DNA of 64,000 nt, taken from assembly GCA_964643065.1 (NCBI GenBank), contig CAZXPD010000001.1:2925-66924 (forward strand), given 5' to 3'. Every line of letters starts with the position of its first letter. Position 1 is the stretch's first letter. Source of the DNA: an uncultured Gammaproteobacteria bacterium (GTDB lineage: Bacteria > Cyanobacteriota > Vampirovibrionia > Gastranaerophilales > CAZEDP01). The notes beneath the pieces are model-generated. The model was not told the DNA's origin. It saw nothing but the letters and a program-made list of their open reading frames with translations, and did not search any database. The position numbers and the translations under genes are program-made. Of this stretch, positions 1 through 64,000 are shown piece by piece.

Positions 1-98
1 TAATCCAATCTTCCGCAACCGCCGGCAACAGCTGTATCATAAACACTGCAAGAACAAACATAATAAATAGGCTTTTCATAAATCTAACCTTAAGCATT
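1..98 (-). CDS. N-terminal fragment of a secreted or membrane protein (runs off left edge)
   Basis: ATG at 98-96 preceded by RBS AAGGAGG (revcomp of 101-110). Translation MLKVRFMKSLFIMFVLAVFMIQLLPAVAEDW looks like a signal peptide. Not in the ORF track because it is truncated by the window edge. Confidence 0.4.
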
Positions 99-161
99 TG
101 TTCCTCCTTTGAAGATTCTTTGTTTATATCTGCTTATTAATATCTCCTAAAACATTATAAT

Positions 162-1106
162 TCAGTTTTGAACAATCCATTCAGAAATATCTTTTTGTGA
201 ACGCGACCATTTTTTGTACGAAATTTCTTTAGTGTTGCAGTATCGGCAAAACGGTGCCGGTTTTCGTAAGAAATCCAATATCTGTTGGATATTATCGGCA
301 TCGTATATCGAAATACTGTCATTTAAGGACAATCGGACATTTTTATCAAAAAACTTATTGAAGTGTTTAATTGAGGCAGAAACAGCGCAAAGGTATATTC
401 TTCCGTTTTCCAAATATGTGCATCTGTTGGCAGACCAACAGCTCAAAAAACTTACGGCGGGATTTTGCGAACCGGTTAAGTCTAAAGGTCGTCGATACGA
501 ATTTTTTAATGTTTTGCCTGTGCCCAAATAATATTCAAATTTGACCTTTTTATTTGTTGCTAATGCTTGCGCTTTATTGTAGTCAAAGGAAACGGGATAT
601 TTTGTTGCTACAACAGTTATATCGCAATCTTTGCAAACCTGCCAGAATTCCTCTTTTTGTGTTGTCAAAAGCAGTCCGTTGGTTACGAGCTCGATTTTGC
701 TGTTTGGAAAGAATTTTCTTGCGGCAGATAAGAATTCGTTCAATCCCGGATGCAAAAGCGGTTCACCGCCCAGCAGCAGAATTCTGTCCACTTGTCCTTT
801 GGTTAAAAATGCCATTCTTTCAAAATCGGCTTTAAAAACCTCGATATTTGCAAAATTCTTTTCGGCAAGGGGCGAAAAGTGATCGCATCCGTAGCAGTTT
901 AAATTACAGTGGTCAACCAGATGCACTTCGAAACGCGAAAGATAAGGCTGAGGCATTTGCTTGGCTATGAGCTCTTTTGTTTGGTTCATAACAGTATTGA
1001 CGACAAATTTTTTATTCTTAATTTGAATTTTCAGTCCGAAAAATCTGATGATTTTTCTGTCATCGCAGTTTTTAACCGAAAAAAGCTGACGTAAAAACTT
1101 CTTCAC
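162..1106 (-). CDS. radical SAM protein with Cys-rich C-terminal (SPASM-like) region
   Basis: CxxxCxxC motif in HLVDHCNLNCYGCDHF. C-terminal cysteines CWSANRC, LC and FCRYC. GTG start preceded by GAGGAG. Confidence 0.85.
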   Translation of the reverse strand: MKKFLRQLFSVKNCDDRKIIRFFGLKIQIKNKKFVVNTVMNQTKELIAKQMPQPYLSRFEVHLVDHCNLNCYGCDHFSPLAEKNFANIEVFKADFERMAFLTKGQVDRILLLGGEPLLHPGLNEFLSAARKFFPNSKIELVTNGLLLTTQKEEFWQVCKDCDITVVATKYPVSFDYNKAQALATNKKVKFEYYLGTGKTLKNSYRRPLDLTGSQNPAVSFLSCWSANRCTYLENGRIYLCAVSASIKHFNKFFDKNVRLSLNDSISIYDADNIQQILDFLRKPAPFCRYCNTKEISYKKWSRSQKDISEWIVQN

Positions 1107-1185
1107 AAATACTCCTCAATCTCCTGCAAAATCCTCTTTTTACGCTTTTATTGATACAAGATAATAATACCAAAAATAAAAACCT
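1086..1185 (-). repeat. copy 1 of promoter/5'UTR/start-codon repeat (functional copy upstream of the radical SAM gene)
   Basis: Blocks CTTCTTCACAA..TCCTCAA and GATAATAA..AAAAATAAA are shared with 3410-3507, roughly 80 percent identical by eye. Weaker similarity continues to about 1255. Confidence 0.6.
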
Positions 1186-1485
1186 GACCGAAAATCCGAA
1201 ATTCACCTCAGGAAGGCAATTTTTTGCAGGGTAATGTTGATTTAGCAAACTACTATGCATTATTTATGACAAAGGTAATTTTTGAGAATCGAACACATTG
1301 TTAAGATTTTGTAATTATTATTTTTTTTCATTTTCGCAATATATTTATATCGAAAATCACATTCAATGATTAAAGTTTTTATAATTATTCAAATCAAAAA
1401 ATGATATTTTGAGTAATCTTTGTAACAATCTTTATTTTTTATAAAATTTGGGTTAATACTCAAAGCCTTTTAAAATGCTTATTGC

Positions 1486-1514
1486 TTGACAATGCGGGTA
1501 TCTGTTAGGATACT
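1486..1514 (+). promoter_or_regulatory. putative sigma70-type promoter of amtB-glnK
   Basis: TTGACA (1486-1491), 17-nt spacer, GATACT (1509-1514), about 100 nt upstream of the amtB ATG. Confidence 0.3.
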
Positions 1515-1616
1515 TAAACTAACAAGAGTTAAGTTTAAAAGAAAAATTACTGTAAAAACCAGCTACATATATTTAGCTGTTATTTGTATTGTTATAATTT
1601 GTGAGGCGAGACAAAT

Positions 1617-3011
1617 ATGAACAAATTTCCTAACAGGCTTTTAGTGATTTATCAAAAAGCGGTAAATAAGTTCTTTGTTTTAAGAGCTGAAACGTCAGTT
1701 TATTTTGTGCTGATATCAGCGGTTTTAGTCAATTTATTTTGTTCTTCAAACTGTGTATTGGCTAAAGATGCCAATATAGAAACTTTAAGCATTAATTCTG
1801 GTGATACCTCCTGGATGCTTCTCTCAACAGCGCTGGTTATGCTGATGACACCGGGACTTGCTTTATTCTACGGGGGAATGGTCAGACGAAAAAACGTACT
1901 GGGAACAACCATGCAGAGCTTCATAGCATTAGGTATCATCTCAGTATTATGGATAATTTTTGGTTACAGTATGGCATTCGGACCTGATGTGAATCATTTT
2001 ATCGGCAATCTTGACTGGGCTTGGCTAAAGAATGTTGGTTTTGCTCCCAATCCTGATTATGCAGCCACGATTCCACATCAAACATTTATGATGTTTCAAA
2101 TGATGTTTGCTATTATAACACCCGCGCTAATATCAGGAGCATTTGCAGAGAGATTTAAGTTCAGCACATATCTTATTTTCCTTATTATTTGGGTTACCGT
2201 TGTTTATATCCCAATAGCGCACTGGGTATGGGGAGTCGGAGGATGGCTGAGAAACCTGGGTGTATTGGATTTTGCAGGCGGGTTAGTAGTGCATATCAGT
2301 TCAGGTTCAGCTGCATTAGCAGCAGCTATTGCCGTTGGCAAAAGAAACAATCAATCGAAAGAACCATTTGTTCCTCATAACCTCATACTGACATTAATCG
2401 GAACCGGTTTATTATGGTTTGGTTGGTTCGGCTTTAATGCAGGAAGTGCTGTTACATCTGGTTCTTTAGCTTCCTCGGCATTCACAGCCACTCACATTTC
2501 GGCAGCGACGGCAACATTATCATGGTTAATTATCGAATGGCTACATAGAGGAAAGCCGACTGTGTTGGGTGCAGCATCGGGGGCAGTTGCCGGACTTGCA
2601 ACAATAACCCCTGCATCAGGTTTTGTCGGACCGGTTTACGCCATGATTATCGGATTAATTGCAGGCGCATTATGTTATGGCGGTATCAATTTAAAAAACA
2701 AATTCGGCTACGATGATTCCCTAGATGTTGTTGGTGTACATGGTGTAGGAAGTACTTGGGGTATCATAGCGACAGGTTTATTTGCATCTAAAGCAGTCAA
2801 TTCACTTGGTAACAACGGACTGTTTTTCGGAAATCCCTCTCTTTTAGGTGTTCAGATTTTGGGCACTGCGGTTGTCTGGGCTTATTCATTCATAATAACA
2901 CTGCTAGTGCTCAAGATTCTTGATAAGATTATGGGACTGCGTGTCAGTAATGATGATGAGATTGCCGGTCTGGATATCAGCCAGCACGGCGAAAGAGGAT
3001 ACTCTTTCTAG
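1617..3011 (+). CDS. amtB: ammonium transporter (Amt family)
   Basis: 464-aa polytopic membrane protein with Amt signatures (LALFYGGMVRRKN, FAGGLVVHISSG, WFGWFGFNAGS, VHGVGSTWG). Followed by a PII gene. Confidence 0.95.
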   Translation: MNKFPNRLLVIYQKAVNKFFVLRAETSVYFVLISAVLVNLFCSSNCVLAKDANIETLSINSGDTSWMLLSTALVMLMTPGLALFYGGMVRRKNVLGTTMQSFIALGIISVLWIIFGYSMAFGPDVNHFIGNLDWAWLKNVGFAPNPDYAATIPHQTFMMFQMMFAIITPALISGAFAERFKFSTYLIFLIIWVTVVYIPIAHWVWGVGGWLRNLGVLDFAGGLVVHISSGSAALAAAIAVGKRNNQSKEPFVPHNLILTLIGTGLLWFGWFGFNAGSAVTSGSLASSAFTATHISAATATLSWLIIEWLHRGKPTVLGAASGAVAGLATITPASGFVGPVYAMIIGLIAGALCYGGINLKNKFGYDDSLDVVGVHGVGSTWGIIATGLFASKAVNSLGNNGLFFGNPSLLGVQILGTAVVWAYSFIITLLVLKILDKIMGLRVSNDDEIAGLDISQHGERGYSF

Positions 3012-3037
3012 CCTGATTAATCAATTATTAAATTTAA

Positions 3038-3394
<357 letters not shown>

Positions 3395-3409
3395 AATACT
3401 CACGTGATT

Positions 3410-3507
3410 CTACTGTAAAAGCTTCTTCACAATAATCCTCAAGCTCATATAAAACGATTTTAAGTTATATACGGATGCATGATAATAACAAAAATAAACA
3501 TTTAACC
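3410..3507 (-). repeat. copy 2 of the radical-SAM promoter/start repeat; orphan copy with a relic start
   Basis: Same two conserved blocks as 1086-1185. Retains GAGGA-N5-GTG AAG AAG CTT TTA CAG TAG (3430-3410, MKKLLQ-stop) versus MKKFLRQ in the intact gene. Points antisense into glnK. Confidence 0.55.
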
Positions 3508-3582
3508 TTTTATACTAAGTTTTAAACGAGGATGTTTTTGGGGTTCAGGTCACACTATGACAAAACCGAACAGAGTCATTTA

Positions 3583-4341
3583 CTATTTTTGTTTGTTTAT
3601 ATAAAAAATCACAACAGTTATAAATAAAAGCAAAAAGCCTGATAACGCGGCTATTAAAGTATTATGAACCAGTATCAGGTTTGAAATAATTATTGCTAAT
3701 AAGCCCCAAATAATTGCCCCACTGTACCATAAATTTCCTCTTGTTTTGAAGATTATCCAAAATGCCAAAATTGATGCCGGAACAATTGTAAACAGAGCAT
3801 ATAAAGTGGGCGGAAAATTGAAACTATAGCTCTGTCTGATAAAAGAAGTAATACTAAGGAAAAATGCAATGGATAACCAGCCTGAAAATAGCCCGAATAA
3901 AGGCATTAAAACGAAGTTTTTGAATTTAGAGTTATTTTCCTCAGCATTAACCAGAATGAAACTTTTAAGCGCAAAAAACAGCATCAACAATATTAAAGCT
4001 ACAAGATACCAACTATCTCCTTTTATCTGCACTATCAGCATCCATAGAGTACTTGTTAAAAATGCGGCAGCAGAATAATATCCAATTTTTTTATAAAGTT
4101 TATTTTCCCTTTGAGAAGGAAGAGATTGATGAATAGCATATATTATTGATAAGGTAAAAATCACAAACCAAATGCTAAATGCGTAACCTGCAGGCATTTC
4201 AGGATAAGTTATGCCACGAGATGTAACATCTTCAATCTTTTTACCTATCCCTGTAATTTCGTGGAAAAATGGAGCAAAAAATTGAGTAAAAGCAAATAAA
4301 AGATTTAATATTATTCTCGGTAAGTTTTTTATAATTAGCAT
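3583..4341 (-). CDS. polytopic membrane protein, function unknown (weak TspO/MBR-like flavour)
   Basis: 252 aa with multiple hydrophobic helices and Trp/aromatic-rich segments (PAGYAFSIWFVIF). No catalytic motif recognised. Confidence 0.5.
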   Translation of the reverse strand: MLIIKNLPRIILNLLFAFTQFFAPFFHEITGIGKKIEDVTSRGITYPEMPAGYAFSIWFVIFTLSIIYAIHQSLPSQRENKLYKKIGYYSAAAFLTSTLWMLIVQIKGDSWYLVALILLMLFFALKSFILVNAEENNSKFKNFVLMPLFGLFSGWLSIAFFLSITSFIRQSYSFNFPPTLYALFTIVPASILAFWIIFKTRGNLWYSGAIIWGLLAIIISNLILVHNTLIAALSGFLLLFITVVIFYINKQK

Positions 4342-4409
4342 TTAAAACACCTATAAAGTATCATCCAGTTCTGGTTAACGCATCATGAAGTCTTGGTCAA
4401 AATGAAGAA

Positions 4410-6449
4410 TTATAGATTCAGTTTATCGAATAAAATCTTATTTCTGTCTCTTGCATCTTGAATCATTTTCTTATAAGAAATGATTTCAAAGTATATATTG
4501 TGAGATGGATGGAATCCAAAATAACCTGAATTATCAGGTGCCGCCGTAAGATAGCCTGAATCCTTTGCGATATTAATTACTTTAGGTGTTAATGAAGTTA
4601 TTATATATGCGTATATTGGAGTATTGGCATTTATAGTTATTGTTTCACCTTGTTTGTCTTTAGCTTTTGATTCTCTTAAATCTTTAACATACTCAATTAT
4701 TTGCTTAACTGGATTTTCATCATCAGTATAATCATTACGTTCAGGTCTTTTAAATTCAATTATTGTTACTGTATTAATTCTTTCATTATCAGTAAGTAGA
4801 AATTGGTGATTAAAAATAGTTATATCTGGTTCTTTTCCCGAATCGGATTCAATCACTTCCATAGATTTTAATTTCTTATCCGAAGCCAAATAATAGTGGT
4901 ATGCCAATTTTTCATCAATTGCCCATAGGTTATGTTTTTCATAATCTATATCATCTGAGGTTTTATTCATTGGAAAAATCATTTGATGAATTGCTTTTTC
5001 CAAAGGATATTTACTGTCATCTTGTTGTTTTTGAAGTTTTGACAATAAATCAAGTACAGATTTTCTATAAGCAACATACTCAGAAAGCTTAGATTTCCCC
5101 ACTTCATTTATTTGATCAACGTAATCTTTAAATTTATTATTTAAAAACTCTAAATCTTCTTTATTCTCAGGTTTTTTAGACAAAAGTTCTCTAGTTTTTT
5201 GTTTCGCTTCTTTATTTACTTTGTAATATTCATCATAAAGCTTAATATCGAGCTCTTTACCCCTTGCACTAGGAGGAATATTTTCTAATTGTGTTTTGTA
5301 TTTATCATTTAGCAAAAGCCTATATTGTGGGCTATTCTTGGTTATATATGATTTTATAGATTTAAATTTTTCACTTTCAATTTTTTCAAGTTGGTCTTTA
5401 ATATCTTCTTTTATTTGTTTAATTGCGGCAGTTGTAATCTCGTCAGAATTTGTAAATAATGAAGATTCATCAAAAATAAAGCCTGCTCTATCTTGGTCAA
5501 CGCTTTCATCTAAATATTTGCCAGTCATAAAAATTTGATAATAAAATTCTTCATTTGTTGTCCGGTCTATCCATTTGCTAGATAAATTAGGAATATAATT
5601 TTTTAAATTAATATTATAAACTTCTCTAGAATCCGCACAAAAATGCAGTTTATGAGCACCCTTTGCTATATCTTTTATTCTCAAATAATGCAAATTAAAA
5701 GCAAGATTATTGAGGTTAAATGATGATTGTTCAATATTTTCACTCAATAAACTATTATTAAATGTAGTATTTAATAGCTCTGAATCAAAATCATTTTTAA
5801 TCACTATTCGAGGGCACTTATCGCTATTAACAAAATAAGAAATAAAGTGATTTATTATCTTTCTTCCTATCGTATCTAGATTTTGACTATATTGCTCTTG
5901 ATATTCGTCTTTTAAACCATCTAACCTTATAATCGTTTGAAATTTAAAATCAGCCTGAGTAATTTCTTCTTTCTCAACAAAATCAGAATCTACTCCCTCA
6001 TTATCAATTGTAAAAGGGAATTTTATTTTGTAATATTTATCATTTTCTTTATAGAAACTCTCTATTTCAACTGATTTAAATGCTTTCAACCATAATAAAC
6101 GGCCTGTGCCTTGTCCACCCTTTTTTTCTTTAAGGTCAGTGTCATACGTTATGAAGGAATCAAAGTTTTTATCAATAAATCCACATCCATTATCAGTAAT
6201 TACAATATTTCTAACAGGGAGCATCTTTAAGTCTTCTTCACTTTTAAAATCAACATGTGTTTGAGTTTTATCTTTTCTGTCAAAGAAAACTTCAATATTT
6301 CCATCTTTACTGCTTTCCAAGTCTTTATTATCGTATATAGACTGAATAGAATTAATTACAGCCTCATAAAGTGGCATCAAGTGATTAGCCTTAATTAATT
6401 TAAGTTTATCAATTCTTCTTTTCAAGTTACTCTTCATTAATGAAGGCAT
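4410..6449 (-). CDS. GHKL-type ATPase (MORC/HATPase_c_3-like) with C-terminal PD-ExK nuclease-like domain
   Basis: Bergerat motifs EAVINSIQS, ITDNGCGF and GGQGTGRL. C-terminal EPDITIF ... TIIEFKRP fits PD...ExK. Confidence 0.75.
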   Translation of the reverse strand: MPSLMKSNLKRRIDKLKLIKANHLMPLYEAVINSIQSIYDNKDLESSKDGNIEVFFDRKDKTQTHVDFKSEEDLKMLPVRNIVITDNGCGFIDKNFDSFITYDTDLKEKKGGQGTGRLLWLKAFKSVEIESFYKENDKYYKIKFPFTIDNEGVDSDFVEKEEITQADFKFQTIIRLDGLKDEYQEQYSQNLDTIGRKIINHFISYFVNSDKCPRIVIKNDFDSELLNTTFNNSLLSENIEQSSFNLNNLAFNLHYLRIKDIAKGAHKLHFCADSREVYNINLKNYIPNLSSKWIDRTTNEEFYYQIFMTGKYLDESVDQDRAGFIFDESSLFTNSDEITTAAIKQIKEDIKDQLEKIESEKFKSIKSYITKNSPQYRLLLNDKYKTQLENIPPSARGKELDIKLYDEYYKVNKEAKQKTRELLSKKPENKEDLEFLNNKFKDYVDQINEVGKSKLSEYVAYRKSVLDLLSKLQKQQDDSKYPLEKAIHQMIFPMNKTSDDIDYEKHNLWAIDEKLAYHYYLASDKKLKSMEVIESDSGKEPDITIFNHQFLLTDNERINTVTIIEFKRPERNDYTDDENPVKQIIEYVKDLRESKAKDKQGETITINANTPIYAYIITSLTPKVINIAKDSGYLTAAPDNSGYFGFHPSHNIYFEIISYKKMIQDARDRNKILFDKLNL

Positions 6450-6492
6450 ATTTTATCTCCAAATTCTTTAGATATGGATAATTATACAAAAA

Positions 6493-8190
6493 TTATGGTT
6501 TTTTACATAATAGATTTATTATTTCATTTTGCCTTGTTTTCAGTAATTCTATAGTCCAATTTTCGTTTTGATCCAAGAATACATAGCTGCCTTTAAAAAT
6601 ATCAAAACCACTCTTTAGATAACGTTGTTTTTTATCTGTAAAATCAAGGTTACTTAATGATGAATTCTTTTTTCTACTTAACAAAATCAGGTTGGCAAGC
6701 TTATGAGTCCATTGTTTTCTATCATCTTCATTAAATATTTTTACCCAGTTACTTGAACTGTCAGGCGTTTGAGGTAACACGTGCTCAACGCTTATATTAT
6801 TATAGCTGGCCAAGTGTACTGTATTATCACTCATTAGAAACTCGTGTTTGAGTAAAACATATCTGGTAAATTTTCTGCCGTAAACATCTGAATTAAAAAT
6901 ATAATTTAATTGATCTTGATTGACATAAAATAATCCTGAATCATTTAAAATTTCATCAGTTGAGGTTGCCAAATCAATTTTTTTCAATATATCATTAATA
7001 TTTTCGATTCTTGAGGTAGGAGACTCTCCTAATATCCAATCTCCAGAAAACTTAAACTCTAATTTTATTAGAAATTCAAGCAAATTAGTTTCATTAAACT
7101 TTTCATAAAACCTTAATAATGGAGGAATCCATTCATTTGAAGGGATGCCTATATTCATTATTGTTATGAGATTTTTATACTTACAGTCTATTTCCAAGTT
7201 ATTCAAGTTTATTAGTTTATCGTAGATATCTTTATATTTTTTTATGCAATCAATAGTTTCCTTACCTTTATTAAGAAGGTTTTTCTTATATATATTTTCT
7301 TCAAATTCTTCTAATAAGTTTTTTCTGGCTTTTTCTTTTACTTTTATTGTTCTGATTAAAGATAAAAATCTATCAAAATCTTCAGTTCCAATCTCACCTT
7401 CAATTGTTTCCCAGGTTAAAGCATAATTTTGTTTCTCATTATCCTGTATAACCCCTATATTAATAGATTTAAGTATATCTGCATTTGACAGGGGTATTCC
7501 TCGGTTATTTAAAATATTAAATAACCTGAAAGCATCTTCTCTATTAGCTGTTGAAACATATATGAAAATTACTTCATTTAACAAGAATGATGTAAAGTTA
7601 GAAATATCACCAAGATTCTTGCTGGCAAAAAAATCCTTCATGTGATTAACAGCATTTACCATATTTACAATAGACGTATTCTTGAATTTCGAGTAATTTT
7701 CAAGCTCTGTTATATTTAGAGTTCCGGATTGTTTTACAATAATTTCTTTTACAAATTTTCCAACATCGTCTCTTATCTTGAAGACAATTCTCATTCGTTC
7801 TGGCGTTCTTTTGAATTCATTTTCTTCTTGATAGAGTAAATCTTGACAAGCATTATTCAACTTATCAGAAATATTTAAATCTCTGATAACAGCTAAAAGT
7901 AAAAATAATGTCGTTAAACGTTGTTGACCATCTAAGACTTCATATTCTTTATAGTCTTTTTTAGATAATTCTTTTAAAACGAGAGAACCCAGAAAATATT
8001 CAGCATCATTTTTATTTTCATAGGCGAACCATAAGTCATCCAATAAATCGGAGATATTGTCTGAATCCCATACATAAGAACGCTGATATTCAGGTATTGT
8101 AAACCAAAAATCACGAAAGAGTCTTCCTTGTATATTAACTTTTTCAGACGTTATTTGGTTCTTATTTGCATTCGTTTCATTTGATATCAT
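6493..8190 (-). CDS. DUF262/DUF1524 protein (GmrSD-like type IV restriction family)
   Basis: N-terminal DGQQRLTT motif (DUF262/ParB-like NTPase). C-terminal His-Me-type region VEHVLPQ ... HKLANLILLSRKKNSSLSN (DUF1524). 4-nt overlap with the upstream helicase-nuclease gene. Confidence 0.85.
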   Translation of the reverse strand: MISNETNANKNQITSEKVNIQGRLFRDFWFTIPEYQRSYVWDSDNISDLLDDLWFAYENKNDAEYFLGSLVLKELSKKDYKEYEVLDGQQRLTTLFLLLAVIRDLNISDKLNNACQDLLYQEENEFKRTPERMRIVFKIRDDVGKFVKEIIVKQSGTLNITELENYSKFKNTSIVNMVNAVNHMKDFFASKNLGDISNFTSFLLNEVIFIYVSTANREDAFRLFNILNNRGIPLSNADILKSINIGVIQDNEKQNYALTWETIEGEIGTEDFDRFLSLIRTIKVKEKARKNLLEEFEENIYKKNLLNKGKETIDCIKKYKDIYDKLINLNNLEIDCKYKNLITIMNIGIPSNEWIPPLLRFYEKFNETNLLEFLIKLEFKFSGDWILGESPTSRIENINDILKKIDLATSTDEILNDSGLFYVNQDQLNYIFNSDVYGRKFTRYVLLKHEFLMSDNTVHLASYNNISVEHVLPQTPDSSSNWVKIFNEDDRKQWTHKLANLILLSRKKNSSLSNLDFTDKKQRYLKSGFDIFKGSYVFLDQNENWTIELLKTRQNEIINLLCKKP

Positions 8191-11100
8191 AACTTTTGCT
8201 CTCCATTGCTATCCTCACAAATATACAAGTAACCGCAATCTGTACACTTTTTATCGTTATTGGTTTTCTGACATGTAGGATTGTTGGCTAAATAAATAAT
8301 TTTGCTTATTTCCGCATCCAAAACAGATTTAGATTGAGATAATTCTTCGTGTCCAGGCTCAAAAACCCTAGCTGCTTCTTCGGTAAGATTTAAAATCTTG
8401 AGCTCATTAATATCAAAGCCCTCATTGCTTAATGCCATTTTATACAAGTAAAGCTGCTTATAATAATCTTCGAGTGATTTTTCAATATTCTTATTGGTTT
8501 TAAAATCAATTATTGAATAGGTCTTATCTGAGTTTTTAATTAAAAGGTCGATATCACCTGCAAACTCAATATTTTTGCCATCAATATTATGAGTAAAATT
8601 AAAACTACGTTCAGGGTAAATAGCCATTCCTGAAAGTTTTTGAGGTGCATAATCGGAGTTTAAAAATGATGAATATAAACTGTTTATTCTTGTTAAATCG
8701 TCACTTTCAATCTGGACACCCAATAAGAATGTAGGGATTTCTGCTTTGTTAAACTCTTTATTATTCATATAACTGCTATAAATTAAGTTATGAACTAGAT
8801 TTCCAATAACTGAAGATTCTTTTTCATCGCCCAATTCAGGATATCTATATTTGTATTTGAACAAATATTTATTCGGGCAATGATTAAATGTATTTATTTG
8901 GCTAAAACTCATTCTAAAATTGCATTGAAGGACTGTTGGCATTGAGGTGTTATTATTAAAAGCCTTTTGATTGTCTGTAATAATGGCAAATGGCTTCAAC
9001 TCTTGTTTTTCAATTGTAATTTCTGAAGTATCGACTGTTTCACTTAAAACAGACAGAGGAAAATATCTTGTATATTCAGCTGGCTTTGAGTTTCCATAAG
9101 AAGTGAAGTTTAAAACATTCAAATACTTTTCAGCTCTACTGATTGCAACATAAAATAATCGTAGTGCTTCATTTTTCTCTCTTGGTTTTTTCCATATTTC
9201 TTTGTATAAAAGAGCTTTAGGAGTCGATTTACCTTCGAATTTATGCACAATTATTCCAAAGCCTGGCTTATCTCCATATTGAAGATCAAAGGAAATATTT
9301 GTACCGTCAATATTTCCACCTTTTGAACTTGTAGAAATACTTGCAATGAATGTATAGGGAAATTCAAGTCCTTTGCTGGCATGTACGGTTAGAAGCTGGA
9401 CAGCATCAATATCTTTAACCGCAAGAGTTGGCAGTTCAAAACTTCTGTTATCTTTAATCCTATCGATATAATCAAGGAAATTACTTATGCTTACATAGTT
9501 TTCACTTTGCATAAAATCAGCAATTATTTTCTCAAAAATCCTTAAATCCAGCTCTGCTCTGTACTGTTCTATGCCACTAAGTTCAAAATACGGTTTTATC
9601 TCATTTATCAGCCTATAATAAATCTGCAAAAGAGATAATGTATTCTTCTGCTGTGATATTGAATAAATAGTTTCAAAAACAAGATTTGTGTAATCTCTAA
9701 CACTTTCAGGTACATCGAGATTATTAATAAGGTTATTTTCTCTTATAAAGGTTAATTTTTCAGACAGATTAAGCTTTTTGAGTTCTTTAAACTCTTTTAT
9801 TTTTAAAATTTCTTTATCCGCCTCAATTTTAAGCCTGTATAATTCCTGATCTGATAGTTTTATCTTTAAAATCCTTGTAAGCGCAATCTCATCCCGTATA
9901 TTTTTAGCCAAACGCAATAAAGCAACTGCATTTCGAATTACAGGATTAATAAAAAAGCCTATGTTTACTTTTTTAATTGACGGAATACCTGCTTCTGTAA
10001 GCTGTTTTTCAATTAATTCAGCTTGAGAATGTGATTTTACAAGTACTGCAAATTCTTTGTACTTTGCATTTTCCTCCGTTTTAAGCCTTATAATCTCACT
10101 TGCAATGTATTTTGCTTCACTGATTTTATGGTTGTATGAGTCGGAAAAACCGTTCAATGTTGTTACTTTTACATGTTTATTTTCTGCATCAAAGGTTTTA
10201 TATGGGTTAGGATTTAAAATCTCATCAAGGGCCAGAGATTCTTCTGTCACATGATTTACTGCATTTAAAACGTGAGGAGTTGAACGATAATTTGTGATTA
10301 ACTTAATTTCAGGATATTTTTGAGCGTATTTTTTCTCAACGTGATTATGCAGCACTTCAAAGTTTTCCATTTGTGCAAACCTGAAACCATAAATAGACTG
10401 CTTCCTATCACCTACAAAGGTAATATTGGCTTGCTTTTCATCAAGAAGCAACTTTATCAATTCGAGCTGAGAACCGTTTGTATCTTGAAATTCATCTATT
10501 ATCAAATGTTTAAAAAGCTTCTGATAATAAAGTCTGATAATTTCGTTTTGCTTTAATATCTGAATAGTCTTGTTTATAAGGTCATCAAAATCAACTGTAT
10601 CGAGTTTTTCAAGTTCTTTTTGATAAACAGCATAAATCAAAGCAACAATTTTAGTTAAATGTAGTTCAATTTCTTCTATTCCATCAATATTTTCAGGAAA
10701 ATCTGTTGAATAACTCCAATCTTGAGGTTTTCTTGAGCCATTTTTAGATAATATTAATTTTTCACCTGCAATTGCCTGGAATGCCCCTTTATCTTCCTTT
10801 TTGCCATCATCTTTGAATATTATATCCTCGTAGCGACAGAAATCATCAGCATATGCCTTTAAATGCTGCCCCCATTCTTCTAAATATTCTTCTTTAGAGC
10901 TGAATCCAAAGGGTATTGTTTTAATCGTTTCAGAATAGTTCTTTATTGCTGCTGTTGATTTATCGAGAAATTCTTTTGCATCAATTCCTAATGATTTTAT
11001 TTTTTTAATCAATGGAAAAATATCATCAAGAATAATATCTAAAGCATTAATTTTATTGAGTTTATTAACGCTATCAATATTTAAAAGCTCCACATTTAAA

Positions 11101-11594
11101 CCCAACGGTGCAGCAGTTTCACCTAAGTTATCAATTGTATTTGCTTCACCATACTTTATTCTTTTTATAATATTGTCAAAAATATCTTTTAACTGTTTTT
11201 CTTCGCCCATTTTTAATGATGGTGAAAGGTTTGCTTCGATAGAGTGCTTTCTCAATATTCTGCTGCAAAAACTGTGAAATGTTGAAATCCATAAATCTTG
11301 ACCAAGGCAATCAACATCATTATCTTTTAATTCTTGAAAAATACGCCCTTTCATTTCATTAGCGGCTTTGTCAGTAAATGTTATAACAAGAAGCCTTGTT
11401 GCTGGATTTTCAACACCATCTTCAATCAAGTCATTGACCAATTTAACAAAGCGTTTTGAAATAATCTTTGTTTTGCCTGTTCCTGCGCCGGCAACTATTT
11501 TAGTACAATGATTAATCGGATTCTCAACAGCCTGTTTCTGTTGTTCATTAAGCCCCTCTGTTATATTAATCCGGGTTTTATTCTTCGTTTCCAT
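8187..11594 (-). CDS. AddA/UvrD-like helicase with C-terminal Cas4/RecB-type Fe-S nuclease
   Basis: GAGTGKT, DEFQDT, VHASKGLEF and YVAISRAEKYL. Nuclease region DIDLL..IIDFKTNK..QLYLY. Cys cluster HCPNKY plus CTDCGYLYIC. Start moved to the ATG at 11594 (METKNK), 6 nt after GAGGAGG. Confidence 0.85.
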   Translation of the reverse strand: METKNKTRINITEGLNEQQKQAVENPINHCTKIVAGAGTGKTKIISKRFVKLVNDLIEDGVENPATRLLVITFTDKAANEMKGRIFQELKDNDVDCLGQDLWISTFHSFCSRILRKHSIEANLSPSLKMGEEKQLKDIFDNIIKRIKYGEANTIDNLGETAAPLGLNVELLNIDSVNKLNKINALDIILDDIFPLIKKIKSLGIDAKEFLDKSTAAIKNYSETIKTIPFGFSSKEEYLEEWGQHLKAYADDFCRYEDIIFKDDGKKEDKGAFQAIAGEKLILSKNGSRKPQDWSYSTDFPENIDGIEEIELHLTKIVALIYAVYQKELEKLDTVDFDDLINKTIQILKQNEIIRLYYQKLFKHLIIDEFQDTNGSQLELIKLLLDEKQANITFVGDRKQSIYGFRFAQMENFEVLHNHVEKKYAQKYPEIKLITNYRSTPHVLNAVNHVTEESLALDEILNPNPYKTFDAENKHVKVTTLNGFSDSYNHKISEAKYIASEIIRLKTEENAKYKEFAVLVKSHSQAELIEKQLTEAGIPSIKKVNIGFFINPVIRNAVALLRLAKNIRDEIALTRILKIKLSDQELYRLKIEADKEILKIKEFKELKKLNLSEKLTFIRENNLINNLDVPESVRDYTNLVFETIYSISQQKNTLSLLQIYYRLINEIKPYFELSGIEQYRAELDLRIFEKIIADFMQSENYVSISNFLDYIDRIKDNRSFELPTLAVKDIDAVQLLTVHASKGLEFPYTFIASISTSSKGGNIDGTNISFDLQYGDKPGFGIIVHKFEGKSTPKALLYKEIWKKPREKNEALRLFYVAISRAEKYLNVLNFTSYGNSKPAEYTRYFPLSVLSETVDTSEITIEKQELKPFAIITDNQKAFNNNTSMPTVLQCNFRMSFSQINTFNHCPNKYLFKYKYRYPELGDEKESSVIGNLVHNLIYSSYMNNKEFNKAEIPTFLLGVQIESDDLTRINSLYSSFLNSDYAPQKLSGMAIYPERSFNFTHNIDGKNIEFAGDIDLLIKNSDKTYSIIDFKTNKNIEKSLEDYYKQLYLYKMALSNEGFDINELKILNLTEEAARVFEPGHEELSQSKSVLDAEISKIIYLANNPTCQKTNNDKKCTDCGYLYICEDSNGEQKL

Positions 11595-14500
11595 CTTCAC
11601 CCTCCTCATCACACAGAAAACCAAATGAACAATTTGAGCATTTCCAGCTCGTATCTGTCTTTTTAAATGATGCTTCTGCTCTTATTTTATCTATAACTGT
11701 TTCTTTAAGATTTTGAACAAGTTTTTCTTTTTTTTCTTCAATTTCACTTGATGCAATTAAATCTTCTTTATAGCCGTTATCCTTAGAGGTTGGTCTAATA
11801 TATTTCAATCCTAAAGCTTCAACTTTATCTTTAAATTCTTCAAGCTCAGGTGCATTCTGACAAGCCAGATAATAAAGAGGAATCTGATATTCATAATCAC
11901 TTATATTTTTTTCGCTAAATTTGCCTTTATACTGCCCATAATCGCCTTCAAAGTTTAAACCATAGTCACTTAAATAATAACTAAGCGGTTTCTTCTTGTT
12001 TTTACCGGTTTTATAGTCAAATACGCAATATATGTCATTATACTTGTATAGAGCATCAATCCTGCCGTCAAACATAACAGCTGGAAGATCATTAAGCTGA
12101 AATGCAAAGCCTTGTTCTGTAATTATTTTCTCCGGCACTTCATTAAAAAAATTATTTAATTCCAAATTATCAACCGCATCGCTAAAATTCTCTTTCATTT
12201 CTGCAAGGTTTAAGTCATCAGATGCAATAACAAGATCGATATCTCTTTCTTTAAATCCTGCATTTAATACGTTCTCAGGATTATTTTTTGAATCAAATAA
12301 AATATCAGCAAGTTTTAAGAGATTTTCTTTATTGTATTTATCAAGACAGGTATTATTAAACACCTCCATTACAGCGTGTACAATTGAACCATAGCTTGCA
12401 GCAAAATTGCTTTTTTCTTTTAAGCTCAAGAGGCTCGTATAATAATATTTTCGAGGACAGGATAAATATATGCCGATAGCAGAAGGATTAAGTTTTAAAA
12501 CCTCATTTTCAGCAATGACTTTTGATTTTATAACTTCTTCGCTTTCTTGTTGGTTTAAATCACAATTATCATTGTTTTCTGAGTGTTTTGGCTCTGCTTC
12601 TTTATAATTGGTATTATCGGTATCAACAAGCATCTGAAAGAAAATAGATGGCTGTACTTGCTTTTTATCCTCATATTTGTGTGTTGAAATAAGCAGTTTC
12701 TCTTTGGCTCTTGTCATTCCAAGATAAAATAGCCTTGCTTCTTCTTCAATACTCTCTTCATCCAGTTCTATAAGGTTTCTAAAATTGCTGTTTATTTGCT
12801 TAAGAGAAGCTGATATCTTTTCATTTGCATCAGGGGAAATAAAATAGGTGGATTTTGCTTTCTTAGGAAAATTATTTTCCGTAAGACAAGGAATATAAAC
12901 GTATTTAAACTCTAAACCTGCTGTCTTAAAAAAAGTTAAAAGGTTCACCGAGTCTTTTATATCAGATTGCTCTTCAAATGACAGGTTGATAAGTTCATTT
13001 AGGGTATTAAAGTCTGGCCTGTCTTTTATTACTCTTGAATACAAATCAGTCATTGCATCAATTTTTGATAAAAGCTTTCCTAGGATAGCGTTGAATTCAG
13101 GATTGTTTAAGATTTCTTTTTGTTTTCTTGCAATAAATACAGTTAATTCAACAAATTTATTTTCCCTATAAAGCTGATAAATTGAAGCTAAATCACCCAA
13201 CTCTGCTAAAAGTTTTTCTTTATCTTCTTCTTTTAAAATACCGATGTTTTCATAAATAACATTAACAAGTGAAGGCTTTTTATATTCTTCTTGAATAGTT
13301 ATAAAGCGGTCTTTTATATAATGATCTTCGAGCGTATCGGAGAGTATATTTTCGATATAAAGATTCAGTTCTTCAAATTGTATTTCAAGCTCTGCTTTTG
13401 AGCTTATGTTGATGTTTGAAAAACCTTGTCTTGAAAATTCTTTAATTCCAAGCTTTTCGCAAATATTGCAGATACTTAGATATCTGGTAAGTTTCAATCT
13501 GAAATTCTGATATTCCTCATTATAAAGCTCACTGTTTATAGGAATTCCGTATGTTTTAAAAAAGTCGATGAATTTTTGTTTTGACTCAAAATCCCTTATC
13601 AAAATTGCAAAATCAGAGAAATTGCAGTTTTCATTTTTAATTTTATCTAATATTTCTTCTGCAATATATGATATTTCAGCCTGAACATCCTCGAATTGAA
13701 TATATTTAATACTTTCAGATTCTTTAAACTCACAATTGAGTTCTTCTGAATTATATTTTTTAACAAGATAAAGTGCTCTTTGTATAATCTCCGGGTTTCT
13801 TTGAGATGAGTCGAGATTTGTAATTTCAATATTATCAAAATATTCTTTTAATGAATCCAAGATCAAACTATCTCTCCAAGCTCCTCTGAACTCCTGAATT
13901 CTTGAATATTCATCACCATAAATGTACAAATTATCAGGATCAGCTATAAATTTGATTAACTTAAACTGCAAATAAGTTATATCTTCAAAACCGTCAATAA
14001 AAATATGACTAAATCTTGATTTAATGGTATTTAAAAGTATTGTATTATCTTCAAGGGCTTTTATTGCAGATAGAACAGAATCTCTGTAATCAAGATAATT
14101 AAAGCGTTTTAGTATTTCATTGTATCTTTTAAAAACACCAGCAATTAGGCGAAGTCTGATTTTATCTGTATCAGTTATCTCTGTCTCATCAATAACTCTG
14201 GTTATATCTTCATATTTTAGTTCATTGTTTTTAAATAAGCCAAAAAGGTTATATAGCTCTCTAAAGAACGAATTTGATTTGGTGAGACTGTTAAGAGCAG
14301 TATTTTGGATAAATTCGCTTTTACAAATTGCTCCAATTATATTAATAGCAAGAGCATCAGATAATGTTTCACTTTCCAAATGAGACGGTGATTTTTTAAG
14401 TATGTATTTATAAAGCTCATCAACAGACCAGATATTTAAATGTTTAGAATTATCATCATTAAGCTTTATTAGTTCTTCTTTTTCACTTGGAGTAAGAGTT

Positions 14501-14613
14501 AATATTAAAATCTGGTAAGGATTAGCAGTCCCGTTATTTAATAAAGAATATACATTCTCTAGTAAATTTCTCGTTTTTCCACTGCCTGCATAGCCCTTAA
14601 TCAGCTTTAACAT
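11578..14613 (-). CDS. AddB-like helicase-nuclease subunit with Fe-S nuclease domain
   Basis: Walker A GYAGSGKT. C-terminal RecB-type nuclease GRIDALY..VFDYKTGK..YQIPLYY. Cys SCPRKY plus CSNCSFGFLC. Overlaps both neighbours. Confidence 0.8.
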   Translation of the reverse strand: MLKLIKGYAGSGKTRNLLENVYSLLNNGTANPYQILILTLTPSEKEELIKLNDDNSKHLNIWSVDELYKYILKKSPSHLESETLSDALAINIIGAICKSEFIQNTALNSLTKSNSFFRELYNLFGLFKNNELKYEDITRVIDETEITDTDKIRLRLIAGVFKRYNEILKRFNYLDYRDSVLSAIKALEDNTILLNTIKSRFSHIFIDGFEDITYLQFKLIKFIADPDNLYIYGDEYSRIQEFRGAWRDSLILDSLKEYFDNIEITNLDSSQRNPEIIQRALYLVKKYNSEELNCEFKESESIKYIQFEDVQAEISYIAEEILDKIKNENCNFSDFAILIRDFESKQKFIDFFKTYGIPINSELYNEEYQNFRLKLTRYLSICNICEKLGIKEFSRQGFSNINISSKAELEIQFEELNLYIENILSDTLEDHYIKDRFITIQEEYKKPSLVNVIYENIGILKEEDKEKLLAELGDLASIYQLYRENKFVELTVFIARKQKEILNNPEFNAILGKLLSKIDAMTDLYSRVIKDRPDFNTLNELINLSFEEQSDIKDSVNLLTFFKTAGLEFKYVYIPCLTENNFPKKAKSTYFISPDANEKISASLKQINSNFRNLIELDEESIEEEARLFYLGMTRAKEKLLISTHKYEDKKQVQPSIFFQMLVDTDNTNYKEAEPKHSENNDNCDLNQQESEEVIKSKVIAENEVLKLNPSAIGIYLSCPRKYYYTSLLSLKEKSNFAASYGSIVHAVMEVFNNTCLDKYNKENLLKLADILFDSKNNPENVLNAGFKERDIDLVIASDDLNLAEMKENFSDAVDNLELNNFFNEVPEKIITEQGFAFQLNDLPAVMFDGRIDALYKYNDIYCVFDYKTGKNKKKPLSYYLSDYGLNFEGDYGQYKGKFSEKNISDYEYQIPLYYLACQNAPELEEFKDKVEALGLKYIRPTSKDNGYKEDLIASSEIEEKKEKLVQNLKETVIDKIRAEASFKKTDTSWKCSNCSFGFLCDEEGEDGNEE

Positions 14614-15455
14614 ATGGTCGCACCTTGTTTAAACAGATTAACATTTATCATTCCAAATTTTGCAGATAAATCATCAATATGGTGCATTAGGTAAAGTTCC
14701 GGCTCTAAATCTCTCTGGTTTAGATCAATAATAGCTTCCCAATCCGTTCTGGAATGATGTGCTGCAATTATTCTAGCAAGCTGATTAAATCCGTTATTCA
14801 TTGCCCAATTAAAACCATATAGCGTATGCGAAATCCAATCTTTTTTGAATTCCTCATTAATTTCAATAAGTCCAGATTCAAGATTAACTTTATACTCAAA
14901 TATTTTGCCAATATCATGCATAATGCAAGCTGCAAAAATAATATCGTGATCAACTTCTTTTCTGAACTTTGGGAATACTGATTGTGCAAATTCAATACAT
15001 TCCCATATATGCTGCATTAACCCACCGACATAATTGTGATGCATTGATTTAGCCGCAGGTGTTACTTTAAATAAGTCTATATTTTCAAAGATTACCTTTG
15101 ATACAGCTTCTTTAAGGTTTTGATTTTTAAAATTGTTGATGACTTCGAGTATATTATTAAAAAGTGTTTCTCTATCTTCTAATTCAAGACCGATAGGAGC
15201 TTCTTCAAGGAGTTCTAGTTCCTTGATATTTACATTTTTAAATTGCTCTTTATATTCACCGGCGATAATTCTAACAGTATTTCCTGTTCTTAAAGCCTTG
15301 GGATCATTATTATCAATAGCTTCTTGCCATAAGACACAATTTAAAACTTCTTTGCTTTTAATATCTTCAAGCTGAAGCTTACCCATTTTATTGCCGTTTT
15401 TAGTATCTGACAGGTGAAATTCCTTAACCACATACTCTGATGAATAATCTATCAT
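14607..15455 (-). CDS. YhaM-like 3'-5' exonuclease (N-terminal OB fold plus HD domain)
   Basis: HD motifs HHNYVGGLMQH and IMHDIGK. The N-terminal approx 90 aa is OB-like. ATG at 15455 preceded by AAGGGAG. 7-nt overlap with the AddB-like gene. Confidence 0.8.
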   Translation of the reverse strand: MIDYSSEYVVKEFHLSDTKNGNKMGKLQLEDIKSKEVLNCVLWQEAIDNNDPKALRTGNTVRIIAGEYKEQFKNVNIKELELLEEAPIGLELEDRETLFNNILEVINNFKNQNLKEAVSKVIFENIDLFKVTPAAKSMHHNYVGGLMQHIWECIEFAQSVFPKFRKEVDHDIIFAACIMHDIGKIFEYKVNLESGLIEINEEFKKDWISHTLYGFNWAMNNGFNQLARIIAAHHSRTDWEAIIDLNQRDLEPELYLMHHIDDLSAKFGMINVNLFKQGATIC

Positions 15456-15531
15456 CACAACTCCCTTCACACCGCATTTGAAATTAATTATATAAAAAAC
15501 ATGTTCATTTTTGTTAATTTGTTAAGCTAAG

Positions 15532-15804
15532 CTATTTTTGGTAATAACCTTCGTAACTACCATTTTTGTTGTACTTTTTGATTTTATTACCCTCGCTCTT
15601 GTAATAGCCCTGATAGCTGCCGCTTTTATTGTATTCTTTTAATTTGTTACCTTCTTGCTTATAATAACCTTGATAACTACCGTTTTTTCCGTATTGCTTT
15701 AGTTTTTCACCGCTTTTAAGTCCAAATTGCGGTGTATTATCGTAAGCAAAACAAGGGGCTGAGATGATTGATATAAGTGCAAATAGTAAAACAATTTTTT
15801 TCAT
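15532..15804 (-). CDS. small secreted protein with three tandem 17-aa repeats
   Basis: Signal peptide MKKIVLLFALISIISAPCFA. Repeat unit K(L/I)KxY(G/N)K(N/S)GSY(Q/E)GYYK three times. RBS AAAGGAGA before the ATG at 15804. Confidence 0.6.
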   Translation of the reverse strand: MKKIVLLFALISIISAPCFAYDNTPQFGLKSGEKLKQYGKNGSYQGYYKQEGNKLKEYNKSGSYQGYYKSEGNKIKKYNKNGSYEGYYQK

Positions 15805-16145
15805 AAAGTCTCCTTTTCTTTCCAATGAGGTTGAAATTTTTCTATATCTTCAAGCGTTTTGCTGTAATCTCCATCAAATTTTATTGCCCTATCATCAATA
15901 TATAAGTATGCAGGCTCTTTTTTATTAGTTACGTCTTTTATGTAGTTGCACAAATTGTGTCTTATCATCCATTTATAGACTTTTTCTCGATCCCTTGTTG
16001 TAAAAATATAAACTTCATAAGCTGTTGCCAATGATTGCAGAAATTCAAGGGAACCAGCTCTTGGTTCAAACAGTTCATTCTCACCATTCCAGCCTTTATA
16101 AGTATTAAGAACTCCATCAAAGTCTAAAAATATTTTCTTTTTCAT
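15801..16145 (-). CDS. small HAD-superfamily phosphatase/nucleotidase-like protein
   Basis: N-terminal HAD motif I FLDFDGVLN; downstream IFTTRD and YIDDR. Start placed at the ATG at 16145 (MKKKIF). Confidence 0.6.
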   Translation of the reverse strand: MKKKIFLDFDGVLNTYKGWNGENELFEPRAGSLEFLQSLATAYEVYIFTTRDREKVYKWMIRHNLCNYIKDVTNKKEPAYLYIDDRAIKFDGDYSKTLEDIEKFQPHWKEKETL

Positions 16146-16194
16146 GCTCATATCCTTTTGTATTCCCTTGATGAAATTTATTATCACAAAAACC

Positions 16195-16249
16195 TATGTC
16201 AAAATCGGACACTAATGTTTTTTATATGTCCGTTTGTGACACAGGTGTC
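16195..16249. promoter_or_regulatory. two copies of palindrome TATGTC-N7-GACA in a divergent promoter region
   Basis: TATGTCAAAATCGGACA (16195-16211) and TATGTCCGTTTGTGACA (16225-16241). Adjacent GACAC-AG-GTGTC (16238-16249). The same motif occurs at 18469-18485. Confidence 0.45.
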
Positions 16250-16289
16250 TGTTATGCTCAAAAATGTACAGTTTATTGAAGGAGAATAT

Positions 16290-16625
16290 ATGAAAAAGAA
16301 TCTTGTTGCACTAATGGCAGTTGGAGTAATTCTTGTTAATGGAGCTATTGCACAGGCAGAAAGCATAAGCTTGGCACCAGAGCTTAGTATTTACTCGAAT
16401 AGTTCATTAAGCAGCTCTACTTTTGGAACAAAAGCAGTTACTCAAAGAGGTTGTAAAGTCGGAAAATCAACTTGTAAAAACTATCTTGGAATTGTTAAAA
16501 CAGGTAGCTGCGGTATAGGCGAATCAATGAAAAACGGTAATTTATCCGTTTTAAAATACGTTGATGTTATCAATAACGGATGGTTCTTTAACAGAACGAC
16601 AACAATTAATGCTTACGGAGACTAA
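16290..16625 (+). CDS. TRL-like secreted protein
   Basis: RBS GGAG then ATG at 16290. Signal peptide MKKNLVALMAVGVILVNGAIAQA. C-terminal pattern NYLGIVKTG...MKNGNLSVLKYVDV...INAYGD matches my recollection of the TRL-like family. Confidence 0.6.
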   Translation: MKKNLVALMAVGVILVNGAIAQAESISLAPELSIYSNSSLSSSTFGTKAVTQRGCKVGKSTCKNYLGIVKTGSCGIGESMKNGNLSVLKYVDVINNGWFFNRTTTINAYGD

Positions 16626-16628
16626 AAA

Positions 16629-16943
16629 ATGGATGAGAAAGTTAAAGAATTTTTACTGACAGGAGTTTTAGGCATATTTATATTGCTACTCTTTAACGCC
16701 ATTATGTCAAACGGTGTCTACAATAACTACAGAACATCAATGTTTGCAATGGAAAACGTTTCAAAATACCCGAAAGTTGGCAAGGCGACTATGGTTAATT
16801 ATTTCGGGCTTGCAAGGTTTGGTGATGATAGTTATCAAACTGCGTTAACCAATGGTGGTATTTCTAAAATTCACCACGTTGACACAGAAGCAAAAGGCAC
16901 AATATTTAAAAAAGTCATGACTACATATGTATACGGCGAATAA
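16629..16943 (+). CDS. TRL-like protein paralogue with N-terminal TM/signal anchor
   Basis: NYFGLARFGD..LTNGGISKIHHVDTE...TYVYGE parallels the upstream gene. 3-nt gap between the two. Confidence 0.6.
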   Translation: MDEKVKEFLLTGVLGIFILLLFNAIMSNGVYNNYRTSMFAMENVSKYPKVGKATMVNYFGLARFGDDSYQTALTNGGISKIHHVDTEAKGTIFKKVMTTYVYGE

Positions 16944-16966
16944 CCCTCCCCCACATACTCCAGCTA

Positions 16967-17002
16967 AAGTAAGCTCTGAGAAATCAGGGCTTACTTGTTT
17001 TT
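16967..17002 (+). terminator. rho-independent terminator after the TRL-like pair
   Basis: Stem AAGTAAGC (16967-16974) pairs with GCTTACTT (16989-16996). Inner CTG/CAG pairing. Followed by GTTTTT. Confidence 0.6.
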
Positions 17003-17063
17003 ACATAACCAAGTATAACGTGCAAATATTGTATAACCTGTTTTATCAAGGAAAGAAGTAATC

Positions 17064-17435
17064 ATGAAAAAAGTAAATGGAGAAATTGTAAATAATATCG
17101 ATGATTTAACAGATGAAGAAACTCAGGAAGTTTCTGATTTTATCTGTTATTTAAAGAGTAAAAGACCAAAACCTGAGCCAGTTAAGGATACCAAAGACAA
17201 TTTAAGTGATAACCTTGTTATAGAAGAACTCTTAAAAAAACTTGAAACTTTATCTGCAAAATTAGCAGAAATTAAGAAGCTTGAAGATGATGTAAAATTT
17301 TGGCAGAGTAAATATTTTGAGCTGGAAGTTCATTTTAAAAACTCTGAAAAAGAAACTATTGTATTAAAAAATGATAATCAAAAACTAAAAGAGCTTGTGG
17401 GAATTAAGGGGTTATTTAAAGGAGTATTTGTTTAG
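17064..17435 (+). CDS. hypothetical coiled-coil protein
   Basis: 123 aa. The N-terminal EETQEVSDFICYLKSKR resembles DUF2281-type short domains; the rest is heptad-rich and charged. Function unknown. Confidence 0.45.
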   Translation: MKKVNGEIVNNIDDLTDEETQEVSDFICYLKSKRPKPEPVKDTKDNLSDNLVIEELLKKLETLSAKLAEIKKLEDDVKFWQSKYFELEVHFKNSEKETIVLKNDNQKLKELVGIKGLFKGVFV

Positions 17436-17436
17436 C

Positions 17437-18417
17437 TTACCTCTTTAAAGTCTCAAAAGCTTCTGTTAAAAGCTCTTTGTACTCTTTTTTAAGACTTGCA
17501 GGTTGGAGGATTTTAACTAGCTTACCCCATTTAAAAAGATGCCAGCATATAGCAAGACCGCCTGCAGCAGTAAATTCAACTTTTACTGAACCGTCTTTGT
17601 TATCTTTCATTTTTTGAGTCGGGTGAAAATGGAAATTTTTAACATCTTCTGCAACTGATTTATCGAATTGAAGGACAACTTTTATAGGTTCTTCCTGATA
17701 AACCCCGAAAGAATTCTTGGAATATTCTGCCAAATCAAAGTTTTCATCTTTTTCATAATATTCATCAATAATCTTAATCTCTTTTATTTTTGAAAGATTA
17801 TACAGCCTTATTGCTTTTCTATCAGGATTAAACGCTACAAGAAAATGTTTTTCTCCATAAATCACACCGTAAGGATGAACTTTACAGGATTGAATCTCTT
17901 TATTTACTTTTTCATACTTAATCCGAAGAACCTTAAATGCTTTTATAGCTTCCCTTATATTACTTAGGACTTCTTTGTCTATCTTGAATCTTGGATACTG
18001 TCTAACGGCATATTTTTCAGCCTCTAGAAGTGCTTCAAGGTCAGTTTCTATTTTTGATTGCTCTGTTTTATTTAATACTTTTACTTTTGCAAGAATGTCA
18101 TCGATGGTTTCAGCTTTATTGTTTAACCCGTCAACCTCAAGTTTTTTCTTTGTATTCTCAAGTTCCGCAAGCTCTTCAGGAGTAAATGAAATTATTGGAG
18201 CTAAAGAATAGTTTTTTAATCTCCAGCGTTTAACCTTTGTGCCTGTTTCAACTTCTTCTATTTGAGGGAAAAGACGAACTACAGCATCACGCATCCTCTC
18301 GGCAGTTCTTCTTGATACATTAAAATGCTCTTGAATATCATTAAGAGACAAGCCTTTATAGCTTGCCTGGAATAGCAAAGCCAGTTTTAAAATATCTTCA
18401 ACTCGTTCGTATCTCAT
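17437..18417 (-). CDS. WYL-domain transcriptional regulator (HTH-WYL-WCX; BrxR/CapW-like architecture)
   Basis: N-terminal HTH LSLNDIQEHFNVSRRTAERMRDAV. Central WYL-type segment VHPYGVIYGEKHFLVAFNPDRKAIRLYNLSKI. Divergent from the SNF2 operon. Confidence 0.85.
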   Translation of the reverse strand: MRYERVEDILKLALLFQASYKGLSLNDIQEHFNVSRRTAERMRDAVVRLFPQIEEVETGTKVKRWRLKNYSLAPIISFTPEELAELENTKKKLEVDGLNNKAETIDDILAKVKVLNKTEQSKIETDLEALLEAEKYAVRQYPRFKIDKEVLSNIREAIKAFKVLRIKYEKVNKEIQSCKVHPYGVIYGEKHFLVAFNPDRKAIRLYNLSKIKEIKIIDEYYEKDENFDLAEYSKNSFGVYQEEPIKVVLQFDKSVAEDVKNFHFHPTQKMKDNKDGSVKVEFTAAGGLAICWHLFKWGKLVKILQPASLKKEYKELLTEAFETLKR

Positions 18418-18468
18418 GAGGTTTTCCTGTCTCGGTTATTATTAAGCAATTATTACATGGATTTTTAA

Positions 18469-18485
18469 TATGTCCAAATCAGACA
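18469..18485. promoter_or_regulatory. third copy of palindrome TATGTC-N7-GACA, in the WYL/SNF2 intergenic region
   Basis: TATGTCCAAATCAGACA. Lies just downstream of a minus-strand TATAAT (18498-18503) that would serve the WYL gene. Confidence 0.45.
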
Positions 18486-18581
18486 TGGGTTTTTATTATT
18501 ATAAATAAAGGCAAAGCATGTCAAAAGGGCTTTAATTTGCTATAAAACAAGTCATTATTTCAATTTGTTTATGTTACGATA

Positions 18582-18590
18582 TGGTAAAAT
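18582..18590 (+). promoter_or_regulatory. putative extended -10 promoter of the SNF2-Mod-Res operon
   Basis: TGgTAAAAT about 65 nt upstream of the ATG at 18654. No good -35. Confidence 0.3.
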
Positions 18591-18653
18591 CTTGTATTTA
18601 TCTTTTGTATATTAAACACAATTTCAAAACAGTTTATACAGTAAGTGGGAACT

Positions 18654-21600
18654 ATGAATTCAAACGAACAGCTTATTAATCAATTTAATGAAATTCTGCA
18701 AAACAGTAAAAACTGTGTTGTTAATATTGTTAATGATAAATTAACTTTGGCTGTATTTTCACTACTAGAAAAAAATCTAAAAAACGTCAAAGAAATTAAT
18801 TTCATTATCAGAGATACAAGATTTATTCCTCAAAATGATGAAATGGTTAGAGAATTTGAAATAAACCCCAATGACACTCTTTTCAATGCTTATGATATTA
18901 CTGAAAAAAATAAATTGCAGTACTTTGAAAAAGCAAAATCAATGTACGAATTTATCTTGAAGAACGTGAATGTCAAAAAGACAACGGCAGCTTGCCAAAT
19001 CAAGGGGAATATTTTAATCGTAGATGATGAATTTATGATTCAAGGCTCATCCTCTTTAGAACGTTCGCCTAAAGCGGTAAAATCAAAAGTGAACAGTATA
19101 AATTTTGATACTGTTATAAACAGTACGATGGATAAAACGCAGATTACTAAAGCCACTGAAACATTTCAGAGGGTTTGGAGTAGTAATGAATACACTGAAG
19201 ACTATAAATCAGAACTGTTAAAAGGCTTAGAATATCTATATAAAGAGCATCCGCCTGAATATTTATACTATTTCACATTAAATGAGCTTTTTGGAGAACA
19301 ACTGGACTACGGTGTTGAAAGATTTGAGCAAGATAATACCAATTTCAAAAAAACAAAAATTTGGGATATGCTCTATGACTTTCAAAAAGATGCTGTTTTA
19401 TCGGCTATACAGAAAATCAATAAATATAACGGTTGTATAATAGCTGATAGTGTAGGTCTTGGGAAAACTTTTGAAGCTCTTGCTGTTATCAAATATTTTG
19501 AATTAAGACAAGACAATGTATTGGTGTTAACACCTGCAAAACTTTATGACAACTGGAATTCATTCAAAGGTGCATATAAAGATAGCATCCTTGATGAAGT
19601 TTTCAATTACAAAATAATGTTCCATACTGATTTATCACGTTACAAAGGCGATTCAAGAAGCGGTTGGGATTTAACCCGATTTGACTGGAGTAAGTTCGAT
19701 TTATTAGTTATTGATGAATCCCATAATTTTAGAAACAGGACAGAAAAAGACTTCGGCTTAACCAGATATCAAAGACTTCTGGAAGAAGTTATCAAGAAAA
19801 ATCAAAATACAAAGGTTTTGTTGCTTTCCGCGACTCCTGTAAACAACTCTCTTAACGATCTTAAAAACCAAATTAGCATTATAACAGCGGATAGAGACTT
19901 TGCTTTTGAAGTTCAGGGGATACCTAGCATAAGCAATCTTATGCGAAAAACCTCAACCTCAATAAATAACTGGGAGAAGTCTCATAATAAGTCTAAAGAG
20001 CAACTGTTTGACAGTTTACCTTCTGAATTCTATAAACTTCTTGAAATGATGACAATTTCAAGAAGCAGAAAGCATATTACAAACTACTATGGAACAGACA
20101 AAGTTGGTAAATTCCCAACCAAGCTTAAACCCGATACAAAAACTCCTCATATAGATTCAGAGCTTACTCTTTTGCACTTTAAAGAAACTAATATGAGACT
20201 GGAAGAGTTAATATTGGCTGTTTATATGCCAATGAAATACATAAAGAGCCAACATAAAGCTTATTACAGGGAAAAATATCAGACTAAATATAACAATAAA
20301 ATTATTTTTAGCCATGAAGACAGGGAGTTCTTTACAGCTAAAATGCACAGGTTTAACCTGTTTAAAAGGCTGGATAGTTCAGTATTTGCCTTTGGCGAAA
20401 CAATAAGAAGGCTAAAAGGTAGAATTGAAAATTATATCAAACTATTAGAGCACAATGCTGATGAAATAGAAGCTCAGGATGATGATTCAGAAGAAAATGA
20501 TTTGAGCCTTGATTATAAATATGAAATCAAAGTTAATCACTTAAACAAAGAGGATTTTCTGACCGATTTGTATTATGACAAACTGGTTCTTGATGAAATT
20601 TATGCAGAAGTGGAAGAAGTTCTGAAAAATAAAAGAGACAACAAGCTTCATGTACTGCTTGATGAACTGAAACGTAAAGTAACTACAACTCCATACAATC
20701 TAGGCAACAAAAAAGTTCTTATTTTTACTGCATTTGCTGATACTGCAAACTATTTATACAATGAACTAGCCAAAGAACTTTCTGATATGGGTATAACAAC
20801 TGCAATGGTTAGCGGTTCAGGTTCTCCAAAAGCTAATAATAAGAAAATCCAACTTGAATTTAATAACGTGCTTTCAATGTTTTCGCCAAAATCAAAACTT
20901 AAAAAGGAAATTCCTGCGGAGGATCAAATAGATGTCCTTATCGGTACAGATTGTATTTCAGAAGGTCAAAACCTCCAAGATTGCGACTGCGTAATAAATT
21001 ATGATATACAATGGAATCCTGTTTCATTGATTCAAAGATTTGGTAGAATTGATCGTATTGGAAGCGTTAATACTCAGATTAAAATGATTAACTTCTTCCC
21101 TCATATAGCTTTAAATGAATATTTAAACCTTGAAAAGCGTGTTAAGAGCAAAATGCTTGCAACAAACCTTGCCTCCACAGGTGATGAGGATATTTTATCC
21201 CCTGAAATGAATGATATTGACTTTAGAAGAAGGCAACTTGAGCGTCTTAAAGATGAAGTTATTGATATTGATGAAGCAAGCGATAATATTTCATTAACTG
21301 ATTTAAATATGAATGAATACTTGTTTGAACTGGCAGAGTATATTAAAAAAGAGCCTGAAATCAAAAAAATGCCTAAAGGAATCTATTCTGTTACTGACGG
21401 CGATAAACAAGGCATTATTTTCTGCTTTAAACACAAAAACAATACGGCAAAGCCTGACAATGACAGTTCATTGTATCCTTATTATTTGATTTATTTAAAC
21501 AATGACGGGGAATTAATACTTGGTAATGCTCAGGCTAGGGACTTATTAAAGCACTTCAGAAAATTGTGTTATCAAAAAGGAGTTCCTGTAAAAGAATTCT

Positions 21601-21803
21601 TTGATAAATTCTTTGAAAGAACAAATAATGCAAAAGATATGAGTCATTATTCCCAACTTTTAACCAGAGCGATAAAAACAATACAAGGACAGGAAGAAGC
21701 AAAATCGGAACAGACTGTATTTGACTTTGGCGGCTTTAACAACCCATTTGCCGGAGAAGAGCAGGATGATTTTGAGTTAATTTCCTTTTTGGTGGTGGAA
21801 TAG
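18654..21803 (+). CDS. SNF2-family helicase with N-terminal degenerate PLD-like domain
   Basis: SNF2 motifs DSVGLGKT, VIDESHNFRN, LLSATPVNNS and QRFGRIDRIG. N-terminal QIKGNILIVDD..GSSSL resembles HxK..D..GSxN with His replaced. Confidence 0.9.
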   Translation: MNSNEQLINQFNEILQNSKNCVVNIVNDKLTLAVFSLLEKNLKNVKEINFIIRDTRFIPQNDEMVREFEINPNDTLFNAYDITEKNKLQYFEKAKSMYEFILKNVNVKKTTAACQIKGNILIVDDEFMIQGSSSLERSPKAVKSKVNSINFDTVINSTMDKTQITKATETFQRVWSSNEYTEDYKSELLKGLEYLYKEHPPEYLYYFTLNELFGEQLDYGVERFEQDNTNFKKTKIWDMLYDFQKDAVLSAIQKINKYNGCIIADSVGLGKTFEALAVIKYFELRQDNVLVLTPAKLYDNWNSFKGAYKDSILDEVFNYKIMFHTDLSRYKGDSRSGWDLTRFDWSKFDLLVIDESHNFRNRTEKDFGLTRYQRLLEEVIKKNQNTKVLLLSATPVNNSLNDLKNQISIITADRDFAFEVQGIPSISNLMRKTSTSINNWEKSHNKSKEQLFDSLPSEFYKLLEMMTISRSRKHITNYYGTDKVGKFPTKLKPDTKTPHIDSELTLLHFKETNMRLEELILAVYMPMKYIKSQHKAYYREKYQTKYNNKIIFSHEDREFFTAKMHRFNLFKRLDSSVFAFGETIRRLKGRIENYIKLLEHNADEIEAQDDDSEENDLSLDYKYEIKVNHLNKEDFLTDLYYDKLVLDEIYAEVEEVLKNKRDNKLHVLLDELKRKVTTTPYNLGNKKVLIFTAFADTANYLYNELAKELSDMGITTAMVSGSGSPKANNKKIQLEFNNVLSMFSPKSKLKKEIPAEDQIDVLIGTDCISEGQNLQDCDCVINYDIQWNPVSLIQRFGRIDRIGSVNTQIKMINFFPHIALNEYLNLEKRVKSKMLATNLASTGDEDILSPEMNDIDFRRRQLERLKDEVIDIDEASDNISLTDLNMNEYLFELAEYIKKEPEIKKMPKGIYSVTDGDKQGIIFCFKHKNNTAKPDNDSSLYPYYLIYLNNDGELILGNAQARDLLKHFRKLCYQKGVPVKEFFDKFFERTNNAKDMSHYSQLLTRAIKTIQGQEEAKSEQTVFDFGGFNNPFAGEEQDDFELISFLVVE

Positions 21804-22520
21804 ATGTTTAATTTACCTAAAAAATATGAAGTTAATAAAAAATTTGCTCTTAAAACCTTTATTCCTAAAGAGTTAAAGGCTGGAGAGAAAAAAAGACTTA
21901 AAGAAGCTTTAAAAGAAGTAAAGTTGACTCATCAAATAACAGGAGAAGGGATTCCCTCGTTAATTGATGAAGCACATAATTGTGCGGTTATTATGTTTTT
22001 TGATGTTCAAGTAGAAAAAATCAAAGACGCATCTTTTGTTTCAGGAATATTGCAAGCACTTGTTAAATCCCCTTGTATTTTAAGGATTTTCGATGATTCT
22101 TCTGTTGTGTATTCTTTTGCACACAAACGCTTGAATTTGCAGGATGCTAATGAGATTGTTATTGCTGATGCTGTTATAACAAAACCGTTTTCACATTCAG
22201 CTCTGGATGATAAAAAGAATATGATGGAAGAATACTTAAGTTTTGAAAAGATAGTAAATACCAATAATAAACTGACTTTTTACTCAGAAATAATGGGTAA
22301 GGCTTATATAATTTCTAATCCGACAATTTTCTCAAGAACTGTTGCATTATTACAGAGTAAATTTTGGTACAATCTAAATGAAATTTGGAACGTTCTGGGT
22401 AAACTAAAAAGGCTTGACAGTCTCAATACAGAACAGCTTAAAACCAGTATAGCCGTAGAAAAAGTTAAACTGAATACTGAAATAAAAAATTTAATACAAG
22501 AGCTTGAAAGTTTTATATAA
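21804..22520 (+). CDS. hypothetical protein, possibly DUF4391-like (call by context and recollection only)
   Basis: 238 aa. Its start abuts the SNF2 stop (TAG ATG). No catalytic motif recognised. Confidence 0.5.
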   Translation: MFNLPKKYEVNKKFALKTFIPKELKAGEKKRLKEALKEVKLTHQITGEGIPSLIDEAHNCAVIMFFDVQVEKIKDASFVSGILQALVKSPCILRIFDDSSVVYSFAHKRLNLQDANEIVIADAVITKPFSHSALDDKKNMMEEYLSFEKIVNTNNKLTFYSEIMGKAYIISNPTIFSRTVALLQSKFWYNLNEIWNVLGKLKRLDSLNTEQLKTSIAVEKVKLNTEIKNLIQELESFI

Positions 22521-22535
22521 ATAGGAGTGAAGAGT

Positions 22536-24692
22536 ATGGAAATAACTGAAAATATACAAAATAATGAATATCCGAAAGTTCAACCTGAACTATTCAATAA
22601 TGATATTGAAAACCTGCAAAAACTAGCAAGCTTGTTTCCTGCTGCTGTAAAAGATGGACAGCTTGATATAGATGCTCTAAAAGAAGAACTCGGACAGTTT
22701 GAAGAAGTAACTGCTGAAAAATACGAACTCAATTGGGCTGGTAAGCAAAATGCAAAAAAAGAAGCAAGAAAAAATCCTGTTGGAAGAACTCTAAAATATT
22801 GCCCTGAAGAAAGTCATTATTCTGAAACAACGGAAAATTTGTATATTGAGGGTGATAACCTCGAAGTCTTAAAACTCTTGAAGAAGAATTATTATGGTGC
22901 AATAAAGATGATTTATATAGATCCTCCTTATAATACAGGTAGTGATGAGTTTTTATATAGAGATAACTTTTCAATGACACAAGATGAAATAGAACAACTT
23001 CAAGGAGATCGTGATGAATCCGGTATTAAAATGATTAAAAATTCCAAGGACTCTGCTCGCTATCATACAAATTGGCTTAATGAGATTTATCCTCTATTGA
23101 AAGTTGCTAAAGATTTACTAACTGAAGATGGAGCTATCTTTATCTCAATTGATGATAACGAACTTGAGAATTTGAAAAGATTATGTAATGAAATTTTTGG
23201 AGAAGAAAATTTTATAAATTTAATTTCTTTAAACGCAAAAGTTAGTGCAGGTGCAAGTGGTGGGGGTGAAGATAAAAAACTTAAAAAAAATATTGAATAT
23301 ATACTGTTATATGCAAAAAACTCTGATGGCTTTCAATCAATAAAAGCTCCTTATAAAGATACGGAGTTAATGAGCTATATAGAACAAATGAAAAAAGACA
23401 ATAAAAGCTTTAAATATACCAATGTACTGTATTCATGTAGCGAGGAAGAATATTTTAAAACAATAAAAGATGGGGATGGCAATGATATTGTAATTAATAA
23501 AATTAAAAACTACGACATAAAAACAGTAAAACAGATTTCCCAACTGGAAGGAATTTCTGAAAAAGATGTTTATTACAAATATTTTGAAAAAATAATGACA
23601 ACCACAAATGCCCAAACCTCTATTAGGGATAGAGTATGGGAGGCAACTGGTGAAGAAAATGAATTATTCAAAGCTACTTATGTTCCTAGGTCAGGCAAAA
23701 ATAAAGGGCAAGCGATTGATTTGCTTTTTATTGGAAAACAAAAAGTTCTAGTAATTTGGTTAAAAGACTCTGCTGTTGAAATAGATGGTATTTTATATAA
23801 ACGAGAGAAAGTTGGGACTTATTGGGATGGATTTAGCTGGATAAACGTCTCCAAAGAAGGTTCCATAAAATTTGATAATGGCAAAAAGCCAATTGCTTTA
23901 ATTCAAAGAATGATTAATTTGTTTCCAGATAATAATAATATGATAGTTTTAGACTTCTTTTCAGGAAGTGGCACCACCGCTCATGCTTGTGTTCAAAATA
24001 ATATTGATTTTTCATTGATAAATAAATATATAATGGTTCAAATACCTCAAAAAATTGAGCCAACATCTAAGGCAAATAAAGATTATATTAAATACTTAAA
24101 AGAAGAAAAAATTGAGCCTGTTATTACTGAAATTGCTAAAGAGCGTATTCGAAGAGCCAGCAATAGAATAAAGGAAGAAATTGAGCAAGGTAATCAACAA
24201 CTAAAGCTGGGACAAGAGCCTAAAAGACTTCCTGACATCGGCTTTAAAGTTTTCAAAGTTGCAGATACAACATTAAACTGGGAGAAAAAAGCACTACAGG
24301 GTGATAGTCTACATGCTGATTATTTGGCTGGAACAACTAACAAAGACAGGCTTGATTTTACTCCTGGATTCAATGACTTTGATGTGGTTTATGAAATCAT
24401 GCTCAGACAAGAAGGTGTGCCTTTAACCTCCAAGATTGAAACATTGTCTGAAATAGGCAGCAGGACTTATCTTGTAGCTGACAGTTACTTGATTACTCTG
24501 GAAGAAACCATAACACAGGAAATGGTTGATAAATTATCAAAAATAGAGCCGTTGCCGTTTAAGTTTGTTTTCAGAGATTCTGCCTTTGGTGATGATATAG
24601 CATTAAAAGACGAAACATTCAGAAGGCTAAACGCCCTAATCGATAAAAATAAAGGCGGTAGAAAACAAGCCTATACAGTTGAATTCATATAG
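22536..24692 (+). CDS. mod: Type III-like DNA methyltransferase (Mod; beta-class N6-adenine/N4-cytosine)
   Basis: Motif IV IYIDPPYNTGSD precedes motif I VLDFFSGSGTTAHA (beta permutation). AGGAG 8 nt before the ATG at 22536. Confidence 0.9.
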   Translation: MEITENIQNNEYPKVQPELFNNDIENLQKLASLFPAAVKDGQLDIDALKEELGQFEEVTAEKYELNWAGKQNAKKEARKNPVGRTLKYCPEESHYSETTENLYIEGDNLEVLKLLKKNYYGAIKMIYIDPPYNTGSDEFLYRDNFSMTQDEIEQLQGDRDESGIKMIKNSKDSARYHTNWLNEIYPLLKVAKDLLTEDGAIFISIDDNELENLKRLCNEIFGEENFINLISLNAKVSAGASGGGEDKKLKKNIEYILLYAKNSDGFQSIKAPYKDTELMSYIEQMKKDNKSFKYTNVLYSCSEEEYFKTIKDGDGNDIVINKIKNYDIKTVKQISQLEGISEKDVYYKYFEKIMTTTNAQTSIRDRVWEATGEENELFKATYVPRSGKNKGQAIDLLFIGKQKVLVIWLKDSAVEIDGILYKREKVGTYWDGFSWINVSKEGSIKFDNGKKPIALIQRMINLFPDNNNMIVLDFFSGSGTTAHACVQNNIDFSLINKYIMVQIPQKIEPTSKANKDYIKYLKEEKIEPVITEIAKERIRRASNRIKEEIEQGNQQLKLGQEPKRLPDIGFKVFKVADTTLNWEKKALQGDSLHADYLAGTTNKDRLDFTPGFNDFDVVYEIMLRQEGVPLTSKIETLSEIGSRTYLVADSYLITLEETITQEMVDKLSKIEPLPFKFVFRDSAFGDDIALKDETFRRLNALIDKNKGGRKQAYTVEFI

Positions 24693-24703
24693 GAGTGTTA
24701 AAA

Positions 24704-27700
24704 ATGGCTAATAAAGTAAAATTTGAATTTAATCCAAAATTAACACACCAACTAAATGCTATTGAATCAACAACAGCTATATTTGATGGTTTGTCCAAAC
24801 GTTCAAAAGGTATATATTCAGGAAAAAGGATGTATGCCGATGATTTATCTTCCAATCCTCATGTAACTTTAGGAACACGGGTGTTAGAAAACCTGCAAAA
24901 AATTCAGTTAAATAATGATTTATTTCCTGACAAAGAGCTTGCTAACGGTAATTTTGCTTTAGAAATGGAAACAGGAACCGGAAAAACTTATGTTTATTTA
25001 AGAACAATTTTAGAATTGTACGACAAATATAAATTGAAAAAATTCATGATAATAGTTCCTTCTATTGCAATAAAATTAGGCGTTAAAAAGTCTGTAGAAA
25101 TGCTCGCTGATCACTTTAAAGCTTTACCTTTTAAAGAAAGTATTGATATTCGTAATCACTGTTTTGTGTATGACAGTAAAGATATGAATAAAATTTTCCA
25201 AAAAATGGTTGATAGCAAGGATTTGAGCATTTGTATAATCAATACACAATCATTTGCTTCTGATAATACTAAAATTAAAAACGCTGCTGAAAATGGTGTT
25301 ATTCTTTGGGATGAATTAAAAGCAATCAAGCCTATTATTATAATAGATGAACCTCAACGAGTTGAAGGCACAAAGAAAAAGCCATCCCAATCAAAAAAAG
25401 CTCTCGATGAACTTAATCCTTTATTCACGTTAAAGTATTCTGCAACGCACAAAGATGAATTTGCTTGTAACTTCATATATAAACTTGATTCATACGGAGC
25501 GTTTAAAGAAAAACTTGTTAAAAAAATCAAGGTTAAAACTGTCTATGGAACAGTTCTAAAGGACTTTCCTTACATTAGATATGTGAGCTTTACTTCGGAT
25601 TTAAAAGCTAAAATTGAAATATTTAATCAGGAACAAGGCGGCAGAATCAAGTTTAAAACCTTTGATGTTATAGGAAATGCTTCACTATATGAATTATCAG
25701 GAAAATTATCGCAATATCAGGACTGGTATATTGCCGAAAATCCACATAAAGAAAAAGCTCTTAAAATTAATACTCCAACCGGAGTTATAGAGCTTGAAAG
25801 AGCTCATAATAACAGTGAAGTAAATCAAAAGGATGCTGCAAGAATCCAAATTAAACTGGCTATTAAAAATCATCTTGAAAAACAGTTTGCAATTCTTGAT
25901 AAGGGCGAAAAAATTAAAGCTTTGAGCTTGTTCTTCATAGATGAAGTAATAAAAGTCAGAGACTACAGCCAGCCTGATAACAGAGGTGAATATTTAAAGA
26001 TATTCGACGATGAATATTCAAAGTTAATTAAAGAGTATGAGCATAAATTTAAACAATATGCTGATTTATTTCCTAAATATGAAGATTTAAATACTATAAG
26101 GCAGGGCTATTTTGCTGTTGATAAAAACAACAAAGAATTAGACCTTGACGTTCTAGAAGATGATAAGGAATACAAAAAAGACATTCAGGCATTAGTTGAT
26201 AAGCAAATTGACCAGATATTAAACGGCAAAGATGAATTAATATCGTTCAACAGCCCTTTAACCTTTATTTTCTCTCATAGTGCTTTAAGAGAAGGCTGGG
26301 ATAATCCTAATGTTTTCACGCTTTGCACTTTGAGAAAAGGGAATAGCGATATTGCTAAAAAACAGGAAATAGGAAGAGGTTTGAGACTTCCTGTTGATGT
26401 AAACGGCAAAAGAATTCAGGATGACGAAGTAAATGAGCTTACCGTAATTGCAAACGACCATTATGACCATTTTGCAGACAGTTTACAAAAAGATTTTAAT
26501 GAAAAAATGGGCTTCAATAAAGACGAAGTAACTTTTGAAATCATCACAAAAACGCTTAAACATGCCGGAATTCCTGCTGAAAAACTGACTCAGGAACTGG
26601 TAAATGAGTTCAAGGAAGAACTTATTGCAAGGGCTGTTATTGATAATAAAAATATCCTGAAAAATAATGCTAATATTCAATTCATTGAATTTGAAAATGA
26701 AACGCTGAAAGAGCATATTATCAAGATTAAAGAATCTTTTGTTGAACTGATGCAGGAAAAAGGCACAGCCAAGCTTGAAATCGAAAATGGAGACAATGAC
26801 CCGATTGTTAATGCAGAGCATAGCTATGTAAAAGACGAAGATTTCAAGAAAATATTAGAAAACCTGAAACACTATATGGTTAAGCGTTCTTTGTATAAAT
26901 TCAACCTAGATAAAGAAGTGTTTATTCAATCCTGCATTGAAGAGCTTAATGATTATTTAAAAACAATGAAAGCCAGTAGTGTTTATGAGGTTACTGATGG
27001 CGAACTCAAAACAAATATAGCTTCTAAAATTGTTATTGAAAAAGGATCTTCAAATCTTGAAGAAATCTATAAAGACAGTACAAAAGAAGATAAGTCAGAC
27101 TTGGAAATCGTTGATTATATTATGTATCACACATTAATGCCAAGATTGGCTATAATCAGAATTCTTCAAGGAATCGAAAAAAGAGACCTTTTAAACTATC
27201 AAGATGTGCTTGAAGATATAACCAAGAAAATAGCTAAAAAACTTGAAAATGCAAAGGCTAACAGTGTTTATACTTATGAAATAATTGATGGCTATGAACT
27301 TGACTGGGCAAAGATTATAGAAGCTGATTTTGTTGATGATGCCTCATTTGAAAAAGCAAAGAGAGTATTTAAAACAAACTTTAATAAGCGAAAAGCCGTA
27401 AATAAATACTACAAAATGGACAGTGACGGCGAATTTGATTTTGCCCAAAAACTGGAAGATGACCCTGAAGTGGTGCTTTTCACAAAGCTCAAAAAGGGCG
27501 GATTTATTATTGACACTCCTTATGGAAATTATTCACCTGACTGGGCTGTCGTATGCAAAAATTCCAGCGATTACAAATTATACTTCATAATCGAATCAAA
27601 ATTCGGCAAAGATAAAGAAAATCTGACAGAAGTTGAAAATGAAAAAATTAGACTTGGCGGATTACACTTTAGAGCTGTTGATAAAAAGAACATAAAGTTC

Positions 27701-27760
27701 GACTGGATAAAAGATTATGACGACTACAAACGTAAATTCGCTGTTGTGGAAATGGTTTAG
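24704..27760 (+). CDS. res: Type III restriction enzyme Res subunit (SF2 helicase plus C-terminal PD-ExK nuclease)
   Basis: METGTGKTYVY, IIIDEPQR and QEIGRGLRLPV. C-terminal YSPDWAVV...FIIESKFGK. AGGAG before the ATG at 24704. Confidence 0.9.
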   Translation: MANKVKFEFNPKLTHQLNAIESTTAIFDGLSKRSKGIYSGKRMYADDLSSNPHVTLGTRVLENLQKIQLNNDLFPDKELANGNFALEMETGTGKTYVYLRTILELYDKYKLKKFMIIVPSIAIKLGVKKSVEMLADHFKALPFKESIDIRNHCFVYDSKDMNKIFQKMVDSKDLSICIINTQSFASDNTKIKNAAENGVILWDELKAIKPIIIIDEPQRVEGTKKKPSQSKKALDELNPLFTLKYSATHKDEFACNFIYKLDSYGAFKEKLVKKIKVKTVYGTVLKDFPYIRYVSFTSDLKAKIEIFNQEQGGRIKFKTFDVIGNASLYELSGKLSQYQDWYIAENPHKEKALKINTPTGVIELERAHNNSEVNQKDAARIQIKLAIKNHLEKQFAILDKGEKIKALSLFFIDEVIKVRDYSQPDNRGEYLKIFDDEYSKLIKEYEHKFKQYADLFPKYEDLNTIRQGYFAVDKNNKELDLDVLEDDKEYKKDIQALVDKQIDQILNGKDELISFNSPLTFIFSHSALREGWDNPNVFTLCTLRKGNSDIAKKQEIGRGLRLPVDVNGKRIQDDEVNELTVIANDHYDHFADSLQKDFNEKMGFNKDEVTFEIITKTLKHAGIPAEKLTQELVNEFKEELIARAVIDNKNILKNNANIQFIEFENETLKEHIIKIKESFVELMQEKGTAKLEIENGDNDPIVNAEHSYVKDEDFKKILENLKHYMVKRSLYKFNLDKEVFIQSCIEELNDYLKTMKASSVYEVTDGELKTNIASKIVIEKGSSNLEEIYKDSTKEDKSDLEIVDYIMYHTLMPRLAIIRILQGIEKRDLLNYQDVLEDITKKIAKKLENAKANSVYTYEIIDGYELDWAKIIEADFVDDASFEKAKRVFKTNFNKRKAVNKYYKMDSDGEFDFAQKLEDDPEVVLFTKLKKGGFIIDTPYGNYSPDWAVVCKNSSDYKLYFIIESKFGKDKENLTEVENEKIRLGGLHFRAVDKKNIKFDWIKDYDDYKRKFAVVEMV

Positions 27761-27762
27761 TA

Positions 27763-28671
27763 GTGGAACAGCACGACAAAGAAACATTATTAAATAAGAT
27801 TGCAAAAGCAGAAAAAATATTCTGTGAATACAATGAGTATGAACACTTATACTCCTCCTTGGTGTTTCTCGGAAATTATACAATTTTAAGTGGTGCTGCA
27901 GATTCTCGTTTAATTGAGGCAATTCCAACATTGGAGTTTGATAACTCAAAAGTTTTTGAAACAAATTTAAGAAAAATAGGAAACCATTTAAGTAATATTT
28001 TTTACTTAATTTTAAGGCTTGACTCTTATAAAAATAAAACTCTTTCAGAGCTTCCTGACTGTTGGCGTTCATTTATAGGGTTAGATATAGAGTTTTTTCA
28101 TATTCAAATTCGTTCTATAATGGACTTTATCCCTTCTATTATAGATACGACCTTTAGTGTTGAAGCTCCAGAGAAGAAAATTGATTCATATAATCGCTTT
28201 CTTATTTGGCTTGAAAATACCGATAAAAAAGAAAAAATTCAAAAAATAGACCCTGAAATTATTAATTTAATTGATAATTCAAAAGATTATTTCAATTTCC
28301 AAAAAAATGTACGAGATTCTTTAATTCATGATGCTGTTGATAGTTCTGTTTTTGGCACAGATACAACCGAAGGAATCTTATTTAATTTAAATAAATCTCC
28401 TTTTCGAACATTAATTAATAGTCAATATATAAAACAATTCTTTCCAGTCATCAAATATAATGATAATAATGTTTTTTACTTTGAATATTATGCATCAATA
28501 CAATTATTGGAACTTATATGTTTTTTAGAGGATTTTTGTGATTTTTATATAAAAAAATATAGTATCAAAAATACAGGAAGCCCAAGGCAAGAAGGTTCTG
28601 GTATAACCAAAACGAAAGAATGGATAGATAATCTAAAAACCAAAATCATTCAAGATAATTGGATGAGGTAA
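27763..28671 (+). CDS. hypothetical protein co-translated with Res (single Rx4H motif, possible HEPN-like)
   Basis: GTG start 2 nt after the Res stop. 302 aa. The only motif noticed is NVRDSLIHD (R184-x4-H189). No other recognisable domain. Confidence 0.55.
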   Translation: MEQHDKETLLNKIAKAEKIFCEYNEYEHLYSSLVFLGNYTILSGAADSRLIEAIPTLEFDNSKVFETNLRKIGNHLSNIFYLILRLDSYKNKTLSELPDCWRSFIGLDIEFFHIQIRSIMDFIPSIIDTTFSVEAPEKKIDSYNRFLIWLENTDKKEKIQKIDPEIINLIDNSKDYFNFQKNVRDSLIHDAVDSSVFGTDTTEGILFNLNKSPFRTLINSQYIKQFFPVIKYNDNNVFYFEYYASIQLLELICFLEDFCDFYIKKYSIKNTGSPRQEGSGITKTKEWIDNLKTKIIQDNWMR

Positions 28672-28705
28672 AAGATTATTCAGTTTGTATTCATAATTAT
28701 TCAAT

Positions 28706-29182
28706 TCAATCGTTTAAACGGTAATTTATTGCTTTATTAGCTTTGCTATGACGAAAATCATTAAGACATTTTTCTAAATAATTTTTTTCTTCTGCAGTTA
28801 TTGCCTTGTAAAAGCAAACTGAACGATCTTCTTTTTTAGTTCCTGTTGGACGACCGCCACCTTTTCTGTAACCACCATGAGGAAATTGCTTTTTGTAATA
28901 TTCTTTCATGTCGTCATCTATTTTAGCAAATGCCCTTAAGGCTTTAATTCGCTGAATATCAGGGTATTCGGCGCAAAAATCTTCTATAAATTTAATTTTA
29001 ACTTTTACGTTGTCAGAATGTGCGTGATGATCTTTGTTAAAAACCAATGCTTTAAGTTGAATATGTCCCAAGCTTATTCGATAAACTACCTCATCTTTAT
29101 TTTCTGTTTTTTCTAATAATTCAATTGAAAACCGCATGACAAACCTTTTCTTACTTACAGCGTCATCTAACATTTTTACCAT
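28706..29182 (-). CDS. hypothetical phage protein with C-terminal GRP..RHH-like segment
   Basis: GGGRPTGTKKEDRSVCFYKAITAEEKNYLEKCL resembles GRP-plus-ribbon-helix-helix tails of mobile-element DNA-binding proteins. Start uncertain (29218, 29182 or 29173). Confidence 0.45.
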   Translation of the reverse strand: MVKMLDDAVSKKRFVMRFSIELLEKTENKDEVVYRISLGHIQLKALVFNKDHHAHSDNVKVKIKFIEDFCAEYPDIQRIKALRAFAKIDDDMKEYYKKQFPHGGYRKGGGRPTGTKKEDRSVCFYKAITAEEKNYLEKCLNDFRHSKANKAINYRLND

Positions 29183-29237
29183 ATAACACAACTTGTTTAA
29201 AATCAATAGTATAATCAAGATTTATTTTTTAGAAAAA

Positions 29238-29684
29238 TTAGATCAAGTAATTTTTAATTTCATTAATTATCTGTTTCTCATCGTTTGTTGCGAGCAAGAG
29301 ATATGGTCTTGCAGGAATTTTAACTTTTTTATTTTTTCCGGCATTTCCGCCGAATTGGTGGATTGCGGCATAAACTTTATTTGTACCGACAACTGCAGAG
29401 TCATCATCATAATAGCTTGTGATTGAAGAAGCTAACTCTCCCCTCATTTGAAGAATTCTGCCGGGCCAATATCCTTTTTTAGTCCGCTGTTTGATTGTTG
29501 ATTTTGCAAGCGGAGTCCATTTATCTGGTCTTCCTTCTTTTTCAAAATTTTCCTCAACAGAATCCATCATAATTCCTGAGATGTTTTTCATAAGTGGTCT
29601 AAGATTTTCAGCCTTTGATGCCAATTTTTTCAAGCTTTTTTGAAGTTCAACATCATCAATCTTTATTTCGATCGGTTCTTGCAT
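29238..29684 (-). CDS. phage virion morphogenesis protein (Mu gpG-like)
   Basis: EENFEKEGRPDKWTPL...ILQMRGELASSI...VGTNKVYAAIHQFGG. AAGGAG 7 nt before the ATG at 29684. Confidence 0.8.
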   Translation of the reverse strand: MQEPIEIKIDDVELQKSLKKLASKAENLRPLMKNISGIMMDSVEENFEKEGRPDKWTPLAKSTIKQRTKKGYWPGRILQMRGELASSITSYYDDDSAVVGTNKVYAAIHQFGGNAGKNKKVKIPARPYLLLATNDEKQIINEIKNYLI

Positions 29685-30477
29685 TAAATAGCTCCTTAAT
29701 AGGATAATTGGCAATTAAAAGTTCTTTAAACATCTTGTTTTTGCGGTCTTTGTTGTTAATACCGTTAAGTCTTTCTACCGCAATCATTTCAAAATCTTTA
29801 TATAATTCCCTCACTTTTGGGCTGTCATCGTAAGACAATAAAAATCTGCCTTCGATATTTTTCAACAAATCCCTGAGTCTTTCATGGTCAAAGCCTTCTG
29901 TTGATGTTGTTTCATAACCGCAACCGTAAGTATAAGGTGGGTCACAGTAGAACAAGGCTCCGGCATGGTCATATTGGGTTATTAGCTTTTCAAAATCCCT
30001 GTTTTCAACCAATACTTTATCAAGGCGTTTGTGAATTGCATCGATTTTTAGCAAAATATTGCCCTGACTTTTGCTTGCTCCTCCTGAAGATTTTTTAACA
30101 GTACCGAATGTTCCGCCTCTGCCGCCAAAAGAGCGAGTTATTAAAAATAAAAACCTTGCAGCTCTTTGAATATCAGTAATTCCCTCTTGTTTCATAAATT
30201 GCATAAATATTTCACGGGAGCCAAGAAGATAACGTAATTCTTCTTTTAATGCTTCAGGATGATATTTTACGATTCTAAAAAGATTTACAAGCCTGCCGTC
30301 CAAGTCATTGTATATTTCCAAATCTGCCCATCTGTCTTTGTAAAATAAAACCCAGCCAGCACCGCCGAACGGCTCTATATAAGAAAGAATGTCTTTTGGA
30401 ATAAGCGGTTCTATTGTTTTTCTTAAAAGGCGTTTTCCTCCTACCCAGTTTAAAAGTGATTTTGTATCAATTGTCAT
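29656..30477 (-). CDS. DNA N6-adenine methyltransferase (Dam/D12 class), orphan
   Basis: NWVGGKRLL near the N-terminus and FYCDPPYTYG. AGGAGG RBS. No cognate endonuclease adjacent. Confidence 0.9.
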   Translation of the reverse strand: MTIDTKSLLNWVGGKRLLRKTIEPLIPKDILSYIEPFGGAGWVLFYKDRWADLEIYNDLDGRLVNLFRIVKYHPEALKEELRYLLGSREIFMQFMKQEGITDIQRAARFLFLITRSFGGRGGTFGTVKKSSGGASKSQGNILLKIDAIHKRLDKVLVENRDFEKLITQYDHAGALFYCDPPYTYGCGYETTSTEGFDHERLRDLLKNIEGRFLLSYDDSPKVRELYKDFEMIAVERLNGINNKDRKNKMFKELLIANYPIKELFNARTDRNKD

Positions 30478-30491
30478 TTTTATGCCTCCTA

Positions 30492-31319
30492 CTATTTAAC
30501 TCTAAATTCACGCCCTGGATTGTAACTCCAACCGACATCAGGTTCGATTTTATGACCCGTTAAAGGGTCTGTATAAACAGTGACAGGTTTTAACTCGCCG
30601 GTCTTTTTTGAAACAAGCCGCATTTCTTCTGATAACTGCCCCTGTGAAGAATCAACTCCTAAATCTCTGTCTTTGATGTTTTCTTCTAATAAAGCCCTAA
30701 CTCTGCATCTGCAACCCCAACCGTTTGGCGGATAAAAGCTATTCCAAAACTCATCATCATATTTAAAAACTCTATCGTTGAGTTGTGCGTGAGCAGGTCT
30801 TGTTCTTCTGTCCATCACAGCAACATATTGAAAATACGGACGATTCTCCACATTATCAATCTGCTCTTTATACCTGCCTGCCATATAAGCGGTTTGGATG
30901 TTTGTTCGATAAATTGTTTTTAATCTCCAAGGCGATCCAAGCTGAATTGAAATAGGCTCATCACTGTCAGGAACTAGCTTCGCATCATCAATAAGTTTCC
31001 GCTTTTTCAGCTCTTTTCTGACTTCATCAGGAGTGCCTGAGATTATTCCCCACCAGCCTTTGTTCTTGAGTTTTGGCTCAAGTTCTTTTTTGAACTGTTG
31101 CAGGGTTAAACCGTCAGTCATAGACTTTTCGACAATTTCTCTAATATCTTTGAGAATATCTTCTCGCATAACTTTTGCCACGGTAAAAGATTTTTTATGG
31201 GCATCCTGCCAAATTTCTTCCCAATCCCAAGAAAATTTATAACCCTTATCTTTAAGGTATTTTATGGCTCGTTTAGGGGTTAGGCTTATCAAATACTTTA
31301 AATCAGGAGTTTCAGACAT
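30492..31319 (-). CDS. phage head morphogenesis protein (Mu F / SPP1 gp7 family)
   Basis: RTRPAHAQLNDRVFKYDDEFW..YPPNGWGCRCRVRAL. Confidence 0.9.
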   Translation of the reverse strand: MSETPDLKYLISLTPKRAIKYLKDKGYKFSWDWEEIWQDAHKKSFTVAKVMREDILKDIREIVEKSMTDGLTLQQFKKELEPKLKNKGWWGIISGTPDEVRKELKKRKLIDDAKLVPDSDEPISIQLGSPWRLKTIYRTNIQTAYMAGRYKEQIDNVENRPYFQYVAVMDRRTRPAHAQLNDRVFKYDDEFWNSFYPPNGWGCRCRVRALLEENIKDRDLGVDSSQGQLSEEMRLVSKKTGELKPVTVYTDPLTGHKIEPDVGWSYNPGREFRVK

Positions 31320-32463
31320 TTTCTTCCTCCTGTATAACTTTCATAATTTTTCTTGCAATGGTTTCAACAACATGAACGGTGACGGCGTTTCCTGCCATTT
31401 TGTATAGCCTGTTATCAGAGAGTTTTAAATCTCTTGCTTTTTGAACCATATCATCAGGAAATCCCTGAAGCCTGAAACATTCAAGCGGAGTTAATCTTCT
31501 TATTCTGTAGCCGTCAATTGTCCCCGAAATAGTACCCATTTGGCAGTGTGTATCAAGAGTTTGTGAAACTTTCTTGCCGACACGTCCCCGTCTAGTTTTG
31601 CTTTGAGGATAGGATAAATTTATTCCGTCCCCTACCTGTGCTTCTTCAAATCCTTTTTTAGTACCGTTTCTTACTCTCATAATATTTGTACTTATTAGGG
31701 GAGTATCACCGGCTACTTTTAAAGTTTCAACAATATCAGAAGCTTTGTATTGGTTAAATCTTGGCTTGTTTATGAAATACAAGCCTGTTTTTCCGCCTTG
31801 TCCGCCACCTTGTGAGGTCAAACACGAGCTTGTACCGTCTGTTGAATAAACTCTATTCCCTTGAGATTCGCCTTTACTTAAGGGGTGTCTTTCAGGTTTT
31901 CCGATTTTACCAGAATTTTCTGAGCTGACTCCTGTGAGAGGAAATATTTTTCCTGCACATTTTCCTCCAAAACATCCGACAATGAACACTCTTTCCCTGT
32001 TTTGAGGAACGCCGAAGAACTTAGAATTAAGAAGCTGCCATTCAACCCTATACCCAATGTTGGTGAGAATTTTAATGATAGCTGCAAAAGTTCTTCCACT
32101 GTTGTGGCTAAGTAAGCCTTTAACGTTTTCGAGTAAAAAATATTGGGGTTTTTTGTATGACAAAATCCTAGCGATATCAAAGAAGAGTGTGCCTCTTGTG
32201 TCATTAAATCCCCGTCTTTTTCCTGCAATGCTAAAAGCCTGGCAAGGAAATCCTCCAACAAGGATGTCAAAGTCCGGGAGATCTTCGGGTTTGATTTTTG
32301 TTGCATCATGAATCTCTAATTCTCCATCTATATTAAAATATGCCTTGTATAAACTTCTTGAATACGGGTCTATTTCGCAAAATCCGATGCTTTTAAACCC
32401 TGCATTATCAAAAGCAAGCCTAAATCCGCCAATGCCTGAGAACATATCCAAATATCTAATCAT
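31312..32463 (-). CDS. DNA cytosine-5 methyltransferase, orphan
   Basis: Motifs FSGIGG, GFPCQAFS, ENVKGL, QNRERVFIVG, RRLTPLECFRLQGFP and GNAVTV. ATG at 32463. Confidence 0.95.
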   Translation of the reverse strand: MIRYLDMFSGIGGFRLAFDNAGFKSIGFCEIDPYSRSLYKAYFNIDGELEIHDATKIKPEDLPDFDILVGGFPCQAFSIAGKRRGFNDTRGTLFFDIARILSYKKPQYFLLENVKGLLSHNSGRTFAAIIKILTNIGYRVEWQLLNSKFFGVPQNRERVFIVGCFGGKCAGKIFPLTGVSSENSGKIGKPERHPLSKGESQGNRVYSTDGTSSCLTSQGGGQGGKTGLYFINKPRFNQYKASDIVETLKVAGDTPLISTNIMRVRNGTKKGFEEAQVGDGINLSYPQSKTRRGRVGKKVSQTLDTHCQMGTISGTIDGYRIRRLTPLECFRLQGFPDDMVQKARDLKLSDNRLYKMAGNAVTVHVVETIARKIMKVIQEEENV

Positions 32464-33982
32464 CCGCACTTAACCTCCCCCATACTTCTGATATGAAAAA
32501 GATTTTTTGCAATATGGTTTCAATTTGAGTTGTATTTAAGCCTTTTTCTGATAATTTTTCATAAATTTCCTCGTAAGATTTGCTTTTATCAATGATTGTT
32601 AATATTGGCTTTAAAAGTTTTTCTGCCTGCTTTTGAAGTTCTGTATCAGAAAATGAACCGATAAAATCATCAATAGCTTGCTGATCTGGAAACTGTGATT
32701 CTTTTTCTTGGTTGCTCGCATTAAACGGCATTCCGGGCGGGCAAAGCCCGCCCTTCAGCCTCTGCTCGCAATCCGCAAATTCACTAAATACAGGCTTTTT
32801 ATTTTTATCCGGCGCTACCTCTGATACCTCGATATCCTCATTTTCAAAACCATATGTCTTCATAAAATATTCCTTTGTAAACTTGACTCCTGTATCAGCA
32901 AGGGTTTTATCCCTTTGTGACAGGGTTATATCAACGTCTTCCTCCTCGTATAGTTCAAAGCTCGGTATGTCTTTTTCGTTAAAGTTAATCTCGTAAATCC
33001 ATTGAATAAGCTGGTTTAAAGTGCGTTCAACGACCTTTTTATCAGCATCTATAATGTCTTTTCGTACTTCCATATGAGTTTTTGAAGCAGCCAAACTTCC
33101 ACCATTGCCAAGCTCTGTTGTTAAAGTCTGCCCGAGTATTGCTTTTGAAATCTCGGCGTTCATTTTATCTATAAGCTTGTCAAAAACATCAGCAGATGAA
33201 GCTTTAGCTGCTTCCATAATTTCCACACTGGAATCATCAGGAATGACTGCAATTGCATCTTGCACCATAGCTTCGAGCATATCGGCAAGATTATCAGTAT
33301 CTTCCTTGCTTGTTCCTCTTGGATGTTTGCCGACTAAAAACGGCATTCCGTATTTTTCTGTAAATATTACCCAAAATTTTAAGCCGCCTTTTTTAAAAGC
33401 TACAGGCCAGAAAACACGGGATAAGGTTCTTTCTCCATAAGGATTTTCATAACTTGGGTTTGACTGAGGGCATAAAAACTTTCTCTCTGGCAGCTCTTCT
33501 CCGTTGTAATTTTCTTTAGTTCTAAATTTCAACTTATTGTCATCATCAAAACAAAACCATTCAGGAGGCTTAGCTTTGATTTCACTCGGTAAAATTAAAC
33601 TGCCCTGCTTTTTCCAAATAATCTCCAATGGCTGAAAACCAAATAATGAAGCATTTAAAATCTCTGAAATTACAGAGTGCAAATCAATAGATTTGAAAAA
33701 ATCTTCAACAAACTGCGATTGTTGAGTTTTATCCTTGCCTCTATCAATTTCCCACTCAAGAGAAAGAACGCCTGCTTTTCTTGATTGAACACAAGCCCAA
33801 ACGTGAGGGTCGCATAATAGCTCTTTATAAACTCTTATAACCTTGCCCTGTTTTTTCAAGACAGGATCAGGGTCAGGCAAAATCATCCCGAGATTGTAAA
33901 AGTTATACGATCTTTTTCGGGTTGCTATTTCATCAGAAATATTTTTATTTGTCTTTTTATCAATCGAAAAATTTTCTGCCAT
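32456..33982 (-). CDS. phage portal protein (Mu gp29 / DUF935-like)
   Basis: 508 aa, positioned between the terminase and MuF. Size and order match Mu-type portals. Confidence 0.8.
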   Translation of the reverse strand: MAENFSIDKKTNKNISDEIATRKRSYNFYNLGMILPDPDPVLKKQGKVIRVYKELLCDPHVWACVQSRKAGVLSLEWEIDRGKDKTQQSQFVEDFFKSIDLHSVISEILNASLFGFQPLEIIWKKQGSLILPSEIKAKPPEWFCFDDDNKLKFRTKENYNGEELPERKFLCPQSNPSYENPYGERTLSRVFWPVAFKKGGLKFWVIFTEKYGMPFLVGKHPRGTSKEDTDNLADMLEAMVQDAIAVIPDDSSVEIMEAAKASSADVFDKLIDKMNAEISKAILGQTLTTELGNGGSLAASKTHMEVRKDIIDADKKVVERTLNQLIQWIYEINFNEKDIPSFELYEEEDVDITLSQRDKTLADTGVKFTKEYFMKTYGFENEDIEVSEVAPDKNKKPVFSEFADCEQRLKGGLCPPGMPFNASNQEKESQFPDQQAIDDFIGSFSDTELQKQAEKLLKPILTIIDKSKSYEEIYEKLSEKGLNTTQIETILQKIFFISEVWGRLSADD

Positions 33983-34116
33983 ATTTTGCCTTCTAAATTA
34001 TTTATAAATACCGTTTAAAAACCGTTTAAATTTTTCTGTATTGGACTTTTTGTATAAGTTGGGCATCAAACTATGCAAAAGTTTTTAAAGTAGCCTTAAA
34101 TCGTCTTAAATAATTT

Positions 34117-35460
34117 TCAATAACCTTTCGTAAGTTCATAACTTTCCCTTCTTTGTCTTGATGCAATATTTACCGGTCCTGCATTACTTCCTGCAGAATG
34201 AAGAGCAAGAGCCAACGCCCAAAATCTGTCTGCGTGACCTGATGTATCTGATTTTTCAACATCAAATCTAATATTTCCTGCTGATGTTGTTATTCGCCTA
34301 ACCGAGTGCAAATCCTCTCTGATATCGTGTTCAGTAGGAATATACACCGTTTTATCTTCAAAATTTGTTCGTAAATTATACGCAAGTTCTTCTTTGACCT
34401 TGTTTGTGAAGGTTATTGCTTCAACCCTATATTGCCCGAATTTCTTTTGAGCAGTCTCAGCTAACTGCATACCAAGACCTGTTGCATCTATACAGCACCG
34501 TCTTAAATTCTTGTGCTTCAGGATATTTGATAAAATTTCGTCCTGAATATGAAACGGTGTTCGCTCCAATTCCTTTATAGCTCTTGTATATTTAACATTT
34601 CCGAGCAGTTCAAGTATCCAAATAACTGTTAAATCTTTCTTTCTGCCAATATCCATTCCGACAAATAAATCACCGGTTATTTCAGACAATTCCCTATACA
34701 AATCATCAATCTCACAGGTATGAATTAGCTCATATGTTAAAAATGCACTTGCTTCATCTATTGCTTCGCAGCAATATTCCTGCAACCAGGTATATTCATC
34801 AAAACAGTTGTTTCTCTGCTCATTTAACCAATTTTCTTTTTCTTCTTGAGTTGCCTGTTTTTGTAGAATTTTATCGACCAATCCCTCATCAACAGCAAGC
34901 TGTATTGGAGTTGTATGCGACGACCAGTTAAGTTTCCCCTTGTTAACTTGTTCAATAAACTTAAAAAATCTGCAGTTCTGTCCGTTATGGGTAGAAAGAA
35001 TTCTAAGAGGGAATCCCCACGTTACGCAAGGTCTTGCCGCTTTCCATAATTCATCCTGATTATCATGGTGAGCAAACTCATCAAGTACAACTTTTCCGCC
35101 TTTAGAGCGGAATCCTTTAGGATTTGAAGATAGGGCGTGAATTTTTGTGCCGTTCGAAAATTCAATAACAAAGGCTTTAATGTCTTTTTCTGAATCAATA
35201 ACCACATTTCCAAGGGGTTTTGCAGCAATATTGAATAACTTTGTCCATTGCTCACAATAGGCAATATATTCTCTTGCAGCAGATTCATCCGCAGAAGAAA
35301 ACCAGACGGAGGGAACTTTTTTACTTACACAGTCCCTCACGTCCTCGTATGACTGAACGTAAGTAGCACCAATCCTTCTGGATTTTTCCCAGATTTTAAC
35401 TTTGCTGTTATCGCTCAGCCATCTTTGCTGATATGGTAAGAAATACTTATTGAGGTTCAT
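34117..35460 (-). CDS. terminase large subunit
   Basis: N-terminal ATPase EKSRRIGATY (Walker A-like) and VVLDEFAHH (Walker B). C-terminal nuclease half. Follows the small-subunit gene. Confidence 0.85.
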   Translation of the reverse strand: MNLNKYFLPYQQRWLSDNSKVKIWEKSRRIGATYVQSYEDVRDCVSKKVPSVWFSSADESAAREYIAYCEQWTKLFNIAAKPLGNVVIDSEKDIKAFVIEFSNGTKIHALSSNPKGFRSKGGKVVLDEFAHHDNQDELWKAARPCVTWGFPLRILSTHNGQNCRFFKFIEQVNKGKLNWSSHTTPIQLAVDEGLVDKILQKQATQEEKENWLNEQRNNCFDEYTWLQEYCCEAIDEASAFLTYELIHTCEIDDLYRELSEITGDLFVGMDIGRKKDLTVIWILELLGNVKYTRAIKELERTPFHIQDEILSNILKHKNLRRCCIDATGLGMQLAETAQKKFGQYRVEAITFTNKVKEELAYNLRTNFEDKTVYIPTEHDIREDLHSVRRITTSAGNIRFDVEKSDTSGHADRFWALALALHSAGSNAGPVNIASRQRRESYELTKGY

Positions 35461-35875
35461 TTAGCTTTATCCCCAAAACTTCTTCTTCGATAAGTTTTAC
35501 AATATCTTCCGTTAATCCCTTATTTTCTTGCGTTTGCTCTTTTTTAACTGCAACATCTTCGTATTCCTTGATTTTTGTAATCAATGGAAGCATCCGTGTA
35601 AAAGCAAACATTCTGCCAGGGTCAACTTTTTCTCCGTTTGCAAGGTCTTCTTGAATTGAATACATAAGCTTTCTTGCAAATTCATATAATTCCTCATGGA
35701 ATGCCAATTTTGACTTCAAATATTCTCTTTTCTTCTTGTCCCAGTCATTTTCGTCTTTCCAGTTCCTGATAGTTCTTGAACCAAGATTAAGCCTTGAAGC
35801 CACTTCTTCAATTCCAAGAAATTCATATACATAAAGCCTTTCAGCTTCATTGTAGAAAATATGCTTCTTACTCAA
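35447..35875 (-). CDS. putative terminase small subunit (HTH)
   Basis: 142 aa. HTH-like LGIEEVASRLNLGSRTIRNWKDENDW. Overlaps the terminase large subunit start. Confidence 0.55.
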   Translation of the reverse strand: MSKKHIFYNEAERLYVYEFLGIEEVASRLNLGSRTIRNWKDENDWDKKKREYLKSKLAFHEELYEFARKLMYSIQEDLANGEKVDPGRMFAFTRMLPLITKIKEYEDVAVKKEQTQENKGLTEDIVKLIEEEVLGIKLNEPQ

Positions 35876-36131
35876 GGTCAGACTCCATTTTTTGAATTTT
35901 TGATTTTAAGGCCTGCATTTCAAGCACAATGGAATTTAATCTCGCCATTGCCTGAGCTGCCTTATCAGTTTCTAGCCTTGTAACGTCCTCTTCATAAGGG
36001 TTTAAGAAAGAACGGATAAGAATAATCAATCCGGATGCTTCTGTGTCTAGTGATTTAAACTTTTTTCTTAACTCTGCTAATTGCCCTTTATACTGCATTT
36101 TTTCGATGTTCATATAAAACCTCATCGTCAT
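35868..36131 (-). CDS. hypothetical phage protein (coiled coil)
   Basis: 87-aa ORF; the start may be an internal Met. No motif recognised. Confidence 0.4.
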   Translation of the reverse strand: MTMRFYMNIEKMQYKGQLAELRKKFKSLDTEASGLIILIRSFLNPYEEDVTRLETDKAAQAMARLNSIVLEMQALKSKIQKMESDLE

Positions 36132-36378
36132 TGTGTTTTAGTGACCTTTTGAGAATCGGACACCATAAATTAGTGTCTATCTTGCTCTCAATTCGGGACA
36201 AAATCGCTGCGTGGTATTGATTAGTTTCAAGCAAATCTTTTAAAACCTTGAAGTTGTTGTTTATTACATCTTCAAAGGTTTTAACCTGTGATTTGTGGTA
36301 GATGTACCAAATAGCAAAAATCACGGCAGGAAAGCCGATGTTTTTTACAAGCTCGATTAATAAAGCGGTTTCAGACAT
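36088..36378 (-). CDS. small phage membrane protein (one N-terminal TM helix)
   Basis: 96 aa. NIGFPAVIFAIWYIYH hydrophobic helix. First gene of the leftward late operon. Confidence 0.5.
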   Translation of the reverse strand: MSETALLIELVKNIGFPAVIFAIWYIYHKSQVKTFEDVINNNFKVLKDLLETNQYHAAILSRIESKIDTNLWCPILKRSLKHNDDEVLYEHRKNAV

Positions 36379-36394
36379 TTTGCCCCCTAAATTT

Positions 36395-36428
36395 ACTTAG
36401 AAAAGAATTGGCGAATATATTTCGCCAA
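36395..36428 (-). terminator. leader hairpin with U-tract between the leftward late promoter and the first gene
   Basis: Perfect palindrome TTGGCGAA-TATAT-TTCGCCAA (36408-36428), followed on the minus strand by TTCTTTTCT. Confidence 0.4.
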
Positions 36429-36454
36429 AGGAAAAACAGATTGGATTTTTTATC

Positions 36455-36550
36455 ACCATAGCGTTTTGAAAATCCGATTTCAAAGATAGAGTGCCAGACA
36501 AAGTTTTAGTGAAAGTGTCTTTGAAATTACTTTCAGGAAGAGCTTATACT
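36455..36550. promoter_or_regulatory. back-to-back late promoters of the prophage
   Basis: Minus strand: TTGAAA (36483-36478), 17 nt, TATGGT (36460-36455). Plus strand: TTGAAA (36521-36526), 18 nt, TATACT (36545-36550). Confidence 0.4.
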
Positions 36551-36606
36551 CCCTCATATAAATTTCGTTTTAAAAACTTTCAGTAAAAAATAAGAGGATT
36601 AAAAAA

Positions 36607-36786
36607 ATGAATGAAGCTAAAAAATTCTGGCAGTCAAAGACTTTCTGGGTAAACATTTTGTCCGCAGTAGGCATTGCTGTTCAAAGTAAAACGGGTTTTA
36701 TTGTTGATCCATCTATCCAGGCTCTTGGTTTAACTGCTGTTAATACTGCATTAAGAGCGGTAACAAAAGAATCAATTACTTGGTAG
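36607..36786 (+). CDS. small phage membrane protein (holin-like); not in ORF track (59 aa)
   Basis: MNEAKKFWQSKTFWVNILSAVGIAVQSKTGFIVDPSIQALGLTAVNTALRAVTKESITW. RBS AGAGGA upstream. Two hydrophobic segments. Confidence 0.55.
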   Translation: MNEAKKFWQSKTFWVNILSAVGIAVQSKTGFIVDPSIQALGLTAVNTALRAVTKESITW

Positions 36787-36855
36787 GAGGGTGCTAACGC
36801 ACATCATAAGTTAACGATTGAAACAGTAATACTCAATTATAGTGAGGAAGAAGAT

Positions 36856-37833
36856 TTGAAATTTTTTGAAGTATTCAAAGCAGGAAAGTATCCGCAGGGA
36901 GTTTTTTCATCTCAAGATGTCGAAACCCTTGCCAATAACTATGACCCGCAATTCTGTGAAGCCCCTATAACCCTTGACCATGAACAGCGTGGTCCTGCTT
37001 TCGGTTGGGTGTCAGGGTTAAAAGCTGAAAACGGCAAACTAAAAGCATCCTTCAGAGATGTCGCTGATGAGCTTAAAGACTATGTTCAAGCAGGTAAATA
37101 CAAGAAAATCTCTGTTGAGATTTACAGAGAACTTGAAGGCAAAAAACCGTATTTAAAAGCGGTTTCTTTCTTGGGTGCTGCAATTCCACAAGTTAAAGGA
37201 ATGAACCCTGTTGAATTTAAAGAAGGTGAATCAGAAGTTTACGTTTTTGAAATGGAAACAGAAGAACCTGAACTAAAAGAAAATCAGGAGCTTGTTAAGT
37301 TACAGGAGCAGGTTTCAGAATTAGAGAGCCAAATTAAACTCTTTAGCGGTAAAAAAGAAACTACTGAAATAGTCGCTAGCTTACAGGAAAAAGTGCAAGA
37401 AATGTCTGCACAAATCTCTAAAATGCAAGATGATTCAATCGCAAGACAAAAAGCAGAGCTCGAGTTATCAAGACTTCGCCTTCAAATGAGACGTTCTGAG
37501 TTTGAACAATTTTTGAATGAACAGATTGCGTACGGCAATTTAACTCCAAATCAAAGAGATTTGAGTCTTAAAATCCTCATGGTGCTTGATAGTGTGCCTC
37601 AATTCAAACAAGACGATGACTCAGTTGAAGAGTTTAAAGAGCTTTTAAAATCACTGCCAAAGCAGGTTGAGTTCGGCGAATTTGCTACAAAAGACAAGCA
37701 AAAACCGGAAGCTGACTTTGTAGAATTTGTTGGTGCTGATGAAGATAGCCTCGAAATTTACAAAGAGGCAAAACTCTTGAGCGAAAAAGAAAAAATACCG
37801 TTTAAAGATGCATTACTAAAGATTTATAAATAG
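36856..37833 (+). CDS. capsid scaffolding protein/protease (GpO-like N-terminus plus coiled coil)
   Basis: FEVFKAGKYPQG..SSQDVETLANNYDP..APITLDHE resembles the P2 gpO N-terminus. Central coiled coil. Immediately precedes the capsid gene. TTG start after GAGGAAG. Confidence 0.6.
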   Translation: MKFFEVFKAGKYPQGVFSSQDVETLANNYDPQFCEAPITLDHEQRGPAFGWVSGLKAENGKLKASFRDVADELKDYVQAGKYKKISVEIYRELEGKKPYLKAVSFLGAAIPQVKGMNPVEFKEGESEVYVFEMETEEPELKENQELVKLQEQVSELESQIKLFSGKKETTEIVASLQEKVQEMSAQISKMQDDSIARQKAELELSRLRLQMRRSEFEQFLNEQIAYGNLTPNQRDLSLKILMVLDSVPQFKQDDDSVEEFKELLKSLPKQVEFGEFATKDKQKPEADFVEFVGADEDSLEIYKEAKLLSEKEKIPFKDALLKIYK

Positions 37834-37842
37834 GAGACCAAA

Positions 37843-38757
37843 ATGGGAAGATTAGAAGATTTAAGGATAAATGCGTATTTATCCGAAGTGGCAAGAGGTT
37901 ACAGCAATAATGCTTTTATTGCAGACGCTCTTTTCCCTACCATAGATTCAGAGTCTGAAAAGATTGATATTTTTGAATTTAACAAGGAAGCTTTCCAGGT
38001 TTACAATACTGAGCGTGCAATCAGGGCTAATTCGAACGTAATGAGCCCCAAAGGTTTCAATAAAAAATCTGCAACATTAACCGAGCACGATTTAGCTTAT
38101 CCCATCGATTACAGGGAAGAAGACGAATCTAAAAAAGTTAAACTTCAGCTTCACGCAACTAATGTTGTAACTGAAGGGTTAAAGCTAAAACACGAAACAC
38201 AGTGTGCTGATTTAGTACAAAACCCTGCAAATTATCCAACAGGAAACAAAATTATTTTGGCAGGGACTTCAAAGTTTACCGATGCAGCTTCCGATCCGGT
38301 TAAAGTAATTGATGATGCCAAAGATGCGATAGCCGGAAAAATTGCCCAAGACCCAAATACTATGATTATTGGACACGATTCCTGGAGAGTTTTAAAAAGA
38401 CACGAAAAACTTAAAGGAATGATTAGTGATACTAAAAATAAGCTGGTAACACTTGATTTTCTTAAAGAAATCTTTGAAATCCAAAATATTTACATTGGAA
38501 AATCTGTTTTTGTCGATGAAAACGGAAACTTTGTAAAAGTTTGGGGTGATAATATCGTCCTTGCCTATACTTCTCCTCTCTCTTCAAGAACGGAGTATGA
38601 TCCTGCGTTTGCCTATACGGTTAAAAAGAAAAATGCACTAAACATTGACGAATACCGTAAAGAAGGAAACAAGCTCAAATTTATTAGAGCTACGGATATC
38701 TATACTCCGTTTTTGGTTGGCCCTGAAGCAGGCTATTTAATTTCAGACACTAATTAG
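37843..38757 (+). CDS. major capsid protein
   Basis: 304 aa directly after the scaffold gene. Size and position as Mu gpT. Call is by synteny. Confidence 0.7.
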   Translation: MGRLEDLRINAYLSEVARGYSNNAFIADALFPTIDSESEKIDIFEFNKEAFQVYNTERAIRANSNVMSPKGFNKKSATLTEHDLAYPIDYREEDESKKVKLQLHATNVVTEGLKLKHETQCADLVQNPANYPTGNKIILAGTSKFTDAASDPVKVIDDAKDAIAGKIAQDPNTMIIGHDSWRVLKRHEKLKGMISDTKNKLVTLDFLKEIFEIQNIYIGKSVFVDENGNFVKVWGDNIVLAYTSPLSSRTEYDPAFAYTVKKKNALNIDEYRKEGNKLKFIRATDIYTPFLVGPEAGYLISDTN

Positions 38758-38769
38758 GAGGATAAGAAA

Positions 38770-39012
38770 TTGGCAAAATACACAGTTAAAGGAACAGATA
38801 TTCTGTATAACGGCAAACTTTATCCGGAAGGTGAAACTATATCTCCTGATGATGAGACAGCCATTCAGCTTGTAGATTATCTCGAATTAATTCCTGAAAA
38901 ATCAACAGGCAAACAAACAAAAACAACAAAGGAAACTGATACATCAAGTACAACAACTGCTGATGGAGCACTGGATAACGGAACAACCACACAAAATGCA
39001 GGAGGTGAATAA
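38770..39012 (+). CDS. hypothetical head-associated protein with Thr-rich tail
   Basis: TTG start after AGGAGG. 80 aa. Confidence 0.45.
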   Translation: MAKYTVKGTDILYNGKLYPEGETISPDDETAIQLVDYLELIPEKSTGKQTKTTKETDTSSTTTADGALDNGTTTQNAGGE

Positions 39013-39350
39013 TGCCAGAAAAACTATATAAACCTCTGTTAACAGACTCAATAAAAGTATCAGTCAATATAGATAAACAAAGATTTATCGGATTTGACGG
39101 AAATTATTGCACTTCTAACTCTAAAGCTCTCGGAGTTTCAGATGTTGAAGTTGAAGCAGGACAGTTTGCTCCTGTTGGGATAATCGGAATTTTTCTTGTA
39201 AAAACTGCAGGTGCAATTGCAAGAGGTGCAAGAGTTGCATCCGATTCAAACGGCTTCGCTGTTAATTACAACAATGGTGAAATTAATGGATATGCTCTTG
39301 ATGCTTCAACAGCAGCAGGTGACATCATTAGAATTGCAAGAGGTATCTAA
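39012..39350 (+). CDS. DUF2190-like head decoration/cement protein
   Basis: ALGVSDVEVEAGQFAPVGIIGIFLVKTAGAIARGARVASDSNG pattern. Confidence 0.6.
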   Translation: MPEKLYKPLLTDSIKVSVNIDKQRFIGFDGNYCTSNSKALGVSDVEVEAGQFAPVGIIGIFLVKTAGAIARGARVASDSNGFAVNYNNGEINGYALDASTAAGDIIRIARGI

Positions 39351-39799
39351 TGTACTGCCAAATCGAAGATATCCAAAAACAGGTTTCAAAAGATACATTA
39401 ATTCAATTAACTGATGATAATCAGGTTAGTGAAATTGATTCCGTCATTGTTGAAGAAGCAATTCTTTACTCTGAAACTTTGATAAACGGATATCTTCGTG
39501 GGCGGTATTCTATCCCAATTATAAATATTGGATTGGGGACTGAACCACCGGATATTCTAAAAATCCTTGCAGTTGATTTATCCATTTACAGGCTTTATTC
39601 AAGAAGATTTCAGACTGATACACCTGATTCTATAAGTGAAAAATACAAAAATTCCATAAAAATCCTTGAACAAATTCAAAAAGGAATTATTTCACTTGGC
39701 ATTGAAACGGCAGGAACAGCTCCTGAACTTGGAGAATATAGAACTAACAAGTCTTTTCAAGATAAAACATTTTCAAAGCAGGTAATGAATGAATATTAA
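39350..39799 (+). CDS. head-tail connector protein (DUF1320 / Mu gp36-like)
   Basis: YCQIEDIQKQVSKDTLIQLTDDN...AILYSETLINGYLRGRYSIP. Confidence 0.75.
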   Translation: MYCQIEDIQKQVSKDTLIQLTDDNQVSEIDSVIVEEAILYSETLINGYLRGRYSIPIINIGLGTEPPDILKILAVDLSIYRLYSRRFQTDTPDSISEKYKNSIKILEQIQKGIISLGIETAGTAPELGEYRTNKSFQDKTFSKQVMNEY

Positions 39800-40205
39800 T
39801 AATATTGAAAACTCAATAATTGAAAGACTTAAGGCTAAAATACCCGAACTTCACATTGAGGGATTCCCTGAAAAACCTGCAGAATTTAAGCTTGTACATC
39901 CCAAAGGTGCAATTCTTGTACATTATCAGGGAGGAATTTATTCCGATCAAAAAGCTCTCGCAGTGATAGTCCAGGAAAAGAAGTATGAATTTAGTATAAC
40001 TGTTGTAATGAGGCATTTAAGAGCTCATGAGGGTGCTTATGGCTACCTTGACAGAGTTCGAAATATACTAACCGGTTTTAAACCCGAAGGCGGAAGCAAA
40101 ATGATTCCGGTTAAAGACGAATTTATTGGTGAAGATAACGGTATTTGGCAGTATTCGATTAATTTTACTACTGTAATACCTGTTTTAGAAGATATTGAGG
40201 AATAA
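39789..40205 (+). CDS. head-tail joining protein (Mu gp37-like, by position)
   Basis: 138 aa between the DUF1320 gene and the sheath gene. Confidence 0.45.
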   Translation: MNINNIENSIIERLKAKIPELHIEGFPEKPAEFKLVHPKGAILVHYQGGIYSDQKALAVIVQEKKYEFSITVVMRHLRAHEGAYGYLDRVRNILTGFKPEGGSKMIPVKDEFIGEDNGIWQYSINFTTVIPVLEDIEE

Positions 40206-40209
40206 GATT

Positions 40210-41436
40210 ATGCCGGCAAACTTTTTGCATGGAGTTGAAACAATAGAAATCACAAAAGGTTCACGTACTATTCGAACTGTAAAAACAGCAGTTATTGGTC
40301 TTATAGGCACAGCTCCTGTTAATGCAGTTGATGCTGAATTTAAAACGGTAAATAAGCCTGTTTTAATAACAAGTGAGAAAGATGGAGCCAAATATTTTGG
40401 CGAGCCAACAAGCGGATTTACAATCCCTTCAGCCCTAAATGCAATATTCGATCAGGGTGCAGGAATTGTAATTGTAATAAACGTCTTTGACCCTGCGGTT
40501 CATACAAATGTGGCAGATGTTCAGCTTTCTGATGTGATAGGAACTGTCACCGCACAAGGAAAAAGAACAGGATTGCAGGCATTTAAAGATTGTTATTCGC
40601 TATTTGGTTTTTACCCAAAGACTTTAATAGTCCCCAAATACTGCGAAGATAAAGCTGTTACAACAGAAATGAACGCAGTTGCAAGCAATATTAGGGCCAT
40701 CGGACTTATTGATGCTCCTGTCGGGACAACCGTTCAAAACGCTATAACCGGCAGAGGTTCAAATGGAACTATTAATTACAATTTCAGCTCAGACAGGCTT
40801 GTGCTTTGTTATCCTCAGTTAAAAGTTTACGACACTGCAACAGATACAGAAAAACTTGAACCTTATTCTCAAAGGCTTTCAGGTGTTATAGCAGCAAAGG
40901 ATATCGAAAAAGGCTATCACTGGTCACCGAGTAATACTGAAATAAAAGGAATTACAGGAGTTGAAAGACTGCTAACTTCAATGATTAATGACCCCAACAG
41001 TGAAGTTAATCTTTTGAATGAAGCAGGAATAGTGACTGTATTTAATTCTTTTGGCTCAGGTTTTAGAACCTGGGGAAATAGAAGTTCTGCTTACCCAGCC
41101 TCAACTCACCCGACTAACTTTATCAATATTAGAAGAACAGCTGATATTCTCCATGAAAGTGTTGAATACTCTATGCTTCAGTTTATTGATTATCCGATAG
41201 ATAACGGTTTAATCGATTCTATCTGCGAAAGCGTTAATGCATTCATTAGAACGCTTATCGGCAGAGGCGCTTTGATTGACGGGAAATGCAGGTTTAATCC
41301 GGCTAAAAACCCTGCTGAAGAAATCGCAAACGGACATCTGCTTTTTGATATTGAGTTTATGCCACCAACACCTGCAGAGAGAATAACGTTTGAAAGCTTT
41401 ATTAACATTGAGCTCTTGAGAAACCTCGGGCAATGA
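40210..41436 (+). CDS. contractile tail sheath protein
   Basis: MPANFLHGVETIEI N-terminus; FRTWGNRS. ATG at 40210 after GAGG. Confidence 0.9.
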   Translation: MPANFLHGVETIEITKGSRTIRTVKTAVIGLIGTAPVNAVDAEFKTVNKPVLITSEKDGAKYFGEPTSGFTIPSALNAIFDQGAGIVIVINVFDPAVHTNVADVQLSDVIGTVTAQGKRTGLQAFKDCYSLFGFYPKTLIVPKYCEDKAVTTEMNAVASNIRAIGLIDAPVGTTVQNAITGRGSNGTINYNFSSDRLVLCYPQLKVYDTATDTEKLEPYSQRLSGVIAAKDIEKGYHWSPSNTEIKGITGVERLLTSMINDPNSEVNLLNEAGIVTVFNSFGSGFRTWGNRSSAYPASTHPTNFINIRRTADILHESVEYSMLQFIDYPIDNGLIDSICESVNAFIRTLIGRGALIDGKCRFNPAKNPAEEIANGHLLFDIEFMPPTPAERITFESFINIELLRNLGQ

Positions 41437-41630
41437 GAGTTGCAGTAAATAAATATGGCGGTATTGAGGTTTTTACAGACACAAAAGATGCCTGTTTTTC
41501 TTGCGAAAACAAAACAGATTGTCCTCTAGTAGAAGCGTTAAGAGCTGAAATTGTAATACTTCACTACGCAGAGATTGATATTCAAAGATGCGGATTATTC
41601 CGAAGGAGCGTGACAAATGTCAAAAATTAA
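41433..41630 (+). CDS. small Cys-containing protein between sheath and tube
   Basis: 65 aa. CFSCENKTDCP plus a distal Cys. Overlaps both neighbours. Confidence 0.4.
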   Translation: MRVAVNKYGGIEVFTDTKDACFSCENKTDCPLVEALRAEIVILHYAEIDIQRCGLFRRSVTNVKN

Positions 41631-42138
41631 GATTAACAGGCTAACTAACGCCAATATTTATATGGATGGTAACAATCTACTTGGGCGTGCAGAAGAAATC
41701 CAGCTTCCACAAATAAAACATAAAATGGCTGATCATAAAGCTCTTGGGATGGTGGGTTCTGCAGAATTCTTTGCAGGTATCGATAAGCTTGAGAGCAAAA
41801 TCAAGTGGAATTCACTTTACACAGAAGTATTAAAGAAAGCCGCAAACCCATTCGTTGCTGTTCAAATTCAGGCAAGAGCTTCTCTTGAAACCTATAACAG
41901 TATGGGCAAATTAGCGGAAGTTCCTGCGGTTGCTTATTTATCAGGAACATTTAAAGAATTTCCTCTTGGTAACCTTAAGCCACAGGAAAATGCTGAGTAT
42001 GAAACGACAATGAGTGTTAATTACGCAAAACTTATTGTTGATGGAGAAGAAATATTTGAGATAGATGTTCTTGAAAATATCTATAAAGTCGATGGTATCG
42101 ATATTTTAACTGTTTACAGAAATAATACAGGAGCCTAA
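41617..42138 (+). CDS. tail tube protein (P2 FII-like)
   Basis: INRLTNANIYMDGNNLLGRAEEIQLPQIKHKMADHKALGMVG. Confidence 0.85.
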   Translation: MSKIKINRLTNANIYMDGNNLLGRAEEIQLPQIKHKMADHKALGMVGSAEFFAGIDKLESKIKWNSLYTEVLKKAANPFVAVQIQARASLETYNSMGKLAEVPAVAYLSGTFKEFPLGNLKPQENAEYETTMSVNYAKLIVDGEEIFEIDVLENIYKVDGIDILTVYRNNTGA

Positions 42139-42140
42139 AA

Positions 42141-42431
42141 GTGAAAGAAATACAACTGCCAAGCGGTAAAACAGCCACCATAAAAGATGGCAAAGGGCGT
42201 GACCTTTTAAATGCACAGAGAAAAGCTAAAACAAGCGATGAAATCCTTTTTGCACTTATCGCAGAAGTTGCAGAAATAGATGGAGAGGCTGTAATCTATG
42301 AGGACTTATTGGAAATGCCTCTTGAAGATGTGCTTGCATTACAGGCGGAAATTTCGGGAAAGTTTCAGTCATTACCTCAGAATGTATCATCCACCTTGCA
42401 AAAACAACCGGCTGGAGCTACAGCGAAATAA
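42141..42431 (+). CDS. tail assembly chaperone (gpE/gpG-like, zero-frame product)
   Basis: 96 aa between the tube and tape-measure genes. GTG start. Confidence 0.75.
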   Translation: MKEIQLPSGKTATIKDGKGRDLLNAQRKAKTSDEILFALIAEVAEIDGEAVIYEDLLEMPLEDVLALQAEISGKFQSLPQNVSSTLQKQPAGATAK

Positions 42432-42523
42432 AGGAAATGGAGCTTGCTGAACTTGAGTTTTGGGTAAAGCAAGCCATCAAATACAGACAAACTGACACTG
42501 AGGATTTAGAAGAAATATGTTAG
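42141..42523 (+). CDS. tail assembly chaperone -1 frameshift product (E+E' / G-T-like)
   Basis: Slippery G GGA AAG in the correct phase at 42356-42362. The -1 frame is open from 42326 to TAG 42521-42523. Extension ...HLAKTTGWSYSEIKEMELAELEFWVKQAIKY resembles the P2 GpE' consensus. Confidence 0.6.
42356..42362 (+). promoter_or_regulatory. programmed -1 ribosomal frameshift slippery heptamer GGGAAAG
   Basis: Zero-frame phasing is tcG GGA AAG. Same heptamer as described for lambda G/GT. Confidence 0.6.
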
Positions 42524-44973
42524 ACACAATGATGAAAGTATCTTTAACTCTCGTTGCCTTTGACAAAATGTCGAGGGTTATTAAAGATGCAGTTAACAAG
42601 TCTAATGATGAATTCAACAAGCTGCAACGCAAAGTTAAACAGACTTCTGAATCAATAGAAACTCTCGGCAAAAATATGATGGCGCTTGGGGGAGGTATGA
42701 CACTGAGCGGTCTTGGGCTTGCTCATACTCTTGGTTTAACCGATGCAATTCCGCAGGCTCTTCAAATGGAGCACAGAATAAGAGAACTCGGAAATGTCGG
42801 ACAATTAACCGAACAACAGCTTGCAAGTATGGATAAACGCCTCGGGCAGATTTCAAAATACACAAACCAATTCAGGCTGGATATTATCGAGGGTTTGAGC
42901 GTTCTTGTAGCTTCTGGTGTTGACCCCACTAAAGCTCTTGACTATATGAACGTCATCGGTAAAACCGCAACGGCAGAACAGGCAGCTATTGTCGATATTT
43001 CAAAAACAGCCTTTTCTGTAACTGATAATCTCAAAGTTCCGGTTTCACAATTATCTAAAACTATGGATATTCTTGCTCAGGCAGGAAAACAGGGCAGGTT
43101 TGAATTAAAAGATATGGCTGGAGAATTCCCGGGATTAACAGCGAGCGCAAGTATGCTTGGAATGAAAGGCGTGCCTGCAGTTGCCCAATTAGCGGCTGCT
43201 CTTCAAATTGCGATGAAAGGTTCTAAAGATGCAAGCGAAGCAGCTAATAACCTGCAAAATTTCATGCAAAAACTTTCCGCTCCGCAGACTATGAAAAACT
43301 TTAGCGAAAAATTTGGAGTGGATATTAAAAAAGTTCTAAACGATGCTATAGCTCAAGGTAAAGACCCAATTTTTGAAGTTATGAAAACAATTCAGCAAGT
43401 AACCGGCGGTGATCCGTTTAAACTGTCAGAGATATTTCAGGATATGCAGGTTTTAAACTTTATAAAACCGATGATGAAGAACCTCAAGGAATATGAAGCA
43501 ATCAAGCGTTCCGCCTTATCAGCAAACGGCATTGTAGACAGCGATTATCAAAATATGATGAAGACTACTATTGAGCAGTGGAATCGTTTAAAAATTAATA
43601 TGATGAAAATCGTCCTGCCAAACCTTGCAGGACCGTTAAAGGTGGCAAATCAAATACTTGAGAAGATAAATCAGAATCCTCTGCTTCAAAAAGGGATATT
43701 TACGGCGATAGTTGGACTAACAGGCGGAGGAATTCTTTTAACAATCCTTGGCGGTGCTGTTTTTGCTGTCGGAAATCTTACCAAAGGCTATGGAAAATTC
43801 CTGCAGTATGCAAGGGATTTAACTCCGATATTAAAACAAAACACTATGCAGCTATTGAAGTTTCTGGGATTAAATACTACTTTTCATAATCTTGAAACAG
43901 CATCAAAACTAAGAAATGCAGGAAATCCTCTTGGTATAGACTTATCCAAGTTCTCATTTAAAAGCGGAATATTCGCTGATATAAGAAGAATTGACAACAA
44001 TTTAAGAGCCGGAATAATTCGCTCTTTTAAAGAGTTCCCTGCAAATACAGTAAAAGCCACAACTTCATTAAAAGATTGGACAGTAACTTCAATAAAGGCT
44101 GTTCCTTCAAACTTTATGAACGGATTAAAGGCAATTAAATCAGGCTTCCTTGATTTACCTTCTAAGATTAGAGCTGGCATTATCGCATTTAGAGCATTTT
44201 CTTTAACTCTTTTAACTTCACCTATCGGCTGGATTGCTCTTGCAATCGGTGCTGCTGCTTTTGTTGTTTATAAATACTGGAAGCCGATTACAGGATTCTT
44301 TAGAGGATTGTTTAAGGGATTAAAAGAAGGTCTTGCACCATTACAACCTGCTTTTAAAGCTTTAGCCAAATCCTTATCGCCAATCCTTGTTCCGTTAAAG
44401 TCTATCTGGGAATTGTTTAAAAAACTAATCCAGCCTGTTGAAGATACAGGTGGAGCTGCTGAGAAAATGGGCGTTCGATTCGGCAAGGTTTTAGCTCAAA
44501 TAATTCTCAAAATTACAGACCTAATCAAGAAAATGTTCCAACTTGGAGCTAAAATTGCTGATTTTCTCTCCTTTGGAATGCTGTCTAAAACTGCAAATAC
44601 TCAAAAAGCTATCGGCAAACACGCACAGATTATTAGAGATCATCTTCCGCACTCGCCAGCTAAAATGGGTCCGCTTAAAGACCTGCATAAAATAAAATTA
44701 ATCGAAACAATCGCTGCAACAATCAAACCTGCACCCTTATTTTCTGCGATGAACAAGGCTTTATCATTCAAAGCAAAACCTATAACTATGGGAAGTTCAA
44801 AGCAGGGCAACTCGGGCGGAACTGTTTCAATTCACTACAACCCGAATGTTTCAATTAATGGCGCAAGTCCTCAAGCCAAAGAGGACTTTGCCCAAATGCT
44901 TAAACAGCATAAGGACGAAATTCTAAAACTTGTTAAGGCTGAAAATCAAAGACAAGTGAGGTTAGCATACTGA
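42517..44973 (+). CDS. tail tape measure protein
   Basis: 818 aa with an internal hydrophobic block, following the chaperone pair. Confidence 0.9.
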   Translation: MLDTMMKVSLTLVAFDKMSRVIKDAVNKSNDEFNKLQRKVKQTSESIETLGKNMMALGGGMTLSGLGLAHTLGLTDAIPQALQMEHRIRELGNVGQLTEQQLASMDKRLGQISKYTNQFRLDIIEGLSVLVASGVDPTKALDYMNVIGKTATAEQAAIVDISKTAFSVTDNLKVPVSQLSKTMDILAQAGKQGRFELKDMAGEFPGLTASASMLGMKGVPAVAQLAAALQIAMKGSKDASEAANNLQNFMQKLSAPQTMKNFSEKFGVDIKKVLNDAIAQGKDPIFEVMKTIQQVTGGDPFKLSEIFQDMQVLNFIKPMMKNLKEYEAIKRSALSANGIVDSDYQNMMKTTIEQWNRLKINMMKIVLPNLAGPLKVANQILEKINQNPLLQKGIFTAIVGLTGGGILLTILGGAVFAVGNLTKGYGKFLQYARDLTPILKQNTMQLLKFLGLNTTFHNLETASKLRNAGNPLGIDLSKFSFKSGIFADIRRIDNNLRAGIIRSFKEFPANTVKATTSLKDWTVTSIKAVPSNFMNGLKAIKSGFLDLPSKIRAGIIAFRAFSLTLLTSPIGWIALAIGAAAFVVYKYWKPITGFFRGLFKGLKEGLAPLQPAFKALAKSLSPILVPLKSIWELFKKLIQPVEDTGGAAEKMGVRFGKVLAQIILKITDLIKKMFQLGAKIADFLSFGMLSKTANTQKAIGKHAQIIRDHLPHSPAKMGPLKDLHKIKLIETIAATIKPAPLFSAMNKALSFKAKPITMGSSKQGNSGGTVSIHYNPNVSINGASPQAKEDFAQMLKQHKDEILKLVKAENQRQVRLAY

Positions 44974-45458
44974 TGTTCGCTCAGTTAGGAAATATAAAAT
45001 TTGATTTAATAACGTACTTCAACGGGCTTGATGATCTTCAAAAACATAACTTTGCCGAGCATCAGACGATTGAAAGTAAGCCAAAACTACAATTTATCGG
45101 CGATGAGCTGGATGACCTTAATATAAAACTGAATTTTCATTCTTCTTTCTGTTCTCCGGAAAATGAAATCAAAAAGCTGAAAGACATAGCTAAAAAGCAT
45201 CAGGAGTTAGCTTTTATTCTCGGAAACGGAAAATACGTCGGCAAATATGTTATTGAGGAAATCTCTTCAACAACACAACAGAGCGATAAATTTGGCAACC
45301 TCATATCAATAGAAGCTGAAATCAAACTAAAAGAATGGAGCGAGAGCAGTATAAAAGTTAAGAAAAAAGTGAAAAAGCAGACTACTAAAAAGAAGCAGAC
45401 TACCAAAACAACAACGAAAACTAAGAAAACAACAAAGCAAATTGTGAGGCAGGCGTGA
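44973..45458 (+). CDS. tail protein (P2 gpU-like) with Lys/Thr-rich C-terminal tail
   Basis: MFAQLGNIKFDL...FAEHQTIESKPKLQFIG. C-terminal KKKVKKQTTKKKQTTKTTTKTKKTTK. Confidence 0.7.
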   Translation: MFAQLGNIKFDLITYFNGLDDLQKHNFAEHQTIESKPKLQFIGDELDDLNIKLNFHSSFCSPENEIKKLKDIAKKHQELAFILGNGKYVGKYVIEEISSTTQQSDKFGNLISIEAEIKLKEWSESSIKVKKKVKKQTTKKKQTTKTTTKTKKTTKQIVRQA

Positions 45459-45670
45459 GTGATTTTTATGAGTACATCACAAAAGACGGCGACAGGTGGG
45501 ATTTGATTGCTTATGAGTTTTATTCAGATGCAACACTTTATGAATCAATAATCACAGCCAATCCCGAAGTTCCAATAATACCAATACTGCCGTCAGGATT
45601 AAAGCTAAAAATACCTGTCATAGAAGATTCAAACGAAATTACATTTATATTGCCACCCTGGCGTGAATAA
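45455..45670 (+). CDS. tail protein X (LysM-like, P2 gpX-like)
   Basis: YITKDGDRWDLIAYEFYSD...ANPEV. Confidence 0.7.
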   Translation: MSDFYEYITKDGDRWDLIAYEFYSDATLYESIITANPEVPIIPILPSGLKLKIPVIEDSNEITFILPPWRE

Positions 45671-45681
45671 AAGGAAAATCA

Positions 45682-46644
45682 ATGCTAAAACCTATATCCA
45701 AAGTTGAATACGAAAATACAGATATTACAGCACACATTTCACCTTATGTGCTGTCTGTCAGCTATACTGACTTTGAACATGGACAATGCGATGAAATTGA
45801 AGTCCAGATAGAAGATACTAATCATATCTGGAAAGCAGACTGGTACCCGAGTAAAGGCGATGCTTTAAAACTAAATATTGGCTACGAGGGAGAAAAACTC
45901 CTAAACTGCGGAAGCTTTGAAATTGATGAATTAGAGTTTGCTTCACCGCCTGACACCATAACTTTAAAAGCACTAGCGGCTAACATTAAAAAAGCTCTCA
46001 GGCAGAATAATTCGGTTGCTTATGAGAATAAAAATTTAAGACAGATAGCTCAAGAAATTGCAAATAAGCATAATTTACAGCTTATCGGCAGTATTCGAGA
46101 TGTAAAAATCAAGCGGATTACTCAGCATAAAAAACGTGACCTTGAGTTTCTTAAAAATCTAGCTGAAGAATACGGATATATATTTAAAGTCAGTGATAAC
46201 AAGCTCACATTCTATGAAACCGCAAAATTAAAAACTTCAAACCCTGCTTTGATTTTATACAGACAGGATTTAACTTCATTTACTATCAGGGATAAAACCT
46301 ACGACCAGTATAAATCTTGCGAAGTAAGTTACCACGATCCAAAAACTAAAAAACTTGTAAGTTCAAATATTAAAGGGAATTCAGAAAAAGCAGACACACT
46401 TAAACTGCATAAACGCTGTGAAAACAAGGAGCAGGCAATATTAAAAGCCAATGCTGGAATAAATAAGCATTCTCCTGTTGAAGGAAGCATTTCTTTAATA
46501 GGAAATCCGCATCTTGTTGCAGGGTTAAATATTGAGCTTAAAGGACTTTATCACCTGAGCGGAAAATATCATATAAAACAGGCGAGACACTCAATAGACA
46601 GAATGTCAGGGTATAAAACGGAGTTAGAAATAGAAAAATGCTAA
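45682..46644 (+). CDS. late control protein D / tail-baseplate hub (gpD-like)
   Basis: 320 aa; position and size as P2 gpD. Confidence 0.8.
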   Translation: MLKPISKVEYENTDITAHISPYVLSVSYTDFEHGQCDEIEVQIEDTNHIWKADWYPSKGDALKLNIGYEGEKLLNCGSFEIDELEFASPPDTITLKALAANIKKALRQNNSVAYENKNLRQIAQEIANKHNLQLIGSIRDVKIKRITQHKKRDLEFLKNLAEEYGYIFKVSDNKLTFYETAKLKTSNPALILYRQDLTSFTIRDKTYDQYKSCEVSYHDPKTKKLVSSNIKGNSEKADTLKLHKRCENKEQAILKANAGINKHSPVEGSISLIGNPHLVAGLNIELKGLYHLSGKYHIKQARHSIDRMSGYKTELEIEKC

Positions 46645-47150
46645 AGTTTGGAATTGTGACTAATATTGATGAAAAACAGGCAAATGCAAGAGTTCAGTTT
46701 CAAGATAGTGACGGAATTCCTTCTTTTTGGCTCCCTGTTCTGCAAGCTAAAACGTACAAAGATAAGTTCTATATCCTGCCTGATATCGGCGAACACGTTG
46801 CCTGTCTTATGGATGAGAATCTTGAAGACGGTGTTATTCTCGGTGCTATTTATTCAGAGCAGGATGCCTGCCCTGTTGCTTCAAAAGACAAATTAAAAAT
46901 TAAGTTTAATGACTCTACAGAATTTGAATATGACAGGGTTGAGCATATTTTGAACATTATTTGTCCGACCATAAATATTCAAGGAATTATCAATCATACC
47001 GGATTATTTCTAAATTCAGCCGGCGTTATGTCTGAAGGTGAAGTCATTGACCATACAGGCAGCATGCAGGCGATAAGAGGGATTTATAACGCTCATACTC
47101 ATAATGAAACTGATTCAGTAACTCAAAAACCAAATGAGGAGATGAGTTAA
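46638..47150 (+). CDS. baseplate assembly protein V (spike)
   Basis: MLKFGIVTNIDEKQANARVQF...SFWLPVLQ; C-terminal HTHNE. Confidence 0.85.
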   Translation: MLKFGIVTNIDEKQANARVQFQDSDGIPSFWLPVLQAKTYKDKFYILPDIGEHVACLMDENLEDGVILGAIYSEQDACPVASKDKLKIKFNDSTEFEYDRVEHILNIICPTINIQGIINHTGLFLNSAGVMSEGEVIDHTGSMQAIRGIYNAHTHNETDSVTQKPNEEMS

Positions 47151-47509
47151 TGGCAACACTTAATGAAATAAAATCAGTAGATTGGCAACCTAAAATCAAT
47201 GAAATAGGTAACATTGTCGAGGGCATTGATGATATAGACCAATGTATAAAAATAATTCTTATGACAAGAAAAGGTACAGACCCTCATCGTCCCGAGTTTG
47301 GCTCCGATATCTGGCAATATATAGATTATCCGATAAATGAAGCGGTTCCAAATATTATTAGAGAAACCTTTGATGCAATAGCTCTATGGGAAATAAGAGT
47401 TCAAATTAATGCTGTTACAGCAGAAATTAATGAATCTCAGATAAATTTTAAAATTGATCGGCAAATAAAAGGAACTGATGAGAGCGGAACATTGGAGGTG
47501 ACGGTATGA
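47150..47509 (+). CDS. baseplate protein W (GPW/gp25 family)
   Basis: ILMTRKGTDPHRPEFGSDIWQYIDYP. Confidence 0.85.
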   Translation: MATLNEIKSVDWQPKINEIGNIVEGIDDIDQCIKIILMTRKGTDPHRPEFGSDIWQYIDYPINEAVPNIIRETFDAIALWEIRVQINAVTAEINESQINFKIDRQIKGTDESGTLEVTV

Positions 47510-48612
47510 CACTTCCAGAGCCACAGTTTATTGAAAGAGATGTTAATAAAATTACTCAGGAATGGATTTCTCTCTATGAGCAGAAAACAGGTAAGGCCCT
47601 TCAACCTGCACAAATAGAAAGAATCCTTATTGACGTTGGAGTTTATAGAGAATCTTTGCTTCGCATAGGAATTCAGGAAGCAGCTAAGCAGAATCTTGTT
47701 AATTTTGCTACTTATCCAATGCTCGATTACCTTGGAGAACTCCTCGGGGTTTATCGAATAGAAGCAAAGTATTCAAAAACCACTTTTAAATTTGTATTAA
47801 CAGAGGCTTTGACTTTTGATTATACAATTCCGGCTATTATTCAGGTTGAATCAAAAGACGGCAAGGTAATATTTAAAACCTTAAAATCAATAATTATTCC
47901 AAAAGGGCAGTCATATATTGAAATAGAAGGTACTGCTGAAACAGCAGGAATTATTGGAAACGGTTATTTATCAGGAGAGATAAACAACCTCATAACTCCA
48001 ATTCCATATATATCAGAGGTTTATAACATAACAGAATCCGCAAGCGGTGCGGATGAGGAAACGGATGATAGTTTAAGACAAAGAATAAAAGAAGCACCCG
48101 AGCAGTTTTCTAATGCAGGAAGCAGAGGAGCATACAGATTTCATACAATCTCAGCTCATCAAAATATCATTGATGTTGCGGTTATCCATAAGCAACCCGG
48201 GGTTGTTGAAATTTACCCTCTTACAATTGAGGGAAATCCCTCTCAAGAAATTATCGATATAGTTCAAAATTACCTATCTGATGATAAAGTCAGACCGCTT
48301 ACGGATTTAGTTCTGGTTAAACCTCCAGAAAAAATAGACTTTCAAATTCTTGCAAATCTTACTTTGTATAATTTTGTGGACTTGGAAAGTGTCCAGGCTC
48401 TTGTTAATCAAAAAATTGAGGAATACAAAAAGAATTTAAGGTCAAAACTCGGTCTTGATATTGTCCCGACTCAAATTATTGCCCTTTTAAACAGCATTTA
48501 CGGGGTTTATAAAGTCGAGTTAACTACTCCGTTTTTGCAGGAGCTTGGCGATTATCAATGGGCAAATTGTACAGATTATACGGTAAATATTACAGGATAC
48601 ACAAATGGCTGA
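47506..48612 (+). CDS. baseplate protein J
   Basis: 368 aa; GSRGAYRFHTISAHQNIIDVAV. Confidence 0.9.
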   Translation: MTLPEPQFIERDVNKITQEWISLYEQKTGKALQPAQIERILIDVGVYRESLLRIGIQEAAKQNLVNFATYPMLDYLGELLGVYRIEAKYSKTTFKFVLTEALTFDYTIPAIIQVESKDGKVIFKTLKSIIIPKGQSYIEIEGTAETAGIIGNGYLSGEINNLITPIPYISEVYNITESASGADEETDDSLRQRIKEAPEQFSNAGSRGAYRFHTISAHQNIIDVAVIHKQPGVVEIYPLTIEGNPSQEIIDIVQNYLSDDKVRPLTDLVLVKPPEKIDFQILANLTLYNFVDLESVQALVNQKIEEYKKNLRSKLGLDIVPTQIIALLNSIYGVYKVELTTPFLQELGDYQWANCTDYTVNITGYTNG

Positions 48613-49147
48613 TAATTTATTAATTCCAATAAATGACGAATCAAGTCGGGCTTTTAATGAGCTTTTCAACAGGCTTGGTACTTTAGATTTAACTCCAATC
48701 CTGATTTATCTTATTGACAATGTTGAGCCGACTGCCTTGCCTCTTTTAGCAGAACAATTTCATATATTAGGCAATGAAGGTTGGCTATTCGCAAGTTCTG
48801 ATGCAGAAAAAAGAGCATTAATCAAAAATGCGGTCCAGATTCATAAATACAAAGGAACAAAATTTGCTCTTGAAAAAGTTCTGGAAAGTTTGAATCTTAA
48901 CGGAAAAATCTTTGAATGGTTTGATTACACAGGTCAGCCTTACCATTTTAGAGTAATTCTTGATCTTTTTGATCGGGGATTTGATGAAATAACGGAAAAA
49001 CAGCTTCTTGATTTGGTTGAAGAAACAAAAAACGTTCGCTCTGTTATGGAAAAACTTGAGATTAATCTTTCCTCTCAGGCAAAACAAAAACTCCTCTCAT
49101 TGTGTCTGATGGGAGAGGAAATTACTCTTTATCCGAAGGTGGGTTAA
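48605..49147 (+). CDS. tail protein I (P2 gpI-like)
   Basis: 180 aa following J. LLAEQFHILGNEGW pattern. Confidence 0.8.
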   Translation: MADNLLIPINDESSRAFNELFNRLGTLDLTPILIYLIDNVEPTALPLLAEQFHILGNEGWLFASSDAEKRALIKNAVQIHKYKGTKFALEKVLESLNLNGKIFEWFDYTGQPYHFRVILDLFDRGFDEITEKQLLDLVEETKNVRSVMEKLEINLSSQAKQKLLSLCLMGEEITLYPKVG

Positions 49148-49834
49148 ATGGCAGAATTTTACTCAATAGTAACAAATATTGGATTTCAAAAGATCAATGA
49201 ATGTCTTGCTACAGGAAGCAAACTTGATCTTAAATTCATTGCCGTTGGTGATTCAAACGGCAGTTACTATGAGCCTGCAATCAATCAAACCTCACTTTTA
49301 AATGAATGTTGGAGAGGTGAAATATCAGAAGTTAATAAAAATAGTATCGGATTATACGCAAGAACTCTTATGCCGTTTAATGTTGGTAGATTTTATATAA
49401 GGGAAGTCGGCGTTTTTGATACTGAAAACAACCTTTTGATTATAGGCAAACAGGCGGAAACATATAAACCGGTTATATCAGAAGGAACCGCAAAAGATAT
49501 TTGGCTAAAAGTTGTTTTAACTTCAATTAATCCTGATGTAATAGAGCTTAAAATCGACCCATCGGTGCAAACGGCAACGGTGCAGTATGTTTTAAATCTT
49601 TTCAATAACCATAATCACAGCGACCTTATGCCTATATGGGTTTATGACACAAATGCAAACGGAATCGTGGATTCTTGCGAATTTGTTGACGGAGGAATAT
49701 TTACAGATAATCAGCAGATGGAGCCGCCACAACCTCCATTAATACCTGAATTAATTATGAATACAGCAATTTATGACAAAGATAACGATGGAATAGTAGA
49801 TGAGGCAGAAAATATTGATGCCGGTGAATTTTAA
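49148..49834 (+). CDS. tail fibre protein, N-terminal DUF3751-like
   Basis: MAEFYSIVTNIGFQKINECLATGSKLDLKFIAVGDSNG. Confidence 0.7.
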   Translation: MAEFYSIVTNIGFQKINECLATGSKLDLKFIAVGDSNGSYYEPAINQTSLLNECWRGEISEVNKNSIGLYARTLMPFNVGRFYIREVGVFDTENNLLIIGKQAETYKPVISEGTAKDIWLKVVLTSINPDVIELKIDPSVQTATVQYVLNLFNNHNHSDLMPIWVYDTNANGIVDSCEFVDGGIFTDNQQMEPPQPPLIPELIMNTAIYDKDNDGIVDEAENIDAGEF

Positions 49835-49845
49835 AGGAGATTAAA

Positions 49846-50529
49846 ATGGGAACAATTCAAATCAAACGTGGTTTAGCAGCTAACCTTCCAACAAGCGCAG
49901 GCAATGGAGAACTACTTTTTACAACTGACACAAAGAAATTCTATGTCGGCAACGGAACAGGCAATGCTCTGACAGAATTCAAAAATGCTGCTGAGCTAAC
50001 ATCACTTTTTTCGGGAAAATCTGATGTAGGACATACGCATACATCAGCCGGAATTACCGATTTTAATACAGCATCTGATGCCAGAATTACTGCTCAAAAA
50101 GGTGTTGCAAACGGTATAGCAACTCTTGATACCAGCGGAAAAATTCCAACGACTCAAATCCCTTCAACCTTCAAGGAAGCCTCAGTTGTTGCTGATATTG
50201 CTGCAAGAAATGCTTTAACAGCTTTTAGCGGACTGCACGCACTCGTGTTAAACGCAACAGGTGATGCAACCGTTCAATCAGGCGGAGCTGAATATGTTTA
50301 TGACGGTACATCATGGAGAAAAATATCCGAGTTAAATGACCTTGATATGGTCATAGATTGGGGCATTATTCAGAATAAGCCAAGCTTTGTGCAGACTTTT
50401 CGTGATTTAACAGATGTACCAGGTTCCTATACCGGAATGGGAGGAAAGCTTGTTGCTATAAAATCTGACCTTTCAGGAATTGAGTTCGTCGATCAGTTTT
50501 CAGGAAATGTTGATGGAGGCACATTCTGA
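49846..50529 (+). CDS. tail fibre protein
   Basis: MGTIQIKRGLAANLP..GELLFTTDTKKFYVGNG N-terminus, shared with the next gene. Confidence 0.6.
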   Translation: MGTIQIKRGLAANLPTSAGNGELLFTTDTKKFYVGNGTGNALTEFKNAAELTSLFSGKSDVGHTHTSAGITDFNTASDARITAQKGVANGIATLDTSGKIPTTQIPSTFKEASVVADIAARNALTAFSGLHALVLNATGDATVQSGGAEYVYDGTSWRKISELNDLDMVIDWGIIQNKPSFVQTFRDLTDVPGSYTGMGGKLVAIKSDLSGIEFVDQFSGNVDGGTF

Positions 50530-51743
50530 TGACGGCTATTCGTTTCAGAAGAGGGGCAAAGGCAGCTATTCCTGCCTCTGCTCCTTCAGGAACACCTCTT
50601 TGGTGTGAAGATTCAAAAGAATTTTACATTGGAACAGATTCAGGCGTTCAAAAAATTGGCAGTAATGGCTGGACAAGTATGCCAATAGGTGCAGTATTTC
50701 CATGGACTTCAACAACTATTCCTGATGGACACATCGAATGTAATGGACAAGCAGTTAGCAGAACAACTTATTCTGAATTGTTTGAGGTTATTGGAACTAG
50801 TTTTGGAAGCGGTAACGGGAGTACGACTTTTAATGTACCTGATTTAAGAGCTGAATTCATTAGAGGTCTTGATAGAGGCAGGGGAGCTGATATTAACCGT
50901 TTACTTGGAAGTGCGCAGGCTGATGCATTTCAGGGACATTGGCATCAATCTTGGGGTTCTGGCGGATCCTCATCAGGAGGTAATTTTTCTCCATCAGGTC
51001 AACCTTGGTCCGGTGGTACAAAAATGAAATTTTACAATACGACAAATAATACGACCAATGTTGAAGAAGAAATCAGCAATGGAATTAATGGAACACCAAG
51101 AATAGCCTCTGAAACTCGCCCTCGTAACGTTGCTTTAATATTTATTATCAAAGCAAAAAATATTACTTTTGATGCTACTGTTCAGAATGCAAACGCTGAT
51201 ACGGTTGACGGCTGCCATGCCGGAAATGCAGCAAATAATGTTTTAAAGCTCGATGCTACAGGAAAAGTTCCTTTGACAAATTTACCTGCCTCAGATGCAA
51301 TTCCTGCAGGAACGGTTTCATTTTTTACTAAAAATACTCCTCCGACCGGATATTTAAAGTGCAATGGTGCAGCAATTTCAAGAACAACTTATTCAACATT
51401 ATTTGCCGCAATCGGAACAACTTTTGGAACTGGCGATGGTTCAACAACATTTAATTTACCCGATTTAAGAGGTGAATTTATACGTGGCTGGGATGACACA
51501 AGAGGAATAGATACTGGTAGAACATTCGGCAGTTATCAAGCAGATGAATTAAAATTGCACAATCATACGTTATCAATGTACACCGCAGGTGGTGATAACC
51601 CACTAGGCGGAAACCAAAGAATATCAACAGATAACAGTGCTATTGGTGGTCCATATATACCTACATATTTAACAATGGCGGAAACTGGTGGCACAGAAAC
51701 AAGACCTCGCAACAGAGCATTATTGCCTTGCATAAAGTACTAA
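50529..51743 (+). CDS. tail fibre protein with two tail-collar domains
   Basis: Two copies of C(N)G(Q/A)A(V/I)SRTTYS.LF..IGT.FG.G(N/D)GSTTFN(V/L)PDLR.EFIRG. Confidence 0.8.
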   Translation: MTAIRFRRGAKAAIPASAPSGTPLWCEDSKEFYIGTDSGVQKIGSNGWTSMPIGAVFPWTSTTIPDGHIECNGQAVSRTTYSELFEVIGTSFGSGNGSTTFNVPDLRAEFIRGLDRGRGADINRLLGSAQADAFQGHWHQSWGSGGSSSGGNFSPSGQPWSGGTKMKFYNTTNNTTNVEEEISNGINGTPRIASETRPRNVALIFIIKAKNITFDATVQNANADTVDGCHAGNAANNVLKLDATGKVPLTNLPASDAIPAGTVSFFTKNTPPTGYLKCNGAAISRTTYSTLFAAIGTTFGTGDGSTTFNLPDLRGEFIRGWDDTRGIDTGRTFGSYQADELKLHNHTLSMYTAGGDNPLGGNQRISTDNSAIGGPYIPTYLTMAETGGTETRPRNRALLPCIKY

Positions 51744-51752
51744 GGAGCCGGT

Positions 51753-52283
51753 ATGAAAATATATAACTATCACCCAATAACAAAAGAATATATTTCAGAA
51801 AGCATAGCAGATGAAAGCCCTTTAGAAGTCGGCATATTTCTTTTACCTGCTAATGCAACTTTTCAAAAACCTCCTGAAATTGATGAAAACGAAGTTGCCA
51901 TATTTGAAGATGAAAACTGGTCTATAAAACAAGACTATCGTGGCAAGGTTTATTATGAAAAAGATTCAGGAGAACGGATTGTCATAACTGAAATTGGAAT
52001 TTATCCCGATGAAAGTCTTACGGATATTGAACCTAAAGAATATCAAATATGGGATTTTGAGTTTAATCAATGGACAGAAGATACTGCCCTTATTGAAAAA
52101 ATTCAACAGGAAAAAACAAATCAAGAATCCAGAGATTTTCTAGTAACTACTGACTGGAAAATTATCAGGCATAAAGATCAGCTTGATCTTGGAATAGAAA
52201 CAAGCCTTACAAGTGAAGAATACATTGCACTCCTGCAACAAAGACAGGAAGCAAGAAGTAAAGTTATGGAGGTAACAGTATGA
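51753..52283 (+). CDS. tail fibre assembly chaperone
   Basis: 176 aa after the fibre genes. C-terminal TDWKIIRHKDQLDLG pattern. Confidence 0.65.
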   Translation: MKIYNYHPITKEYISESIADESPLEVGIFLLPANATFQKPPEIDENEVAIFEDENWSIKQDYRGKVYYEKDSGERIVITEIGIYPDESLTDIEPKEYQIWDFEFNQWTEDTALIEKIQQEKTNQESRDFLVTTDWKIIRHKDQLDLGIETSLTSEEYIALLQQRQEARSKVMEVTV

Positions 52284-52711
52284 TAAAAGTTAATATAGAA
52301 AATTTTTCAGAACAAGAAATCGCCTGCAATTGTTGCGGCAAAGTAAATGTAAGTGATAAAGGAATTATTTGCTTACAATCGTTTAGATATAGACTAAATA
52401 ACAAATACAAAAAGAACATTCGCCTTAATATAAACTCGGCTTGCAGATGTAGAAAACATAATAAAGCAGAGGGCGGTGTTGATGAAATTAGAAACGGTAT
52501 TCTGGTTACTTCAAGGCACGAATGTGACACCAAAAAATCTGATGCCTTTGATTTAACCAGTCCTGATTTGGATTACAAAACGCTATATCAAGAATTAGTT
52601 GAATCAAAGCTTTTTAATACAGTTATTAGATACGATAAAAAACACTTTGTCCACGCCGATACCGAGCCGAGAGCTAATTATGAAATCAAAGCCTGGGCTT
52701 GGGATAAATGA
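52280..52711 (+). CDS. peptidase M15-type endolysin
   Basis: SACRCRKHNKAEGG ... SRHE..SDAFDL ... FVHADT (H-D-H zinc-site pattern). Confidence 0.75.
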   Translation: MIKVNIENFSEQEIACNCCGKVNVSDKGIICLQSFRYRLNNKYKKNIRLNINSACRCRKHNKAEGGVDEIRNGILVTSRHECDTKKSDAFDLTSPDLDYKTLYQELVESKLFNTVIRYDKKHFVHADTEPRANYEIKAWAWDK

Positions 52712-52715
52712 TTCA

Positions 52716-53318
52716 TTAAATATTCAATAATGAAAAAATCCCAAATCCTATAATTATCAAAGCAGAGGCAATATTTATATACTTTAAATCAACCTTAGTT
52801 TTGAATAAATTTGCAAAATAACTTAAAATTAACCACCAAAATAAAGAACCCAAAAAGACACCAAGAACCAATAATAATGCCGATAAATGATTATTCTCTG
52901 TGTTCATTATGTTTAAACTGGTAAATATTGCTAAAAAAGCCAAAATAGTTACAGGATTTGTAATTGTTAAAAAGAATGTTGATAAATAATCGTTTAATAA
53001 ATTATTTTCATTTATATCTTCTTTAATTTCATTTTTTTTCTTATTTCGGCTAATAAATATATTTATGCCTAAATATAAAAGAAACAAACCTCCAATTAAT
53101 TTTAACAAGTTTTGTTGATTTATTAGAAAATTTGAGATTAAAGTCAACCCAAAGGCAGAAATTACACCATAAATTGCATCAGCAGTAGCTGCCCCCATTC
53201 CAGATATAAATCCACTTAATTTACCTTTATTTAAGGTTCTTTGAATACACAAGAGACCAATTGGACCAACTGGAGCTGCAATAGAAAAACCGATTAATAT
53301 TCCTTTTATTAAAAACAT
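52716..53318 (-). CDS. LysE/RhtB-family amino-acid exporter
   Basis: 200 aa. FSIAAPVGPIGLLCIQRTLNKG..GMGAATADAIY. About six hydrophobic segments. Confidence 0.85.
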   Translation of the reverse strand: MFLIKGILIGFSIAAPVGPIGLLCIQRTLNKGKLSGFISGMGAATADAIYGVISAFGLTLISNFLINQQNLLKLIGGLFLLYLGINIFISRNKKKNEIKEDINENNLLNDYLSTFFLTITNPVTILAFLAIFTSLNIMNTENNHLSALLLVLGVFLGSLFWWLILSYFANLFKTKVDLKYINIASALIIIGFGIFSLLNI

Positions 53319-53401
53319 AAATTATCATTCCTCAAATGAATTATATTATAAACGTTCTAGAAATAAATAATTGTGTCTAAAAGATACAAAACCCTCTCCT
53401 T

Positions 53402-53476
53402 TTCCGACTTTCAGCTTGAACTTTGAGAAATGAGAGTTAATCTGTCAATGTAAGCAGAAATAAAGGAGAACGCAGT
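53402..53476 (+). repeat. copy 1 of duplicated promoter/leader element
   Basis: Blocks TTCCGACTTT, TTGAACTTTGAGAAA, CTGTCAATGTAAGCA and AAAGGAGA, identical to 54255-54327. Ends at an ATG. Confidence 0.7.
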
Positions 53477-53701
53477 ATGCACCCACTATTCGGAATTAAA
53501 GTTTATGACCATAAAAAACAGCAGGTCGGTATTTTAATAAACACTTATAACCTTGGCTACGTTGATGCACCAGATGCCACAGGAGCTAAAGTTTTAAGCC
53601 CCGAGGGTAAAATATACCCAACCAACCTTGATAACCTTACAGCGATAGATGATATCGAAAATACAGACGGATTAAACATTCCTGACGGTTTTTTAAACTA
53701 A
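53477..53701 (+). CDS. small hypothetical phage protein
   Basis: 74 aa directly after repeat copy 1, which carries the RBS AAAGGAGA. Confidence 0.55.
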   Translation: MHPLFGIKVYDHKKQQVGILINTYNLGYVDAPDATGAKVLSPEGKIYPTNLDNLTAIDDIENTDGLNIPDGFLN

Positions 53702-53712
53702 GGAGTTGTGAA

Positions 53713-53868
53713 ATGAAAGTAAAAGAATTAATTACAAAATTGAAAAAATGTAATACTGATTCAGAAGTCAAATTTTGCGACTTTTGTTGCAATCAAGACT
53801 TCATCTTGGGTGCAGTTGACGGCAATTCAGATAAAGATATCGTTTGGATTATAGGTGATGAAGAATAG
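53713..53868 (+). CDS. small hypothetical phage protein (51 aa, not in ORF track)
   Basis: AGGAG then ATG at 53713. MKVKELITKLKKCNTDSEVKFCDFCCNQDFILGAVDGNSDKDIVWIIGDEE. Confidence 0.45.
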   Translation: MKVKELITKLKKCNTDSEVKFCDFCCNQDFILGAVDGNSDKDIVWIIGDEE

Positions 53869-53876
53869 GAGACGAA

Positions 53877-54206
53877 ATGCCAAAACTAAAAAAAGACACG
53901 ATTGAAATACAGACTTACAAATCAAGTAACCAATCCATAAGCTTCAGAGAAATTTATAAGTTAGAAGATAAAAAAATAAAACTTGAAATCAAGTCAGATT
54001 CTTACCATCAGCAGTGCTATGCCAAGGCTTATGTTTTAAAAAATGACGAATGGTCGCTGATTTATTCAATCCCTTACACTCTTATGAAAACACCTGAAGG
54101 GCTGATTCACCACAAGGATTACAAAAACAAGCCTGCTGTGGCTGAAGGGCAGTTTAACGAAGATATCCAAAGACTCCATCACTATGTAGAAAAAATCCTG
54201 TTCTAA
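53877..54206 (+). CDS. small hypothetical phage protein
   Basis: 109 aa. AGGAGA before the ATG. Confidence 0.55.
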   Translation: MPKLKKDTIEIQTYKSSNQSISFREIYKLEDKKIKLEIKSDSYHQQCYAKAYVLKNDEWSLIYSIPYTLMKTPEGLIHHKDYKNKPAVAEGQFNEDIQRLHHYVEKILF

Positions 54207-54254
54207 ATCCTAAACTCCTTTAAATGTGTCGGATTGATTCAGTATTGCTGAAAC

Positions 54255-54327
54255 TTCCGACTTTTCCCTTGAACTTTGAGAAAACAGAGCGATACTGTCA
54301 ATGTAAGCAAGAGCAAAGGAGACAGCG
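54255..54327 (+). repeat. copy 2 of duplicated promoter/leader element
   Basis: See 53402-53476. Possible promoter TTGAAC-16 nt-GATACT. Confidence 0.7.
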
Positions 54328-54486
54328 ATGAACAAAGAACTTTTAAAGATAGCCCACACAATATTAGACCTTGAAACATTAGAAACAAGAAACAGCGACC
54401 ACCTTGATTTTAAAGAGCAGGCAGTATGGAGCATTAAACAGGCTTTAGAACAAGCATATAAAGCAGGTCAAGAGTCAGTAAAGTAA
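54328..54486 (+). CDS. small hypothetical phage protein (52 aa, not in ORF track)
   Basis: ATG immediately after repeat copy 2. MNKELLKIAHTILDLETLETRNSDHLDFKEQAVWSIKQALEQAYKAGQESVK. Same position relative to the repeat as the 74-aa gene. Confidence 0.5.
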   Translation: MNKELLKIAHTILDLETLETRNSDHLDFKEQAVWSIKQALEQAYKAGQESVK

Positions 54487-54497
54487 AGGAGTTTAAG

Positions 54498-54713
54498 ATG
54501 GCAATGATTACATTAACCGAAAAAGAAATAAGAAATTTTGAAAAATTCAGAACTGAATTAGCTAAACTATCTAAAAAATACGGTGTCGCAATAAAATCAA
54601 TCGGCGGAGTTATGATAGGCGAAATCGCAGACATAGAATACAGCAGCGATGAAACTAGCGGTGACTTATATCCTGAGATTTTAATGTGGCAGGAAGACGT
54701 AGAGGAAGCATAG
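54498..54713 (+). CDS. small acidic hypothetical phage protein
   Basis: 71 aa, net acidic (about 15 D/E versus 8 K/R by hand count). AAGGAG upstream. Confidence 0.55.
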   Translation: MAMITLTEKEIRNFEKFRTELAKLSKKYGVAIKSIGGVMIGEIADIEYSSDETSGDLYPEILMWQEDVEEA

Positions 54714-54714
54714 A

Positions 54715-54939
54715 ATGCAAACATATAAAATGAATGATACTTGGAACTTAGAACCCGATTATATCCAAACCGAACCAGAACTTTTAAAATTAGCTTATGA
54801 TTTATACTGCGGTGAGCCTGTGGGAGAGGAACTCGAGAAGGCTAAAAAAGAATTTGATAATGACATTTCTAAAACAATTGCTTACATTGAAAAAGAATGC
54901 GGATGGAAAGCCACGTCTATTACCGTCAATAGAGTTTAA
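54715..54939 (+). CDS. small acidic hypothetical phage protein
   Basis: 74 aa, net acidic. Starts 1 nt after the previous stop. Confidence 0.55.
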   Translation: MQTYKMNDTWNLEPDYIQTEPELLKLAYDLYCGEPVGEELEKAKKEFDNDISKTIAYIEKECGWKATSITVNRV

Positions 54940-55020
54940 AACACAGTTCAACACACTACGGACATTTTTAAAACGAGCAAGGTAACATCACACCTGTTAG
55001 TTAATACAGGAGGAAGAACC

Positions 55021-55341
55021 TTGCAAGAGATAGATTTTAAAACTTTTATCAATGGTGTCGGCAACGATTTAAAAATCGCAATTGATGATGTAATCGGCAC
55101 TATTGCAAACATTCACGAGGATGTTGAAAAATTAAAAGTTAAAACATCAAAGCCAAGTCCGCTTGTGGCACAGGCATTACTGGAGTATATTGCAATGGAA
55201 GAGTCAAAAGCCAAGACAAATATGGAAATTTTATGCGGTAAAGAAATTCAGCAATATATGAAATGGATTGATGAATATTGCAAAGAAAATGCCTGCTCTC
55301 AAGAACAGGCACTGGAAGATATAATAGGGAGCAGGATATAA
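55021..55341 (+). CDS. small hypothetical phage protein
   Basis: 106 aa. TTG start after AGGAGGAAG. Confidence 0.5.
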   Translation: MQEIDFKTFINGVGNDLKIAIDDVIGTIANIHEDVEKLKVKTSKPSPLVAQALLEYIAMEESKAKTNMEILCGKEIQQYMKWIDEYCKENACSQEQALEDIIGSRI

Positions 55342-55345
55342 GGAG

Positions 55346-55732
55346 TTATTCTAATTCTTTTATTTTATACTTCCTTGCGATAGTTCTGATATAACCTTCA
55401 GTTACATCGCATTCAAGGACAAGTTTTATAAGAGATTTTCTTGTACCGTCATAATTTTGAGCAATATATCGTTCTCGGGCTTTTCTGTAACCATATCTTG
55501 GAATATTTATAGTTAAGCCTGACAAAACATCCATCATTTTTACTGCAACATCAAGCCCGATAAGGCTTGCGACTATTCGCAGGTCTTCATTCGGTAAATT
55601 ATCAGGTGTGAGTTTTTCTATCCAGGGCTTATCTTGCATATTATCCTCTTTGGTCTCATCAGTTGGAGCATTACTCCAAGACAGGAAAGTCTGAGCAGAA
55701 AACTTTCCTGTTTCGACCTTATACAGTAGCAC
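55346..55732 (-). CDS. Mor-family transcription activator
   Basis: C-terminal INIPRYGYRKARERYIAQNYDG..EGYIRTIARKY fits the Mor HTH region. Position after GemA as in Mu. Start may be the internal Met MQDKPW. Confidence 0.65.
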   Translation of the reverse strand: MLLYKVETGKFSAQTFLSWSNAPTDETKEDNMQDKPWIEKLTPDNLPNEDLRIVASLIGLDVAVKMMDVLSGLTINIPRYGYRKARERYIAQNYDGTRKSLIKLVLECDVTEGYIRTIARKYKIKELE

Positions 55733-55958
55733 CCATTGGTCTTGGGGTTAATAAATCCTCAATCATATTTTCCATAGCTTCGAGGATGTCTATTTGTCCT
55801 TGATAGACTTTGCATTCAATTCTTTTTTCGTTTTTGCACTGCCAATCAGTTGGCTCCAGGTCACAATCAGCGAATTTTAGTTTTGATTCAATTAACCTGT
55901 CATTAATATCACTGACTTGAGCCCTGATAATTCCAATAATTTTTTCTCTGATTTCCAT
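55719..55958 (-). CDS. hypothetical early phage protein
   Basis: 79 aa in the early operon. Confidence 0.45.
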   Translation of the reverse strand: MEIREKIIGIIRAQVSDINDRLIESKLKFADCDLEPTDWQCKNEKRIECKVYQGQIDILEAMENMIEDLLTPRPMGATV

Positions 55959-55990
55959 TTTTGTTTCTCCTTTAATTTTTTAAATTCTGT

Positions 55991-56458
55991 TTAAACTGCA
56001 TTTAAATATTGTTTTTGAATCTCTTTGACAGTATTAATGACTTTTGTTGCTGCTTTCCTGTCAAGAAACCTGAGATCGCTCACAGAAAACTTGTTTAACA
56101 GGAATTTTCTGAGCGATTTTTTAATAAATTCTTCTTTATCTACATAATGAACCTCCTTTTTTTCTGCATAAATAAGCATTACCTGACTCCACATTGATTC
56201 AATCATCCTCAACTGTTTTGGAGTCGCCATATCAGACCTGTTTGAAAGACTGTCAAACTTCATTTTCCGTTTTGTCCATACGCCTGAATTAATTGCCATA
56301 GCTTCCAATTGCTCAATTAATTCACCTGCAAGCTCAGAAGATAAATTTTTACAGGATTCAGCTCCGTAATTTGTAAGAATATCCCTATAAAGCTCATCAT
56401 CAAGTTTTAGGGTATTTTTAAGAGTATGAATTTTCTTTATTTGAGAATTAGTAATCAT
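55991..56458 (-). CDS. GemA-like protein (Mu gp16 / DUF1018)
   Basis: MITNSQIKKIHTLKNTLKLDDELYRDIL... TPKQLRMIESMW. Confidence 0.75.
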   Translation of the reverse strand: MITNSQIKKIHTLKNTLKLDDELYRDILTNYGAESCKNLSSELAGELIEQLEAMAINSGVWTKRKMKFDSLSNRSDMATPKQLRMIESMWSQVMLIYAEKKEVHYVDKEEFIKKSLRKFLLNKFSVSDLRFLDRKAATKVINTVKEIQKQYLNAV

Positions 56459-56579
56459 AGCCGATGAATAAAGCCTCCCTCTCTAAATTTCTGCCGTGAT
56501 GAATACCGACCTGCAAGCCTATTGTGAAGATTGTCAGGGCGATTAAAGCTATATAAAAATATTTTTCTAATTTATTCAT
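56448..56579 (-). CDS. possible 43-aa membrane peptide (not in ORF track)
   Basis: MNKLEKYFYIALIALTIFTIGLQVGIHHGRNLEREALFIGYDY. Fills the B-gemA gap and overlaps the gemA start. Confidence 0.3.
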   Translation of the reverse strand: MNKLEKYFYIALIALTIFTIGLQVGIHHGRNLEREALFIGYDY

Positions 56580-56587
56580 CTTAAATC

Positions 56588-57463
56588 TCACACAATCAGC
56601 ATCTTTGATGTTTCAGCTATTATTTGTTCTGTTAACTCAATATTATTAACGCTTGCAACTCTTGATGCTCTCATAATCAGCTTTGAAAGCACTCTTGTAT
56701 TGCCTCTTGAATGCTCAAGCCAGGACTCGCTTAACTTTGTATCCTGAGAAGTTGTCTGTAAAATTGCATCAATGTCATTTATTGTTAGTTTCTCAAGCTT
56801 TTTAGAAACACCGACTCTTGAATAAAGCTGTTCATACTGATTTTTAGCACCTCTTAAGTTTTCAACAAGAGCAGGCATTCCAATTAAAAGGACTCCGACT
56901 TCAGTTTTATCGTGAATTCGTCTTACAAGCTCCAAAGCTTTATATGGAAGGTTTTCTGCTTCATCGATAATTATTAGCCTACCTGAATGCTGTATTTTTT
57001 GAATTACTTCATCAGTCATTTTATAGATATTGCCTTTGTTGGAAAGACCAAGTCGCTTATGAAATTCAGTAAGCAGAGCTTTTGTATTAAAGCCCGGGTC
57101 AGTTTCAATAAGAATGGAATCAAGATAGTGCTTTGTATATTCTTTGGCTGCAATTGTTTTACCCAAGCCGGCAGCTCCGTAGCAAACACCGATTTCGTTA
57201 TTTATATGGCACATTCTTGCTATTTCAAATACACGTTTAAATACAGAAGTTTCAACACAGGGAATAAACCTTTTATGACTTCTTTCTTTTTCTCTCTGGA
57301 TAAAATTGTTAACAACATCAGCGATTTTATCGGCTTTGCCGTTGTAATTATTATTAACCCACAGGTTTAAAGTTGTCGGTGATACAGCAGTAGCTCTTGC
57401 TACAGCCTGAAAACTGTATTTTTTCTCCTGCATTAAAATTTTCAATTCTTCTTTAAGATCCAT
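56588..57463 (-). CDS. MuB-like AAA+ transposition ATPase
   Basis: N-terminal HTH; Walker A GAAGLGKT; Walker B LIIIDEAE. Overlaps the transposase stop. Confidence 0.85.
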   Translation of the reverse strand: MDLKEELKILMQEKKYSFQAVARATAVSPTTLNLWVNNNYNGKADKIADVVNNFIQREKERSHKRFIPCVETSVFKRVFEIARMCHINNEIGVCYGAAGLGKTIAAKEYTKHYLDSILIETDPGFNTKALLTEFHKRLGLSNKGNIYKMTDEVIQKIQHSGRLIIIDEAENLPYKALELVRRIHDKTEVGVLLIGMPALVENLRGAKNQYEQLYSRVGVSKKLEKLTINDIDAILQTTSQDTKLSESWLEHSRGNTRVLSKLIMRASRVASVNNIELTEQIIAETSKMLIV

Positions 57464-59450
57464 AACCTGCTCCTCTTAATCTGAAATATTCTTTTTCAGC
57501 TTCTTCAATTTCTTTATCACTCTCAAAGAGATAGATTTTGTCTTTTTGAACAGGCTCATCAACAAAGATGGACAAATCGTGAGTGCCGATTTTTTGAGCA
57601 TTCTTATGCTTTCTTACCGCTTTATCCATATCAGTGTTTGCAATTTTGGTAATTTTAGGATTTAACAAATATTCTTTATCACCCAAAACCGCCTTGTAAT
57701 TGAGCACTTTTTCATTAATCTCAATTTCTTCTCTTTGAGAGTAGGCTTTTTCAATTTTTCTGCCACGTTTTTTATCGGAAATAATTTCCTTGAACTGCTC
57801 TTTTGAAATTTCTTCTTTTGCAAGTGCCGGAGCAAGTTCTTTGACATAAGCGATTCCAAGCTGCTCATCATCAGATGATCTAAACACCCAGGCTTCAGCA
57901 TAATTTTTAGCATCACGCCTTAAATAGACTTTTTCGCCTTTAACCCCAAGCATCCAGTCTGACCAGTATGTAATTTGAAGCTCTGAATCTCTTACTCCGT
58001 TTTGTGTAACTGATAACTCTTTTGAAGTCCTTTTACAGAAAAGGATTAGTGCATCTTTTGATACAACACGTTTTTCTGTAAATTCAAGAGCGAATAATTC
58101 ATCAGGTGATTTACCCTTATGATTCTTGCCTTGAGATGGCATTTTATTAAATACATTTACGATAAAATCATCAAAAATTTCTTTAAACTCTTCAAACTTT
58201 AATATCTTGCCGTCTTTAATTTCTTTTTTAAGTTTTTCAGGGCGTTCTGTAACGTTTCCGCCTCTGTAGCCGACAGTATGTTTTGATAAGTAGGTTTTAA
58301 TTTTAAGAAAATCTCTTTCAATCGGCTTTGTCTGAGCGTTATACGGCAAGGCAAAATGAGGAATAACTCCGAGTTTACCGAGCATGGCAGTTGTCGCATG
58401 TTCATCCACACTTATTTTTATATGTTTTCTTCCGCCGGCAAAATCTTTCGCCCTAAAATCTCTTCCGTTGTCTATAATTGCATCTTCAGGAATGCCATAC
58501 TCATCAGCGGCATAATAGAAAGATTGGAATATGTGATTAGAATTTGGCGTATTTGGCTGAAGAACCCAGCCAAGCCACTTGCCTGATTTAAAACAGCGCC
58601 ATGATGTAACCCAGGGGAATGTTACTTTGCCGTCAGGATTTTCACAGGCAATATCAATTTGAGCGTGATCCGCTACCCATACAGAACCGCATCGGATTTG
58701 AGAATAATCTCTCTCTACATAGTTTGCGTATTTTCTGTTCCATTTTGCCTGACCGTATCTGGCAAGGTATATTGATGATTTTGGAACCTCACGTTCTAAC
58801 TTTCTTTTAAAGCTTAAATGTTTTGGAAATTCTGATTTTGTAATACCGTCTTCTCTCATTGCATAGCCTAAAGTCATAAGCCAGCAGGAATAAACAGAAG
58901 GAGCACCTTCAAGAAGGTATAAGTTTTTAAAATATTCAAAATATTTATCTTCTATTTTTGAAACACCTGCAGTTTTGCCGTATTGAGCCAATAAAGCTGA
59001 AATTCCGCCTTGTTCATATCTTAAGCGTGCATCATTAACAGCTGAATAGCAGGTTTTAAAATCAGGATTTTTAATATTCCATTCTTTGACGAACTCTCTT
59101 AATTCCTTACCCTTTAAGCCTCTTGAATTTGTGAGTATAACAACATATTTATCTGCTTGTTTTTTAGCCCAATTTGGAGCTTTGTTATACAGCATAAGGT
59201 CAATATCAAGATCAAAAGTTGTTTCATTGGCTGAATTAATCCGGTAATATTTATTCTGAAATCTTTCAGGCAATGAGCTTAAGAGTATTTTGTATTCAAC
59301 TTTCTCTTTTTGAGCTTTATTTCTTTCAAATATATATTTGCCCGATGCACAGTTTTTTCTTAAGGTTTCAAATTTCACTCCAAGCAAAGAGCAGGCTTGA
59401 TTTTCATCAATCCATAGAGATATATTATTTACTTCCTGTTTTCTGCTCAT
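57453..59450 (-). CDS. MuA-like DDE transposase
   Basis: VWVADHAQID, IIDNGRDF and KPIERDF (D, D, E). 665 aa. N-terminal DNA-binding region. Confidence 0.9.
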   Translation of the reverse strand: MSRKQEVNNISLWIDENQACSLLGVKFETLRKNCASGKYIFERNKAQKEKVEYKILLSSLPERFQNKYYRINSANETTFDLDIDLMLYNKAPNWAKKQADKYVVILTNSRGLKGKELREFVKEWNIKNPDFKTCYSAVNDARLRYEQGGISALLAQYGKTAGVSKIEDKYFEYFKNLYLLEGAPSVYSCWLMTLGYAMREDGITKSEFPKHLSFKRKLEREVPKSSIYLARYGQAKWNRKYANYVERDYSQIRCGSVWVADHAQIDIACENPDGKVTFPWVTSWRCFKSGKWLGWVLQPNTPNSNHIFQSFYYAADEYGIPEDAIIDNGRDFRAKDFAGGRKHIKISVDEHATTAMLGKLGVIPHFALPYNAQTKPIERDFLKIKTYLSKHTVGYRGGNVTERPEKLKKEIKDGKILKFEEFKEIFDDFIVNVFNKMPSQGKNHKGKSPDELFALEFTEKRVVSKDALILFCKRTSKELSVTQNGVRDSELQITYWSDWMLGVKGEKVYLRRDAKNYAEAWVFRSSDDEQLGIAYVKELAPALAKEEISKEQFKEIISDKKRGRKIEKAYSQREEIEINEKVLNYKAVLGDKEYLLNPKITKIANTDMDKAVRKHKNAQKIGTHDLSIFVDEPVQKDKIYLFESDKEIEEAEKEYFRLRGAGYGS

Positions 59451-59465
59451 CTGCTTTTCCTTAAT

Positions 59466-59654
59466 TTACAGCCAGTATGGCCTGCCAAGATTTTCTGTTA
59501 CCCATTTGGTAAAATTAGCATCTTCTTTTTGACCTTCAATGAGAAAAAATAGCTCTTTAACTGTAATATTTAGCTCATCAGCTACCCTGTCGACACTTAG
59601 GTTTCGACACAAAAGTTTAACTTTGAACCAATTTACTCTGGATTTCTTGCTCAT
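59466..59654 (-). CDS. Ner/Cro-like small DNA-binding protein
   Basis: 62 aa. First gene of the early operon, divergent from the repressor. LSVDRVADELNITVKEL HTH-like. Confidence 0.6.
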   Translation of the reverse strand: MSKKSRVNWFKVKLLCRNLSVDRVADELNITVKELFFLIEGQKEDANFTKWVTENLGRPYWL

Positions 59655-59765
59655 TTGTGGTATATTCTCTATATAAAGTTAATCAATATTACCATTTGTT
59701 CATGAATAAAATAATATTATTACCATTTGGGTATATTGTCAACAAATAGGAACATATGGTAAAAT
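59652..59765. promoter_or_regulatory. lysis-lysogeny switch: overlapping divergent promoters plus repeated operator half-sites
   Basis: TTACCATTTG at 59689-59698 and 59720-59729; inverted copy CATATGGTAA at 59753-59762. Early promoter (minus): TTGACA 59742-59737, 17 nt, TAATAT 59719-59714. Repressor promoter (plus): TTGTCA 59736-59741, TGgTAAAAT 59757-59765. Confidence 0.55.
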
Positions 59766-59790
59766 TTTATTAAGAAAGCAAGAGACAATT

Positions 59791-60486
59791 ATGGGAAAAG
59801 AACTAAACCCAAAAGTATTAAAAGAAATCGGACAAAGACTGAGAGAGATTAGAACTCAGTCAGCTCTTACTATTGAAGAATTAAGCAAAATGATTAATAT
59901 CGCCCCAAAGACAATCAGTAATTATGAAAGAGGCGAAAGACAAGCATCTGTTGAATACTTAACATTACTATATGAGCACCTTGAAGCAAATCTTGAATAT
60001 ATTGTTGCAGGAAAAGGTGCAATGTTTGTTGAGGACGGATCAGGTAAAAATGTTTATTGCGATAATATCGTATATGTTCCGATTTTTAATATTAAAACAG
60101 CGGCAGGTGCAGGCTGTCTTGTTGATAATGAAGCAGTAATAGGGCATTATCCCTTTGAGAAAGAATGGTTTAACAAAAATATCCTTGCTCCCAAAAATAG
60201 TCTTGTAATGTTTGAAGTAAAAGGCGAATCAATGGAGCCGACTATAAAAGACGGTGATTTGATTATGGTTGATACGGCGAATACTACAATCAGAGACGGT
60301 ATTTTTGTTGTAAGGTTTGACGATTCTCTTGTTGTAAAAAGACTTGAGCTTATGCCAGATAATAAATTGCAGGTCAAGAGTGATAACCCTGAATACAGCA
60401 CTTTTATGGTTGATCTTCATACTCAATCAGGTGTTGCGGTTATAGGCAAAGTCATCTGGCATGGTAAAAAGCTTTCTCAGGAGTAA
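59791..60486 (+). CDS. CI-like repressor (XRE HTH plus S24 LexA-type peptidase)
   Basis: HTH LTIEELSKMINIAPKTISNYERGER. GESMEPTIKDGD and VVKRL (Ser-Lys dyad). Confidence 0.9.
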   Translation: MGKELNPKVLKEIGQRLREIRTQSALTIEELSKMINIAPKTISNYERGERQASVEYLTLLYEHLEANLEYIVAGKGAMFVEDGSGKNVYCDNIVYVPIFNIKTAAGAGCLVDNEAVIGHYPFEKEWFNKNILAPKNSLVMFEVKGESMEPTIKDGDLIMVDTANTTIRDGIFVVRFDDSLVVKRLELMPDNKLQVKSDNPEYSTFMVDLHTQSGVAVIGKVIWHGKKLSQE

Positions 60487-60489
60487 TGA

Positions 60490-61464
60490 TTGAAAGTTTT
60501 ACTAGATGTAAATATTTTAGATGAAGAATTAATTACAAAATTTAAAGAAAATAATATTCTTGATTTAGTAGAATCAAATAAAATAACATTTTTTCTTAGT
60601 AATATCTTATTATTGCAAAAATTCGTCCCTTACTATAATTATGACAAAACTGCTAATAAAGAAAATTATTATAATTTATTAAATTTTTTACTAAAATTAT
60701 GTGATGACAGGATTTTTGATGATTCTTGTCAGATTGTAATGAAAGAATTTAATAACAAAGCAAGAAAAGGTAAATATTGCTATATTAATTGTGCAAAAGC
60801 AAAAGAATTAAAAAAGGAATTTCTAGAACAAGACATAACTTATTTAAAGGATTTTTTCTCAAAAGCCAATGAATTTAAAAAAAATTTAGTTACAATTGCA
60901 GATAATGATTCACAAAAATTATTTAATAAAATTCAACCCATATTAGATAAAAATTATGATGAATATTTAGTTTTATTAAAAAATATTTTTACAGAGCAAA
61001 ATTATTCAATAGAAATAATAGATGCTATTGATAGTGTAAATAAATACTTACATGGTTCTTCTGACACAAGAAAACATTTCCTTGAAGTGTTAAAAATTAG
61101 AATAGAATACTTGATAACTCGATTGTTTATTATTCAAACTCTAAATTTAGGTAGAGATTGTATATTAAACTATGTTGACAACCCCATTAATTACCCCTAT
61201 ACGCAAAAAAGAATTCAAAGTTATACTTTTTTATTAACGAGAAAGCTTGAGGCTCAGATCTTAAAAAAAGACATCCCTAGTAAGGACAATGATGCTATTT
61301 TCGATAACGAATATATATGTCTAATGCAAGACCTTGATGTTTTATTAACAAATGATGAGAGCTATATGAAAGATTGTTTTGATTATATATACGGTAATAA
61401 TAAAAAACAAATATTAACTCTTGATAATTTTTTGGAATATATAAAGGAATTTAAAACCTCCTAA
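60490..61464 (+). CDS. hypothetical protein, possible split PIN-like nuclease; co-transcribed with the repressor
   Basis: TTG start 3 nt after the repressor stop. N-terminal KVLLDVNIL and C-terminal DLDVLLTNDESYM resemble the first and last PIN acidic motifs. Very AT-rich by eye. Confidence 0.5.
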   Translation: MKVLLDVNILDEELITKFKENNILDLVESNKITFFLSNILLLQKFVPYYNYDKTANKENYYNLLNFLLKLCDDRIFDDSCQIVMKEFNNKARKGKYCYINCAKAKELKKEFLEQDITYLKDFFSKANEFKKNLVTIADNDSQKLFNKIQPILDKNYDEYLVLLKNIFTEQNYSIEIIDAIDSVNKYLHGSSDTRKHFLEVLKIRIEYLITRLFIIQTLNLGRDCILNYVDNPINYPYTQKRIQSYTFLLTRKLEAQILKKDIPSKDNDAIFDNEYICLMQDLDVLLTNDESYMKDCFDYIYGNNKKQILTLDNFLEYIKEFKTS

Positions 61465-61981
61465 CTGCTCTTGCAGGATTATAAAGGATATACCTGTCTT
61501 TAAGGGCTTTTTCAAGAATACTTCCTAGTAATTTTGCAATATTATCAATGGTCTTATGCGAGAGCCCTTCTTCCAATTTTGCTTCTATAAACCTGTCTAT
61601 ATTTTCAGGCTTAACTTCAGCTATTCTGAATTCTTTAAAAAATGGCAATAAGTGTTTATTTAAAGCACTTTTATATGATTTAAAAGTATGAGCGGTACAT
61701 TTTAATTCTGCAATCTCCATAAAACTTTCCGCCGCAGTTTTAAACCCAATTCGCCCTTTTGAATTTGTTTTATTCTCTGATTTTTGCTTTTTGGGCTTCT
61801 TAGGTTTTTTCTGATTTTTTATAAATTTTTCAGGCAAAGAATATGTATCGCCTTTTTTAGTCAAATTCAGACTTTTTATTAGTTCAAATATTTCTAGCTC
61901 ATCACAACCTGTAATAAGCTCTATATCTTCTATTGTAAAAGTTTTTAACCCTTTTATTGCTTTTAAAATCTGATTTTTCAT
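61451..61981 (-). CDS. protein consisting only of a phage-integrase N-terminal SAM-like (core-binding) domain
   Basis: HTFKSYKSALNKHLLPFFKEFRIAEVKPENIDRFIEAKLEEGLSHKTIDN...LYNPARAV then stop. No catalytic R-H-R-Y domain. Confidence 0.55.
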   Translation of the reverse strand: MKNQILKAIKGLKTFTIEDIELITGCDELEIFELIKSLNLTKKGDTYSLPEKFIKNQKKPKKPKKQKSENKTNSKGRIGFKTAAESFMEIAELKCTAHTFKSYKSALNKHLLPFFKEFRIAEVKPENIDRFIEAKLEEGLSHKTIDNIAKLLGSILEKALKDRYILYNPARAVRRF

Positions 61982-62676
61982 ACTTCAACAACCTCTTTTA
62001 TAAATTTCCCGATAATATCTGATGTAATAATCAAGTCAGAGTTAGCTATTGAGATTTTTTCAGCTTTTGAAATCACGCTTACTATTTGCCTGAACCTATT
62101 TGCATTGTTGTGTATCAGTTTTATTGCCGATTCATCTATTTGGGCTTCTGATAGTTCCTGCACAATATTCTTAACCTCTTCAAAATCAAATACTTTAAAT
62201 TCCAGTATTTCAGAGAACCTGTCATAAATATGTCTGTACCTCATAAAGCGTTTATTTGCTTTATTCATACCGATTAAAATAATCGGGACATCCACTCTGT
62301 CGTAAATGTCCCGAATCGTTTCTATTGCTTTTGAATCATTTAAAAGATAATCAATCTCATCAATTATTAATGGTCTTGGGTCTTGTGATAACTGACTTAT
62401 TGCCTGATTAAACAAGTCAGATGACTTATACATGGGTGCTTCTCCGAGCTCTTCAACCAGTTCCTCCAAAAACCATCTGCCTGACATCATATTGGAGCTT
62501 CTAAGATAAACCGCATCATTTTTCACAGCCCACCATAGGGCAGCTCTTGATTTACCAAGTCCAGGCTCTCCATATACAAGTGCCATTCTTGGAACTCCTT
62601 CAGGCTTGTTTTGCAGGTTATTTACAAGTGCTATAAAGTTTTTGACATTCTGCGTCCGTACAAAAGTTTTCTTCAT
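61978..62676 (-). CDS. TniB/MuB-like AAA+ ATPase
   Basis: Walker A GEPGLGKS; Walker B LIIDEIDYL. 4-nt overlap with the downstream gene. Confidence 0.8.
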   Translation of the reverse strand: MKKTFVRTQNVKNFIALVNNLQNKPEGVPRMALVYGEPGLGKSRAALWWAVKNDAVYLRSSNMMSGRWFLEELVEELGEAPMYKSSDLFNQAISQLSQDPRPLIIDEIDYLLNDSKAIETIRDIYDRVDVPIILIGMNKANKRFMRYRHIYDRFSEILEFKVFDFEEVKNIVQELSEAQIDESAIKLIHNNANRFRQIVSVISKAEKISIANSDLIITSDIIGKFIKEVVEV

Positions 62677-62678
62677 AA

Positions 62679-64000
62679 TTATTCCTCATATATCATTTTG
62701 TATTCATCGCTGTTTTTGTAATTCTGAAGCCATTTTCTGTCTTCAGGATTTGTGCATCCTATTTTCATAAGCCATTCATAGCGTTCGTAATTGTTCATAA
62801 ATACAGGCTTTTCAGTTATATCTGCCTCCTTTATTTCAATAATTTTTTCAGGTATTGATTCTTGCTGCTCCAAGTATTCTTCGTCCATTTGCTCTTCAAG
62901 GAATTTAATATCTTCTTTGGGTAAAAATCTTTTAACAGCTTTTAATGTGCGGTTTTTCAGCTTCTTCTGTTTTTGAATTTTCTGTTTAAAATCTTCCATA
63001 TCCTTAACAGTTCCCATATGATTAGCCATCGGATGTGTTCCTGTTACTCTTCTTGCCGTGCATAAATACTCGCCTTTAGTTGAGTAAACCTTTATTTTAG
63101 TCAGGTCAAACAGGCTATAACGTATCATTACTCTGTCCCTCAAGCCGTAAAGTAGGTCATTATAATAATCTGTATTCAAAAACCTAATGCCGTTTCTATG
63201 GATAGTTTTTACTTCATAAGCCATCATCAAATCATCAAGCTTAGATATATCTATGTTTTGACGTTCCCGAGTTTCAAAAGCTTCTTTAATCGTCATCCCT
63301 TGAACATTACTGCAAGGCTGAGAGTGTCTGTAATCAAGCCAGCAGTTAATAAGTTTTATAGTTTCTTCAATTGTAGGAATATGTCCTTGATTTACTTTGT
63401 TATATAAATCTTTATGAAATTTCTCATTTCTCTTTAGATATGCAGGTTTTGTTTCTATTGAAGTTCCGCTGTAACTTGGCACAAGTTTTTCAAACTCTTC
63501 CTGAAATTCCCTGAAAAATCTTTCAATAACCTTCGCCCTTGCGTTGTATGGTTTAGCGTAAACAGGCTTTATTCCAAGATTCTGATATATCCCGTTAAAC
63601 CCTGCTTCTGTAAAATCAGCAGACTCTGTGAAGTATTTAGCTTTAAAGGCTCTGCCGTTATCCTGATAAACAATAGTTGGAATCATATTAAGATTAATTA
63701 TTGCCATTCTTAGAGCAGCTGCAATGCATTGGGTATTTTCTTCAAGCATAATGTAATATCCTGCAAGATAACCAGACTTCCAGTCAAAGAACCCTACTAA
63801 TGTCGCCCTGCAAGGTTTTCCTGTAAACGGATTTAAAACAAGGAAGTTCAAAACATGACCGTCTGCCACAAGGATTTCACCGACTTTGATACTTGAAATA
63901 TCTCTTTTAATATACGGTTCGACTCTGTCCCGAAGAGCTTTTTCACCTTCTCTAATCAATATCCATTTATCAAGGTTTTTCTTTTTAAACCACTCAGCAT
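62679..64000 (-). CDS. Mu/TnsB/TniA-family DDE transposase (N-terminus outside window)
   Basis: LVADGHVLNF, VYQDNGRAF and AKVIERFF. Mu-transposase C-terminal barrel pattern IHRNGIRF..YY..L....RVMIRYSLFDLTKIKVY. Confidence 0.85.
   Translation of the reverse strand, partial: AEWFKKKNLDKWILIREGEKALRDRVEPYIKRDISSIKVGEILVADGHVLNFLVLNPFTGKPCRATLVGFFDWKSGYLAGYYIMLEENTQCIAAALRMAIINLNMIPTIVYQDNGRAFKAKYFTESADFTEAGFNGIYQNLGIKPVYAKPYNARAKVIERFFREFQEEFEKLVPSYSGTSIETKPAYLKRNEKFHKDLYNKVNQGHIPTIEETIKLINCWLDYRHSQPCSNVQGMTIKEAFETRERQNIDISKLDDLMMAYEVKTIHRNGIRFLNTDYYNDLLYGLRDRVMIRYSLFDLTKIKVYSTKGEYLCTARRVTGTHPMANHMGTVKDMEDFKQKIQKQKKLKNRTLKAVKRFLPKEDIKFLEEQMDEEYLEQQESIPEKIIEIKEADITEKPVFMNNYERYEWLMKIGCTNPEDRKWLQNYKNSDEYKMIYEE

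What the first reader, a model, noticed from the sequence alone, without database searches (positions are those of the whole stretch)
4410..15455. Five-gene translationally coupled operon: YhaM-like HD nuclease, AddB-like, AddA-like, DUF262/DUF1524, GHKL-PD-ExK ATPase
Five minus-strand genes are chained by overlaps of 7, 17 and 4 nt and one 43-nt gap. The first three look like a DSB-processing machine: an OB/HD exonuclease plus a two-subunit UvrD/AddAB-type helicase-nuclease. Both subunits carry Cas4-type C..CxxCx5C clusters. They are co-translated (ATGA-type 4-nt overlap at 8187-8190) with a GmrSD-family protein and then a MORC-like GHKL ATPase carrying its own PD-ExK domain. The last two gene classes are known from restriction and defence contexts, not from housekeeping repair. 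The operon thus has at least five nuclease domains and three NTPase engines. Either a housekeeping addAB operon acquired defence passengers, or the AddAB-like pair is itself part of a multi-component anti-phage or anti-plasmid system. I know of no named system with this composition.
Basis: partly seen in the sequence, partly recalled or inferred. Interest (0 to 1): 0.6.

Follow-up and report, generated by a model that had tools for sequence, protein, structure and literature searches.

The report
AddAB repair operon with defence passengers
The five tightly packed genes are real, but they are not one new machine: a DNA-break repair gene pair (AddAB) conserved across this gut-bacterial order has a YhaM-like nuclease upstream and two known, mobile, independently acting anti-phage genes (a GmrSD restriction enzyme and a GHKL-type Shedu nuclease) downstream.

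Summary
There are five minus-strand ORFs with overlaps of 7, 17 and 4 nt and one 43-nt gap, and nearly all the stated domains are present. The "single five-gene system" reading fails.

The AddB→AddA pair occurs in every sufficiently long locus of 38 from Candidatus Gastranaerophilales genomes. Its usual neighbours there are housekeeping genes, including recA in 8 loci. None of those loci carries the GmrSD or GHKL gene. In the closest relative (AddA 88% identical) the same downstream slot holds a Hachimoji system (HamA/HamB).

The 679-aa "GHKL–PD-ExK" protein is a full-length homologue (E 1e-114) of VcSduA. VcSduA is the experimentally validated GHKL-type Shedu of Vibrio cholerae, earlier called "paraMORC3". 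It works alone, and there too it sits beside a GmrSD-like system that acts independently. Relatives of the GHKL gene in 80 metagenome loci have no recurrent partner, and they occur on 55 plasmids.

The HD protein is a YhaM-like gene that is widespread in the order. It lies next to AddB only in this subclade.

The cluster is therefore a core repair operon inside a strain-variable defence island, which also holds a WYL regulator and a Type III R-M system. Each part is a new member of a known kind. Interest is low.

The parts
14607..15455 (-). YhaM-like HD-domain phosphohydrolase/exonuclease (282 aa from the ATG at 15455). It has a strong AAGGGAG ribosome-binding site and a TATAAT upstream.
   Evidence: PF01966 at 2.8e-9. 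NCBIfam YhaM at 1e-17, well below the equivalog cut-off. PDB YhaM 9h3f at E 5e-13. About 2000 homologues, typically in housekeeping contexts. Start region read.
11578..14613 (-). AddB-like subunit (1011 aa). It has a UvrD-like domain with Walker A (GSGKT), but motif II reads DGFED, so the catalytic Glu is missing. It also has a C-terminal RecB-family PD-(D/E)xK nuclease with four invariant Cys (C719, C992, C995, C1001).
   Evidence: Pfam. Alignment A1 invariants. Orthologues in 38 Gastranaerophilales loci.
8187..11594 (-). AddA-like subunit (1135 aa). It is an intact UvrD/PcrA-type SF1 helicase (GTGKT, DEFQD) with a C-terminal PD-(D/E)xK nuclease that also carries Cys...CxxCx5C.
   Evidence: Pfam. 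NCBIfam. Always immediately downstream of AddB in related loci. C-terminal alignment.
6493..8190 (-). GmrSD-family Type IV (modification-dependent) restriction endonuclease (565 aa). It combines a DUF262 domain (QR and DGQQR motifs) with a DUF1524 His-Me nuclease. It is a passenger gene.
   Evidence: PF03235 at 1e-35 and PF07510 at 4e-21. PADLOC models Orf5/HEC-06/SspE up to 1.6e-80. Absent from all AddAB loci. Full-length homologues on 101 plasmid records. GC 28.1%.
6450..6492 (-). 43-nt spacer between GmrSD and the GHKL gene. It contains a perfect TATAAT (6486-6481) preceded by TG, and a GGAG ribosome-binding site. It is a candidate internal promoter.
   Evidence: Read from the sequence. Not statistically distinguishable from chance in this AT-rich DNA.
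4410..6449 (-). GHKL-ATPase Shedu (VcSduA-like, 'paraMORC3', type I-D Shedu), 679 aa. It has a Bergerat ATPase domain, a transducer-like middle domain, a helical linker and a C-terminal PD-(D/E)xK nuclease (D542, E565, K567). It is a passenger gene.
   Evidence: Motifs. AF2 and Foldseek. 32% identity over the full length, E 1e-114, to V. cholerae P0078; E29 and K567 align with the residues VcSduA needs for defence, E27 and K557 (PMC12137116). It is a solo gene in varied defence and mobile contexts. GC 27.8%.
17437..18417 (-). Context gene: HTH-WYL-WCX transcription regulator. It is syntenic with the AddAB locus in the nearest relatives.
   Evidence: Pfam. PADLOC WYL. Homologues in L010 (60%) and in L013 and L015 (about 81%).
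18645..28671 (+). Context cluster: SNF2 helicase, DUF4391, Type III Mod methyltransferase, Type III Res and a 302-aa unknown protein. Together these form the rest of the defence island.
   Evidence: Pfam. PADLOC: C3a139 at 1.7e-228, MTase_III at 7e-146, REase_III at 2e-174.

Best explanation
The cluster is a mosaic of four evolutionary units that happen to be packed head to tail. It is not one system.

(1) AddB-AddA is the lineage-conserved double-strand-break end-resection helicase-nuclease of Candidatus Gastranaerophilales. AddA is the active SF1 motor plus a nuclease. AddB is a motor-dead, ATP-binding UvrD-like subunit plus a nuclease. Each carries an Fe-S-type Cys4 cluster. By inference from the AddAB/AdnAB families, the complex binds DNA ends, unwinds and degrades them, and hands the product to RecA.

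(2) A YhaM-like HD nuclease, a widespread gene in this order, has come to lie directly upstream in this subclade.

(3) A GmrSD Type IV restriction enzyme and (4) a GHKL-type Shedu nuclease are horizontally mobile, single-gene anti-phage systems. They were inserted downstream of addA, in a slot that holds other defence cargo in sister genomes. By inference from their families, each acts on its own. GmrSD uses its NTP-dependent DUF262 sensor to license the His-Me nuclease on modified phage DNA. The Shedu uses its GHKL ATPase to gate the PD-ExK nuclease.

Co-transcription with addBA is likely, given the absence of terminators and the ATGA overlap. It reflects compact genome organisation and insertion into an operon tail, not an obligatory partnership.
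For: Shown:
- AddB followed by AddA occurs in every sufficiently long locus of the 38 GTDB species-representative loci, almost all Gastranaerophilales.
- Their flanks there are housekeeping genes: GNAT in 17 loci, heptosyltransferase in 9, RecA in 8, plus SLH and LptFG.
- There are no GmrSD or GHKL hits in any of those loci. Of all window ORFs, only AddA and AddB are shared beyond the nearest relatives.
- The closest relative, L050 (AddA 88%), has HamA/HamB after addA. L008 (75%) and L133 (68%) have no passengers at all.
- GHKL homologues: in 80 metagenome loci there is no recurrent neighbour. A DUF262 gene occurs in only 2 loci and is never the adjacent upstream gene. The neighbours are R-M, AAA_15/21, T4CP and integrase genes. 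The 53%-identical homologue follows an HpaII R-M system in a resolvase-bearing island. The 69%-identical homologue lies a few kb from an ArdC-family gene on a short contig. Homologues occur on 55 plasmids, 29 of them conjugative.
- No full-length AddB homologue occurs on any plasmid. GmrSD homologues cover at least 80% of the protein on 101 plasmid records.
- The GHKL protein is a full-length homologue of VcSduA, with the catalytic E and K aligned. VcSduA protects on its own, and the adjacent GrwAB (GmrSD-like) system was shown to be independent (PMC12137116).
- The passenger genes have among the lowest GC in the window, 27.8 and 28.1% against a gene median of 35.2%.
- HD homologues lie in housekeeping contexts elsewhere in the order.

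Inferred: the biochemical roles, from family membership.
Against: - All five genes are co-directional with no terminator-like site between them, and there is a true ATGA stop/start overlap between addA and gmrSD. Co-expression, and therefore some functional interplay, cannot be excluded.
- The addAB genes themselves also have below-median GC, 30-31%.
- In this subclade every sampled AddAB locus sits among defence or mobile genes: L010, L012, L013, L015, L050.
- Only 64 kb of the genome is available, so I could not test whether a second AddAB or RecBCD exists elsewhere.
- The HD gene is retained upstream of AddB in four subclade loci despite strong sequence divergence (47% identity in L015, where AddB is 91%). 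That could mean a functional link I have not explained.
Confidence: 0.85

Rival explanations
1. All five genes form one obligatory multi-nuclease anti-phage or anti-plasmid system, in which the AddAB-like pair is a dedicated defence motor.
For: Tight packing with overlaps and no terminators. Location in a defence island. UvrD-like helicases occur in known defence systems; the proteins hit PADLOC GajB and RTasHel models through their helicase cores.
Against: The five-gene combination was found nowhere else. None of the 38 AddAB loci contains GmrSD or GHKL. None of the 80 GHKL loci contains an AddAB-like pair, and only 2 contain any DUF262 gene. AddAB is conserved across the order with recA and housekeeping neighbours and is absent from plasmids. 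The PADLOC hits cover only the generic helicase core.
Confidence: 0.03
2. GmrSD and the GHKL-Shedu form a cooperating two-gene cassette that moves and works as a unit. This would be analogous to the two-gene GmrSD-like systems GrwAB and TgvAB.
For: They are adjacent, share very low GC (27.8 and 28.1%) and are both absent from relatives. The same two families are neighbours in the V. cholerae VSP-II WASA variant (PMC12137116).
Against: In V. cholerae the two were genetically separated and each works alone, and the authors report that they are rarely found together elsewhere. In 80 GHKL loci a DUF262 gene is never the adjacent upstream gene. The closest GHKL homologues (69% and 53% identity) have no GmrSD neighbour. 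The 43-nt spacer carries its own TATAAT and RBS.
Confidence: 0.08
3. The passengers are independent systems, but their insertion into the addBA transcription unit is selected. They would be co-regulated with the break-repair genes, perhaps through the nearby WYL regulator or DNA damage. Their cleavage products, linear phage DNA with free ends, would be degraded by AddAB, as RecBCD degrades restricted DNA in E. coli.
For: The ATGA overlap and the lack of terminators. Different nuclease-type defence cargo sits co-directionally on both sides of addBA in sister loci: HamAB in L050, Mrr_cat in L015, PDDEXK_4 in L010, HIRAN in L012. The WYL regulator is syntenic in L010, L013 and L015. YhaM is listed in the LexA/SOS regulon of Bacillus (PMC3896406).
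Against: There are no expression data. Most of the order has plain housekeeping flanks. Overlapping or abutting genes are the norm in this genome, so the arrangement needs no special selection. L008 and L133 have no passengers.
Confidence: 0.2

Closest known systems
AddAB (Bacillus subtilis type) and AdnAB (mycobacterial) helicase-nucleases
   Same: Two adjacent genes, each with a UvrD-like SF1 domain and a C-terminal RecB-family PD-(D/E)xK nuclease. One subunit (AddA) has intact motor motifs. The other (AddB) has Walker A but a degenerate motif II, and an Fe-S-type Cys4 cluster around the nuclease. recA is a neighbour in 8 related loci.
   Different: Scores are far below the NCBIfam equivalog cut-offs: addA_Gpos 193 bits against 708, addB_Gpos 67 against 904. 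The gene order is B then A. AddA also carries the Cys...CxxCx5C cluster, which, to my knowledge, the B. subtilis AddA lacks. AddB retains most UvrD motifs, which makes it look more like AdnA. A large sister branch of the order has an AddA with no nuclease domain.
GmrSD / BrxU / SspE family Type IV restriction enzymes
   Same: Single polypeptide with an N-terminal DUF262 domain (QR and DGQQR motifs) and a C-terminal DUF1524 His-Me nuclease. Strong PADLOC matches to the Orf5, HEC-06 and SspE models.
   Different: Substrate (which DNA modification) is unknown. Here its start codon overlaps the addA stop codon. It is not embedded in a BREX, Dnd or Ssp system.
VcSduA, the GHKL-ATPase Shedu of Vibrio cholerae (type I-D Shedu; 'paraMORC3' of Iyer et al. 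2008)
   Same: Full-length homology, 32% identity, E 1e-114. GHKL motifs I-III are present. The catalytic Glu (E29, aligned with E27) and the nuclease Lys (K567, aligned with K557) are both conserved (PMC12137116). It is a stand-alone gene in defence islands and on plasmids. It is even found next to a GmrSD-type gene, as in the VSP-II WASA variant.
   Different: It comes from a different phylum and is only about 32% identical. Pfam DUF4263 and PADLOC Shedu models do not detect it. Its target phages are unknown.
YhaM / Cbf1 3'-5' exonuclease (Firmicutes)
   Same: HD domain with the H...HD motif. It aligns with the solved YhaM structure 9h3f over residues 72-271 (E 5e-13). The length is similar. 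In Bacillus, YhaM is listed in the LexA/SOS regulon (PMC3896406).
   Different: It scores 64 bits against the 460-bit equivalog cut-off. The N-terminal OB fold was not demonstrated. In most Gastranaerophilales the gene is not near AddAB.
Defence islands and integration hot spots next to core genes
   Same: Strain-variable defence cargo lies between conserved anchors (WYL regulator, addB, addA). The cargo includes Hachimoji, Mrr/ZorD-like genes, Type III R-M, GmrSD and Shedu.
   Different: No integrase, tRNA gene or repeat boundary was identified here. The cargo is inserted co-directionally inside and at the tail of the repair operon.

Membership tests
AddAB-type helicase-nuclease | Two adjacent subunits, each with an SF1 UvrD-like domain and a C-terminal RecB-family PD-(D/E)xK nuclease | tested here: met
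   Both proteins carry PF00580 + PF13361 + PF12705. The GDIDLL...DFKTNK and GRIDAL...DYKTGK nuclease motifs are visible in the sequence.
AddAB-type helicase-nuclease | AddA has an intact motor. AddB has Walker A but an inactive or degenerate motor. | tested here: met
   AddA has GTGKT and DEFQD. AddB has GSGKT, but motif II reads D207-G208-FED, conserved in 14 homologues. That the motor is actually inactive is inferred.
AddAB-type helicase-nuclease | Fe-S cluster ligands (Cys...CxxCx5C) flanking the AddB nuclease | tested here: met
   C719, C992, C995 and C1001 are invariant in alignment A1. AddA has the same pattern, conserved in 14 of 15 sequences.
AddAB-type helicase-nuclease | Passes the curated equivalog models (NCBIfam addA/addB) | tested here: not met
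   addA_Gpos scores 193 bits against a cut-off of 708, addA_alphas 173 against 861, addB_Gpos 67 against 904. This is a divergent lineage-specific branch, so I describe it as 'AddAB-like'.
AddAB-type helicase-nuclease | Core, vertically inherited repair gene pair, one per genome | tested here: inconclusive
   38 species loci carry the pair, with recA and housekeeping neighbours. There is no plasmid copy and no second copy within the 64-kb window. The whole genome could not be searched for another AddAB or RecBCD.
AddAB-type helicase-nuclease | ATP-dependent end resection, Chi response | not testable with these tools
   Needs biochemistry.
GmrSD family (Type IV restriction) | N-terminal DUF262 with QR and DGQQR motifs | tested here: met
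   PF03235 at 1.1e-35. The motifs 'PEYQRSYVW' and 'LDGQQRLT' are in the translation.
GmrSD family (Type IV restriction) | C-terminal DUF1524 His-Me nuclease | tested here: met
   PF07510 at 4e-21, residues 438-559. 'VEHVLPQ' and the downstream Asn residues are present.
GmrSD family (Type IV restriction) | Cleaves modified DNA only | not testable with these tools
   Needs phage challenge or biochemistry.
GHKL-type Shedu (VcSduA / paraMORC3) | N-terminal GHKL (Bergerat) ATPase with motifs I-III and a transducer-like middle domain | tested here: met
   E29/N33, D86xG88xG90 and G111xxG114xG116 are conserved. The AF2 model (pLDDT 79) matches Hsp90, SMCHD1, GyrB and MutL at E 1e-11 to 1e-9 over about 400-460 columns. 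16 of 27 homologues hit PF13589.
GHKL-type Shedu (VcSduA / paraMORC3) | C-terminal DUF4263-type PD-(D/E)xK nuclease | tested here: inconclusive
   D542, E565 and K567 are invariant, and K567 aligns with the essential K557 of VcSduA. However, there is no Pfam DUF4263 or PADLOC Shedu hit. The isolated-domain model was poor (pLDDT 70, below 50 for the first 76 residues) and gave no significant fold match.
GHKL-type Shedu (VcSduA / paraMORC3) | Full-length homology to the validated member | tested here: met
   BLASTP against V. cholerae P0078: 32% identity over residues 25-679, E 1e-114. Adding 22 residues to P0078 numbering reproduces the paper's E27 and K557.
GHKL-type Shedu (VcSduA / paraMORC3) | Single-gene system with no obligate partner | tested here: met
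   The neighbours are heterogeneous in 80 loci and in the closest homologues.
YhaM-like HD exonuclease | HD phosphohydrolase domain homologous to YhaM | tested here: met
   PF01966. PDB 9h3f YhaM at E 5e-13 and Cbf1 9o7t at 6e-7.
YhaM-like HD exonuclease | N-terminal OB fold | not tested
   Residues 1-71 gave no sequence match.
YhaM-like HD exonuclease | Passes the NCBIfam equivalog cut-off | tested here: not met
   63.9 bits against a cut-off of 460.
   No AddAB locus of 38 carries GmrSD or GHKL. No GHKL locus of 80 carries an AddAB-like pair, and only 2 carry any DUF262 gene.

The most novel reading that the evidence does not exclude
In one Gastranaerophilales subclade the addBA operon may serve as a dedicated docking site for nuclease-type defence genes. 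Strain-variable cargo (GmrSD + GHKL-Shedu here; Hachimoji, Mrr/ZorD-like, PDDEXK_4 and HIRAN genes in sister strains) is plugged in co-directionally upstream and downstream of addBA. The cargo would then be co-transcribed with the end-resection machine, possibly under the syntenic WYL regulator. AddAB would finish off the DNA ends that the defence nucleases create, and the end-sensing Shedu would be kept in balance with the cell's own end-processing enzyme.
Probability: 0.12. Interest if true: 0.5.

Novelty: new member of a known kind. Interest (0 to 1): 0.2.

Why it matters
The finding does not reveal a new defence system. It gives three modest results.

- It describes the AddAB-type repair enzyme of the poorly studied, uncultured Gastranaerophilales (non-photosynthetic relatives of cyanobacteria). 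Both subunits carry Fe-S-type cysteine clusters.
- It gives a clear example of defence genes inserted into the tail of a core repair operon, with different cargo in sister strains.
- It records an independent second case of a GmrSD enzyme next to a GHKL-type Shedu, as in pandemic V. cholerae.

It is also a caution: gene overlap and co-orientation in a compact, AT-rich genome do not by themselves define a functional system.

Tried and rejected
- Pfam, PADLOC and NCBIfam on the 679-aa protein gave no hits. A profile search of PDB sequences found nothing meaningful. The protein's identity came from motifs, a structure model and the literature.
- I modelled the isolated C-terminal domain to prove the PD-ExK fold. 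The model was poor and Foldseek gave no significant match. McrC and NucC appeared only at E of about 1, so I did not use them.
- I searched for tRNA genes and Rfam families as island boundaries. None were found.
- The promoter and terminator scans did not differ from shuffled sequence. The TATAAT in the 43-nt gap is therefore only a suggestion.
- I considered GC content as evidence that the passengers are foreign. They are low (about 28%), but addAB is also low (30-31%), so composition alone is weak evidence.
- I tested whether the 287-aa protein upstream of AddB in L014 is a diverged HD protein. It shows no similarity.
- I checked whether the GmrSD start codon might be an artefact. About 25 nt after the addA stop resemble the L050 flank, and TTG to TTA creates the ATG. 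However, there is no alternative in-frame start before the DUF262 domain, and homologues align from residue 10-13. I therefore kept the ATG at 8190.
- I rejected AdnAB membership as such, because AddB lacks the catalytic Glu of motif II.

Full report
**Observation.** The five minus-strand ORFs exist as described. I read every junction from the sequence.
- The HD stop and the AddB start share ACCATATGTTAA, a 7-nt overlap.
- The AddA ATG at 11594 lies 17 nt before the AddB stop and is preceded by GAGGAGG.
- The AddA stop and the GmrSD start share TTATGA at 8187-8190.
- A 43-nt spacer (6450-6492) separates GmrSD from the last gene.

No terminator-like site lies between the genes. The promoter-like and terminator-like counts in the region do not differ from shuffled sequence. 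This packing is not unusual for the window. Of 45 co-directional neighbouring gene pairs, 19 overlap and 13 more are within 20 nt. The co-directional run also continues on both sides, with a HAD-like gene and a 97-aa repeat protein upstream and a 252-aa membrane protein downstream.

**Domains.** Pfam confirms the following:
- an HD domain in the first protein;
- UvrD-helicase + UvrD_C + PDDEXK_1 in both large proteins;
- GmrSD_N + GmrSD_C in the fourth protein.

The HD protein matches the solved YhaM structure 9h3f (E 5e-13, residues 72-271). It falls far below the NCBIfam YhaM equivalog cut-off. Its N-terminal OB fold was not tested.

AddA has canonical Walker A and DEFQD motifs. AddB keeps Walker A and most UvrD motifs, but motif II reads D-G-F-E-D, conserved across 14 homologues. 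Its four cysteines (C719, C992, C995, C1001) are invariant. AddA carries the same Cys...CxxCx5C pattern, conserved in 14 of 15 aligned orthologues.

The 679-aa protein gave no hit in Pfam, PADLOC or NCBIfam. An alignment of 27 homologues shows the GHKL motifs (E29/N33, DxGxG, GxxGxG) and an invariant D542...E565-x-K567. An AlphaFold model (pLDDT 79) matches Hsp90/HtpG, SMCHD1, GyrB and MutL ATPase modules. 16 of the 27 homologues hit HATPase_c_3.

**Organism and conservation of AddAB.** The closest AddB homologues are from Candidatus Gastranaerophilales MAGs. A scan of one genome per GTDB species with an AddB profile returned 38 loci, almost all from this order. In every locus long enough to judge, AddB is followed directly by AddA.

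I scanned the two genes on each side of the pair in these loci against Pfam. The recurrent families are GNAT acetyltransferase (17 loci), heptosyltransferase (9), RecA (8), SLH and LptF/G. These are ordinary chromosomal neighbours, and recA is a functional partner.

No full-length AddB homologue occurs in 72,556 plasmid records, and there is no second pair in the window. This is what a lineage-conserved repair enzyme looks like. I could not search the whole source genome for another AddAB or RecBCD.

**The passengers.** tblastn with the GmrSD and GHKL proteins found no match in any of the AddAB loci. Of all window ORFs, only AddA and AddB are shared with loci beyond the nearest relatives.
- In the closest relative, L050 (AddA 88% identical, same C-terminal ...QKL), the gene after addA is HamA followed by HamB. 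This is a Hachimoji system.
- In L008 (75%) addA is followed by convergent housekeeping genes.
- In L133 (68%) it is followed by convergent unknown genes and a WYL regulator.

The slot downstream of addA is therefore variable, and GmrSD + GHKL is one of several fillings.

**Identity of the last gene.** Its homologues are widespread across phyla. The 53%-identical homologue follows a Vsr-Dcm-HpaII R-M system in an island with resolvases. The 69%-identical one lies a few kb from an ArdC-family gene on a short contig.

In 80 metagenome loci the flanking genes are heterogeneous. They include Type I/II/ISP R-M components, AAA_15/AAA_21 ATPases, conjugative coupling proteins and integrases. A DUF262 gene occurs in only two loci and is never the adjacent upstream gene. 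Homologues occur on 55 plasmids, 29 of them conjugative.

The literature search found that this architecture is already characterised. VcSduA of West African-South American V. cholerae is a Shedu with an N-terminal GHKL ATPase and a C-terminal DUF4263 PD-(D/E)xK nuclease. It was earlier annotated paraMORC3 and is now classed as type I-D Shedu. It protects on its own, and E27A or K557A abolishes protection (PMC12137116; Shedu classification in bioRxiv 10.1101/2023.08.10.552793).

My hit P0078 is the V. cholerae protein lacking 22 N-terminal residues. It aligns with the window protein over its full length (32% identity, E 1e-114), with E29 and K567 at the positions of E27 and K557. In V. cholerae, VcSduA also sits next to a GmrSD-like system (GrwAB). 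Genetic dissection showed the two to be independent, and the authors note they are rarely together elsewhere.

The one weak point is the nuclease fold. Pfam DUF4263 and PADLOC Shedu models do not hit. A separate model of the C-terminal 200 residues was too poor for a significant fold match.

**GmrSD.** The protein has both family domains, with the QR and DGQQR motifs and the His-Me signature. It gives strong PADLOC matches to the models named Orf5, HEC-06 and SspE. Plasmid matches covering at least 80% of the protein occur on 101 records. The best is 50% identical, in a Firmicute. It is a typical mobile, single-protein Type IV restriction enzyme.

**The HD gene.** It has about 2000 homologues. 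Hundreds of these are 50-55% identical and of the same length, on long contigs. In a representative genome it lies among housekeeping genes (DHH phosphoesterase, BrkB, CinA) and not near AddAB.

Among the AddAB loci it appears upstream of AddB only in the window's subclade, and there it is separated from AddB by variable genes:
- DUF6884 + a 219-aa protein in L013;
- Mrr_cat + a 342-aa protein in L015;
- a 158-aa protein in L133.

L010 has a PDDEXK_4 protein in that position instead, L012 has a HIRAN protein, and L014 has unrelated proteins. The direct 7-nt HD-AddB overlap is so far unique to this window.

A link between YhaM and DNA-damage genes is known in Bacillus, where yhaM is listed in the LexA/SOS regulon (PMC3896406). 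A loose functional association is therefore plausible but not shown. One thing remains unexplained. In L015 the HD protein is only 47% identical although AddB is 91% and the WYL regulator 81% identical.

**Context.** To the right of the cluster lie a WYL-WCX regulator and an SNF2/DUF4391/Type III Mod/Type III Res cluster. The WYL gene and the SNF2 gene are syntenic in the nearest relatives.

Gene GC from 3.5 to 29 kb is 27-34%, against a window median of 35%. The two passenger genes, at about 28%, are among the lowest in the window. The whole left part of the window is thus a defence island built around, and into, the addBA locus.

**Verdict.** Each component is a new member of a known family. 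The five genes do not form a recurrent unit.

What remains open is whether co-transcription with addBA has functional meaning, for example coupled regulation or AddAB degrading the ends made by the defence nucleases. I give that about 0.1-0.2 probability. Interest is low (0.2).

Noticed in passing
Loci L017, L019, L020, L022-L036, L038, L040, L043, L045, L048 (AddA ORFs of about 815-860 aa): More than half of the Gastranaerophilales AddAB loci have an AddA that ends after the helicase. No AddA-type PD-ExK domain lies anywhere within 10 kb, and only the AddB nuclease cross-matches. This is a 'single-nuclease' AddAB branch. The window's clade keeps both nucleases.
   Followed up: partly
window 8187-11594 (AddA C-terminus, about 8200-8900) and the aligned orthologues: AddA as well as AddB carries a Cys...CxxCx5C pattern, conserved in 14 of 15 orthologues. 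This implies two Fe-S-type clusters per heterodimer. To my knowledge, Fe-S clusters are described only for AddB in Bacillus.
   Followed up: partly
L013 4861-5930; L015 7035-9929; L133 4207-4683; L010 8865-9980; L012 9585-9992; L014 8086-9901: The gene or genes immediately upstream of AddB, in the same orientation, differ in every subclade locus. They are DUF6884 + 219 aa, Mrr_cat + 342 aa, 158 aa, PDDEXK_4, HIRAN, and unknown 264 + 287 aa proteins. In L015 the HD protein is only 47% identical to the window's although AddB is 91% identical. This suggests cassette exchange between the WYL and addB anchors.
   Followed up: partly
L013, L015, L050 (all from MAG STD2_79, JAQVCB01): Two contigs end inside addB and one begins inside it. 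Their upstream cargo differs. This looks like assembly breaks caused by strain-level variation at this locus within one sample.
   Followed up: no
window 17437-28671: A WYL-WCX regulator lies divergent from an SNF2 helicase (PADLOC C3a139 'HKD+Snf2', 1.7e-228), DUF4391, a Type III Mod, a Type III Res and a 302-aa protein with no family hit. This is a second, larger defence module next to the AddAB cluster.
   Followed up: partly
window 8163-8190 versus L050 3647-3680: The first 25 nt or so after the addA stop resemble the corresponding flank in L050. A synonymous TTG to TTA change in the last addA codon creates the ATG used by gmrSD. The overlap may have arisen at or after insertion.
   Followed up: partly
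window 15532-15825: A 97-aa protein with a predicted signal-peptide-like N-terminus and three 'NKxGSYxGYYK' repeats. It has a 51%-identical homologue upstream of AddAB in L010 and L011. Function unknown.
   Followed up: no
window 60490-61464 and 52716-53318: Two further genes have very low GC (22.6% and 25.7%, against a median of 35%). They may be additional foreign insertions elsewhere in the window.
   Followed up: no
window 3583-4341: A 252-aa multi-pass membrane protein with no Pfam hit lies 68 nt downstream of the Shedu gene on the same strand, with no terminator between them. It is unclear whether it belongs to the inserted cargo or to the core genome. It has no homologue in any AddAB locus.
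   Followed up: no
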